From positions 73,160,001 to 73,224,000 of the forward strand of contig NC_086379.1 in NCBI RefSeq assembly GCF_036588685.1: a DNA stretch of 64,000 nt, read 5' to 3'. Source of the DNA: Mytilus trossulus (taxonomy: Eukaryota). Shown in pieces: positions 1-64,000 of the stretch. The notes beneath the pieces are model-generated. The model was not told the origin of the DNA and did not search any database. It worked only from the letters and a program-made list of their open reading frames with translations. The stretch's first letter is position 1, and every line of letters begins with the position of its first letter. Both the position numbers and the translations under genes were made by a program.

Positions 1-1464
1 TTTGGACTGGTTAACTTAATTTTGTTATTCATATAAGTTAAAGAAGAAAATATTTTCAATGTATTTTATCATTGACATACCTATATGATCAAAACAGAGT
101 TAAGGCACCTTAAAAATGTACATACTAGTAAAAGTATTTATAAGTTCACATATCCAATATAATGTTGAACCCACTATTCAGAAGATTGTTTCGTTTATTT
201 CTTCAGAACAATTGTCCACCATTTTTCCATGTTCATCAAATAAAATATACACCCGATTTGATATGTGTGGTAGCCTCTTTATTTTGTATATATTGTAATT
301 GTAAAATAAAGATGTATAATTATGTTAATATTAAATAAACTTCAAAACATATTGTTTCATATAAACTTTTATTACACTGTAACGTTTCCATACATTATTC
401 ATGATTACTTGGATTTGATTGGTTAGTTTAAAGTTTTACCGCTCAGTTCCGAGGTTCTTTGTTTTGAGTTAGAAGGACTAATGGAGTCGAAATGGACAGA
501 CGTTTATGTCCATAGCCATTGAAGTAGTTTGAAAGTATAGAGAATAGTCATGATTGTATTACATTGACAGACTTGACATTTTGACAACTTGTAAGCTGTC
601 ATATAGATATCACTGTGTGATATAACAGTATGTACGTTTGAATTGGTTTGTGCCACGACAGTAACTACCTTGCTCCACAAGTTGGGTGTTTTACGTTACT
701 GATTAATAAATATCCTGAACCCTAGCAAAGCGACTTTAGTTTTCCTTGAGGCCTAAAGTCAGCTATTACATATGTACCTGTCATTTCAACACGGCAAGTT
801 TCGGTGAGATTTGTGTTGTTCAGACTAATTTTTTTAATGCAGTGTTTAAGATACATTACAGTTTTGTTTTATTCATTGTTATGTCGATCTATCCCCGTCT
901 TGTGTATTTTAATTGTTCCTTTTGTATCGTGATCTACTTTTTACAGCAACTTACCGTTTGTTAGCAAACATTTTTGTGTATCTAGATCGTCACTGTGAGA
1001 AATCGTTCCAGTTGTCGTGTCGTTTGTAACATTTTGTCTTGTCTGTATTCCCTGGCAGTTTTGATCCGGACTTGAACTATCTATATTACACGATGACCAA
1101 AGGGTCCATGTAAATATTAATTCAGCTTCAGAGATAACTATTAGATCTACAAATAAAAGACATATATAGTAGTTGTTGTTTGAGTGTCAATCCGATATGC
1201 TACCGGTCATATCAGAAATAGGTAAGCATGCAACGATCGCAATTCATAAATATAATACCGATGGACGACAACACAAATAACAAATATTAAATTAAACAGA
1301 ATAAACCACTAAAAGACTACACACAATACTGCACAGATTCTTAAGATTCAGTAACACAAAATTATATTTAAGTATGTATTTATTAAAGCTAGATCAATTA
1401 AGTTTGATAACGACAAATCCAGGATCATGTATCTAGGACTATTATCTACCTTGTTTGAGACCTT

Positions 1465-2062
1465 ATTATTACTTGTACTGTTAAATCTGTTTTTGTTATA
1501 TCTACTTTACGTGACTCTGAATGTATGTATGCCGTCATACTTTGAACGACAACATTATTTTTATGTCTACCTGTGCGAATTTCAAACGCGCAATTTTACA
1601 TCAGTACTGAAAACCTTCTATCCTCTACGGGTAGACTTTACATACATAAATTAAGTCGTATAAAATTAACAAAATTAGTATGTTAAATTTGATGTATGCC
1701 TTTTTTGTTTATTCTTCGTTACATTTGTTGTTTTTACAGTGATATTAAGATGATAACACATTATAGACTGCTGTACCCCTATTTTTTACATTTTTACTCT
1801 TTGAGTATGTTTGTTTTGTTCATTCATCGTTGATAATGTAATGGAATTTGATGCGACTGTCATAAAAGTGAGAAGTTTAGCTAGCTATAAAACCAGGTTC
1901 AATCCACCATTTTCTACATTAGAAAATGCCTGTACCAAGTCAGGAATTTGACAGTTGTAATCCATTCGTTTGATATGTTTGGACTTTCGATTTTGCCTTT
2001 TGATTTTTGATTTTCCTTTTTGAATTTTCCTCGGAGTTTAGTATTTTTGTGTTTTTACTTTT
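1465..2062 (+). mobile_element. Penelope-like subfamily A 3' fragment
   Basis: Reverse-complement match to about 46620-47150 and to the subfamily A terminus. Confidence 0.8.
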
Positions 2063-2791
2063 ACATTATCAGACTAATCTCTAATAGGAGAAACACAACG
2101 AGAGTCACTAAAAGAGCAGGATCTGCTTATCTTGTCTAATCACCTTCAATTATATTGAGCAATGACTGTTTCTAATGCGTTTAAAATAATGGTTTTGTTA
2201 AGTTTATTTACAAATCTTCTTTAAAGATAAGAAGATGTGGTATGATTACAAATGAAAAACTCTTCACTAGAGCTGACATGCCATTGATATAAGCAATGTT
2301 ATTTCTCCGTATGGTCTTTATCAATGAGTGCAATTCATATGGTATGGAACCTCTTTTTATACTTAGGAATTTCGACCACATTTTAAGTCTATCAAAATAA
2401 AAAAGAAGTTTCACAAACATATTTGATATCATATTCCCTAACCCACCCTCTTCTGTCTCCCGTATTCAAGTTATGTTTTTTAGATAACTGGAATACAATA
2501 GCAAAACGGACGAGTTATTCTATCCCTCTGTTATCTTACGTCCCTCTCTTGTCTATAAAGTATTTCAAATAACTCCTTATTCAAATCCCTGTATCATATT
2601 TTCCTAAACCAAATTGTATTGAAACGTTTTGAATGGTTGTTTATTTTTACTCATTTATCCAAGTTTGAGTCTTTGCTAATTAAAGAAGCGAAATAATTTG
2701 TTCTGTCATCTCGTCGTCTGTTTTTGTTTTTTTTTATTTTACGTAAAATTGCATTACAAATTCTACATATTAGTATGCTACATTATATAAA

Positions 2792-2992
2792 AAAGAAGAT
2801 GTGGTATGATTGCCAATGAGACAAATATCCACAAAATTTTAAAATGACACAGACATTAACAACTATAGGTTACCTTACGGCCTTCAATAATGAGCAAAGC
2901 CTATACCTCATAGTCATCTATAAAAGGCCCCGATAATACAATGTAAAACAATTAACGAGAAAACTAACGGCCTTATTTATGTAAAAAAAAAT
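2792..2992. repeat. Dispersed repeat family C (also near 2229-2340, 7909-8098, 10485-10590, 11600-11880, 23450-23700, 33955-34230, 36175-36430)
   Basis: Shared motif aagaagatgtggtatgattgccaatgagacaa...ggccttcaa...tataaaaggcccc, in both orientations. Confidence 0.75.
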
Positions 2993-3000
2993 GAGCAAAA

Positions 3001-4117
3001 GTAATCATGATTACATCTGATTACAATGAATTAAAAAAAAACATTTTGCTTGATGTGAATGAATAAACGTTTACTATATAACAATAGCATTTTTTACAAA
3101 GTATTGTGTTTGCTATATTATAAAATGATATCTTCAAACTTCATCTATTTAATAAACCTCAAAAGTTCACTTCATACACACATACACATTGTGTAACTGG
3201 TTACGACCCATTGCACTTTATTATCATTAATCTCTGAATTATTTTGACTTTTTTTGAATATAGCTTTATAAAAAGCGTTTGCTGTTTGTCTTTTAACCTA
3301 TTATAGACTTTAATTTATATTTGTTTCAAGGTGCAGTTTATGGATGAAATAAAGTCACCAGTTTAATCAAATTGTAAACAAAATACAAGAGCTAAAAATC
3401 ATTGCATTTTACATGTCCAGTACAAATACATACATGTACAAAAATTTGCTTATTTTAAACAAGATATTTGTCCAACTTTAATTCATTTTGTGCTAATTGG
3501 ATAAATTATCACATGTCTCATTTATTTTTTACCATATATATACTGTCCTACAGCCATACTCAGTTGGTAGTATTGCAATAAAAACAAATCAAAGTGGACA
3601 AAAATCACTACATTAACAAAAGATTATAATTAAGGGTTAAAGAAACGTATTACTGGAATATAAGTTATTATCAAATATATATAATTATGTACATCTTTAA
3701 ATTGTGAATATATGTACAATATATTTTACTAAGGCCAGAAACATAGTGTATTATATGTCTCTAGACTCTAGGCTTTTGACGACTTTTCAATACTGTAACC
3801 GTTTATTTTTTACTGAAGTATACAAACCAATTGTCATGCTTTATAAAAAAAATAAACAAAACTATCTTAACATGTTCAATATAAATGAATAAAAATAACA
3901 AAAAAGTATTCTTTATTGACCATAAACTAAGTTTAAGTTTTTTTTCTTCAATGTAATCAGAATGTAATCATAAAGTAATCAGGATTACAGTGTATTTTGA
4001 TTAAATTAAATTACATGTAATCAGATTTTCGGCTGATTAGTGATTACAATGATTTCTTGAAAAACTGTAATCAATTACAGGTGATTAACGATTACAATTT
4101 CAATTACTCCAACTCTG
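3001..4117. mobile_element. MITE-like element with GTAATC/GATTAC sub-terminal arrays
   Basis: Clusters of gtaatc/gattac at 3001-3025 and 3950-4110; ends aattactccaactctg; the left end appears truncated. Confidence 0.5.
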
Positions 4118-4454
4118 CATTGAAACAAAGGTTACATTGTCTGTTGTTCAATGAATTACGGAACAAAGCGCACATATAGGTCTTTCCCTGTGAATAATCC
4201 AAATATATGAAAAAGGCCTGTCGTACCATCCAGTTAACGATCAGTACTGGAACAGGGTAAAGTTTAATTATAAATGATTTGTTGAAAAAAGACTTGCCCT
4301 TTATTTAAGTTTTGTGGCCAGATATTCTGTGAGATAAAAATAAATTTGTCTAATAGATGTACACCAAACCCATCCTATTATTTATATATGAACTAAAATA
4401 AGTGAAAATTAAGTGCCTTCATCTTTATTCCGTATCAACTTCTCAAATAATACA

Positions 4455-4750
4455 TGATGGTCTTGGTGTATAGATTCTACGTACTGACGTTGTTTATCAT
4501 CTTAACAAGGTGCTATATTTTTCTTTCATTTGTATTTATTATATTATTAATATTGCTTTTGCTGTTTGGATTGATTTCTTTGATGTCCATTTGACGTGGC
4601 TCGGTACTTACACATCCCGTCAGGGAGTTTGTATTGTCTTTCGTTTGTGCTTGTGTGATTTATATATGCGACTTTTTGTGTTTCTTTGGTTCTTATAACG
4701 TGACTCTGTACTTTTAAAGACCCCGTCATTATGTTATTGTTCTATTATAT
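4455..4750 (+). mobile_element. Penelope-like subfamily A-related 3' fragment
   Basis: cgtactgacgttg..atcatcttaacaaggtgcta and cgtgactctgtactt match the reverse complement of 47180-47450. Confidence 0.55.
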
Positions 4751-4764
4751 GCCATTATGTATTG

Positions 4765-4866
4765 GAGAATTGATAAGAAGTAGTTGATTCGTAAACGATA
4801 ATCAACGAGCGACTTTAGTCGCGAGTTGACTATCGTTTTCGAATCCACTACTTCTTATCAATTCTC
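4765..4866. repeat. 102-nt imperfect palindrome at the left end of a ~1.3-kb element (to about 6095)
   Basis: gagaattgataagaagtag...ctacttcttatcaattctc; the adjacent taacccatttct is inverted near 6083-6094. Confidence 0.8.
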
Positions 4867-5869
4867 TAACTTAACCCATTTCTAGTAAAACGACTATCTG
4901 TTTCATGGTAATGTTAATAGGGTTAAAATCATTCAATTAATTGGATTTATAAAGAATGGATTTACAACATATATACAAACGGACTAAGATTATTGAAAAT
5001 ATGAGTGAAGTATAAATGCCACAATAAAACCACATCACAAGACTCCAGTTGATGACAAAAAAAATCAATGATTAGTCTTAACTGAACAATAATATATAAA
5101 TATTGTGTCAACTTGGTTCGCTTTTATTATATATGTTAAGATTATTTCAACGTTGTTACATTTGGCATCTATCTTTAATCATTAAATAAACTAGTGATAT
5201 TTGTGGTACGCATTCTGAAACCCAAGCATAATTGCTCATGCTACAAGTGTGCAATATATAAGTATTTCAATTTTAAAGTGTAACATATAATCTGTTCATT
5301 ACCGTGATCGTCTAGTCGTTCGTACAGTAAGACGCAACTTTGAAACCAACAGTTGCAAGTTCAAGCCTAGGACCGGATTTTTTTTTTTCATTTTACTGCT
5401 TTTCTCTATCAAAATATGTTTTTGAATCTGAGAGGTATCTATATTTCATTTTTCATAACAAATTGACAATTTTGTTTTTGGTTTTAGAGTCAAAGAAGTA
5501 GTTTTACAGTTGTAGCTTATCACAATTTATTCACATTAGAGACAGTTAAATGTTGATGTATATTTGGACCATTTATAATCAAACAAACAAAAAGTGAAGG
5601 TATGATAGCATAATAATACTAATTCCAGAATTATGAATTTGTTATGATGAAAAGAGGAAGGCCTTGTACGTTAAAAGTGATAAGTGAAATGTGTACATGT
5701 ATTTTTATTTGATAAAGGAAATGTACTAATAAGTCATATTTACAATTCCTTGATTGTATGGTGTTATTTATTCTATTATATATATATAAAAAAAAGACAG
5801 AAATAGTTAATTGACATGTATTGACAAATATACGCTTTAAGAGGGATATTAAAATATTCATTTACATAA

Positions 5870-5950
5870 GCGCTCGTGATCTAGTGGTATCATGCATAGA
5901 CTACAGACTTCACTGTCGTAAATGCACGCGGGTTCGAACCTTTCATCTGT
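5870..5950 (+). other. tRNA-like (Pol III A/B box) degenerate sequence inside a repeat element; not a functional tRNA
   Basis: TGATCTAGTGG ... GGTTCGAACC; no proper acceptor stem. Weaker similar motifs at 5305-5390 (+, followed by a T-run) and 37465-37530 (-). Confidence 0.4.
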
Positions 5951-6339
5951 CACTCGTTTTTGAGAGGATTACATTTCGTAAGTTAAAAGCTTAAAGTTAT
6001 GACATAAGTTATCTTTAGTTAACATTGTGGTCAGTGGATTCTTAAAAAATAATCCACTGTTAGAACAATAGACTGACGTCAGAGAAATGGGTTAAATTAT
6101 AGTTCTATTATAAATTAGAAAATGTTTTGAACATCAAACGTCAAAATTATTTTGATCGCGAAATGGTATTAACTGTATGTGGTGCCAACATTGTCCATGT
6201 GAAATTATAGATTGTATACATTAAAAATTGAAAGACACAATTTTTCCTATGTGACGTATACATTTTTTTACGTTAGACACGCAAAGCAATGCATGTGTTT
6301 TTAATTTGATAGATGCTTTTGTGCTTTTTTTTAAATTGT

Positions 6340-6640
6340 TTGTTTTAAGGTTGTGACACAGTGATGACTACTGTACCCATATTTTGACTATTTTATTTAT
6401 TATGTCTGTTTTGTTCACGCATCGTTATATATTTAACGGAATTTTATGAGACTGTCTTTCAAGTGAGAGGTTTAGCGCTATTAAATCAAGTTCAATCCAC
6501 CCTTTTCTACATTTGAAAATGCCTGTACCAAGTCAGAAGTATGACAGGTGTTTGATGTGTTTTGTTATTTGATTTTGTCTTGTGATTAAGGACTTTTCTA
6601 TTGAATTTTCCTCGGAGTTTAGTATTTTTGTTACTTTTTA
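6340..6640 (+). mobile_element. Penelope-like subfamily A terminal fragment
   Basis: Same sequence as 1760-2062 (aaatgcctgtaccaagtcag...gaattttcctcggagtttagtattttt). Confidence 0.75.
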
Positions 6641-8964
6641 AGCATTTACTGAAAAGTAGATGAAAATATAAAAAAGAGGCGATGTGTTTGCTAGTGAGGC
6701 AATACTCCACCAGATACCAGCTGATATACATGTAGAAGGTGACAACTATTTTCCCTCGTTCAACCAATAGAATATAAAATATCTATAAATCAGTAACAAG
6801 AATTCTTATAAAAACACTTTGAATAGACCGACAGTATTTCGTAGGTAACAGACGGAACAAATTAACAATCAATACTATAGGTAGGTCTTATAACAGAGGT
6901 CATCCGATATAATGTTCGAGGAAATTTTGACTGCCACTGGAAAATGAGTACATATTGGATAGAAACCTAAATCCTCAAGGCCACCTATGAACTCCTCAGA
7001 GAGTTGTTGCAGGGTTCTTAACGTACAAAGAGTGTGGAATTCTCTATACATGGGACATCGGATTCAACATCCCGATTTTTACCGGACGTGGCAACAAACT
7101 TATACATCCCGGGAAACCAAATTGGACACTACAATTTGGCAAGCATTTTAATGCCGGTTGGAAGTAGACCAAGTTACCATATTATATTCCCCAGTTACCT
7201 TAGAGGGATTTAGTAGTGAATATTTGTTTTGACCAAAAAACACATTGTGATAATCGCTCCTCAACAAATATGATTTAACTGTGTATCGTACTACTATTAA
7301 GACATATGATATTAAAACTATAGATTTTTTTTAAAGTTGTAACTAAATGAAAGAACAATATTATATTAAGCGGATCTATGTTACAGTTTGACAGTTTTTT
7401 TACCTTTTTTAACTAGGCAAAATTATAACTTTACCTAAAAATTCATGCCCCAAATTGTTTATACATTTTATTTTACCCCTATTTAATATAATATGTATAT
7501 ATATAGAGAAATATATTAGGAGGGTGTCTGAAAAAAATATATATGCAAATAACATACCACACCATCTGATTTAAACCAAAGTAGGGATGAAATACGGTTG
7601 AAGAAAATGACATTTATATAATTGAGTATGTAGATAGATCTTTCACAAGCCAATATACCTGTATATAGAATGTAAGCTCATACAAAACAGACACGTAGTC
7701 ACTTTCTACTGCATCCTCACAGTCCAAGTAACAACAAATGAATATTTTGAATTGTGTTTAGTGTCGGAATACTAATGTTGAACAGCAGTAAGCAGTTTGT
7801 GATGAACAAATTCCTGAATCCATAAATAGTCAGTTACACATAGATTTATCGGAACATAAAACCTCAATTCCTCTACGGGACATAATAGAATGTAAGCTCA
7901 TACAAAACTAGACCGTTGGTTTTCCCGTTTGAATGGTTTTACACTAGTAATTTTGGGGCCCTTTATAGCTTGTTGTTCGGTGTGAGCCAAGGCTCCGTGT
8001 TGAAGGCCGTACTTTAACCTATAATGGTTTACTTTTTTAATTGATATTTGAATGGAGAGTTGTCTCATTGGCACTCACACCACATCTTCCTATATCTAAT
8101 TAATAGTAATTCGGGTAAAAAAATAAAGCTCATAAACTTATCATATATATATAACAATTGTTTACGCCCGACACGCGTTGTGTCTACAAAATGATTTCAA
8201 TGACACTCGAATAAAAAATAAATAAAAATACCATATTATGTACAAAATTCAGATTGGTTATGGAAAATATAGCTTCTATAATGTCTATATAGAACAAGGT
8301 ACAGAAAGAACATAAACTAAAAAAGTATATAATATCAGGAATATGACCCCAAATATCTGTAAATTCATAAAACAAATTTTTAAAAAGGAAAACCGCAACT
8401 AAATAAGGAAATTGTAAAACACAGTTAGACATCATGAATCAATGCTAAAGATGTGTAGGTGACAAGTGATATCAATAACCTAAAAATGATCTGAAATGTT
8501 TCTTTTTGGCATTGGAAGCTCTTTTAAGACGGAGCAATATATATTAACGACGTTTTGATTTTTCTGTTCATTTCAGATTAATACACTGCGGTAGTTCATT
8601 ACTGATCAAATATTTGTTTTTCTTTTTGGGATTTTTGTTTGTTTTAACACAATAATCAAAATACCATGTGTCTGTATTACTAATGGTTTGCCAGTTACAA
8701 ATACATTTTACTTATAGCAAATATAGAAGGAGAAATAACTCTCATATTGAATCTCAATATCGCTCGGGTATCTTTCGTCCCTCTTTGGTATAATATTTCC
8801 TAACCCACCTTTTGTCTCTCGGGGATATAACTCTCCTATTGAATCTCTATATCGATTATGTCAAAATTAAACAAAACACCATGAGGGCAAAACGAGCAAT
8901 TTTGGAAAATAAATGTGTCGGTTTCTTCAACGGTGGCAAAGTATTAGATAAACAGTAATCGGAA

Positions 8965-9361
8965 CGCGTGTCTGGCGCATTAAACCATAACATTGTTAAC
9001 TATTTACAACATTTGGTCGATGCCACTCCTGGTAGACGTTTCTTTCCTAAGGATGTCAACAGGTCAGAAGTCAGCACTTCGGTGTTGACGTGAATATCAA
9101 TTATGTGGTCATTTTATAAATTTCCTATAAACAAAAGTATGAATTATTGGAAATACTAAGAATTTTTCGTATCCCATGCATAGATTACCTTACCCGTATT
9201 TGGCACTTTTCATAGTGAATTTTGGATTAGTAATGCTTTTCAACTTTGTACCTGTTTATAACTATTTTGATGATAATTTTGATGTGAGCGTCACTGGTGA
9301 GGCTTATGAAGACATAATGCGTGTCTGGTTTATAAAAATTATGAATCTGGTACCTTCGATA
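8965..9361 (+). mobile_element. Decayed full-length retrozyme copy
   Basis: Collinear with 26535-26929. Keeps the UUCG hairpin (9070-9089); the hammerhead core is mutated (ctggtgag...gacataatgcgtgtc). Confidence 0.75.
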
Positions 9362-10949
9362 GATTTTCTAAGAGAAAACTCTTACATGGAAAAGTATTCA
9401 CTTTTGCGATGTCATTTTGAAAAGCGTATCAACTGTTCGATTTCAAATACCAAATATGCCAGTAAAATCTTGCCATATAAACAAACAACAAAGAAAGAAG
9501 AAGGAAGAGGAAGAAAATTAAAATATTTATAACGAAATCAATAGGTCTTACAACGGTAGAGTTGTAAGTCCTAATGATACAAAAGCAATCCAAATTTAAT
9601 AGATGTGTTTTTGATGAAGATTTTGATTGACTGAAGTTCAGAATTTAAAAATTGTTGAATCTTAAGGAGGAAGTACATCTATTATCAACGATTATTTAAC
9701 GTTTTAAAGTGTTTTAATCATTATATCGTTAAATCTACGCTTTTTATGAACTGTTAATGATTGTTATTCAAATGATCTCATTTTTAAACTGTATAAGTTT
9801 AATTACGCGACACGCTTTTGTGTCCTTTTAAAATCTAACATCAATATACCGTGTCTCCGAAAAGGCATATGCACAGGATTACACCCGTTTATTGAAGAAG
9901 AATATTTTGTATAACGATAATGGCTTTTTATGTACAAGTAGAATGTTAATATTTGTTTTGACAGAATTTCATGTTGCAAACATGCACAGACTTACATGAA
10001 TTGTAAGTAGAAATTCATTGCTTCTAATATTAACATATCGATCTAGATACATATCGAGGGTTTATGTTACAGAAAAGAAAATTGCTCGTGATGTTTGTAC
10101 ATCTCATATAGTTGCAGATTCATTAAAAAACTTTGTCTATAATGTAATGCCTCTTACATTTTGTTTAAATTACAAACAATGACTACCCTCATCTCCTATT
10201 TCGTAAAGGTTAGCGGTTATTGTACAGATATTAGTAGAACACATCTTCTTCGAAAAATTACCATTTGATATACAACAGGAATATTTTTATTAAATTACAG
10301 TACTCTTATATTGTAATATTAAATATAACTTATTTGTTCGTATTTAAGAATCTGCACTTTATGGCAGAAGGTACAATATTTGTGTGATTATTTTCCTTCA
10401 GTATACAAAGTTGTTTTGTTCTACATGTTTCACCCTTTTATGCTTAATAATTTTTTATAGAATAATCCAAAACTGTTCCAAATCGGCATGTGGTATGAGT
10501 ACCAAATAAGGCAACTCTTCTTTGAAGTCCCAATTTGTATAAGTAAACAATTATAAGTCAAAGCATGGTCTTCCACACGGAGGCTCCTTCAAAAACAAAA
10601 CGGAAGTAATTTGATAGAATTTATGTGTATATTACACATATAATGCAAAGATTTATTTGAACGATACCTTCCTGATTTCAGGATAACAATTGCATTATAT
10701 ATATATATATATTTAATATTCTAATAAATTTATTTTATTCGTGAAAAAACGGATCCTTACGAAAATAAAGGTTCACCTAGTGACACAGCCAACATGTCCG
10801 TGTAATGTGTAAATCGTGTTCAGTAAAGTAAAATCTAAAGGAAAGGAGAAGATCTGGTATGATACCTGATGAGAAATCCCCCAACTAAAAACCAATTGAC
10901 GTGGTCATTATTTTATAAACAAATTACTTGAACTTAACTCTTGTGAATT

Positions 10950-11410
10950 GCCAGAGGGACATTCAAACTCATAATTCTGACGGATAAATCGACAAGGCAA
11001 TGACTAAAAAGAAAAAGACAAACAAGCAAAACAATAACAAAAAAGACTGAGCAACAAAAACTTGGAGTTATCTCAAGAGGGTAAACATATACTCTCCAAA
11101 TGTGTCACCCGCACTCATGTTAGTATAATCCCGATAATAAGTCTAATTCAGTAGGTCACTTTCGGGAAAAGCAGACGACACTCTAATTTAAAGTTACGAT
11201 ATTAAGAATATATCCGCTATTATCTGTGAAAAGGATATTCCAAAATAGTCAATCAACTCGTGATTGCGTCTGAAAATTTTCCGAGGCGATGATTTGACAA
11301 CTTGGTAAAATAGTTTCTTTGGGAGCAGCAATCTTTTATGACGGAAATCATTAGAGACAATACAAGCCCTGGAATAGCGTATCAACTTGAAGATATATAC
11401 TCCGTTTAAA
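10950..11410 (-). mobile_element. Penelope-like subfamily B 3' fragment (RT C-terminus and 3' UTR)
   Basis: ORF 11194..11484 contains GVYIFKLIRYSRAC...RNHELIDYFG, homologous to the RT C-terminus near 47650; followed by the subfamily B terminal repeat. Confidence 0.8.
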
Positions 11411-11810
11411 TATATATATATAACTGCATTTAGGTTATGCTCATATGAAATTGTATCATGTTGCTTCGCATTTTGTCTTTGCAACCAGCGATATGGATAA
11501 GATTTTCCCTAGCATTGTTTTGTTTTGTAAGTTATCAAAGAATCTGACATGAAAAAACGTGTTTATTTTATGATTAAAATAACTACCAGAAAACATAATC
11601 AGGTAGGTAATAATGAATGACATGCTTAATGTCGGTTGTTGCTGTGTTATATATTTGTTTTTCAGTCATTTTTATATATACATAAATCAGGCCGTTAGTT
11701 TTCTCGTTTGAAAGGTAAATACATTTTGTATCATTTCGGTGCCGTTTTACAGCTGACTCGGCGGTTTGGAATTTGTGCATAGTTGATATATGTTCGGTGA
11801 CATATAGTTT

Positions 11811-14800
11811 TAAAAGTCTGTGTTATTTGGTCTCTTGTGAGGATTTGCCTCATTTTCAATCATGCCACATCTTCTTTGTTTTAATTGATTACAGTTACTG
11901 AGCAAATAAATTAAAATTAATTTGGTTTTCCATATGGTTAATAACTAAGATTAAATGGTAACTGTAGAAGCAAAATAACATTCCTGAACAAATCTGTTGA
12001 TAAGTATAAGGTATAAGAGGAGCAACTACTGTAAAGTTATAAAACATTACAAAATCTAATACAGTTTCAATTCAAAAAGACAGAAAATATTCAATTTAAA
12101 TAACAAATTAATGTTTAATAATGTTATTCATAATTCCTTTTTTTTGGTGCTCAATATGTATCAAAATTTCGTAAATAATTGATATTTGTCGATCAAAATA
12201 AAAAGATAAATTAGACGATATATCATAAAATCAAAACTATTAGTGAAAATACGGTTAATGTTCATTGATATGTTGCATAATTAATACATTCGATCAGTTA
12301 AAAGTTCAAGCTATTATAATATTTGTCAAATATTGTAAATTGAAATATTAATACCATCATGCAGTAAACAACAGAACTTAAATTACATTTATATTTACTA
12401 TTTAAATGGTTTCTGTCAGGCAGTCTTGTGTTTTGTTAATTATTTTGCTTTAAACCTGACTATTATCATACGTTACGATTTATATTATGGGGTTTGTTCA
12501 TATAAGGCTGAATAGTTCTTCTGACACCTGGCTTCATTTGATAACCGGTGATATTTGTCTCATTAATCATTACTTTTTATGAATAAATTATCCTGCAAAA
12601 AGTAAAATGATAAAGAGACCGAGCTCTGGGGAAATTCTAAACGGAAAGTCCCTTATCGTATTGCAAAATCAAAATCTCAAACACATCAAACGAATTGATA
12701 ACAGTTGTCATGGTCCTGACTTAGTATGGACATTTTCTGAACTAGGCTTGAATGAGCTTAACAAAAACCCAAACAAATAAAGTAACAGTTTGAGAAATGA
12801 TAAAAGCTCTTACGTTAAAAAAAACGAGAAACCATGTAAAGAACACAGAATAAAAGTAAGTTAGGAAAGTCAACAGTCCACAAAACACGTTATTAAAAAT
12901 ATTTTGAGACGGATTAAATTATAATCAAATTTTATATTTTGAACGCATCAAAAATACTTGTCACTTGTTTATGTGTTTAGTTTGAATGTTTAAAATAAAC
13001 AGCTAGTTTATAGAACACGGCAACATTAACTTTATTTCATTCCACAATGGAAGCTCTTACAAATTTGTTAGTATCCATCAAGAACTAAACGCACAATAGA
13101 AGGTGTTGCACTCAAATATCCATAAAAGAATTGCATAAAAAATAAACAATTGGTTACTTTAAAGATTCATATCAAATCCACCTTCTGCGCTTGAATCAAA
13201 ACAGAACAGGCAAAATTAAGTAAAAAAATATAAAACATGAACACTATAAATCCATTATGTTTTGCCAGATATAAAAGATGTATATAGTCGACATCGTAGA
13301 CGTGTACTTTTTGTACAACATGTGTTCCTATTATACTTTTATCAGTCTGCAGGCTAGAACAGTTGTCACGTAAATGTTTCTTTTTATAAACGGTTGTGAC
13401 AGTTCAATGGTTTCATTGTAAAACTTTTAGGGAAGTAACATTATTATTTAGATTTAAAGTAGCTTTACAGCAATTTGACAGCTTTTTCTCTGATATATCT
13501 GTTATTAATCAAATCAATAGGATCGCTTGGGAAAAACATAATGCAGATACAGTAGAGAGATAAGTGTTCACGATTGTGTTTTAGAGAAGGGTCGAAAGAT
13601 ACCAAAGAAAAAGTCAAAGTCGTAGATAAAAAATTAACTGACACCTCCATGGCTAAAAAAGAAAAAGACAGACCGACAAATAATAGTACACAAGACACAT
13701 AGAAAACTTAAGACTAAGTAACACAAACCCCATACAAAAACAAGAACTATTGAAGTCATTGATAAATGGGGGAAAGTTGAACCAGGGTTGTACATGAATA
13801 CTAGTATGAAAAAAAAGGTAGACAATAATTATCAAAGCGTACATACATACTTTTAAAATCAAGTTTAAAAATTACGATTTTTTTTTCTATTTTTTCCTTA
13901 AATGTGGACCTATTTCCTTTTCCCAGTTTTATAATTTCATTACTGTTTCAATTTTGATGCATTTGCAAATGATACTTCAATATAATACTTTTTTTAATTT
14001 TCATATCTAATTAGTCAGATATGAAAGTGTAATAAAAGTCGGCATTGTTGTACTGTTATATTAAATTTATATCCAAGTTATGATAAAACAAACTTACCTG
14101 TCAGCAGATACAGCAGTAAAAAGATTTTCCTCATTTTAAATCTTTATCTAAAGTCCAGAAAACGTTAATATTGAAACTCGCATAATGCTGCTCTCACTTC
14201 TTTATATATCACGTATGGTAAGTCATATGATATGAATATTTAAATTCATTTTCAATTAACTTTTTAAATGAATATTGAATTTTCAGGCGACCCAATAGCT
14301 CTCTTGTGCAATTGATAATTAAGCTATTTAATTATTGGAAAAAAATACAAACATATTTAACACATGTTGTTAATGTCAGTTACATTTGATTTTAATAACA
14401 ATTTTGAAATTAAAGAAACGATATTTAATCTTGAAGAATATTTTGTTGATAACTGGTAACAGAAGGATGAATTCTTCTGACGTTTCAGTCTCGTTGAAAT
14501 CTTGTAATTGAATTATTTTCAAAAAATGAATTTAATAAATCAAAAAATCAAACTTAACACTGTGAATGAATGTTTTAAAAGTGTATTTCTAAAAGTCTGT
14601 GTCATTTGGTCTCTTGTGAGGATTTGCCTCATTTTCAATCATGCCACATCTTCTTTGTTTTAATTGATTACAGTTACTGAGCAAATAATTTAAAATTAAT
14701 CTGGTTTTCCATATGGTTAATAAATAAGATATAATGGTAACTGTAGAAGCAAAATTACATTCCTGAACAAATCTGTTGATAAGTTGGAAAGGTATTAGAG

Positions 14801-17361
14801 GAGCAACTTCTGTAAAATTATAAAGCATTACAAAATCTAATGCAGTTTCAATTCAAAAAGACTGAAAATATTCAATTTAAATAACAAATTAATGTTTAAT
14901 AATGTTATTCATAATTCCTTTTTTTTGGTGCTCAATATGTATCAAAATTTCGTAAATAATTGATATTTGTCGATCAAAATAAAAAGATAAATTAGACGAT
15001 ATATCATAAAATCAAAACTATTAGTGAAAATACGGTTAATGTTCATTGATATGTTGCATAATTAATACATTCGATCAGTTAAAAGTTCAAGCTATTATAA
15101 TATTTGTCAAATATTGTAAACTAAAATATTGATACAATCATGCAGTCAACAACAGAACTTAAATTACATTTATATTTACTATTTAAATGGTTTCTGTCAA
15201 GCAGTCTTGTGTTTTGTTAATTATTTTGCTTTAAACCTGACTATTATCATACGTTACGATTTATATTATGGGGTTTGTTCATATAAGGCTGAATGGTTCT
15301 CTATGGCTTCATCTGATAACCGGTGATATTTGTCTCATTAATCATTTCTTTTTATGAATAAATTATCCTGCAAAAAGTAAAATGATAAAGAGACCGAGCC
15401 CTGGGGAAATTCTAAACGGAAAGTCCCTTATCGTATTGCAAAATCAAAATCTCACATCAAACGAATTGATTACAGCTGTCATGGTCCTGACTTAGTATGG
15501 ACATTTTCTGTGAACTATGCTTGAATGAGCTTAACAAAAACCCAAACAAATAAAGTAACAGTTTGAGAAATGATAAAAGCTCTTACGTTAAAAAAAAACG
15601 AGAAACCATGTAAAGAACACAGAATAAAAGTAAGTTAGGAAAATCAACAGTACACAAAACACGTAATTAAAAATATTTTGAGACGGATTAAATTATAATC
15701 AAAATTTACATTTTGAACGCATCAAAAATACTTGTCACTTTTTTATGTGTTTAGTTTGAATGTTTAAAATAAACAGCTAGTTTATAGAACACGGCAACAT
15801 TAACTTTATTTCATTCCACAATGGAAGCTCTTACTAATTTGTTAGTATCCATCGAGAACTAAACGCACGATAGAAGGTGTGGCACTCAAATATCCATAAA
15901 AGAATTGCATAAAAATAAACAATTGGTTACTTTAAAGAGTCATATCAAATCCACCTTCTGCGCTTGAATCAAAACAGAACAGGCAAAATTAAGTAAAGAA
16001 AATATAAAAACATGAAAACTATAAATCCATTATTTTTTGCCAGATATAAAAGATGTAAATAGTCAACATCGTAGACGTGTTCTTCTTGTACAATATGTGT
16101 TCCTATTATACTTTTATCAGTTGCAGGCTAGAACAGTTGTCACGTAAATGTCTCACTTTACAAACGGTTGTGACCGTTCAATGGTTTAATTGTAAAACTT
16201 TTAGGGAAGTATCATTTAGATTAAGATTTAAAGTAGCTTTACATCAATTTGACAGCTTTTTCTCTGATATATCTGTTATTAATCAAATCAATAGGATCGC
16301 TTGGGAAAAACATAATGCAGATACAGTAGAGAGATAAGTGTTCACGATTGTGTTTTAAAGAAGGGGAGTAAGATATCAAAGAAAAAGTCAAAGTCGTAGA
16401 TAAAAAATGAACTGACACCTCCATGGCTAAAAAAGATAAAGACAGACCGACACATAATAGTACACAAGACACAACATAGAAAACTTAAGACTAATTAACA
16501 CAAACCCCATACAAAAACTAGAACTATTGAAGTCATTGATAAATGGGGAAAAGTTGAACCAGGGTTGTACATGAATACTAGTATGAAAAAAAATGTAAGA
16601 AAATAATTATCAAAGAGTACATATATACTTTTAAAATCAAGTTTAAAAATTACGATTTTTTTTTCGATTTTTTCCTTAAATGTGGACCTATTTATAATTT
16701 CATTACTGTTTCAATTTTGATGCACTTGCAAATGATACTTCAATATAATACTTTTTTTAATTTTCATATCTAATTAGTCAGATATGAAAGTGTAATAAAA
16801 GTCGGCATTGTTGTACTGTTATATTAAATTTTATATCCAAGTTATGATAAAACAATCCTACCTGTCAGCAGATACAGCAGTAAAAAGATTTTCTTCATTT
16901 TAAATCTTTATCTTAAAGTCCAGAAAACGTTAATACTGAAACTCGCATATTGCTGCTCTCACTTTATATATCAAGTATGGTAAGTCATATGCTATGAATA
17001 TTTAAATTCATTTTCAATTAACTTTTTAAATGAATATTGAATTTTCAGGCGACCCAATAGCTCTCTTGTCCAAGTAATAATTCAGCTATTTAATTATTGG
17101 AAAAAAAATACAAACATATTTAGCACATGTTGTTAATGTCAGTTATATTTGATTTTAATATCAATTTTCGAAATTAAAGAAATGATATTTAATTTTGAAG
17201 AATATTTTGTTGATAACTGGTAACAGAAGGATGAATTCTTCTGACGTTTCAGTCTCGTTGAAATCTCGTCATTGAATTATTTCCAAAACATGTGATACAA
17301 CTGGAAAATATAAATGAATTTAATAAATCAAAATACCAAACTTAACACTGTGAATGAATGT
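11811..17361. repeat. Tandem segmental duplication, unit ~2.78 kb (11811-14573 and 14590-17361)
   Basis: The two copies are collinear throughout, with scattered substitutions and small indels; offset 2779 at the left end. Confidence 0.95.
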
Positions 17362-17824
17362 ATTAACAAAAAGTAGTTTTTAAGTAATAAATTTTTCAAA
17401 TTTTATCACCAATCAAGTCAGTTGTTTTGGCCACAATGTTGAGAAAATGAATGTGGGCTACAAGAAATGATTTATCCATAAAAATATTTATCCCATATTA
17501 CAACAAAATTACAAAATTGACAGCACGGTTAATTTGACACGAAGAAGCATTAAATTAATACCTACCTTCAGTTTTTTTTAGTTAAATTTATTCAGATTGA
17601 AAGTATGAAAAAAAAATATAATTGTGGAACTGTGATTTCTCTCACAATAATAGCACAAAAATTGGTAAAAATTGATGAAAAGGGGAAAAATCATCAAAAT
17701 GGTGTACACAACAATATGATTTTTTTCTACACCAATATTTTTTGCAGTCATATAAACCCAAAAATCCGGTAAGGAAAAACAAGCTTAATTTTAGAAATGT
17801 TTGGCTCTTTAGAGGTTTTCATCT
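17229..17824. mobile_element. Inverted copy of the 29292-29888 MITE
   Basis: ttcttctgacgtttcagtctcgttgaaatctcg, aaattgacagcacgg and agaggttttcatc are reverse complements of parts of the 29.3-29.9 kb element. Confidence 0.7.
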
Positions 17825-20800
17825 TTGAGTGTAATTGGGATAACAATCAAATGACACATAACACGAAAAGACACGTTAGAGGTCAGCATTTATATGTTGT
17901 ATTATAGTACATGTATGTAAAATTTTAAATTGCAAGAATGCACAATTTGCCATCAAACGAAATTCACTAACGGACAATAACACCATAATACAACCATAAT
18001 AATATTATTATCTTAGCTGTAGTTGGCAAAGAGTTAAACCTTTTCCTGAATTTTGGGTCCTCAATGGTCTTCAAGTTCGTTCTTTATTTGGCCTTTTAAA
18101 TTATTTAAATTGAAGCATTCATAATGAGTGTGTTGTGAACGGAAAAGGCATATGGCGTTTCTATGACGAGTACATTACATTATATTATATTAGGCAACCA
18201 AAGCTATCTAATTGTTTTAACTCGTTGAAACAACTGCAAAAATGTTCACTGAAGAAAGCGAAATTACGATCAGTACATGAAACACCTTAAACAACAGAAC
18301 AAAATAAGGTGTAACTGGAAGTAAGACTTGTGTATATTTTTAGCATTCGACATCTTTGCGAGTATACATTCTGCTTTCCATACCTAGTTTTACAATTAAA
18401 AGCATAAAACCGAAATATTTCAAGGTAGCAATCAAATATCTTCTCGTATATAGACAAATAGCAGATTTGCCACAAAGAAAGAACTGAAAAAGGCTTAAAG
18501 TTTGTTCAGAATTTACAGATTTTTTTTCTTTTGTCTTCATTTAAATATTGCTCATTGAATTGATATTAGTTTTTAATAAATACAAACCTCACGCAAATAT
18601 ATTCTTAGTTTTTAGTATACGACGTTGATAGTTTGATTTTCACTATTCAAAGTTTAAATATTATGTTTTGTATATTCGGCTTTCGTTAATTATTGGTCCT
18701 CAATTTATGCATTTATTTGGGAAGCCATGTTTTATTCGGATTTTATTTTGTACAAATCTATTTTTGTCTTTTAACTTTTTATTAAACGATTTTGGATATT
18801 TTTCTCGTAAATGCAAAATGAAATAGAATATCAAAGTAGCCATTTTTATCACTTATGTCTTGTTTGGTTCGTTTTTTAATGAGTGTATGTCTCGTGAAAG
18901 TTTACCCTAATTTCATATCAGAATCATACGCTTACAATGATACTACACTTAAAAGTTGCACTTTGTAAAAACAAATGTTTCTCAAAACACGCCACTTTTA
19001 GGGAGATCTTGAATATTCATAGAAAATTAATTTTGTTTGGCTCCCAGTTATTCTCTCTATGTTCCATCTCACAGAGACATAACTTGGGAACGTTACCAGT
19101 AAATAAACATGTGCATATTGTTAACATTGAAATCTGTGAAACCTTTCATTCGAGGTATGATTTATTTTAGTAACTTAGTGTCCTACCTTTAACATTGCGC
19201 CCTCCTCGTCCTCCCATTCCATATCCCATACAGCCTGCTCCTCCGCCCATACCCATGACAATTAGTGTTAGTTTAAACTTTACGAAGTATGAACTTTCAA
19301 ATCTAGGATAAGATGTTTTTCAAAACTTCATAGTAAAAGAGTTACAATTTTAGCCGTAAAAGGAGTTCCTATTTGAAATTGCATTGCATTGTCAATATTT
19401 ACAGAAATGCAACCTATAGTACAATAACCCTTAAACACATACATACATTTGTACATAAGAAATATATATGTTTATGATTTGTTATTAAACGAATCTCAGT
19501 ATCAATCAGAATTAGTCACACTCATTGAACACTCACTGAACTTCACACATTCGATAGCCTTTATACCTAATTATGCATCTTATTTGAAATAAAGGTTTAT
19601 CTAAAACAATTTTGAATTGAGAATTAAATATTAATTGCGCACCTTTTGACCTACAGTTAATATCTCGATTTTTAATGGGAACTATATAACAATCAGATCT
19701 ACTTTTGTCAATATGCACATATCGGAAATATTTTTTTCTTGTCACAAATATATTAATTTTTAAAAATGATTGGTTTTCATTCAAAACACAATTGTTAAAA
19801 TAGATACAAAGCAAAATACTGAATAGACCATAAAAACGAAAAGCTCGTTAATTGGTTTTAAAAAGTACCGTTCACACGAGCAGTATTTCCAAGGTATGAT
19901 ATATAATTAGACATGAAACCTAGATACATTAATTGTGCATATCAGATTTCGGATCCATCTAGCATGTTGTTCTTTTATGTTTTTATATTTCAATGAAATG
20001 TATGTTTAAACAGTTTAGGCTGCATGATCCTAATTTTTAGTCACATTTACCACATATGTCAATTTGAGTTGATCACCTGCGGTGTCTATATAACGATACA
20101 ATAAACCACTGTAATGCATGTGGAAGATTTAGCTAGTTATACAAGTAGATTAAACACACGATTTTATTCTGAAAATACCAGTACTAAGTCAGGTAAATGA
20201 CAATACTTTCCTTCTGTTCCGTTGGTCGATAAAGAATAATGTTTTTTATGTCAATTGTTATGGATTTCCCCTTTTTGAATTTACTTTGTAATACGCTAAT
20301 CCTTTTGTATTTTGTCCAATTTTATCTGAAGTGATACATTTAGAAGCTTTATATCTGGGGTTTATCCACAAACTAATATCTTTGATTTACTTCCGTCAGT
20401 TTTATATCAGTAGTGTATATCGTTTTGTAGTATTGCAGTGTATGTAGTAGGAAACGTGGAAATCGGTTGATAAATGAATATATCAATATAATAATTAAAG
20501 TAACTTGAGGTGTTGCTAATAAAACATCCCTCAATAAATATATCCAAGTATTTTGTGATTTGAAAAAGGAGGAGGAGAAGAGTTATACATAAGACCAATA
20601 GTATGTTGATATAGGATCAAATCCGTTTAATGATATAATAAAATAAAATCATTAGTTGTAGAAACGAATGAAGTGATAAAAGTTTGTTGTATTTAGTAAA
20701 TCCTTATTATTTAACTTCCAGTTCCAATTTTGACGAATCATTTTGGTGTTTGCTATATATTATTATAATTTTAATTTTCGGTTGATAAAAAGTCTGTTGA

Positions 20801-21298
20801 AATTATAACTTTATAAATTTTTCTGATAGCCTACAACCATAATCAGTTTCTTTTTACTTATGATTGATGTGTTAAAAAAAGAGGGACGAAGATACCAGAG
20901 GGACAGTTAAACTCATAAATTGAAAATATGTCTGGTGATGAGAGGACACCTGCCTTATCAGTCGACACCGTGTCCATAGTGACGTCTGTTTCGAACCTTT
21001 CTTTACTGGGCAACGTCCGAGCAAGTTTCCTGTTTGATGTTTGTAAATTCATGCAATTAAAGTTTTGCTACTGGGCGGATGATGTCCTCGGAAACAAATT
21101 GTCCACCAGCAGAGACATCGACCCAGTGGTTATAAAAAGGGACGAAAGATACCAGGGGGACAGTCAAACTCATAAATCGAAAATATGTCTGGTGATGAGG
21201 TGACACCTGCAATATCAGACGACACCGTGTCCTAGTGACGTCTGTTTCGGACCTGTTTATACTGGGCGACGTCCGAGCCAGTTTCCTGTTTAATCTCA

Positions 21299-21545
21299 TA
21301 GTTATCAAAGGTACCACAGGATTATAACTAAGTACTTCAGACGCACGTTTTTTCTACATAAAAATCATCAGTGACACTCATATCAAAAGTTGTATAAAAC
21401 TAAACAAGTACAAAGTTTAAAAGCATTGAGGATCTAAATTTCAAAAAGTTGTTCTAGATACGGCTATGGTAATCTATGGGACACATTTTGATATGCATGT
21501 CATTACCGGAGTGTTGACTACTAGGCTGGTTCAGGGACGAACTTA
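21299..21545 (-). mobile_element. Decayed retrozyme fragments
   Basis: Reverse complement of the hammerhead end (tagttatcaaaggtacc...cagacgcacg...catcagtgac) plus a deleted internal piece. Confidence 0.7.
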
Positions 21546-22999
21546 TTTTCGAATTTCATCAATTATCTTTTATATCAGTTGTTCGTTACGATGACAAATA
21601 ACCCTGACCGTTAAATGAGAAAGGGTGTTAAATATTACAGTTTGGTTATCGAAATCGAAAAAAAAAGCTCAAATTCTTTGGCCGGTAGGTAAATAATATA
21701 CATTGAATCGATAGAAATATTTTTTCGATAGTGTTGTAATAAAATTTCCTCTTGCCTGATCAATGTAACATTTATTATCAAAACAAACATTACAAATGAT
21801 ACGGACAGCAGTATTCTTCATAGAACATCTGTCTGTGTAACCAAATATGTTAGCTGTAGGTTTCAACAACGGGAATAATAAGCTAAGGTTTTTCCGACTC
21901 TCAATTATAGGAATTTCATAAACTATTGATATGTACTATGATATTTCACTGTGATATGATATAGATAATTGCTGGACTAGGTCAAAGTGATCAGGATGAA
22001 ATACACGAAACGCATAATTGATTTTCGCCATTTTTGAGACGTAATAAATTGTATAAGTTTATAATATGAGACATGATGATAAAATAGATGACACAACTAT
22101 TGTATATGACCTTGTTGCACAATACCAACATAATGGAAAGACACTGAGGACATAATGATACGCATAAGACACAGATATAGTGACAACAACGAAAGAGAAC
22201 CCTCCATTGTTTTTCAATTCCTATAAATCTGTCATATGGAATGTTAACTTTTAATAACAAAATATCGTTTTTATTAAGAGCGAACATAAAGGCAGCAGTA
22301 GCTCGAAACTCATACATCGATAGCAAATCCGGACCATAAACTAAAACTGAGGGAAAGCATCAAACATAAAAGGAGAGGAAAACAACGACACAACATAAAA
22401 TGCAACACACACAGGAACGAACTAAGCATTAGACAAAATCCAATGAGAATAACAAAAATAACAAAATTTTCCTTTTCTTTTACCTATGATATGACACTGC
22501 AATGTTCACATACAATTAAGAAGTGTTCTGTTAAATTGAACGCCTCATGCAATCAGTAAATCTGAATTAATGTGATGAACAATACTATAATACCTAATAG
22601 GAAATATAATTAAAGTTAAAGTAGACGATATATAATGTAAAACAAAAATAACAAATAACGCGTTTTGAACACTTTTCAGGTACCATGACAATCAATGTTA
22701 TTCTTTGTGTTCCTGTTAAAGTTTATTTAACTTGTTGCGTTGATACTATTTAAACAACTGAATGTTTACGTACTGATGTCTTTTGAGGATTTCCCCTATT
22801 TTTGTTTTTTTCGTTTTTGAACTGACCATTATTCAACTATCCGTTATTCAACTGATCGAATTGAAAGCAAGTGTTGAGTGCTTATTAAATAGCTGTTATC
22901 CCATATTCTGTTTATTTACATTCCCCAAATTAATTACCTTTCCATTGAGGTTTTACAAAAAATTTCCTAATGGGTTTTTTTACAAAGATTTTGATGTTG

Positions 23000-23170
23000 G
23001 TAGTTACCAAGATAAAAACTTAATAGACCAGACGCACGTTACGTCTACATAAGACTGATCATTGACGCTCAGATGAAAATAGTTATGAAGCCAAACAAAT
23101 ACAAGGTTAAAGAGCTTTGAGGACCCAAAATTTCCAAACAAATGGGGAAAATATGGCTATGGTAATCTTT
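23000..23170 (-). mobile_element. Decayed retrozyme 3' fragment
   Basis: ccagacgcacgttacgtctacataagactgatcattgacgctca is the reverse complement of a mutated hammerhead. Confidence 0.7.
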
Positions 23171-26100
23171 TGCCAGTTCTTGATATAACATTTGATGTTA
23201 TTTATTTAGAACATTTGTCTCAAAATTAAAATCAGCAAAACTTCTTACATATGTATGAAATATACGTACAGAACGAAGACAAGTCTCTATATCGTGTGGT
23301 TAGTCATCTATTTCTTGTTTACAGTTAAATTCAAAAATATTGGTGATAATGACATAACCTATGATTGTATATCTATACATATACGTTTCTACTGGCACGA
23401 AGTAACACTTTTTTGGCATTGGTTCAACTCCTATTAAAGATGCAAGGCCGTAAGATTGCCAATGAGACAAACATTCAGCGGCGACAAAAAGGCACAGATT
23501 TGAAAACCATAGGTCATCGTACAGCTTTAAAAAATGAGGGAACTCTATGATGTATAGTAAACTATAAAAGTACGAACTAGCAAAATGAAAAACATCGAAT
23601 TCAACCGATTAATTTACAAAAATATTAATTGATAGAAACAAACGGCAATCTCTGAATAACAAGCTCCTGACGACATGGGACTGGTACATACAGTGGCATT
23701 CTCACACTCATTTGCATACGCTAAATCTTAACTGCGGTGTATCAGAAGTATATAAGAAACAAACTGCCAACGTCAGTTCATATACTGAATCAATACATAT
23801 CCTATGAATTAATTGTACTTATAAAAAGTCTGAGAAATATGATTATGTATAGTGCCAAAATATAAATATCGACGTTATGTCTGACAGTAATTGTTCATTA
23901 CGGTATAGGAATTCATATTTAGTAGTGATTTAATAACAAAATTTCAAAATCGATGCAAGTACCTCTAACACGATAATTCAAATATCGTATTACAGTGTTA
24001 AACTCTTAACCTTTTGGAATACATTTATTTAAATGTTTGAACAGTTTACAGTGATTTGTCTAAATTTCAGTATCTCATAAATATTGTATAATTCATTATA
24101 TAAAAGTTACATATATCTGGGACAAAGATCTGTATACATATTACATTATTTACATGTGATATCTGTATCAACTAAGGTTATCAGAAAAGCCCAATTTCAT
24201 TAAATTGACTGTTTGAGAACCAACCGAAAGTTAATATAGAAATAGAATATGCTTGCTTTCTTCTATAGATCATGCAATATGTGAAAAGATATTAATCATT
24301 TTGTAGATCAATTAATGTTTTACATGGTCTCAACATTTACCCTGCATGGAATTTGTGAAAGGACCGAAGACATCGCTATAAATAACAATGTATGATAGAA
24401 CCATTATTCTTGTAGATAAAATGGACATCAACTGTTTTAAAGATATGAAAATTTGTGGAAGATGTTAATTCTATTTTAGGTATACAAATCGTTGTTTAAG
24501 GGCTAAACTCGTGGCAAAGTAAAAGAAGAACTTTTAGTTATTTTACATCTTCTAATTTGAAAGTGAATTGCGCAGTTTTAATCCGTATATTGTTATTTAT
24601 TGTCTAATTAAATGTTTTGTAAAAGAAACAAATTGGGAAAGAAAAGATGTATTCAACTAGAAAATAGCAATGCATTCGTTTTTTAAGATGTCGATACCCG
24701 TTGTACCTATTGAAAGCTGAGTACATATAAATGCCAATAATTATGATAACAATTGTTGGTTTCGTCTCAAATATTCTGAGCAGATCTTTGATATATTGCT
24801 CAATTGACACAAAATTATTCAAAGATATCATTTTCAAATAAAACGTGACTGCTAAATTATAATTAACACCTTTTCTCAAATTAATAATGAATATTTGTAC
24901 GCTTTGTTATTCGAATATCAATTAAAATGAACAACAGCTCGATGATTGCATTTGGTGATGTTACCAATTAGTTGGTAATGTTAACTTATTTAATGAAAAA
25001 TTTGCGTCCTTGATTTTTTAATGGCGTATAGCTTTAAAAGAGTCTATTTAATATAAGAACATAAATGACTAAACTATACATTTCAAAATATTCTACATCG
25101 TCTAGACATTTCTTTCTTTTTTTGTAATTTATTTTTATTTCATCTGAAAATACACCAAGTATATATTGTGATATATAATTATATAGTTAATTTTTCAATG
25201 ACAGTCTAAAATTAAAAAGTTAGTTATGCTAATTGATCTTAATTTTCTACTAGATCATACACATCTTTTATCACTCTGGATAAGAATACCGGAATATGCG
25301 GATAAGGTTAATGATGGCATCAGCCTTCTCTTCTAGCCACATGCATCAATGCCTATACAATGATGTTGAACATGAGAGGTACCAGGAGAGGCCACCATAG
25401 ATCATTAACAGATAACATGTTGGACAACATGTTGGACATTTCTTTCTATTAGATGTTAAAAAATGTTTACTGTTTAAATAAGATTCATTTCTGCCGAAAT
25501 CGATGATCATCAATCATCTTATTCATTCCTTCGACTACCTTAAAACGTGAAATTACCAACATGTCGAACTTCGAGGAAAAATAAAATCGAAAAATTCCCA
25601 ATTACATATTATGATCTTTAATTACCTTTTGGTTAAGGTTGTAACAAATTGCTAGACCTACAAATACTCTAGTTGAAAATTCGCATTTAAGTAAATTATT
25701 AATTTATTAAATTTATTTCAAATATATGTGGTTAGTTTTACCAATTGTCCTTACAACTCATCGATGATATATAAAGTAATTTGATTTCTGATTTTAGACT
25801 GGATTGCCTGCTTTCTTTCTTACTTGTCGTTCTATTATTGACCCTAACATTTGTTAGAACTGGTCTTGCGAGTTTCATTGTTCATTTTCGATTTTTGGAA
25901 ACAATTTAATTTGCAATTTAATGACATAAATGGTTAAGATTACGCTTTGATTTTTTTGTTCTGCTTGTGAGTGTTGGTTTATAAGTAATGTTTTTTTATT
26001 CCATTGTATGAAATATCGAAGGAAGCATGTGTTCACAAAATAGTAAAAAAAACATATTTCAAGAAGTCTCATTTTAATTTTACTCAAACCAGAAGACCAG

Positions 26101-26369
26101 CATACGGTTCTGTTAATGCGATCTTGTTATAGCATTACTGCATGATGGAACTAATCAGCTGTAGCTGAATTTATTGAGATTAAGGTCGACAGCAGCGTGA
26201 GGAGGAGATATTTCAGTGCCCTGACTCCCTCAATACACCTGCATTTTCAAGGAACACCGAACATTTTGTTACCACGGGCTATAAGTCATCGTTGTTCAAA
26301 ATTATTCAATATGAGTGAATTAAACAGAGATCGCTTGTTAATTAACGCTTTATGTCTATTAGTCATTGC

Positions 26370-26488
26370 AAAGGGAAAAGTTAACATATTAAAAGCACTT
26401 TTTCGTAATTTTAGCCCTATAAAACTGCAAACAAGGAAAAAGTTAACATATTAAAAGCACTTTTTCGTAATTTTAGCTCTATAAAACT
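26370..26488. repeat. Two-copy 62-bp tandem repeat
   Basis: aaagttaacatattaaaagcactttttcgtaattttagc.ctataaaact occurs twice. Confidence 0.9.
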
Positions 26489-26596
26489 TATATTCATATT
26501 GTATTTGTGCTTAAAAACAAACGAGCCGAATGGACTGGCGTACTAAATTATAATCCTGGTACCTTTGATAACTATTTACACCACTGGGTCGATGCC

Positions 26597-26643
26597 ACTG
26601 CTGGTGGACGTTTCGTCCTCGAGGGTATCACCAGCCCAGTAGT
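26597..26643 (-). ncRNA. Non-canonical hammerhead-like motif on the opposite strand of the retrozyme
   Basis: Minus strand reads actactggg-CTGGTGA-taccctcgaggac-GAAA-cGTC-caccagcagt. Core order and stem I pairing (ctgg/ccag) are right, but the core has A6->G and stem II is imperfect. Confidence 0.45.
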
Positions 26644-26852
26644 CAACACTTCGGTGTTGACATGAATATCAATAATGTGGTCATTTTAATAAATTTCCTG
26701 TTAAAAAACTTTTTAATTTTTCGAAAAACTAAGGATTTTCTTATTCCAGGCATAGATTACCTTAGCCGTATTTAACACAACTTTTTGGAATTTTGGATCA
26801 TTAATGCTCTTCAACTGTGTACTTGTTTGGCTTCATAACGATTTTGATATGA

Positions 26853-26896
26853 GCGTCACTGATGAGTCTTATGTAGACGAAACGCGCGTCTGGCGT
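26853..26896 (+). ncRNA. Type I minimal hammerhead ribozyme, predicted cleavage after C26890
   Basis: Stem I GCGTCA/TGGCGT; core CTGATGA (26859-65); stem II GTCT-tatgt-AGAC; GAAA (26879-82); palindromic stem III ACGCGCGT; GTC cleavage triplet. Confidence 0.9.
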
Positions 26897-27954
26897 ACTA
26901 AATTATAATCCTGGTACCTTTGATAACTAATTAGACAGCTTTGTGGAGATGTTCACCTAGAAATAAAAGACAACTGAAAATCACGTTATCAGTTTCGAGT
27001 TGAAATAGATAGTGTCATGCAAAAAAGATATACCATATCTAGAAATATAAAAGAGTCAACACAGTCGCTACCTTTATAGGTCATGTGAATTCGAACTGAA
27101 CATTATATCGAAGATACACTGTCGATTGAAACACCGTTCTTAGCAGCATTGTGCGACAAAAAATTCAGTCTTAGAATGTAGGATCAACTTAACCTTCTTA
27201 GTGTTTAAATCATGCGTATAATTTGTGTTTTCGTATGACTGTTAAGTGCATATGTAACAGCACGTTAGGTAGCCAGTCCATAGTGTCTCTTAAGGCAAAG
27301 TTTACTTCATGATGTTTGTATTTTCGTTATATTTTTTACTGGGAGGTAAGTTTTTCTCTGTGTGCTCAATGTTTGCAAATACATTTAAATCCGTAAAGTT
27401 TATTTTATGTTACGTTAGACTTTGTGTTTTTATAACAGTTGGTAATGCTAATTGTATGATGTGTATGTACTCTTTGTGTGCAGTAAATGACACGGTTCAA
27501 ATTTGTGAATTTTGAAATTGAAGCTGCTTTGTTCTGTCATAAAAAGTATCAACGTTTATCGAAATTGAAATTGATTTAAATGTCATATATTTTAATGGAA
27601 TCCCGTTAATTTTCTTGACGAGGCTAATTTGATCAATGAACAACAAGTAAGAGCATTATTTTTTCTGTTTTGAAACATAACACGATTATCAACGCTTTTG
27701 AATAATTATATTGTTTCGATGGACGTTTTGGAAACTGAGACCAAAATCATTTTTAGATAATTAAAATATTTAAGAAAAGGCAGTCAGTTCATGATGCGAG
27801 TCATTAGCTGTTGAGTACACGTACATGTATACGTCCAATATTTTCTGAGGTGTCTTGATATCTTGAAATTTGTATCACGTAAATTATCAACCATATTTAT
27901 ATTGCGTCTATTAGCCTTATAAATGGATGTGAATCACTCTTTTAAATGTCTAAT

Positions 27955-28145
27955 TGTTTATCAAGAGTACAAGGATTGTAATTTAATACGCCTGTCGCGA
28001 GTTTCGTCTACATAACACCCATTAGTGTCGCTTGTTCAAAACATTTAAAAAGCAAAACAAGTACAAAGTTGAAGAGCATTGAGGACCAAAAAATCCAAAA
28101 AGATGTGCCAAATACAGCTAAGGTAATATATGCATGGGATAACAA
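27955..28145 (-). mobile_element. Decayed retrozyme 3' fragment
   Basis: Reverse-complement match to about 26740-26925 (gtttcgtctacataa, acaagtacaaagttgaagagcattgagga). Confidence 0.7.
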
Positions 28146-29291
28146 ATGGTTTTAAGTTTTCAATTATTTCTTAAACTTTTTGTTCACACCTTTTTGAAGA
28201 AACTCATTATTTATCATGCACAGCGTGACAAATATGACCACACTGATCCAAAGAAAAAATATCATTGGTGTTTATACCACATATACTTTTTATATCAGTA
28301 TTCCAATTGTTAGTAATTGTGTACAGGTAATGTCCGACTGAACTTTGTACTCTTTTAAAGCAATTCATACAAAACTTTCAGTATTTTTACCTAATTCTTT
28401 AATTTCTCATAATATTAAGTTAATTATATCATGTCACTCAAAAATCATAATTTTAGTGCGTGCTTGCATATGATATATCAAACTCATCTTTAAATTAAGG
28501 ATGCTAGTGAAACTATGTCTACATTGTATCTAGATTTTTTTCTTGCTGCTGACTCATATGACAAACGTTGGGCAGTTATAGCTTTTCCATGCCCTACAAA
28601 TTGTATTGTCACTACCAAGAGTTGGTTTACAGATACTCTCTGTCTGTCTCTAAGCGACAATTTTAAATTTGTCTGAAATGCAATTGCAAAAAATCTAAAA
28701 ATAGCCTGCCCACAGACTACAGAATAAACAACATTAAAAATAAACGAGAAAGCAGCACGTACCATACAAAAACAAAAAACAAACGGGGTGATCTGGGATG
28801 CTCTATAAGGATAACAAATATATTGTGTGAGTATATGATCTTTCAATTGAGAAAAAGGAATAATAGATGTTATGCAAAGTGCGACAAAATTTCAAACACT
28901 TAAGTGCTAGTCTTTGTAAGAAGCAGGCAATTTAGGAAAAAATAAAAACATGATCAGAAAAAACCCACTGAGCTTATCATGCTATTTAATACTAACCATC
29001 ATCCTGAGTTACAAATTATTAGTCTTTCGTTTGTGTGTGTCTGGTAATATCAAATAACTCGGTTAGAAAAGTGGTTAAAATGATAGCAAATTACAGAGTT
29101 ATCTCCCCTTATTCGATAATTTCTAGTGCATTTCAACCAAATTGTATCTTCTATTACCAGAACAGAAAACGAAAATGAATGTTATTTTTGTGCATAACTA
29201 CATATTATGAACTGAAATCAATGTCAAATTGGGTGGGGTTTTTTGGTCATGTTTTCACCACTGCCTGATTCTTAGGCAGACTGGCACTTAA

Positions 29292-29888
29292 GGATGAAAA
29301 CCTCTGTGGAGACTTTTAAACCTAATTTTTGGGTTTATAAGACTATAAAAATAAATTGGTGAAGAAAAAAAATCATATTGTGGAGCACTTCTATTTTTGC
29401 TACGACCCTTTGAAAATTTTGATGATTTTTCCATTTTTCATAAATTTTTACCTATTTTTGTGCTATTATCGTGAAACCAATTAAACTTTATTTATACTTT
29501 CAATAAAGATGAAGTGGACCAATCTGATTAGATTTAACTTTATAAAAAAACAATAGGTAGGTGTTAACATAAGAAATTTTTATTATATTTTGAAGCTTTT
29601 TTGTGTCAGATTCACCATGCTGTCAATTTTGTAAATTTGTGATTTTTCTCAGTTTTAAGAACAAAACGCATATTAAATCAACTTTTTTGTAATAAATGTT
29701 TGAAAACATAAGCATCAAAATTTTGAAAAGACAAAAATGATATGGGATTTACATGATTTTTTTTCTCAGAGTTTTGTTTGATCATAATATTTTCAAAATT
29801 CATTGATGTTTTCCACTTGTATCACATGTTTTGGAAATAGTTCCAGAACGAGATTTCAACGAGACTGAAATGTCAGAAGAATACCTCC
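29292..29888. mobile_element. TTAA-flanked non-autonomous DNA transposon (Kolobok-like MITE)
   Basis: TTAA at 29288-91 and 29889-92; ends GGATG...CCTCC; second, inverted copy at 17229-17824. The superfamily is inferred from the TSD and termini only. Confidence 0.7.
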
Positions 29889-31495
29889 TTAAAGTAAACT
29901 TTAAGCATTTTCTCGAAAATATATTCGAATGCCCTTAATGATCGATTACATTTTGTTCAAAATTTTGAAGGTCATCTTAATCGTTAACAAAATGGTAGTA
30001 AGGATTTTAGAAATTTAACATATTTTATTGTTGAAAAGAACAAATGGTGTAATTACATTTTTGCCCCATTCATAAACGTTAACTTTGTTAAGTAAAGTGT
30101 GTAATATGTCTTTCGTTGTAAGTATCTTTGTGAATCTAATTGAAGAATAGAATTGAGGACAAATAAAATCTTTGTTTTCATAATATTAATACCAAAAGGA
30201 AAGACGGGTTTGTGATTTTCTAAAATCTACTCTTCGTGAAAAAAACGTAGTTGGAGTGGGATTCACCAAATTGTAGTGAACTCTTTTGTAGGGCACTTCA
30301 AAGAATAATGTTGAGTGGGGCGCCCATATTCGCCGGGAACACAATTCGCCGTTTTATGATTTTGAGGTGTAAAAACTTCAAAGGATGGTTGAAATGGAAG
30401 ACATATACCGGTAAATAGTATTATATAACAAATATGATTATTTTTTTTTAAACTGAGACAAAATTGCGGCACCTACTGAAAAGGACCGAAAAACGGACAA
30501 CGATTTTCGGCCAATTTCCAGAAGAAAAAACACGAATTCAGAGAAATATTTCTAAGTAATTCTTTGACTGAATGCCCTAAATGTCAGTTCTAAATACCTT
30601 TGAAATGTCTGCTATTCATCTATAATGATATTGATTAATGTTGTTAAAAGCTGCGGTTATTTGGTTTTAAATAGATGTGTAAAAACGGCGAATAAGTGTC
30701 CCCCATTGACAACAAAATCGGGAAATTTCAAAAACCCTTTAATCTAATTTTTCAGATGATTATATTCAAACAAACACGTTTTCAAGCTTAAGAATATTTT
30801 GCATTTGAAGTTATCTTCATATAGAAATATCAGTATACTTCAAAAACATTTAGACCTGAACAGAAACTGTAGAAAACTTGAAAAGATGTGGCGAAATGAG
30901 CACCCCACTCTATATAACATAAAACACTGTTTTTTACTTTGGTAAATGGGAAACGAACAAAAACAGATGATGAGAAACCTATGTGCTCATTGTAGACAAA
31001 AAAACTTTGGATGTCCTTCTGATTGTGCACAACAATGAGCTGCAATTGTTATCGAATTGCACTTTATAACTAGTATCCACGGGTTTGAAGAGCATGTAGT
31101 AAGTAATATCCATAGTATTGAAACCAGTGAGTACTTTGAAGCATATGTATCAATAAAACGATTCTGTTGGACTCTTGAAACAGTTAATTTTTCTGTGTTA
31201 TCAAGTATTGGTTATTACAATAAACAGATTATTGTAGTAGAATTAATTGTTTCAACTTTTAAAACTGATTAAAAAACGATTTTGTTCTATCACCGTGCAT
31301 TATTGGAATCCACTAAGTTTTATGTTTAGTGTGTTATAGAACTAAAACACATTTTGCATAATGGATGTTAATTGTTGGAAATCTATATCGGTTTGATAAA
31401 AACATTTTTGAACATTTCCTACAAGAATAGTTAATTTTCCAACAAGTATGATAATTTATCATCCCATTTTAAACTCGATTACGATATACATAATA

Positions 31496-33928
31496 ACTAG
31501 TATCTCAATTGTTTGTAAAACAATTGAAAGGTTTTTCCTGTAAAAGTGATGTTTTCGTAATGTACTTTGTACGACCATTCGTTTGATATACGACAAGCAT
31601 ACCTTCTGAAACTCTTCGCTTTTTACACTTAATAATCTCATCCGCCTACATTTTTGTGATCGGAATTATGTAAATGTAACCTAGAGGAGATGAGCTTTCA
31701 TTTGATATGCAACAACGCCATGTTCTAGAAAGTTTGATTTTTGCACTTAATAACACTATCCAACTAATTTTTGGAGGTCGGGAATTTGATATTTCATATG
31801 TACACATCATGACCTTTCATTTGATATATAACAACCCTATCTTAAAAGAAAATTTATTTTTTGCACTCAAAAACCCCATCCAACCCATTTTTGGGAGACG
31901 TCAATTTGAAATTTGAAATGTACGCTTTATGTTCTTTCATTTGATATGCGACAACCTAACCATCTGATAAATTTGAATGTTTGCACTAAATGACCCCACC
32001 CGTCCCCCTGTGATGAAAAGGGGGTTTAAAATTTTTATTTTTAAGTAGAGTTTATTAAGACCTTCAATTTGATATATCAGATGACCCCATTTGACAAAGT
32101 GCCAAAAATGATGCAATATCAACTATATAAATAGAAGTTATGAAACTTACAAAGTCAATGCAAAACATGAAAATTTCAAATTGATATTTTGGTGTTTTTT
32201 TTCAATGGAAAGTTTTTGGTATTTAGTCAAACATATAACTATGTTAACTTCTTCAATTTCTTAAACATTCTAAGTGGTAAGCTGTTGTTGATTCAGAAAT
32301 ACATGACACCGCTCGCAAAACTTCAAACTGCATTATCTCTAAAACGACAATAGATATCTCAAATCTGTTAAATGATCTACAGTTGAAAGAGAACATTATG
32401 AAAAGAGAATTGGGACAATTTCAAAGTTCACCAAGGTCACAATTAATCATCAATTATATGATGCAATACCAAACTTTAGAACCGGAGGTCGTAGAGACAT
32501 GGGACTATCACCATTCAACTCAGGAACATTTGACCTTTCAAATATCACAAGGTCAAGGTCATAGTATACTTTGAAGGTCAAGGTGAAATTTCATCATGAC
32601 CTGATATTGACCTCAAAATGAAGGTTTTGGATTGCTGATCATCTTTGCAGTTTATAGTAGGTTGATATCTGTTACCTTTAAAAAGATATACACAAAATCC
32701 TATACTTTTAGAATCATCTCGTTACTTTTGAACAGACAGTCGGACATTTTGGACTTATTATATAAAATGTAAAGCTCGTCGAGTGGAACATTTTATACGC
32801 TGTATGTATGCAGCAAAGTCTTATCGTTTTCCTAATATGTAAGCTAGAAATTGCAGCGTTATTTTATTTTGCACTCTCTGACCTTTGACCTTAGGTGCAT
32901 ATTAAAGTTCACACGAATTAAAGACTATTGTTGAAGGTTCCAAGTCTCTACGACTTCCAGTTCTGGAAATACAACTTTTCTAAAATTGTACACAATTTTT
33001 CAAGGGGAATAACTCCTTATAAGGGTTGATAACAAAATGATTGTATATGTTCATTAACATTACCATCTGTGTTCCTGTACATGTTGCCGTTTTCAAATCG
33101 ATTCTATCTCTAATACTTTTTGAGAAAAATGTAAGGAAAAAATTGCTTCAAGGTGAAATAACTCTCATAGGGAATGATGAAATCCTTAGCAGCCTCATAT
33201 GGTAATACATCATGATGATATCTAACTATTGTTCAAATAAGGTCATGATATCTTTAAAAACAACAAGGGGGGCCATGTCGAAAATTATCGATAAAAGAGA
33301 GATAAGTTCTAAAGGGGATGATGAAATCCTACACAGCCTCATCGGGTTATACCTCATGATGAGGTCTATCGATGGTCAATATTTGGTCTTGATGACATTA
33401 ATATAAACGGAGGAAGGGCATTTAGAAAAAATGTTGGAAAAAAAATATTAGAAAAACAGTAAGGTCTTTCCCCACGTAGGGGAAAGACCTTAACTATTAT
33501 CATAGATATTTGACTAAGACCTTTGAGTTTACATCGTTTAAATCGTAGGAATAGTGTTTATATTGTATAAAAAATGGATTGGATGGGGTTATTGAGTGCA
33601 AAAAATAAATATTCTTTTAAGATAGGGTTGTTGCATATCAAATGAAAGGTCATGATGTTTACATTTGAAATATCAAATTCCCAACCTCCAAAAATTAGTT
33701 GGATAGGGTTATTAAGTGCAAAAATCAAACTTTCTAGAACATGGTGTTGTCGCATATCAAATGAAAGCTCATATACTCTATGCTACATATATCATACTTC
33801 CGATCACAAGAGAAGGTATGCTTATCGTATATCAAACGAAAGGTCGTACAAAGTACATAAATATTACGAAAACATCACTTTTACAGGAAAGACCTTTCAA
33901 TTGTTTCACAAACAATTGAGATACTAGT
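31496..33928. repeat. Inverted repeat pair of about 360-400 bp (31496-31890 and 33572-33928) with internal ctttcatttgatat sub-repeats
   Basis: actagtatctcaattgtttg... versus ...caaacaattgagatactagt; ORFs 31707..31916(+) and 33558..33755(-) translate almost identically. Confidence 0.85.
32290..33493 (+). mobile_element. Helentron/HINE-type non-autonomous element
   Basis: tgacctttgacct/aggtcaaggtca and aaggggaataactc motifs; ~145-bp internal repeats; terminal palindrome taaggtctttcccc-acgta-ggggaaagacctta (33460-33492). Left boundary uncertain. Confidence 0.6.
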
Positions 33929-34769
33929 TGATATTTGTTTTATTCAATAGATATAGTGGTATGGATGTTAATAAGACAACTCTACATCCAAGTCACAATA
34001 TATAAAAGTAAACCAGTATAGGTCAAGATACGGTCTTCAACACGAAACCTTGCCTCACACAAAACAGCAAGCTACGAATGACCACCCCCAATTCCCCCCC
34101 CCCCCAAAGAAAAAAAGAAAAAAAAGTGTTAAACCACTCAAACCAACGGTCTTATCTATATAAAAAAAAACGAAAAACGAGAAACACTTATGAGCCTCAT
34201 CAACAAACGACAACTACTGAATATCAAATACACAGAGCGCACCTATTTAATGAAATATTAAAACAGATATGTATTTCGGATCATACATATTTTAATAGTA
34301 TGATTAATGTGTAGAAAATAAAATGTCTCTTTGACACATTCTCCATTTCTATTTTCAATTTTAACTGTACAAAACACTCAAAGAAAATACACAATGACTT
34401 AAGGTTCCGGCTGATCATTCTTGATTCAACTGAAACTTACGAAATCGTTAACTTCAACATCTAAACTAAACAAAATTTCTAGGACAGACCTACAAAAGTT
34501 CAATGCCTCATATCAGACTTTCAAATGGTATAAAACCTGCATACCTAAACTCGTTAAATTACTATAGTTACACTTTAGATGAACTAATCTGTGAATGTTT
34601 GCTAAATTTTCAGAGGCAAATATATATGTATTTAAGATGTGTATACATTAACAAAGTATATCGGGATCAAAGACAGGCATGTCGACTACCGAAAAAGAGG
34701 GTAAGTTGAACATTTGTTTTAAGAAAATGTGCATTAAAACTTGCTCGAATGATTGGTTGGACTGTGCAA

Positions 34770-35010
34770 AAAGTAAAAGATAAAATCACAAAAATACTGA
34801 ACTCCGAGAAAAATTCCATCGGAAAGTCCCTAACCACATGTCAAAATCAAACGACAAAACACATCAAAAACGAAGTGACAACTACTGACATATTTCTGAC
34901 TGGGTACAGCAAATGTAGAAAAGGATGGATTGAACCGCTTTTATAGCGCTTAACCTCTCACTTGTACAAAGTACAGTCTCATCAAATTCCGTTATATTTA
35001 CAACGATGCG
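34770..35010 (-). mobile_element. Penelope-like subfamily A terminal fragment (further copies near 12598-12740, 15370-15510, 38450-38600, 46075-46330)
   Basis: Motif aaaatcacaaaaatactgaactccgag...ggaaagtccc. Confidence 0.7.
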
Positions 35011-38000
35011 TAAATTTTGTTTTGTTTTCTGCAATGCAAATAATTTATTCAATTTGGTATAATGAAAACTTAAAACAAGAAAGATTTAAGGTGGTTCATG
35101 TGTCCATAATGTTCTATAGTATCATGAATAAAAATTTAGTTAATTTCAGATCAATTTCTCAAAATTTGTATCAGGCATTTCACATTTAAATATGTTTTTT
35201 AATTTATTATTTTGATGCCTCGCTTAATCATTAATTCCTGTCTCTTGTTTTTGCTCTGTTTTAATAAATAACTAGTTAGCTTTTTATTGAATTATATTTT
35301 GTAAAAATACTAACATTTTTGATTTAACCAAAGTTAAGTACTTAATATTCATTTTGATTAATTCAAATAAAACAAAACACTCATGACATGTATTGTATTA
35401 GTGAAAAAAACAATTATAAAGCAAGATCTAAATCAATGTATTGACATATTTATGATGTAAATGTTAAAAAGAATAGAGATCTGATTGTTATATTAAAATG
35501 ATATAACAATTGAGTTTACGGCTGCAGTAAAACATGTACGCAGTAACTATTCAATTCGTGTTTGTATTCAATCTAAGGTACTTTTAGAAAAACATTTGTA
35601 TCGGAATATAAACAAAAATGTTAACAGTGTATTCAATAAAAAGAATCAGCGAACTACTGGTTAACTTATTTATTAGTATGTAACAGATTAGTAATCAATT
35701 TCTAGAATAAAATACCCCTCCAAACTTGCCAATTATTTCTAATTGACTATCAAAGCGAATTCTCTTATGTTGTGTACTCCTAAAATTTTCCGCAAAGCAG
35801 CTTCGGAAATCTATTGCCTGACACCGATGCCGATAATTAGCATTTCGTGTACTTTTTTATCAAAAAACTGTATCTATCTATATGTATGTTTTTTTATAAA
35901 CCGAATGTATAATTTACTTGCTAAAGTTATTATTTTAACCTTAATAGCTTTCTCACATGTCATATGTCCTGTAAAACTTAAGTGAGGAAGAAGTCAAAGT
36001 TTTTATGAATAAATGACACACTTATTTTTTTACATTTCAATAACGGCGAAAAAACACTGGCATTAGAAACAACTTATAAATATTTATAAATACCCATTTG
36101 CTTGTAATGTTTTGTTTTACAATGTTTCATTAGTGTTACATGTTTTCTGCTCATATTCTTATAACGATATATGGGAAAATGTGGTATTAATGCCAAATAG
36201 ACAAATCTCCATCCAAGTCACACATTGTTCAAGTAAATCATTATAAGTCAAAATACGGTCTCCAGCATGGAACCTTGATTCACACTGAACAGCAATTTAT
36301 AAAGAGCCACCAAAAGGAACATTGTAAAAACATTTAAACGGGAATACCAAGGGTATTTGAATCTATATATAAAAAAACCAGAAACAATTATGAACCACAT
36401 CATCAACGACAACTACTCAACATCAGGTACTAACCTCCACTTTTATCTGAAACAATAGTGTAACATCACAGCAAGGACAGACACACTATAAGATATCAAT
36501 TGAAATGGCTTTACTCAATCAAAAGACATATAAACACAAGTAAACAAACGAATAAATTTTATCTATGACACAATGTGAATACACAATCTAGAAAATAAGG
36601 GTTTAGATGTTAAGCAATTTCAGAAAAACATCCAAACCTTGAAGAAAAAGTCGCCAATTGAATTCTGTACACCATGTACACAGGTTAATGAAAACATTTT
36701 GTTGTAAAGCATACAGTATAAATGGAGAATGGAATAATTTTTTACAAAATTATTTTGTTTTTTATAGTACGAGAAAAAAAAGAAAATATTCCTAGTATCA
36801 AACACTTACTATCGTTGGTATATATTTAAATAGAGTCAAGATGTATCACCAAAAAATTAAACAATGATAAGAAACACATAACAATTTGTACCAACAGATA
36901 AGGTTAACAAAGAAGTACGATTTGAGAGTACTTGCAGTTACTAAAAGCTAGTTCAGAACCAAAACAAATAACAATAAAAATTCACGCAACAGGGAATAAA
37001 ATGAACTAAAACGCACCCCAGGTACTTAATATTTTAACGTCATGGACAGTTAAAGGAGACGCGACTTGTGCAATGCCAAACTTAAAAGAATCGACAGGCT
37101 ATTTCGGACTTAAAACTTATTTAGAACAATGAACGTGGGTGTGTAGTTATACATCCCGCTTGAAAGAATCCAATTTAAGTTATGTTTGAATTTGCGGATG
37201 ACAAACATCGATATATGTGTTTGTCTGAATTCATCTTTTGTCGTTTGACTTCTCGGTGTGATCACAATTGCTACATCCTTTCGTTGTAGCAGCGGTGATC
37301 TGAGCCAGATCAGCCATATCAGATCCTCCTAGCTTGGGTTTCTTTGTTTTGCATGCTTACTTTAGTTTTGTAACATTTGACCGGAAGGCCTAATCCACAA
37401 TAAATCTTTGAATTATTTATACGGAGAAGACTAGCTATCAAAATGTAGAAATAATCCAGTGTCTATGCTGGAACTCGAACTCAAGACCTTAATCATAACG
37501 ATCCACAAATCAAACTTCTACACCAGGACAACTTGATACACAATGATTGTTAATCTAACATATTTAAACATTGTTTCCTGGGTTCATAAAGGGTATATAC
37601 TATACAATGATATATAAAATGTATTATAAGAACAGCTTGGCGTTCTCAACTACATTTTAATGGTCAACATCTAATATAGAGCATCTTAGATGAAGAACAG
37701 TTATCCCATTAAAGTTAGTGTCAGAGTAAGATCACCGTCTGGCTTACGATCATCTGGACAATCTTATACTGAAAAACGGCGTCCTCATTGGATAACTATA
37801 ACTGGTTAGTATGGTGATAATTGTAAACAAAAAAAAAGATGTATTGTTTTCGTACGTCTGAAGCGCATGTTAGAGATTGAAGCACATTTATTGGTAACAT
37901 GTTTAAATTCTTCGTCTTTGGCATCCACATATACTGATACGAACAACCTAATCTTTTCCTGTATTGAAATCCTCTTAAAAAGGTATATTGCTGTTATACG

Positions 38001-40688
38001 TTTTCATTAAATCAAAACACCTCTTTGTTATTTTTCTGCAAGGATGCAAGGAAGTGAACTAGAATTAACACTTTTGAAAGGCTATAACAAAGCCATTGTT
38101 TTGTAAATATCTAGATTTTAACTGGATTAAGGGTCCCCTGAATATAAGTAGATTAGTTATATTAAACCTGTTTTGGATCCAGTTTGACGTAATTTCTTAT
38201 AACTGCCCAGATTATTAGAAAGATATAAATATGAATTGAGAGGTAGCTCGTGTAGTCTCAGATGTCACTAACCTCACACGGAAAGGAGTAAAAAACCAAG
38301 TGGGCTGTTGCATACATATATAATTATTTTGATGAATAGCAATTCTATTATCATAATGAAACCAACTCTATCTTTTCTTTATATTAAAATTTTATTCATA
38401 GATTACCATTAAACAGCACGATCCTGACATTGGAAATATGTATACAGAAGTAAAAAGTAAAATCACAAACATGCTGATCTTAGTGGAAAATCAATTCGGC
38501 AAGTCCATAATCACATGACAAAATCAAATTACAAAACACGTCAAAAAGGAATGGACAAAAACTGTCATATTCCTGACTTGGTACATGCATTTTCAATAGA
38601 AGAAAAAAGAGAGGTTTTAGTTTTTTTAGCTCTTAATGTTTCCATAGTGGTGTTATGTAACATAATATGAATATGCTGTAATAACATGTTCCTTGTTGCT
38701 TGCATGTTGATAGGACCACATAGATTGAACTCGGTTTGGTTTTTATCTCTAATACCTATATAGTTAAGACAATAACCCCTAAAAGCAATATTCCCAACCT
38801 TCCTTGTGTAGTATGAAACTTGGTAGTATAATTCCATGGAGATTCATTTACTTATGCTCCGGTTCTTTTCTGTAAACATAATTTCTTGACGACGGCGACG
38901 ACGCTGAAAACGCCATAACACAAAAATGAACGCAAAAGTTTAGTTGTCGTATAAAAAGTAAGTTGTAAATGGTTTAAAAAACGTCTAAACCAAAAACCAT
39001 TTATGCAACCATAAAAACAACAAAAATCAAAAAAGTACAGCTCTAAGAGTATTTGCAGAAACTGACTATTTCCAAGTGTGGAATGCAGTGGATGAAAACA
39101 ATTTGAGGTTACCATACGACCTTTCAACAATATAGTCCGCTATAAAAGGTCCATACATGAAAAATCTATTTTTGATGAAACTGAGCATTTCAATTTAAAG
39201 CAATCTGCTTTGCAGTAGTATATTTTATTTTGACAATAAAAAAAAGTGACGAAAATGGGTTCCCCTCAACAAATCAAAAACACTGAGGCATTTTCTAACG
39301 TCTGCATATATTTTACTACTCAATATATAGAATTGAGAATGGAAACGGGGAATGTGTCAAAGAGACAACAAACCGGCAAAATATGTCCTCTATGCTGCGA
39401 AAAATTCCGCACCTGGAAGCGTCCTTCAGCTGGCCACTAAATAAATAAATATACTAGTTCAGTGGTAATGAACGCCATATTTGACTCCAAATTATACACA
39501 AGAAACTAAAATTAAAAATAACACAAGACTATCAAAGGCCAGAGGATCCTGACTTGTGTTCTATTAATAATTTAAAACAGGGTTAATTTTCTAAAATGGT
39601 TAGTTTTATTTAACCAACAAAACATATTAATATCAAGCAGCAGCATACGTTGTGCATACAAAAAGGCTGTTTGTGGTTGCGAATATGGACGCCCAACTCT
39701 ACATTTACGCAAATGTCTTTTTTATATGGTCATATTTATAAAATAACTGTTTACAAGATTGAATTTTTCGAAATACAATGAATTTTTATTAGAACGTCAC
39801 TTATGAGACTTTGGTAGATAAAAACCGCGTATGGTAAACACATTTTAAAAACTGGTATCAATTATTATTTTTTTACAAAAGTTTAAAACAAAACTTTTAA
39901 TCTTGACAGAATCCAACTTTTTATATCATGTCAAGGGTTTCTTTTAACACGGTTTTGTTTTATTACGCATATAGTAGATAATGAAAAAGTGACTTGTTTT
40001 ATGTTTGGAACAGATAATTGGTTTTCCTAACGAATCATATAATATTGACAATATAATGTGTGTAACCAAGGTATATTAAGTTTCCATCATTTAGATTCGT
40101 TGAATACTTCCTAATTGATATTTAAGTCTGCCAAAGTATGTAGTTAATGAAATTGATGTAATTTGTGTTAAACTAGCTTTCAGTATATACTATAAGTTGG
40201 ACTCATTGTATCGTCTGTCTTTTGTCCTTTAAGTCCTTTTGTGTTGGTTCTTAGTGCTGATATTTTACAGTAACCACCTTTGTTTGCTTTCAAAATATTT
40301 TTGGCAGCGAACTGGATCTAAGTCAATAGTGATTGAAGATAATGTTATTATGTCATGATTGCATGTTTGCCTTTCAATAACATGTACTATATATTGAAAA
40401 TATGGTTAATCAGAGAGCCAGCCCTTACTACAACTTCCACTTAGTGACGTCAAAGCATACAATAACTTACAATTTACGGATTTTATAATCTAGAAAGTTA
40501 TTATTGCCCGATCAAAAATAAATCCTTTGAAAACACTCAAAAAATATATATTTCATATGAACAAATTCTTTAACAACTTTTGTCCAACTCCATTCCACAA
40601 TTAGAATTTATGTGGTAAAAGACATTGAACAAAATCTAACTACTACATCAAACATCCAATTTACCTACATAAAACACCAACGTATTAA

Positions 40689-42041
40689 GGGAAACGGTAG
40701 TATTACATTTTCCCAGCATTAGGTTGGCCTTTTGTGTACCCAAGACAGGTGAAGGAAGTCAACTTATGAGCGCTGTGATTGGATGTAAGGGTACAATTTA
40801 TTTATCTATGAATAACTGCAGTTTGTATATTTACAATATAAATTTTAAAACCTATTGAAATATTTTCTAGAGAATTATTCGAAAAGGCTTCCAAAATTTC
40901 ATGAATTTGGTGCCAAATGACGGTGGGCATGGATAACATAAACATTGTTGGCAATTCATGCAGCAAATATTTCAATAGTGCTTCATTTTGTAGTTTCTTT
41001 TATCATATCAGACATATACAATTTGTCATTTTGTACTGTTTGAAAGGACTTTTGTTGGAATTTAATACTCCCAAGGGACACAATTCAGCTTTTTCATAGA
41101 TTAATACAGGCAACAAAGGCAACTTTACAGCTGAGTATTTTGCAGATTGAATGTTTTAAGTGTCTAATATCATTGTTTTTATCATCTCAAGACAGAATAA
41201 TGGATTTTATAACCAGCTCTGAAATTTATAACCACAATATGGCATATACTAAAGCATGGAATGGAGATTACTATGACCAATCTTGAATTTATTCTTATGT
41301 TGTAAATTTTGGATAAAATGTATATCAAATGAATGGAATTGTCATTTGTATTTGTTTAAATGGAAATGTTTATTGTTATTCTTGAATAAGATAAGATATA
41401 GTTGGATACAGGTTATTTGTTTAGCCTTAATTGAAAGAAGAAGATAAAGAGGTAAATCAGCATGTAGGGGTGGGGACATACAATTATCCATGTTTCTTTA
41501 AGTAGTGGGGACATACAAGTATTAATTATAGTCAAGGTTTCCACAATAACCCAGTATTGCATTGATGGTGTCATAAGAATTCTTTATAGCATTGTGTCAC
41601 ATTATAGGGAAAACGGTAGTATTACATTTTCCCAGCATTAGGTTGGCCTTTTGTGTACCCAAGACAGGTGAAGGAAGTCAACTTATGAGCGTTGTGATTG
41701 GATGTAAGGGTACAATATATTTTTTATTTATCTATGAATAACTGCAGTTTGTATATTTACAATATAAATTTTAAAACCTATTGAAATATTTTCTAGAGAA
41801 TTATTCGAAAAGGCTTCCAAAATTTCATAAATTTGGTGCAAAATGACGGTGGGCATAGATAACATAAACTAGCTCCGTTGGAAATTGGTCATGATACTAT
41901 TTGGCTTCAATTTGTAGGATACAGAAATAAAGTACAAACACCACACCTAACTGTTTTATCCAAGTTTTTATTATAAAAACTGGTAAATTTAGAAAATGTT
42001 AGTATTGTCGCCTAATGCAGGATAAATAGTACCGTTTTCCC
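40689..42041. mobile_element. TTAA-flanked composite MITE with duplicated left end
   Basis: TTAA at 40685-88 and 42042-45; imperfect TIR gggaaacggta..gcattagg / cctaatgc..taccgttttccc; 40689-40941 repeated directly at 41607-41869. Confidence 0.75.
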
Positions 42042-42791
42042 TTAAAGCTTGAACATGACACCAATCCGAAAGGAGGGTATTTCCTTCATCTGATTCACCG
42101 AGTTAATATTTGTCGGAATAATCCTAAAACTCATTTTCACCTAAAACATTCGATTACATACCTGTTAATAGAGTCAGACAACATCTACATATACTTATTA
42201 TAGAAATATAGAAAACCAAGGTATCGAAGAGCTTTTTTACCTTAATTTGTTATCCTAAAAATATTTAAGAACGTTGAACCCAGAATATAATCATTCCAAC
42301 CTCAGCAATCATTGTTTTATACTGACAATAATATAACGCAGGCAAAACAAAGGCAGCTTTATTATCGTTTGTCTTGAATATTTTGATGTGAAATAATTAA
42401 GAGCACATTGAAATAAGATTATTAAAAATGATGACATGTTTAACGAAAAATGACGATGGACCTTTAATTTATTTATCTCAGAAAAAAAAAGATTATTTCA
42501 TATGAAACAAAAACTGCACATATTCAAGTTCTGCTCAAAATAAACAGTGATTGCAGAAAACGATTTCAATGTACCATTTAATGATCGATTGCATAATCTG
42601 TTTAAGTTCTCGTTTTAAATTTTGTACCGTTTGAAATTCAACTAAACGGTAGTTATCGGACGGAATGTGTGTGTCAAGTTGGTAACGTTTTTCCTTATGG
42701 GTTTCCCTAACAGTTGGTACAATTAAAATATTCCCCGCTACCACAATACCATGAACAAATAGTTAACAGTAGAAAGGTGTCCTTCAGTAAC

Positions 42792-43275
42792 AACAAGTGA
42801 AACTGCGAGCTACTGCTCACTGATGATACCCCCGCCGCAAGTGGATAATATTAATAGTGTAAAAATATGCAAGTGTTCGGTAAACAGGAAGTTGTCGAGT
42901 GATGAATCTGAAAACGCATCACACGATATAGCTGACTTATATAAATCCTGAAACCAAATTTCAGAAATCCTTGTATTGTAGTTCCTGAGAAAAATGTGAC
43001 GAAAATTTTCAGCTTGGCTATCATGTGTAAAATCATACAAGTGTTCGGTAAACAGGAAGTTGTCAAGTGATCAATATGAAAACGCATCACATGGTATAGC
43101 TGACTTAGATAAACCCTGAAACCAAATTTCAGAAATCCTTGTATTGTAGTTCCTGAGAAAAATGCGACGAAAAATATTCATGGTTACGGACGGACTGACG
43201 GACGGACGGACTGACAGACAGAGGTAAAACAGTATACCCCCCCCCCCCCCTTTTTTTTTTAAAGCGGGGGTATAA
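42792..43275 (+). mobile_element. Helentron-associated non-autonomous element (pearl/CvA/DINE-1-like)
   Basis: AACAAG start; sub-terminal inverted repeat atacccccgc/gcgggggtat; two 168-bp core repeats; (GACG/GACA)n microsatellite; terminal palindrome. Confidence 0.8.
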
Positions 43276-45780
43276 TTATCGACAATATGTTTTATGTTAT
43301 CATAGCGTAACTGATGAGCCTATATTAGACAATAGACAATACTTTATTAATAAACCTCAGACACATAGGTGAACAAGTGGACAAATCAGCGCGTCTGGTG
43401 TACAAAAGTTTAATACTGCTATCTATAATGAGAGCATTTACAGAAGTTTAAAACAAAGATGTCAATGAATCAGGAAAGAGGTTTCTTTTACACGGTTTTG
43501 TTTTAATACACATATTGTAAATAATGAAAAGATGACTTGTGTTATGTATTGAAAATATGACAATTGCCTTACGATTAATATTCAAGTACATACAATATAA
43601 ATTGTGTTACACACTCATGATTATGTTCTAATATATAGATCCAATGAATATGCTTCATTTTTTACTATACGTGTATTATATTGTCATTTTGACGTCATTA
43701 AACTGAAGTTGAAGTACAGGCTGACTTCTCTGCTTAACAATCTTTACGATATATAGTACAGGTTTTGTCAAAAGGCAAACATGAAAATATGACATAATAA
43801 CATTTTACTACATCATTATTGACTCAGACCCCGTTTATTTCTATTAATATTTTGAAGGCAAACATAAAAGTAAACTGTAAAAAGATCAGCACTAATAAAC
43901 TAATACAAAAGGACTAAAAGGACAAAAGACAAACAATACAATAAGTCTCTAGGAGTACCCACTTAAAGCTATAAATGCAAGTTTTAAGCTATTTATAATC
44001 ATTTACTATTACTTTTCACAGACTCAAATATCAATTAAAACATATTCATGAGTTATAAACACAATTGAGTTTGTATGTTCTTGAAATTGAATCGTTAGGA
44101 AAACGTATGATCTGTTCAAAACATGATTTTGAGCAAATATATCAAATAAGAACCTCATTTTACTCAAAAAGTAGCATATGAAGGTACATTTTTTATTACA
44201 TATTTGATTTCATCAGGGGCGAAACAGCCTATATAAAAATTGTCAGGAAATTTCAATAAGGGATCAAAACTGTATCGTTTGCCCTAAATGTATAAGAAAC
44301 AGTGATAAAATTCATTCCACCTGAAACATTCGACTCCATGCCAATTAACAAAGTCAGACAACATCTACAAATTCTTGATATTGAAATTTTGAAAATCAAT
44401 GAATTGATAAACAATATAAAAATAAAAATTGAGTAGACCTTCACCTTATACCTAATATAAATTATCTGCTTTAAGACAAAATATTTTTTATAAAAAGTCT
44501 TATTACGTACCTTTTATGTGTCACAACAACATATGTTTAACACAAAAGGGGAAATACTCTTGTAACATCTAACGAAGACATTTAATAGAGAGAAGTGATT
44601 AAAAAATACAGTATACAGAAATATGACTCCGATGTGCAAAGGTGTTTGGCGAGTTTCAGAACCATGTCGAGGAGGCATAGAAAATAGAAGCGGGTTGTCT
44701 CATTGCGTTATACCATTGTCTACGCGTTGTGTCAATATGAGCATATGTATCATATGGAAATTAATAAGCTATATTCATTGAGTCGATGATAAAACATGTT
44801 GTTGGTAAATCACTGTACAGTAGAGATATTTAATTTCATTTTTTTATTTATTTCTTGGCGATAGTGTGCACAGTTGTGGATGCGAAACGCAGACCAATAC
44901 TCTGCTCAAGTAAAATTTATCTGTCCAAAGTCTTTACAGCCTAGTGTATTCTATTTATGTATTGATTACAACGTTTGCTTAAAATTCTAATCGTTGCAGA
45001 TAAATGTGTTTACAAATTATTTTGACCATCTGTCATATGTAACTGACGGTTTTCAAACAACCAAAATTGTTTGACTATTATTCATAATGTTATTCAAGTG
45101 TTTTGTTGCAGTACTCATCATACCATTATTCTTTTATTTATGTAGAATAATTCCCTTTTTACAGTCTGAAAATTGATGAAAAGAAGAATTTGTTTTTATC
45201 TAATCTCTAAATCGTTTAATATTTTTCAAACTTGTCCTGTTTCCCGCTTTCGCGAAGAAATCTGTTTATTTCTTCTGATCTTGTTTGTCAAGAGACTTTG
45301 TGTCAAGTAAAAGAAGGGGCATCATTCTGTTTGTTTGTCGATAACGGGGAAAAAAGACCGATAAACAATCAAAATAAATTCCTTATATTTTCAAATGATT
45401 CTGGAGCTAACCCATTATACGAATGTATCGCAAACAAAATGTATTCTCCTGGGAAACGTGCCTGATCAATCGTCTTCAGATTTCTGTATCTAATAATACG
45501 ACTTTTTATCTGAATCCTTAACTGATATTCATGTCAACACAGAAGTGCTGACGACTGGGTTAGACAAGTTCCAAATATATCATGCAAACATTATTTATTG
45601 TCGATTAAAACAATTGTATCTTAAAAATTATTTGATATAAAAGAAAAACATCACCAGAATGTTACTACCATTTCTTTGTTTACATTGAAAAATCACGTTA
45701 CAACTGAAGTTCCTTACAACAGAACCAACAACGAAAATAGTTATTTTTCTTTTCTTTTATGCAGATTCGAAAATAAAATG

Positions 45781-46061
45781 TTCGGTGTTGACATGAATAT
45801 CAATTATATGGTCATTTATATAAATTTCCTGTTTAAAACACTTTGAATTTTTCGAAAAACTTAGGATTTTTCTTATCCCAGGGATAGATTACCTTAGCCG
45901 TATTTGGCACAACTTTTTGTAATTTTGGAACCTCAAAGCCATTCAACTTTTTACGCGTTTGTCTTTGTAACTATTTAGATATGAGCGTCACTGATGAGTC
46001 TTATATAGATGAAACGCGCGTCTGTCGTACTTAATTATAATACTGGTACCTTTGTTAACTA
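45781..46061 (+). mobile_element. 5'-truncated retrozyme copy with near-intact hammerhead (45985-46028)
   Basis: Aligns to about 26650-26929. Reads CTGATGA gtcttatatagat GAAA cgcgcGTC, with a G-U closing pair in stem II and one stem I mismatch. Confidence 0.8.
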
Positions 46062-46604
46062 TTCCCTATTACAAACTAAAAACACAAAAATACTGAACTC
46101 CGAGGAAAATTCAAAAAGGAAAGTCCAAAATCAAAAGTCCAAACACATCAAACGAATGGACAACAACTGTCATATTCCTGACTTGGTACAGACATTTTCT
46201 AATGTAGAAAATGGTGGATTGAACCTGGGTTTAGAGCTAGCTAAACCTCTCACTACAATGACAGTCGCATATAATTCCATTATATTGACAACGATGTGTG
46301 AACAAAACAAACAAAAACAATATGTAAAATTGTCACAAGTAGGAGTAAATAGTCTAATTCGGTAGGTCACATTCGTGAAAAGGGAACGGGATTGTAGTTA
46401 CGACATAAGAAACAATTCCGATATCATTTGTGAAACGGAAATTCCATAACGGTCAACCAACTCGTTATGGCGTCTGTGATGATTTCGTCTTCACCATTTG
46501 GAACTCTTGGTTTAAAAATGAAATTCACAATCGGGAAGCTGAAATCATTCTTTTGTCGTTAAGTTTTGTTTTCAACCGACCCTCATAGTCAATATCTAGA
46601 TATA

Positions 46605-48165
46605 AGTCATAATCAAATGGCAAAATCAAAAGCTGAAACACCTAAAACGAATGGATAACAACTGTCATATTCCTGACTTGGTACAGACATTTTCTTATGT
46701 AGAAAATGGTGGATTGAGTCTGGTTTTATAGCTAGCTAAACCTCTCACTTGTATGACAGTCGCATCAAATTCGATTACATTGTCAACGATGTGTGAACAC
46801 AACAAACATACTCAAAGAGTAAAAATGTCAAAAATAGGGGTACAGCAGTCAATATTGTGTTATCATCTTAATCACTATAAAAACAACAAATGTAACGAAT
46901 AAACACAAAAAAGCGTACATCAAATTTAACATACTCATTTTGCTTATCTTATACCACTTTATTTATATATATAAAGTCTACTCGTAAAGGATGGAAGGTT
47001 TTCAGTACTGGTGTAAAATTGCGCGTTTGAAATTCGCACAGGTAGACATGAAATAATGTTGTCGTTCAAAGTATGACGGCATACATAAATGCAGAGTCAC
47101 GTAGTGTAGATATAACAAACAACAGACTTAACAGTAAAAGTAATAATAATAAATAAAGTAATTGTGCGGTTCAAAGTATGACGGGATACAAAAGTGCAGA
47201 GTCACGTCAAATGTATATCATAAAACACAGACTAAACAGAAAGAGTAGTATAAATGAATAAAAGAGTTTTGTCATTCAAAGTATCACAAGATCTATAAGT
47301 AAAAGAAATATTAATAAATAAAATAATTTTGTCGTTCAAAGTATGATGTTTAACATAAGCACAGAGTCACGTCAAATGAATATCTTAAAAAACTGACTAA
47401 TAAAAGAATACTTTAGCACGTTATTAAGATGATAACTAACGTCAGTACGCAAAAGGTATACTTCAAGACCATCTTGTATTATTTGCGAATTTGATACGGA
47501 ATATTTATCAACAAGTTCTTGGTATCCTCAGATGAACTTTTGGGAAAAGGACGAAACGTTCTTTGACATACCCTTGGTTCATCAACTTTCTACTCAGACA
47601 CTGGTGACGTTTTACAAAGTCTGAATAGGAGCTGCAAGCTCTTGAATACCGAATAAGTTAGGAAATGTATATTCCATATGCAGGTGAAGTTGGTATATTA
47701 CTACTAAGGTGGGGAAAATTGATAATTTCAAAATTAAAATCGTCTCGTTTGTCATAGATTCTGATACTGAGATGACTGTGTATGTCAAATTCGAGGTATA
47801 AGTCTAAAAATGAGGCGGAGGAAGCCGTGTCTGTTGTATCTTTAATTTCTAGTTCTGGTGGGTATATTAATGGAACCCAATTAGAAAAGTTCGGATTGTT
47901 AATGGAAAGAACATCATCAATATATCTGAAAGTGAAATTAAATAACCTGGCTTCTTTGATCTTATTGTTTTTGACATTTGTCTGAAGGAACTCCGTCTCA
48001 TATGAAAATAAGAAGAGGTCGACAAGGAATGGCGCACAGTTTTTTCCCATAGGGATGCCGACAATTTGTAAAAAAAAAAGGCTACCTCCAAATTCAACAT
48101 ATATGTTGTCAATAAGAAACTCCAGCATACTGATCACTTGTTTCTCTGTGTAGTATGTAAATCCT
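46605..48165 (-). mobile_element. 5'-truncated, inactive Penelope-like retroelement (subfamily A): RT C-terminal half and 3' region
   Basis: RT motifs QIVGIPMG..CAP, FRYIDD, FLDL, YDKRDDFNF and YGIYIS*LIRYSRAC, with an in-frame stop at 47658-60 and a later frameshift. The 3' region has short sub-repeats (47050-47400) and ends in the most common dispersed repeat of this window. Confidence 0.85.
47455..48165 (-). pseudogene. Penelope-like reverse transcriptase fragment
   Basis: ORF 47658..48191 plus read-through LIRYSRACSSYSDFVKRHQCLSRKLMNQGY; YIDD catalytic motif retained. Confidence 0.88.
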
Positions 48166-48496
48166 GTCTCATATAAATATTTTGGTGACAAATATGTTAA
48201 AGAATTGCTAAACCGTTAAGGCACATCCAATCTTTTAATAAGGGGACAAAGTCCCCTATGACAGTAGAAAAATCAATAAAAAAAGAAAATTGAAAAAGGA
48301 AAATTTTTTCCCGAATTTTTCATAGTACTAACACATGCACAAATTATTTAATACTGAAAACAATTTAACAAAGGAAAAACAAAGGCAAATTTGGTATTGT
48401 TTGTCTCAGATAATTTTGGGCGAAGTTATCTAGCGCGCATTGAAATAAGATTATTCAATAAAATGGCATGTTAAAAGAAAAAAACAAGCATAACCT

Positions 48497-48559
48497 TTTA
48501 TTTATTAAACATTTCTCAGACAAAACGAGATTATGAAACGAATTCTGCACTAGTTTATT
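48497..48559 (-). promoter_or_regulatory. Candidate polyadenylation signals of the PKD1-like gene
   Basis: Minus-strand AATAAA at 48554-48559, 48501-48506 and 48497-48502, about 190-250 nt after the stop. Weak evidence in AT-rich DNA. Confidence 0.35.
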
Positions 48560-48748
48560 GGTGCACAGAAAAAAAAGTGATTGCAGAAAACGATTTCAAT
48601 GTACAATTTAATGATCAATTGCATCATCTGTTCAATTTTTCGTGTAAATTATAGTCCCGTTTTAAACAGATGTCAAACGTTATTTTCACATTTTGTTATG
48701 TTTAAAAGTAACTTTAAGATCAACTTTTTTCCATGGTCAATATAAATT

Positions 48749-50124
48749 CTACTGATAAATACGTCTTGGACGTATTTTCTTCTTCGTTAAATCTACTTTC
48801 GGTTTTACCATTTCGATTTGTTTTGTAGCTTCTTGTCGTATGATTTCTATTTGTTTTGGAACTTCCTTGCTTAATATATAGTCTGGTGACAACTTCATTT
48901 TGTCTTTTGTTGTGGTATTATTTGATGCAATAATGAGACCAACAGCCTCTTTCCAGAAACCTGCTACAATGTTTGTAATGCCGAATGATGACCTAACAGG
49001 CTTGTTCCTGACAGTTGTAATACCTACATTTAATGTTGCATTCATCATTGTCATTAAAATCCACAACAAAAACAAAACAAAGAAGAAGTAATAGGCTCTT
49101 CCCAGAACCGGCTCCACAGTAAACAGATCTTTGATGCTATTTTTACCGATAATAGCATTGACCAAGGTCGTTGAAGATACGAATAAGTTTTTGTATGTTT
49201 CTAGATACCTGCCAAATATCAAATGTCCAAAAGTAAAAAACGCTACATACACGATCAAAAACATTACAAAACATCCACAAAGATCACGGCTCACGTGACC
49301 TAGTATCTTTCCGAATTGATTTATTCTTTCATTGTAGCTGAGAACTCGCATGATTCGGAATGTAGTCAAAAATATAATGAATGCCAAGAAAATGTTGAAC
49401 AGTTCATCCCATGACGCAATATGACTGAAGTTGACGAATTTATTCTTATTATTTTCCCATTCTTTCATTGCCATATTAATCATTATCCATCTTCCAATAT
49501 ACATAACGGTACAAACAAAGAACAAAAGTATAATTAACATGTCAAGAACATTCCATAATTCCTTAAACAACTTCTTTCCGTTTCTACGAATCAAAAGACA
49601 TTTATTAACAGAAAATATAAGTATTCCAATTAGTACAATAATTTCACAAATTAAGATGAACATACCAAGGCTTCCGACATGTTGATAAGGCCGAAACGGT
49701 TTAATCAATGTACTAGTTATGACCCCACCTGATTCCGGAAACTCGGTCAAAAACGAAATGAAAACAAAAACATTGTCATCTACGTTGTACAAAGTGAATT
49801 CTGTAAATATGGCTCTCGTTTTACGATCTATCCATGTGTATTTATACAAATCATTGATAATTAGACGTGATATGTTGTAGTTGACAACAAATTCTGCTAT
49901 GTATCCACCACCGCCATAGGTAGAATGTAGTCCTGCGGCCGGAAGTCCCCAAATATCAACAGACGACACAAAATTCCAGGCATCATATGTCATATTATAT
50001 ACAGCTTGACCTCTGACGCAAGGGCGAGACTCCCAGGCAACACAATAGTTTCCATCCTCCTCTCCGTAAATAGAATATTCATCATAACAGGTGAAATTAC
50101 CCCAAAATTCTGTTCTACATGGCT
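48749..50124 (-). CDS. PKD1-like terminal exon: TOP domain, polycystin cation-channel domain and C-terminal tail
   Basis: Acceptor tttttcag|; 1376 nt to the TAG stop; contains ORF 48749..49993 with YGGGGY, WIDRKTRA, WNVLD and FVNF motifs and several TM helices. Confidence 0.95.
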
Positions 50125-53100
50125 CTGAAAAAGTTAATACCTACATTTATATCAAGTGACTTTCAATAATAAATTTCACCTTTGTGTGAAAAAGACAACG
50201 ACCAATTGAGTTGTAGAACTTCAGTTAAACTCCCTTGATTGCTTGATTATCATACAAGTTTTGTCTTCTCGGATTCAAGTTGTGTTTTTCTGTTTAGTTG
50301 TAATCAGATATTTACTCATTTATGTTAAGACTGTCAATATGAATGTTCATGACTCGTTTTTTCATATTCTTGAGAATATGTTTATGTATGTATTTATTAT
50401 GGTTTTCGAATATCCAGGTTAAAGCATTCCTGATAAAGGTATGTCTAGAAGAAAACTTTAGATGTAACCAACTTATGTCATTAGTTTCATTAATCAGTTT
50501 GCCAATACGTATATTGTTTGATTGAAATTAGCCAAAACATTAAGGAACACACGCCACTACTAACTGAAAATAATCGTTGCAAGACTTAGCTGCAAACTTA
50601 ATAAGTTTGAACTGGTAATTAAATACATCACACGAGTAATAAAAATACAGATACTTGTATAATTTACCGTACCTTGGACTGCTCTGAGTTGTCTTAGTCT
50701 GATTGGACCAACACGAAAATTGACTTGATCCTGAACATATAATCTTCTATTGGCTTTCAGTTGATCTCCATTAGAATGGTACCGTGGAAACAGAAACGGA
50801 ATAAGAGTCTCATCGATCCATGTGTATAGATTAGATGCAGTTGTAACCTGTAAACATAATAATAGTTCAAGACATCTGACCATCAGATTAGTTAAATAGT
50901 TTGGGTCTTAGTTACACATACTGAATTACGAAAAAATAACATAATTTTAAGATACATTGGGTTATTAACTAAAACAGTGACTTTTCTATTGAAATCTGGA
51001 AAAAAACAAAGATAATAAGTATCAAATGTCAAGGTAAGAACCTAACAACTGTTTTTCAAATTTGACATTTTTTAGTACAACATTTGAAAGAAATTTTTTA
51101 TTTATCAATTAATAAAGTCCTATAACCCTGGCATGATTAAACTTAAATAGTCAAAATTGAGAACTATGAGACCAGGAAAAATATATTCATAGCTTACATA
51201 CAGTGTTATGTGTTTTTTTTATTCCTTATATTCATTTATTTTAGAATATACCCGAAATAATATATGACTGTATTCATCTCGTATTTTTTTCTTCAAGTTT
51301 TTAACATTGACAAAAGCAAAGATATTTAAAACAGGAATGCGAACTAACCTGATCGTATCTAAACGTTGAATCGCCTGTTGAGATATTATTCGATGTAACA
51401 AGATGCTGTTCGAGATGATTTTTGACGTTATACCATCTGGAATCCCTGTTACTAAAACTGACACAATACAAAACAGCAAGGAATATCATATATAATACTA
51501 GCTCTATGAATATCTCTTGCATAAGAAGTCGCTGCTGTCTTTTTTCTTTCAATTTAGCAAGTTTCTTTGGTTTCAATGGAGCTTGCTTCTTTTGGTACGC
51601 ATCTATAAAAAAAAAACATCCCTTAGGAAAGTTATGAATAGCAGTAAAACAGTCATTAAACGCAATAACTGCTTTAAGAAGTCTAAAGGAAATTATAGCC
51701 GTGTTGATGTAATACTTGCAGATTTTCTCTTGTTGAAGGTTTTGCTTGATGTCCATTAACCATCTTCTACCTAATATTTTAATGCAAATAGTTACGAAAA
51801 TTTTCACTGGATGATGACAAATGTTTGAGGGTTAGATTCAACGTTCTACCATTCAGTAAATAAGAAAGCCACCATTTTGAATTCCGAGTTTTAGGGGGTT
51901 ATAGGATTTCTCAAAAAATAAACAAAAAGTCACATTTTTAACCTTACAATCTTCTTTATGTCTAAATTGATACCTTTCTGAAGCGTCCAAAAAGTGAAAA
52001 TACGTTTAGTATTCATGTTTGACATCAAGAGTGTATAGACAACGTCACATTGTTTAGATTCTGAAGACGATGCAACAGTTTCTCTGTCTTTTCAGTTATA
52101 GCATTTGAAGACTAATAATTATCAAATGATTTTTTTTATATATATGGTATTTTAATTCAAATAACTGTATTTTATCTAAAGCTTGTCCTTCGTAAAACTT
52201 GATTTTACTGTCGCAAGAATCCGTTTGCCTATCTCCAATCCGCGTCGCTAGGTAAGCGCAATTTTTAAAATAATATCTACGTTTAACAAAGGCTAGGTTT
52301 CCAATTCAATACAGTTATCTCCTAAATTTCATTTTGACAAATAAGAAACCATGGTTCCAACGTCCTGAGGAAAAATGTTCTAAGATGAATTTGTATTAAG
52401 CAAATATATCGCAATTTTCGGGTATTTGTCTTTTTTACTGTGTCAATTTTACTATGACGTTTCGTATAATTTTTGTTCTACATCAAAACAATCACACGCA
52501 CTCCGTTTTGTGCAAAAGTTAAACACAAACTGTAGTGTGACATATGAACCTATATGCATCAAACTCTTTAGAGTTTAAACTTATACTAAACTGCTGCACC
52601 CCACACATTGTTTAATTGATCAGTAAGAGGTGTTTATAACAGTAAAATCACGTGACAAAAGGACAAGGTCAATTATAAGAAAATCGTTTCAAAACAGAGG
52701 TGAAAGATATCAAAAGGGACATTCAAAATCATAAATCTGGAATTACCTGACAACCCGGTGATACTTCTTGCTCGGTAAGTTATTTTGTCAATAAAGGAGG
52801 GTGGTTACAACAAATGAAAGATATCCATGGTCTTATAATAGAAAAACATACACTCCATAAGTTTCAATGATGATCATATCTATATTTGGTTTATTTCTAT
52901 TGATGACTGGGATATTTAATAGTTTTTAACAATCAAGTCAAATTTTAAAAGTTCTAATTCAATGTTGGTTTTTTTTCTATATATAATATGTTATCTTCTA
53001 TCTTGATGTCATGCTAGGGTATAACTCCATTTGTTTGAATGAAAACGGAAAAGGGGGACTAATGAGATTGAACAACAAATAAGACTATGAATTACATAGT

Positions 53101-56100
53101 TCAATGTAAACAAACTTTACCTAAAAGATATGAAAATGGACTTGCTGCACGTCTTTTTGTCTCCAAAAGAAGTTTTTCTCTGTCGTATTTTCCAGTTTTT
53201 TCTTTATAAGTCTTTACAATCCAAGAGAATACAAGCGACAGCAGTATAATCTAAAACAAAAGTAAAGTTTCTAAATGAAATATATTGTTTTATCATGAGT
53301 TATCTTTGTCCTTTAGTTTTTTTTAAAATAATAGACGTATTATATCTCATATCCTTATTTTTTATATAATATGGTATCTAAACATGTACACATTGACTCA
53401 AGATTTTTATTTATGTTAAAAGGAATATTGGGTTTAACTTTATTATTAAAAGATCCGAAATGTTGTCCATTTCCCATTACATAGCACTAAAAACTACCCA
53501 ACCAAAGTAACAAGGGAGAACGAATGAAAACGGCACTACATGAGTTGTAACGGTCACCATCACGAATTGGTTAACTTTAAGAAATGTCTTTGTCTAAATC
53601 ACTAGTGACATGGTTTCGACGTCTTAGATCGATTGTGAACAAGTTCTTATTGTCTCATCTATACTTTTATCGATTTTGAAATTCTGATTAAGTATGAACT
53701 AACATGATGTGTGATACAGAGCAGGAGAATTTTCACTTGTCTTGGGCGCCTAGTAAAACTTTTTGTGTATGTTATTTTCCCTCAGCTTCTTTTTATGATC
53801 TTGAACTGTGTTATTTATCAGTTGATAAAAATCTGAATATTGATAAAGATTGCTTAACTACTGCTGTCTTGATTATAATTCATACATAATGTACCGATAT
53901 CAAGGCAGGGGTTTATTATTCAGTAGTAGTCGCTGATTTGCATCTGCCAGATTTTTTGCAGTTTTAAGTTTCGTAATGAATCTGACTATACATTTAAAAT
54001 TATATTCAAGCTTAGAAGCGCAGTGCCATAAATATTTGACTAAGATATGAAAAGTGTAATTGGATCGAATGTACTTGCATACTGTTTAGGTCTTGTTAAA
54101 ATTGTGTTTTAATGGACATGAAACTTCGATACATGTAAGCAATCAATTTTCGTCAGATGTAACCCTTCACTACAAATGCTATTATTTTAGAAGAGGGACG
54201 AAAGATACCAAAGGGACAGTCAAACTCATAAATCTAAAACAAACTGACAGCGCCATGGCTACAAATGAAAAAGACAAACAGAAAAACAATAGTACACATG
54301 ATTCAACACAGAAAACTAAAGAATAAACAACACGAACCCCACCAAAAACTAGGGGTGATCTCAGGTGCTCCGGACGGGTAAGCAGATCCTGCTCCACATG
54401 CGGCACCCGTCGTGTTGCTTATGTGATTACAAATCCAGCAAATAGTCTAATAGGGTAGGTCAAATTCATGAAAGAGAAGGGGATTGTAATTACGACGTTA
54501 GGAACATATCCGATATCATTTTTGAAACGGTTATTCCATAACGATCAACCAACTCGTGATGGCGTCCGTAAATTATTTTAGAAAGTATACCTGTATTTCA
54601 ATTTCAGATAGGTATTTTATCTATGTAACATTGTTGATTATTGTATAAAATATAATTTGTTTTTAATTTATGTTATTGGAATCACTACGCATACATCATT
54701 TCATAGCTTAACTCTGTTGTACGATTCTATGTGTACATCGACACCTGGAATATTTTACATCTACAGAGAAACCTAGATTTTCTTACTTTAAGTGGATCAA
54801 CGAGGAGCATCGATTCGATGAATGACATGAAGAAACATAGCAGCCATTCCTCTGACTTTGTCTTTCCCCATTCCATGCTATACAGAATTAGGAAAAATCC
54901 GGATGTAATGACGGCTAATGTAACTATTCCCCATGCTACATATCTACACCAAAATGGAAGTGAAAATTGAGTGTCGTCAATAACATCTGCTTTAGAATGG
55001 GTTTCCGCATCGGACTTGTCAGTGGGTTGAAGTGTCATGTCCTGGACTTCGTCAGTATTTGATAAAGGCTTATTCGCTCTTGTGTTACGATGTCTTGAAC
55101 TTCTAAACATATAAGATACTAAGAATATTGGAGGTGCCGCAATCATTGCACTTATAAGTGAAATGTATATCCCAGAAAGTGATAATTTGATTGGTCCAAT
55201 TGAAACTTGACTTCCGGTATTTTGTCCATAAAACATTGCGTTTGAAATCATAGTGAGAAACAATAATGTCAAACAACAAGCCATTCGTTCTATCCTTGTA
55301 AAATTACTGTCTTCTGGTCGAATTGCAACTGATAACCATAAGTGATTGTCTGTAGTGTTTTGTCTGGTCTTTTCGTGAAATAAAAATGAGAATTTGTGTT
55401 TATCCATCTTATCAGAAACAGGAATGGCACAATCAACGCATCCATCATCGTGGTCCAAAGAAAGCCATTGATCACATATAAACGTATACCTGTCAAATAG
55501 AGAACCTTTATTAATTGACATTATGGAAGCACATGTACTTAATTTGGAAAACCTTTGTGTCACCATAATCTTCATTATGGTTTGCATTGGAAGTTTTTGT
55601 CGCTTTTTAGGTACCGAAAGACTATACTACGTCCCCAAATCTAAAAAAACTTTGTTTGTTCTTGTTTGCAAAGAAAATGATATTTATGAATAAAGGAGAT
55701 AATAGTCAACTGCTGTTCCGTACTCATTAAATCGATTTTACTGAAACAAATCCGGGTCACAAACCAAAACTTAGGGTTTCGTAAATCTTCCTCTTTCCAT
55801 TCCAAGTTCTGTCGTGTATATCGATGATTGTTCATTTTTGACAGGATGGTCGTAGTTGAGTCGGTGTATATAGGTATGTTATATATAATGTTTCCAAATG
55901 AGATGTTATGTGGTTAAGCGGATGATGAAGACATATGAACTGATATTTTGGTAGTTTTATACGTTTTGTGTTTGGGTCTACTTCTCTCAAACAGCTCATT
56001 TCGGGTTCATGTGTAAGGTGTCCTTGTATAAACAATATGTGTTCGTTTAAGCCTGTCGAATCAACCCACGAGGGGAAGAATAATAAGGCAACTTTAATTT

Positions 56101-59100
56101 AAAATAAAGTTTGGAATTTTACTGTTTATCAGTTTGCATGTGCTGCTTTTGTCGTATCTTATCAATCTGTTTCACAAAATCAGTATATAAGAAAAACAAG
56201 TATATATGTTATTTATCTATATACAGATGAAAACTCTCAATGATACCTAAATAGATGAATATTTCTATGTAGTCTTTTATCTATCAAAATTTAATTAAAG
56301 TTTCAGATTTACCTTTCATTGGTTTGTACATCCTCCAGTATGATTTTATTAAGATACCATGATGCTGAATTTCCTTGACCACTATTATCATGCCAAATTT
56401 TTATTACTGTTGGATCATGTATTGGTTTAGAAACGCTCATGACAAATTTCCGGATACTACCAACACCAAAACCCTAAAATAAAAACAAATCACTTGGTTA
56501 GGCAGTCAAAAAAAATAAAAACTGTCCTATTTCTGTTTCTTTCGTTGTTAATACTTTATGTTTAATCATTTAAAGAACTTGTGATGGTCAGATAGTTTAA
56601 CTGCTTCCGTTATAAAAAATAAATCACAATATAACGAACTACGAGGAAAATTAAAAACGGAAAGTGCCTAATTAAATATTTTACTGATCTCCTAATTTCT
56701 ACTTACGGCATTTTCATATATCAACATAAAAGAGGGACGAAAGATACCAGAGGGATAGTCACAATATGTTACGCTTATGCATGTTCACTGCAATGAAGTC
56801 GTTTGAACAAAGGGTACCTTTAAAAAGAACGAATTCAATCAACCAACGTATTTTGTGGTCCAAAACAATTTGTTTTGATGTGTCTTTATTGTTTGTATAC
56901 ATGGATATATTTATCAAATCTATCTTATTACACACATTTAAAGAACTTTTTTATATTACACGTATAAGCGAATACTCACTCGATGTGTTTCGTCATCTAG
57001 TAGTCGTACATCTGGTTCATAAAAATGGCTTTTCTTTGGTTTTCCATCAATTATCATGAAACCTATTCTGGATTTTGTTCCAGCATTTCTGTGTAGCCCT
57101 GTGAACACCGTCAGAATGTACAAGTAATCGTCGTAAGGACCGTTGTCACTCAGGTATGATAATGCCCACTGTAATAGTTTCATTGATAAATCAGTTCTAA
57201 CTAATCTTAAGATTGATATATGTTGCGGTTTAAAAAATAAAGCCGCATTTTATATACAACGTTTAAATATAGGCGCTTACTTCATTTCTTTTCAATAAAT
57301 GGACAACTATAGATAACTGTATGGTTGTATTTATTGTTGAGGAAATGATGTTTTACCTATGTCTATTTCATTCATATAATAATAATAGTAATGCATTCAT
57401 ACAGACAATACTTTTAAAGCTCATTTATATCTTGTTTTCAGTTGTTCCCCTTTGGAGCGAACTAGTGTTGTTTATCGTATGGGTGCTTTCATCATTGAAT
57501 GTGATACCTTTTACAAATTGTACTTAGATGTGGATGAGGTATTTTATATATATGAGATTTGACTTGGATGGATGTAAAGCTTATAATTCATAACACTGTG
57601 TGTCTTTATTTTGCTGAAACTCTGGGTTTTTATGCAAATCAGCAAACACTCCGAATGTTATTACATTGTATTTTCTTTGCCATCTTTTTTAATACTTCCG
57701 ATTACAGAAATTCTTAAACAATCTTCATGTTGTACAATACTGTGTCTAATATTTTATAAGTTATCCAATGCATTACCCTTTCATGATCCTTTTTGTCCTG
57801 TCTGAATGCCCATACACACAACAAAATATACAACAGTACCAGTGATACAACTGTTGCAAACACCGCTGCATTGTTTTTCAAATCAAACTTATCAAAAACA
57901 CTTCCGAAATCGATTGTGTTTGGGGGCACATAGAACGTAGTGGCAAAACTGTTTCCCGGTGGACTGGTACATTCACAAACAGTTTCATTGATGGTTGATG
58001 CAGCAGAGAGCTTAATAACAGAAATAATAGGCGTTACAAAACATCATGTTATATACACTACGAGGATAAGGCCAGAAGCAACCAAGATTACAACATTTTT
58101 TTCTATCGAGTGTACTGCTGGGTATTTTGTTTTTCTGTGTAGTATATTATAGTCTGTTGCTTGTTTGGTCGTCGGTTTACACTATTTGCATTTCATGTAG
58201 GTATTAACTCAACTTATGAAGTTTGTTTTTCTTTTGATTCCTTTTATTTCGAGCATTTTTCATTTCATTTGATGTATGCAGTAATGTAAAAAAAAATTAC
58301 TTCTTTAATAATTTTCATGATGCTTCTTATCACTTTTTTTAATAAACTTCATCAGTGCTATCAAATGAAAATAATAAAATGAAAATAACACTAAAGAAGT
58401 CTCATTTAACCGACGTGTTTGGTGAGTCTATCAAGTTTGTGACAATTCGGGAACTATCGAAATACGACTATACGAAGAACATGCATTTATGTCTTTATCT
58501 AAAAATAATCACAATTTGTTTTAATGTTATGAAGCAATGACATACGGGTACGCCAACAGAAACAGTAAAACACAATACTAAATTAAGAACAAAATAGTAA
58601 TACTTGTTTGGTATTTAAAACAAAGTATAGAAAGCAATGATACTATTAAACAAATTATTAAAAGAAGGAAAATTGTATTTGAAAATAATTTTAGGATTTA
58701 TGTTTTTTTGATCAATTTGACTTGTAAATAATGTTTATTGTGCCAGTAAATTGATTTATTTTTGAAACAATGTATTTGTTTTTAAATTATGTGTACATGA
58801 TAAAAATGCAATATTTTAATAATTTGACACGGTGGTGTACTGTAGACGAACATCTTTTCAATCACAATATCTTTCGAACTAATTGACCTACCTGAATGAT
58901 AATCTAGATATGATATATATAAACGAATATCCAGATCTCTTTCTTTTTAACGTCACATAATATACATGCATTTGAAAACGACATGAGTTATGTATTGATA
59001 CTATTTAAATGAACGACTAACAAATGCAGTGTTTATACTTTAGAATTCCTCGGAATTCAGGAACTTTTGGGACGTGGACTTTCACTGAGACAGCTGTGTC

Positions 59101-62100
59101 AGTGAAATGATTGTTAACATCATGTGCAATATTGTTGTTGAAAAAAAGGTAATAAGGTTTATCAAAAGACACAATGTGCATGCTCAAGTTTGAGTACCTT
59201 CTTTGTCTATAGAATATGCATATATATCGGTAATTCGTATATTTTCCCTTTGATCTTACTGCCTAATATTTTCAAGTATCAACGTACTGGCTGTATCACT
59301 GAAAATATTAGGCATTACATTGCGTGACGTCATAACATTGCGTGACGTTATAATTACCGATAAACAGAATAATAGGTAGTTGAGTTTTTGATACTGACTA
59401 AATCATGTTGAATATTAAACTCGCCCTAACGGGCTCGTCTAGATATTCCACATGATATACTCAGTATCAAAAACTCAACTACCTATTGTTCTATATATAC
59501 ACTGAAGTTTGCAATGGGTCCTATAACGAGCTGCATGACCATAGGTTGTTGGTGTAACGTTACAATAGGGGATATTAATATGATTTACTGAATCTCAAGT
59601 TGAAATAGTATAGGAAAAAATCGAATTTACAAGAAAATTGTGTCATCAAAATTATACCTGACAAGACGTCTTGTTCCATTTCTGCTTTACAGTATCCCAT
59701 ACTCTACAACCAACCGTAGCACCAATAATTTCATATTCAACAATAGAAGTACTCAGTGACCGTCTTCGTCTGGTTAATGTAGGGGTGGACGATGATTCTG
59801 TTATAAAAAATCAGCATATTATTTCATAACCAAAACAACGAAAAACAAATGTTATCATGGATTTGAATGTGATCAATAAGATTGAGAATAAAAATGGGGA
59901 AAACAAAGAGATCACAACCCAACCAAAGAGCAAACAACGGCCGAATTCCAACAATATGTCTTTTTCACAATTAAAAAATCCTACACACAAAGGCCCTCAG
60001 TTAGCGTCTGAATAAAATTATGTACTAGTTCAGTGAATATGGAAGTTACACTCAACTCGTAAAAATATAAAAGAACTAAAACAAAACATACAAGAATTAT
60101 AAAGACCAGATACTCCTGACTTCGAACAAGCGCAAAAATGTGGCAGGGTTAAACATGTTTATGTATATCTCAAACCTCCCCCTATACCTCTAGCCAATGT
60201 AGAATAGGGAAACACAAAACGATACGCACTATAAAGCATGTATTGTAATCTTCTAGTTTTAACAAGGTTTTCTTGTATCTAAAAGACACGGTCTTGTACA
60301 TATTATTTTATGATATGTTTTTCAATATATTGTATATGTACAATATATATCCAGTATTCTTCCTTAAATTATTTGATGTTGTTTTTTTTGATTTTTTTTC
60401 TTTTTAATTTTTTTTTTAATGGAGAAAAACCAGTTATAACATTCATTTTAGCCTTAAATGACTTAAACAACCTTTCTTTTCTGTTTGTTACCTTTTTAAA
60501 AAATATATACCTTTTTGAACAAGGACTCCAACATACACATTTGTTGGGGCTGTGTATAGTCCACCGTCAAGTATTACTTTTATTTCGTTGGAGCTAAACC
60601 AGTCGCTAGAATTTGTAACTTTCTTCCAGTCATATTCGTCCTCCGTTGGAGCTTCTTTCTTCCGAATGTAAATAGTGTGATTCAGGTGGTCAATGGCGTT
60701 ATTTATACTGATTATCAAACTGTCCGCTGGGGTCTTCCAGTACATTTTATACGATAGCATCTGTGAAGTGGTTTCATTTTTGTCTATAGGAATGGCTATA
60801 TTTATAGTTTTTCTTGTTGGTACTAAATCAGTATTTTGCAGTTTGATTTTAGATGGTATTGCTGAGTTTGTGGTATTACTATCTCCGACTGACACAGTTA
60901 CTGTCTTAGATGATATGAATTTGGACTCAACGTCCCAAGAAAACGGTGTGTGGTCATATAAGGTTACCTTTAAAGAAAAGTTAACATTATTGGTTACATC
61001 GAAAATTATGTGAGATATTATTAAACAAAACCAAAACTACTAATACAGAAACAAGAAATAGCTGCATCTACAATGAAACGATATCTGAAACATTATAAAC
61101 ATCGAATAACAGTAATGGATCTTATCACATATTTGTTATGAATACATTAGTTTTTGCATATGCAATAACCTCAAATTGCCCGGGGCAAAAAAGACATATC
61201 CATATTGTGCCCTGTTCCTAATGACGTGACGTCATTGCATCCTTAACAGCACGTTTGTGATAATTTGCTTAAGATTTTACCTTTTATGTATCATAAAATT
61301 GATATAATTTACGTTTTTTTTCTCTTTTCTGCAGAACTTAAATATGTGATAAAAAGATTATAACATGTCTTTTCCATATTGGCCCGGGTATCATCCCTCG
61401 ACCCATATCGGCCCTCGGCTAAAGCCTCGAGGCCGATATGGGAGTCTCGGGATGATACCAGGGCCAATATGGAAAAAGGCATGTTATAATCTATACATAT
61501 TAAATAGAGATTAATACATGGCCATTTCAATATCAGCCTGGGTATCATCCCGAGACCCCCATATCAGCCCGAGACGGAGTCGAGGTGCTGATATGGGTCG
61601 AGGGATGATACCCAGGCTGAAATGGAAAACGCCATGTATTATTCGCTTTATCATATACTTCCGACAATAGTTTTATGTAAGGCAAATATACAAATGCAAT
61701 AACTAAAACAGTCAAAACTTTATAAAGAAGTTAAATTATGAATCAAATATACTATAATTGTCCAACAGCAGCATCACTACCTCCATATATATATGTATGG
61801 TAACATTTCCTATAGAGGCATTTTGAAATATTGAAAATTTGGAAGAGTTTTATGATCATTATTACTCCATATTTGTTGTACTATAAAAAGATTCTTTAAA
61901 ATTGTCAATGGCATTTATTAGCAAGTACTAAACTATCCCCACAAAAGTTCCCGTTTTTGTAGCTGACGTCACAATGGAAAGTAAACAATCGATACCAGAA
62001 ACACCGGAAGTAACTTGCACGAGAAGTACTGTTATTGGTTTTTGCACGAGACACCCCTTATAAGGGTTATCATTCCGGGCTGATATGGGTTATCAGCCCG

Positions 62101-63411
62101 GGTGGGAAATTATGGCTTGTGTACTTCCGCTCATTACACATATGCAAAAGCTATCATATCAATGCTAAGTAACTTTATAGATTATTACATGGCATTTTCC
62201 ATATGGCCTTGGTATCAGCCCTAGACTCCCATATCAAGCCAGAGGGCTTTAGCCCGAGGGCTTGATATGGGTCGTGGGCTTATACAATGGACCATATGAA
62301 AAATGACATGTAATAATATATTTATCACATATTTTTAACAAATAGCTTACACCAAATTATGTTTGATATTTCATCAAAAATCAAAAAGATATTAAACGAA
62401 AAAAAATGTATGACTGTGAGTTGGCGTCATATATGTTCTAAATACTTTATGACGTCAAAATTTTACGGGAACTTTTGTGCTTTTCACTGTTGATTTCTAC
62501 TTTTTTCTTCTACAGCAGATTTGTTACTTTATAAATTTCTTTTCATTGTGTTCAACTTGTTTACAAAAAGTCTTTGATTGGTAGGTTAACGGAAGTGAAA
62601 CTCGGGGGCTTGATTTTACTAGAATTCATACATGTTGTATATATATATTCTTGGAAGCATTGACGAATCAATAAAATAACAAATATAAAAACACAATGAA
62701 AATAAACGTTTTTTACAACATTTGATTGATGTCGATCTACGATAATTCTTATAATAACAATTCAAATTTAAGATCTCTTATCAATAAAAAGTAAAATCAC
62801 AAAAAGACTGAACTCTGAAGAAAACGCAAAACGGAAAGTCCCTCATCATACAGACAAAATTCAAAAGCAAAAACATTTCAAACGAATGGATGACAACTAT
62901 CATATTCCTAACTTGGTACAGAAATTTTCTTATGTAGAAAAAGATGGATTTAACCTGGTTGTTTAGCTAGCCAAAAATTTCACTTAGATGACAGTCGCAT
63001 CAAATGGCATTATATTGAAAACGATGTGAACAAAACAAATAGACATATAAATTAAAAAAAAATAAAAAAATAGGGGGAAAGTTGTCAACATTGTGTTAAA
63101 ATCTTATTCACTAAACAAAAACAAACAAATTAGTAATAACAACGAAGCACAACAATATCATATAGATCATCTTAAAGTACCTGAACAGCTTGCTCATCTG
63201 CAGACTTGGAATCAGATTCGACAAAATTTAAATCCACTTCATTGTTCTGAAAGCCATTCTGAAGCAATTCCGCTATCAGTTTCTTGTCTTCTGTTGAATT
63301 GATGTGTCCATTTTGAACGTAAACAGGCATCTGTTTACGAAAGTTCAGCCTCTGGAGCACGTGACCTAAATCTGAAATACTGTCCAATAGTATCTGAACC
63401 TGGTTTTTAAC
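48749..63411 (-). CDS. PKD1L2: Polycystin-1-like membrane protein (PKD1L2/PKD1L3/PKDREJ-type); 3' 11 exons, 5' end outside the window
   Basis: Exons 63411-63181, 60967-60511, 59797-59658, 58010-57777, 57168-56980, 56473-56313, 55489-54787, 53250-53121, 51602-51349, 50847-50673 and 50124-48749 have AG/GT boundaries and matching phases, joining into 4050 nt with no internal stop. Motifs: GPS-like CRVWD..WNKTSC..CEC, FYVPPNTIDF, PLAT (VFTGLHRNAGT, IWHDNSG..SWYL, FICDQWL), NHLWLSV..RP..SNFTRIER, RLRQLR, YGGGGY and WIDRKTRAIFTEFTLYN. The symbol is family-level only; orthology was not tested. Confidence 0.93.
50673..50847 (-). CDS. PKD1-like exon: TOP domain (LYTWIDETLIP...RLRQLR)
   Basis: Acceptor gtttacag|, donor AAG|gtacgg; 175 nt, phase 0/1. 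Confidence 0.9.
51349..51602 (-). CDS. PKD1-like exon: first helix of the channel-like domain
   Basis: Acceptor tttttatag|, donor CAG|gttagt; 254 nt, phase 1/0; inside ORF 51301..51807. Confidence 0.9.
53121..53250 (-). CDS. PKD1-like exon (IILLSLVFSWIVKTYKEK...SPFSYLL); missed by the ORF track
   Basis: Acceptor ttgttttag|, donor TAG|gtaaag; 130 nt, phase 0/1. It supplies the phase needed between the flanking exons and continues the helix after DPLK. Confidence 0.85.
54190..54572 (-). mobile_element. Penelope-like subfamily B 3' end (intronic; other copies near 13585-13725, 16360-16510, 46342-46510)
   Basis: agagggacgaaagataccaaagggacagtcaaactc...caaccaactcgtgatggcgtccgtaaa; the last part encodes the RHHELVDRYG-type RT tail on the minus strand. 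Confidence 0.8.
54787..55489 (-). CDS. PKD1-like exon: end of PLAT and membrane segments (YTFICDQWL...LLVDPLK)
   Basis: Acceptor tttgacag|, donor AAA|gtaaga; 703 nt, phase 2/0; inside ORF 54727..55587. Confidence 0.93.
56313..56473 (-). CDS. PKD1-like exon: PLAT core (GFGVGSIRKF...IWHDNSGQGNSASWYLNKI); missed by the ORF track
   Basis: Acceptor attttag|, donor AAG|gtaaat; 161 nt, phase 0/2. Confidence 0.9.
56980..57168 (-). CDS. PKD1-like exon: start of PLAT/LH2 domain
   Basis: Acceptor attacag|TGG, donor CGA|gtgagt; 189 nt; YILTVFTGLHRNAGT motif. Confidence 0.9.
57777..58010 (-). CDS. PKD1-like exon: second half of GPS and TM1 (LSAASTINETVCECTSPPGNSFATTFYVPPNTIDF...QDKKDHER)
   Basis: Acceptor gttattaag|, donor AGG|gtaatg; 234 nt, phase 0/0. 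Confidence 0.9.
59366..59492. repeat. 127-nt imperfect palindrome (intronic)
   Basis: agaataataggtagttgagtttttgatactga...tcagtatcaaaaactcaactacctattgttct. Confidence 0.85.
59658..59797 (-). CDS. PKD1-like exon with RRRRS site and first half of GPS (CRVWDTVKQKWNKTSCQ); missed by the ORF track
   Basis: Acceptor ttttataacag|, donor CAG|gtataa; 140 nt, phase 1/0; C-x-x-W...W...C GPS pattern. Confidence 0.88.
59875..60235. repeat. Dispersed repeat family D (also 39330-39555 and 34325-34362)
   Basis: Shared aattgagaatggaaa.ggggaa...tactagttcagtg...cctgactt. Confidence 0.65.
60511..60967 (-). CDS. PKD1-like exon (GAIN region), VTLYDHTPFSWD...VYVGVLVQK
   Basis: Acceptor tctttaaag|, donor AAG|gtatat; 457 nt, phase 0/1; overlaps ORF 60488..60895. 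Confidence 0.88.
61340..62335. mobile_element. Fold-back element(s) with three related long palindromes (61355-61492, 61512-61641, 62181-62317)
   Basis: Arms share catgg..tt.catat..gcc..ggtatca.ccc..gac.ccatatc; outer inverted repeat aaatatgtgataaa/tttatcacatattt; small hairpin at about 62075-62101. Confidence 0.7.
62787..63150 (-). mobile_element. Penelope-like subfamily A terminal fragment (intronic)
   Basis: aaaagtaaaatcacaaaaagactgaactc...gacagtcgcatcaaat, collinear with 46075-46330 and 46620-46910. Confidence 0.75.
63181..63411 (-). CDS. PKD1-like exon (extracellular stalk), VKNQVQILLDS...DEQAVQ
   Basis: Acceptor tatgtag|, donor CAG|gtactt; 231 nt, phase 0/0; open frame overlaps ORF 63172..63387. 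Confidence 0.8.
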
Positions 63412-63599
63412 CTACATATAGAAATCATTTGACAAATAACGACAAAATAGAAAAAGAAGATTGGGTAACACATGATGCACCATTAAAACGAGGGTAGAAG
63501 AATGTACAGGAATATCAACGTAATGTCTATCAGGTATACCCATTGTGTTCCAATGACTGACAATTTGAAACTAGAATGATTGACAAACTTGAGACGGCT

Positions 63600-63848
63600 A
63601 CGCCTAATTTTTCACATAAGCAACACGACGGGTGTCCCATGTGGAGCAGGATCTGCTTACCCTTCCGGAGCACCTGAGATCACCCCTAGTTTTTGGTGGG
63701 GTTCGTGTTGTTTATTCTTTAGTTTTCTATGTTGTGTCATGTGTACTATTGTTTTTCTATTTGTCTTTTTCATATTTAGCCATGGTGTTGTCAGTTTGTT
63801 TTAGATTTATGAGTTTGACTGTCCCTTTGGTATCTTTCCTCCCTCTTT
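63600..63848 (+). mobile_element. Penelope-like subfamily B 3' end (intronic)
   Basis: Near-identical reverse complement of 54190-54425; ORFs 54182..54406 and 63632..63865 are the same repeat. Confidence 0.8.
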
Positions 63849-64000
63849 TCAAGTCCGAGTTTTAGAAATAAAGGCAAAATCTTTTTAAATTTTTTAAATT
63901 TTTTTTTATGATTTTAATGTACATTATTGTTTATGTTTTTTCTATCGGATTATTGCAAAAAAAACATTACAGCGCTTTATACCCAAGGTTCCAATAAATA

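Follow-up and report, generated by a model that had tools for sequence, protein, structure and literature searches.

The window, i.e. the whole 64-kb stretch of DNA that was analysed, has a GC content of 31%. A Mytilus-like host is indicated by the polycystin ORF, for which Mytilus proteins form the top four of 19 matches at 82-85% identity, and mollusc metagenomes are among the sequencing runs that contain the stretch. This ORF belongs to a polycystin-2-like channel gene on the minus strand (48752-50140 and 50563-50907, with an open stretch of 463 codons), the best matches of which are from Mytilus. A stop-to-stop ORF of 299 codons on the same strand (54730-55626) has no Pfam match. Moreover, the window harbours a 2.8-kb tandem duplication (11805-14578 and 14584-17366, 94% identical) and nested palindromes and inverted repeats of a foldback-like type (61340-62334 and 31495-33929). 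Besides the retrozyme discussed below, a second dispersed repeat of about 340 bp is present at 1724-2062, 6345-6640, 12597-12738, 15372-15509, 34770-35014, 38451-38606, 46070-46356, 46604-46890 and 62785-63125, and one of its copies begins 9 nt past the 3' end of the retrozyme copy at 46 kb.

The focal element consists of one full retrozyme unit of 355 nt, running from cut site to cut site (26536-26890, plus strand, GC 38%), and a 39-nt extension beyond the second cut (26891-26929). According to contig loose ends and BLAST, position 26929 is the commonest 3' end listed for the family. The extension is part of an exact direct repeat of 40 nt (26535-26574 equals 26890-26929; spacing 355), the upstream member of which comprises the post-cut sequence (+1 to +39) preceded by one C equal to C17, with no hammerhead upstream of it; the match ends there on the upstream side. 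The preliminary description had stated that the post-cut sequence recurs exactly at the 5' end of the element and that homology stops at the cleavage position. The first statement is borne out, over 39 nt after the cut or 40 nt with the preceding C. The second is accurate to within 1 nt: the C corresponding to C17, immediately before the cut, also belongs to the match. A chance match of this single C has P 0.16, and further upstream the hammerhead is matched at 2 of 12 bases (null mean 2.6), so that the focal homology ends within 1 nt of the cut.

No target-site duplication of more than 3 nt was found near the focal junctions, and no ORF of at least 110 aa lies over the focal unit. The 3' flank (26930-26947, plus strand) resembles the unit's own continuation (+40 to +57) at 11 of 18 bases (P 0.001, uncorrected and post hoc), a likeness that may be accidental, or may mean that the element prefers such targets or landed in an older copy. 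A 62-nt tandem duplication (26371-26488) lies 47 nt upstream of the element. A Pol III-driven, tRNA-derived SINE was considered and rejected: the window contains no tRNA genes and the sense strand has seven runs of at least four T.

The unit ends in a type I hammerhead with an intact core (26853-26896, plus strand), whose predicted cut falls at 26890/26891. A search with the Rfam model Hammerhead_1 (RF00163), the check proposed in the preliminary description, gave a full-length match (model positions 1-45 of 45) with a score of 33.0 bits and an E-value of 2.6e-6. The gathering score of the model is 34, i.e. 1 bit higher, and a whole-window Rfam scan at that score returned no hammerheads. The 355-nt unit and its terminal ribozyme are thereby as first described. 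As read from the sequence, helix I has 6 bp including two G-U pairs, helix II has 4 bp and a 5-nt loop, helix III has 2 bp and a tetraloop, and the GTC triplet occupies 26888-26890. The conserved core, three helices, open helix I and NUH triplet expected of type I are thus all there, and the helix sizes are canonical by the description in PMC4209133, unlike those of the minimal Penelope hammerhead. Helix III and its loop are self-complementary (26882-26889, plus strand; self-duplex of -13.3 kcal/mol), which would allow a dimeric hammerhead.

In ViennaRNA predictions the hammerhead fold is disfavoured, with a probability of 2e-4 for the motif alone and a helix I near 0 in context, and folding of just the hammerhead yields alternative structures. 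Self-cleavage at C26890 is plausible; a related genomic clone of M. galloprovincialis was reported to cleave at about 0.1 per min (PMC7229834). The focal locus does not have the two tandem hammerheads of an active locus, as is evident from the 2 of 12 matching bases upstream. Having one hammerhead only, it cannot free a 355-nt monomer with ligatable ends, or a circle. A read-through transcript of the locus may be cut once by its own hammerhead, and without an upstream hammerhead the locus would be unable to give rise to circles.

A BLAST comparison within the window identified 10 hammerhead-bearing loci including the focal copy, as well as two fragments without a hammerhead. Of these 10, the focal copy alone retains a fully intact hammerhead, although the copy at 46 kb comes close. 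On the plus strand we found a decayed over-unit copy (8955-9361), which by BLAST and flank comparison begins some 18 nt before the cut; a 5'-truncated copy from +115, with a nearly intact hammerhead and a 3' end as in the focal copy (45781-46061); two heavily decayed copies (18007-18158 and 39724-39857); and a short decayed 3' piece (43377-43429). On the minus strand lie an inverted, decayed and 5'-truncated copy 1 kb downstream of the focal one (27947-28214), a 5'-truncated copy with an internal deletion and again the focal 3' end (21299-21530), a decayed 5'-truncated copy (23002-23168) and a heavily decayed 3' piece (8151-8217).

Six of the 10 window copies have their 3' end between unit positions 389 and 394, and four decayed copies between 361 and 384. 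The BLAST query itself stopped at unit position 394, and the 3' flanks of the copies were therefore examined separately; none of the four other window copies tested continued into the unit beyond the 3' end. The 5' ends are scattered over 0/+1, -18, +115, +133, +140, +216, +219, +221, +307 and +338, where +216 becomes +95 when the internal deletion of that copy is allowed for. One of the 10, the focal copy, begins at the cut; with uniform ends, the probability that a start among 10 copies falls this close (within 1 nt) is 0.07. In the copy at 9 kb, the sole other over-unit copy in the window, 14 of the 18 bases that precede the cut agree with the hammerhead.

Two local arrangements deserve mention. 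The inverted copy at 28 kb shares 8-9 nt of 3' flank with the focal copy (27947-27954); a common origin of the two flanks is unsupported past the first 8 nt (P 0.14-0.69). On the minus strand at 20871-21530, a retrozyme copy extends to +39 and is followed by a foreign piece of 168 nt, by the unit again from about +40 to about +137, and by the foreign piece again (88% alike).

Contigs from 4 of 24 sequencing runs (three DNA, one RNA) were placed on the window at 85% likeness, with all contigs used. The three DNA runs contributed 101,185, 54,346 and 86,779 placed contigs and the RNA run 753, nearly all of them on the element, and contig depth climbs and drops in the bins that contain its two ends. 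In every run the largest row of loose ends listed lies behind 26929 (856, 492 and 646 contigs in the DNA runs, 20 in the RNA run), and a further row lies behind 26933 (401, 247 and 328; 12 in the RNA run). The flanks beyond these ends are unrelated to each other and AT-rich (agreement of about 0.4). The three DNA runs agree on a 3' end of the retrozyme family at a constant distance of 39-43 nt downstream of the cut. This signal, which the preliminary description had missed, is better supported and more useful than the 5' coincidence of the focal copy.

Loose ends behind 26897 (540, 335 and 385 contigs in the DNA runs, 19 in the RNA run) have a common consensus, and the contigs concerned, which carry the hammerhead but a different post-cut sequence, likely represent a second retrozyme subfamily. 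The rows listed for loose ends on the other side (before 26711 and 26841-26851) look like diverged copies that continue. Among the 24 of 2244 loose-end rows listed, none lies before 26535/26536 or 26890/26891, as a pile-up of 5' ends at the cut would. Contigs that start at the cut are split between two places, the loose-end counts are incomplete, and the contig placement tabulated no places where many molecules begin. The rows speak against a dominant class of copies starting at the cut and leave room for a minor one.

Head-to-tail joints occur in the DNA contigs and go back 342-354 nt (15 of 1123 joint rows listed). With 10 copies in the window and these joints, the family has the multi-copy, head-to-tail organisation of animal non-LTR retrozymes. 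The 753 contigs of the RNA run cover the element and none of its flanks; they are silent on circularity, strand and source locus, and DNA may be present in the library. No contig spans the focal locus, and the low cover left of the element in run X2 is uninformative. Metagenome, prokaryote-genome and viral contigs were searched for exact patterns, and none of the three sets contained a match.

The preliminary description also called the focal copy recent. It is indeed young beside its neighbours in the window, which are 13-35% diverged, but it carries near-private changes at a level of at least 2%. More specifically, at least 16 differences lie inside the element; 15 of the 16 listed correspond to the majority letter in run X1, and at 8 of the 16 at least 85% of the X1 depth shows another letter. 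All 16 lie within 26619-26840 and none in the repeats or the hammerhead (P 0.005-0.06, depending on the sites counted), and 8 changes placed at random could have left the two terminal repeats identical (P 0.17). In addition, the junction between the element and its right flank is crossed by contigs of X2 (organism B), which reach 22 nt into the element, and by contigs of X6 (organism C), which reach 19 nt into it. Overlaps of this length fall short of the 31-letter rule of the contig placement and give a hint that other organisms share the focal insertion.

Since the 3' cut site was copied intact, the template must have been either a circle or an RNA exceeding one unit in length. To that extent the earlier proposal of a copy derived from self-cleaved or circular RNA holds. 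Its other half, a 5' end made by the ribozyme, rests on one of 10 window copies, with the 9-kb copy running about 18 nt past the cut and no pile-up among the rows listed. We favour, with a probability of roughly 0.5, the reading that the element is a dispersed one-hammerhead copy, for which a Penelope-type reverse transcriptase started 39-43 nt past the cut and ran off the 5' end of a self-cleaved RNA. The enzyme would start inside the RNA at an AC-rich site just upstream of a folded domain, and would run off at a 5' end created by upstream self-cleavage. The simplest template would be a multimer cut at the upstream hammerhead while the next one was still uncut; a jump between cleaved monomers would serve as well. 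Between its 5' end and the priming site a cleaved monomer provides no more than 39 nt of template; longer copies thus require a circular template, a multimer left uncut or a jump between templates. For the focal 5' end taken by itself, run-off at a cleaved upstream hammerhead is somewhat favoured, the balance going mostly to chance truncation on a circle; the coincidence is a single case, suggestive and unproven.

The predicted structure of the RNA is consistent with such a start. A stable stem-loop is predicted just 3' of the family's fixed end (26583-26661, plus strand; z -3.64, reached in 0 of 200 shuffles). In five decayed sequences 89% of the cells of this stem-loop are paired (7 of 500 shuffles), a weak indication; the structure used was that of the focal copy. 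The fixed end falls within AC-rich sequence for which no pairing is predicted and which directly precedes the stem-loop, a candidate protein-binding site; by analogy with the Penelope-like elements (PLEs) discussed below, priming would occur at +39/+43. The fold of the circular monomer is no better than that of shuffled sequences (z -0.97, 18 of 100), and no fold was found for 26700-26845 (z 1.01). Dependence on a Penelope-type enzyme implies a fixed 3' end inside the RNA and downstream of the hammerhead, combined with 5' truncation, and this is what the family displays. None of the 8 ORFs scanned (11 are listed in the window) has an RT or GIY-YIG domain, and no autonomous partner came to light.

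A 5' end at the cut could also result from ordinary truncation, in which the reverse transcriptase goes once round a circular RNA, displaces the cDNA that it has just made over some tens of bases and by chance stops at the cut. This has a real, though lesser, claim: 9 of the 10 window copies begin elsewhere, the 9-kb copy halts 18 nt further on, the loose-end rows listed contain no 5' pile-up, and circles dominate the RNA in mussel tissues (PMC7229834). On the other hand, it has to accept a match within 1 nt at the 0.07 given above for uniform ends, or at about 3/60 if stops occur within 60 nt past the full circle. We consider it improbable that the 1.1-mer was made at the DNA level, by collapse of a tandem array or by gene conversion in which a young copy overwrote an old one, or was inserted in a decayed copy, in which case its ends would be uninformative on the template. 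The 11 of 18 flank bases that match the unit's continuation, the 8-9 nt of 3' flank in common with the inverted 28-kb copy and the confinement of the 16 listed differences to 26619-26840 (P 0.005-0.06) could be read in this way. However, the focal 3' end equals the family-wide end, the likeness of the flanks is gone beyond 30 nt and was tested post hoc, and the clustered differences also agree with an origin from a diverged source copy that was under selection. Least credible of all is that the copies represent pseudo-LTRs, the 5'-truncated termini of some long autonomous Penelope-like element, and not an independent small element. Penelope elements likewise have a fixed 3' end, 5' truncation, no target-site duplication and a hammerhead close to the 3' end (PMC8557442, PMC11167929), and the retrozymes of Xenopus resemble pLTRs (bioRxiv 10.64898/2026.07.22.740005), but the unit closes on itself at 355 nt without an ORF, head-to-tail joints are present in DNA, and the hammerhead has canonical helix sizes and not the minimal Penelope form.

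Run-off at a self-cleaved 5' end, preferred for the focal copy, may be extended to the family, with both ends set by the mechanism, i.e. the 3' end by a priming site 39-43 nt past the cut and the 5' end by a full-length class starting exactly at the cut. This extension is doubtful. If true, the genome would record retrotransposition of a self-cleaved linear RNA and not of the circle alone, and the RNA element recognised by a Penelope-type protein would be defined. The fixed 3' end would be a direct footprint of the priming site. Which element mobilises animal retrozymes, and which RNA form is used, becomes a question that can be tested by counting ends in mussel assemblies.

The closest known system is the non-LTR retrozyme of M. 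galloprovincialis described by Cervera and de la Pena in 2020 (PMC7229834). That genome was reported to contain about 5000 type I hammerheads in repeats of 350-390 bp, with two ribozyme families; the retrozyme construct was 353 nt, circles were abundant and the dominant RNA form in mussel tissues, and PLEs were named as the likely mobiliser. The focal element agrees with it in a Mytilus-like host, a unit of 350-390 bp, a GC content below 50%, a type I hammerhead, the lack of LTR, PBS and PPT, and a high copy number. It also has the characteristics of animal non-LTR retrozymes in general, being non-coding, within 150-450 bp, below 50% GC and provided with one type I hammerhead per unit. It is likely a member of the published family, as judged from host, size, GC content and ribozyme only. 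The post-cut variant at 26897 fits the two ribozyme families, and the hiding of the hammerhead in predicted folds, seen here with ViennaRNA, was also remarked upon for the mussel circles. In contrast to the published retrozyme, the focal locus has one hammerhead and no self-excision. The text of PMC7229834 consulted here does not deal with fixed 3' ends or 5' end positions, and its figures S4, S5 and S9 may bear on the ends. We found no published analysis of retrozyme ends, in the texts of bioRxiv 721605 and PMC10294476 among others, although supplements, subscription papers or Repbase may contain one. The focal element most likely belongs to a family that is already in print, as is the link to PLEs, and the analysis of the ends adds a modest new angle.

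That animal retrozymes are non-autonomous PLEs has been proposed with phylogenetic support (bioRxiv 10.64898/2026.07.22.740005), whereas a 2020 review noted no motif in their repeats that points to a partner (PMC7761336). The retrozymes of the former study are dispersed solo monomers, as here; its available text includes neither mussels nor an analysis of ends. By its two-hammerhead criterion the focal copy is not active, and cleavage was observed in only 1 of 9 dimers tested.

The proposed start is best compared with the PLE of anole, Poseidon PAc (Frangieh 2024, PMC11167929; Craig 2021, PMC8557442). Its protein nicks AT-rich DNA and initiates synthesis within its own RNA, at AC-rich sites located past the hammerhead; RNA beyond the start on the 3' side is required, and the genomic ends fall on these starts. 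Cleavage by the hammerhead was dispensable for insertion of the anole element, and no reads began at the cut (PMC11167929). Unlike PLEs, the focal element is devoid of an RT/GIY-YIG ORF and has a canonical and not a minimal hammerhead. The two retrozyme ends listed are 4 nt apart, whereas the Penelope tail of 30-40 bp lies between starts 30-40 nt apart (PMC8557442), so that to name the 39 nt of the retrozyme a tail is to use an analogy. Nevertheless, the 3' ends of both Poseidon PAc and the retrozyme family are fixed beyond the hammerhead and coincide with an AC-rich stretch, and AT-rich flanks, 5' truncation and the lack of a clear target-site duplication are further features in common with PLEs.
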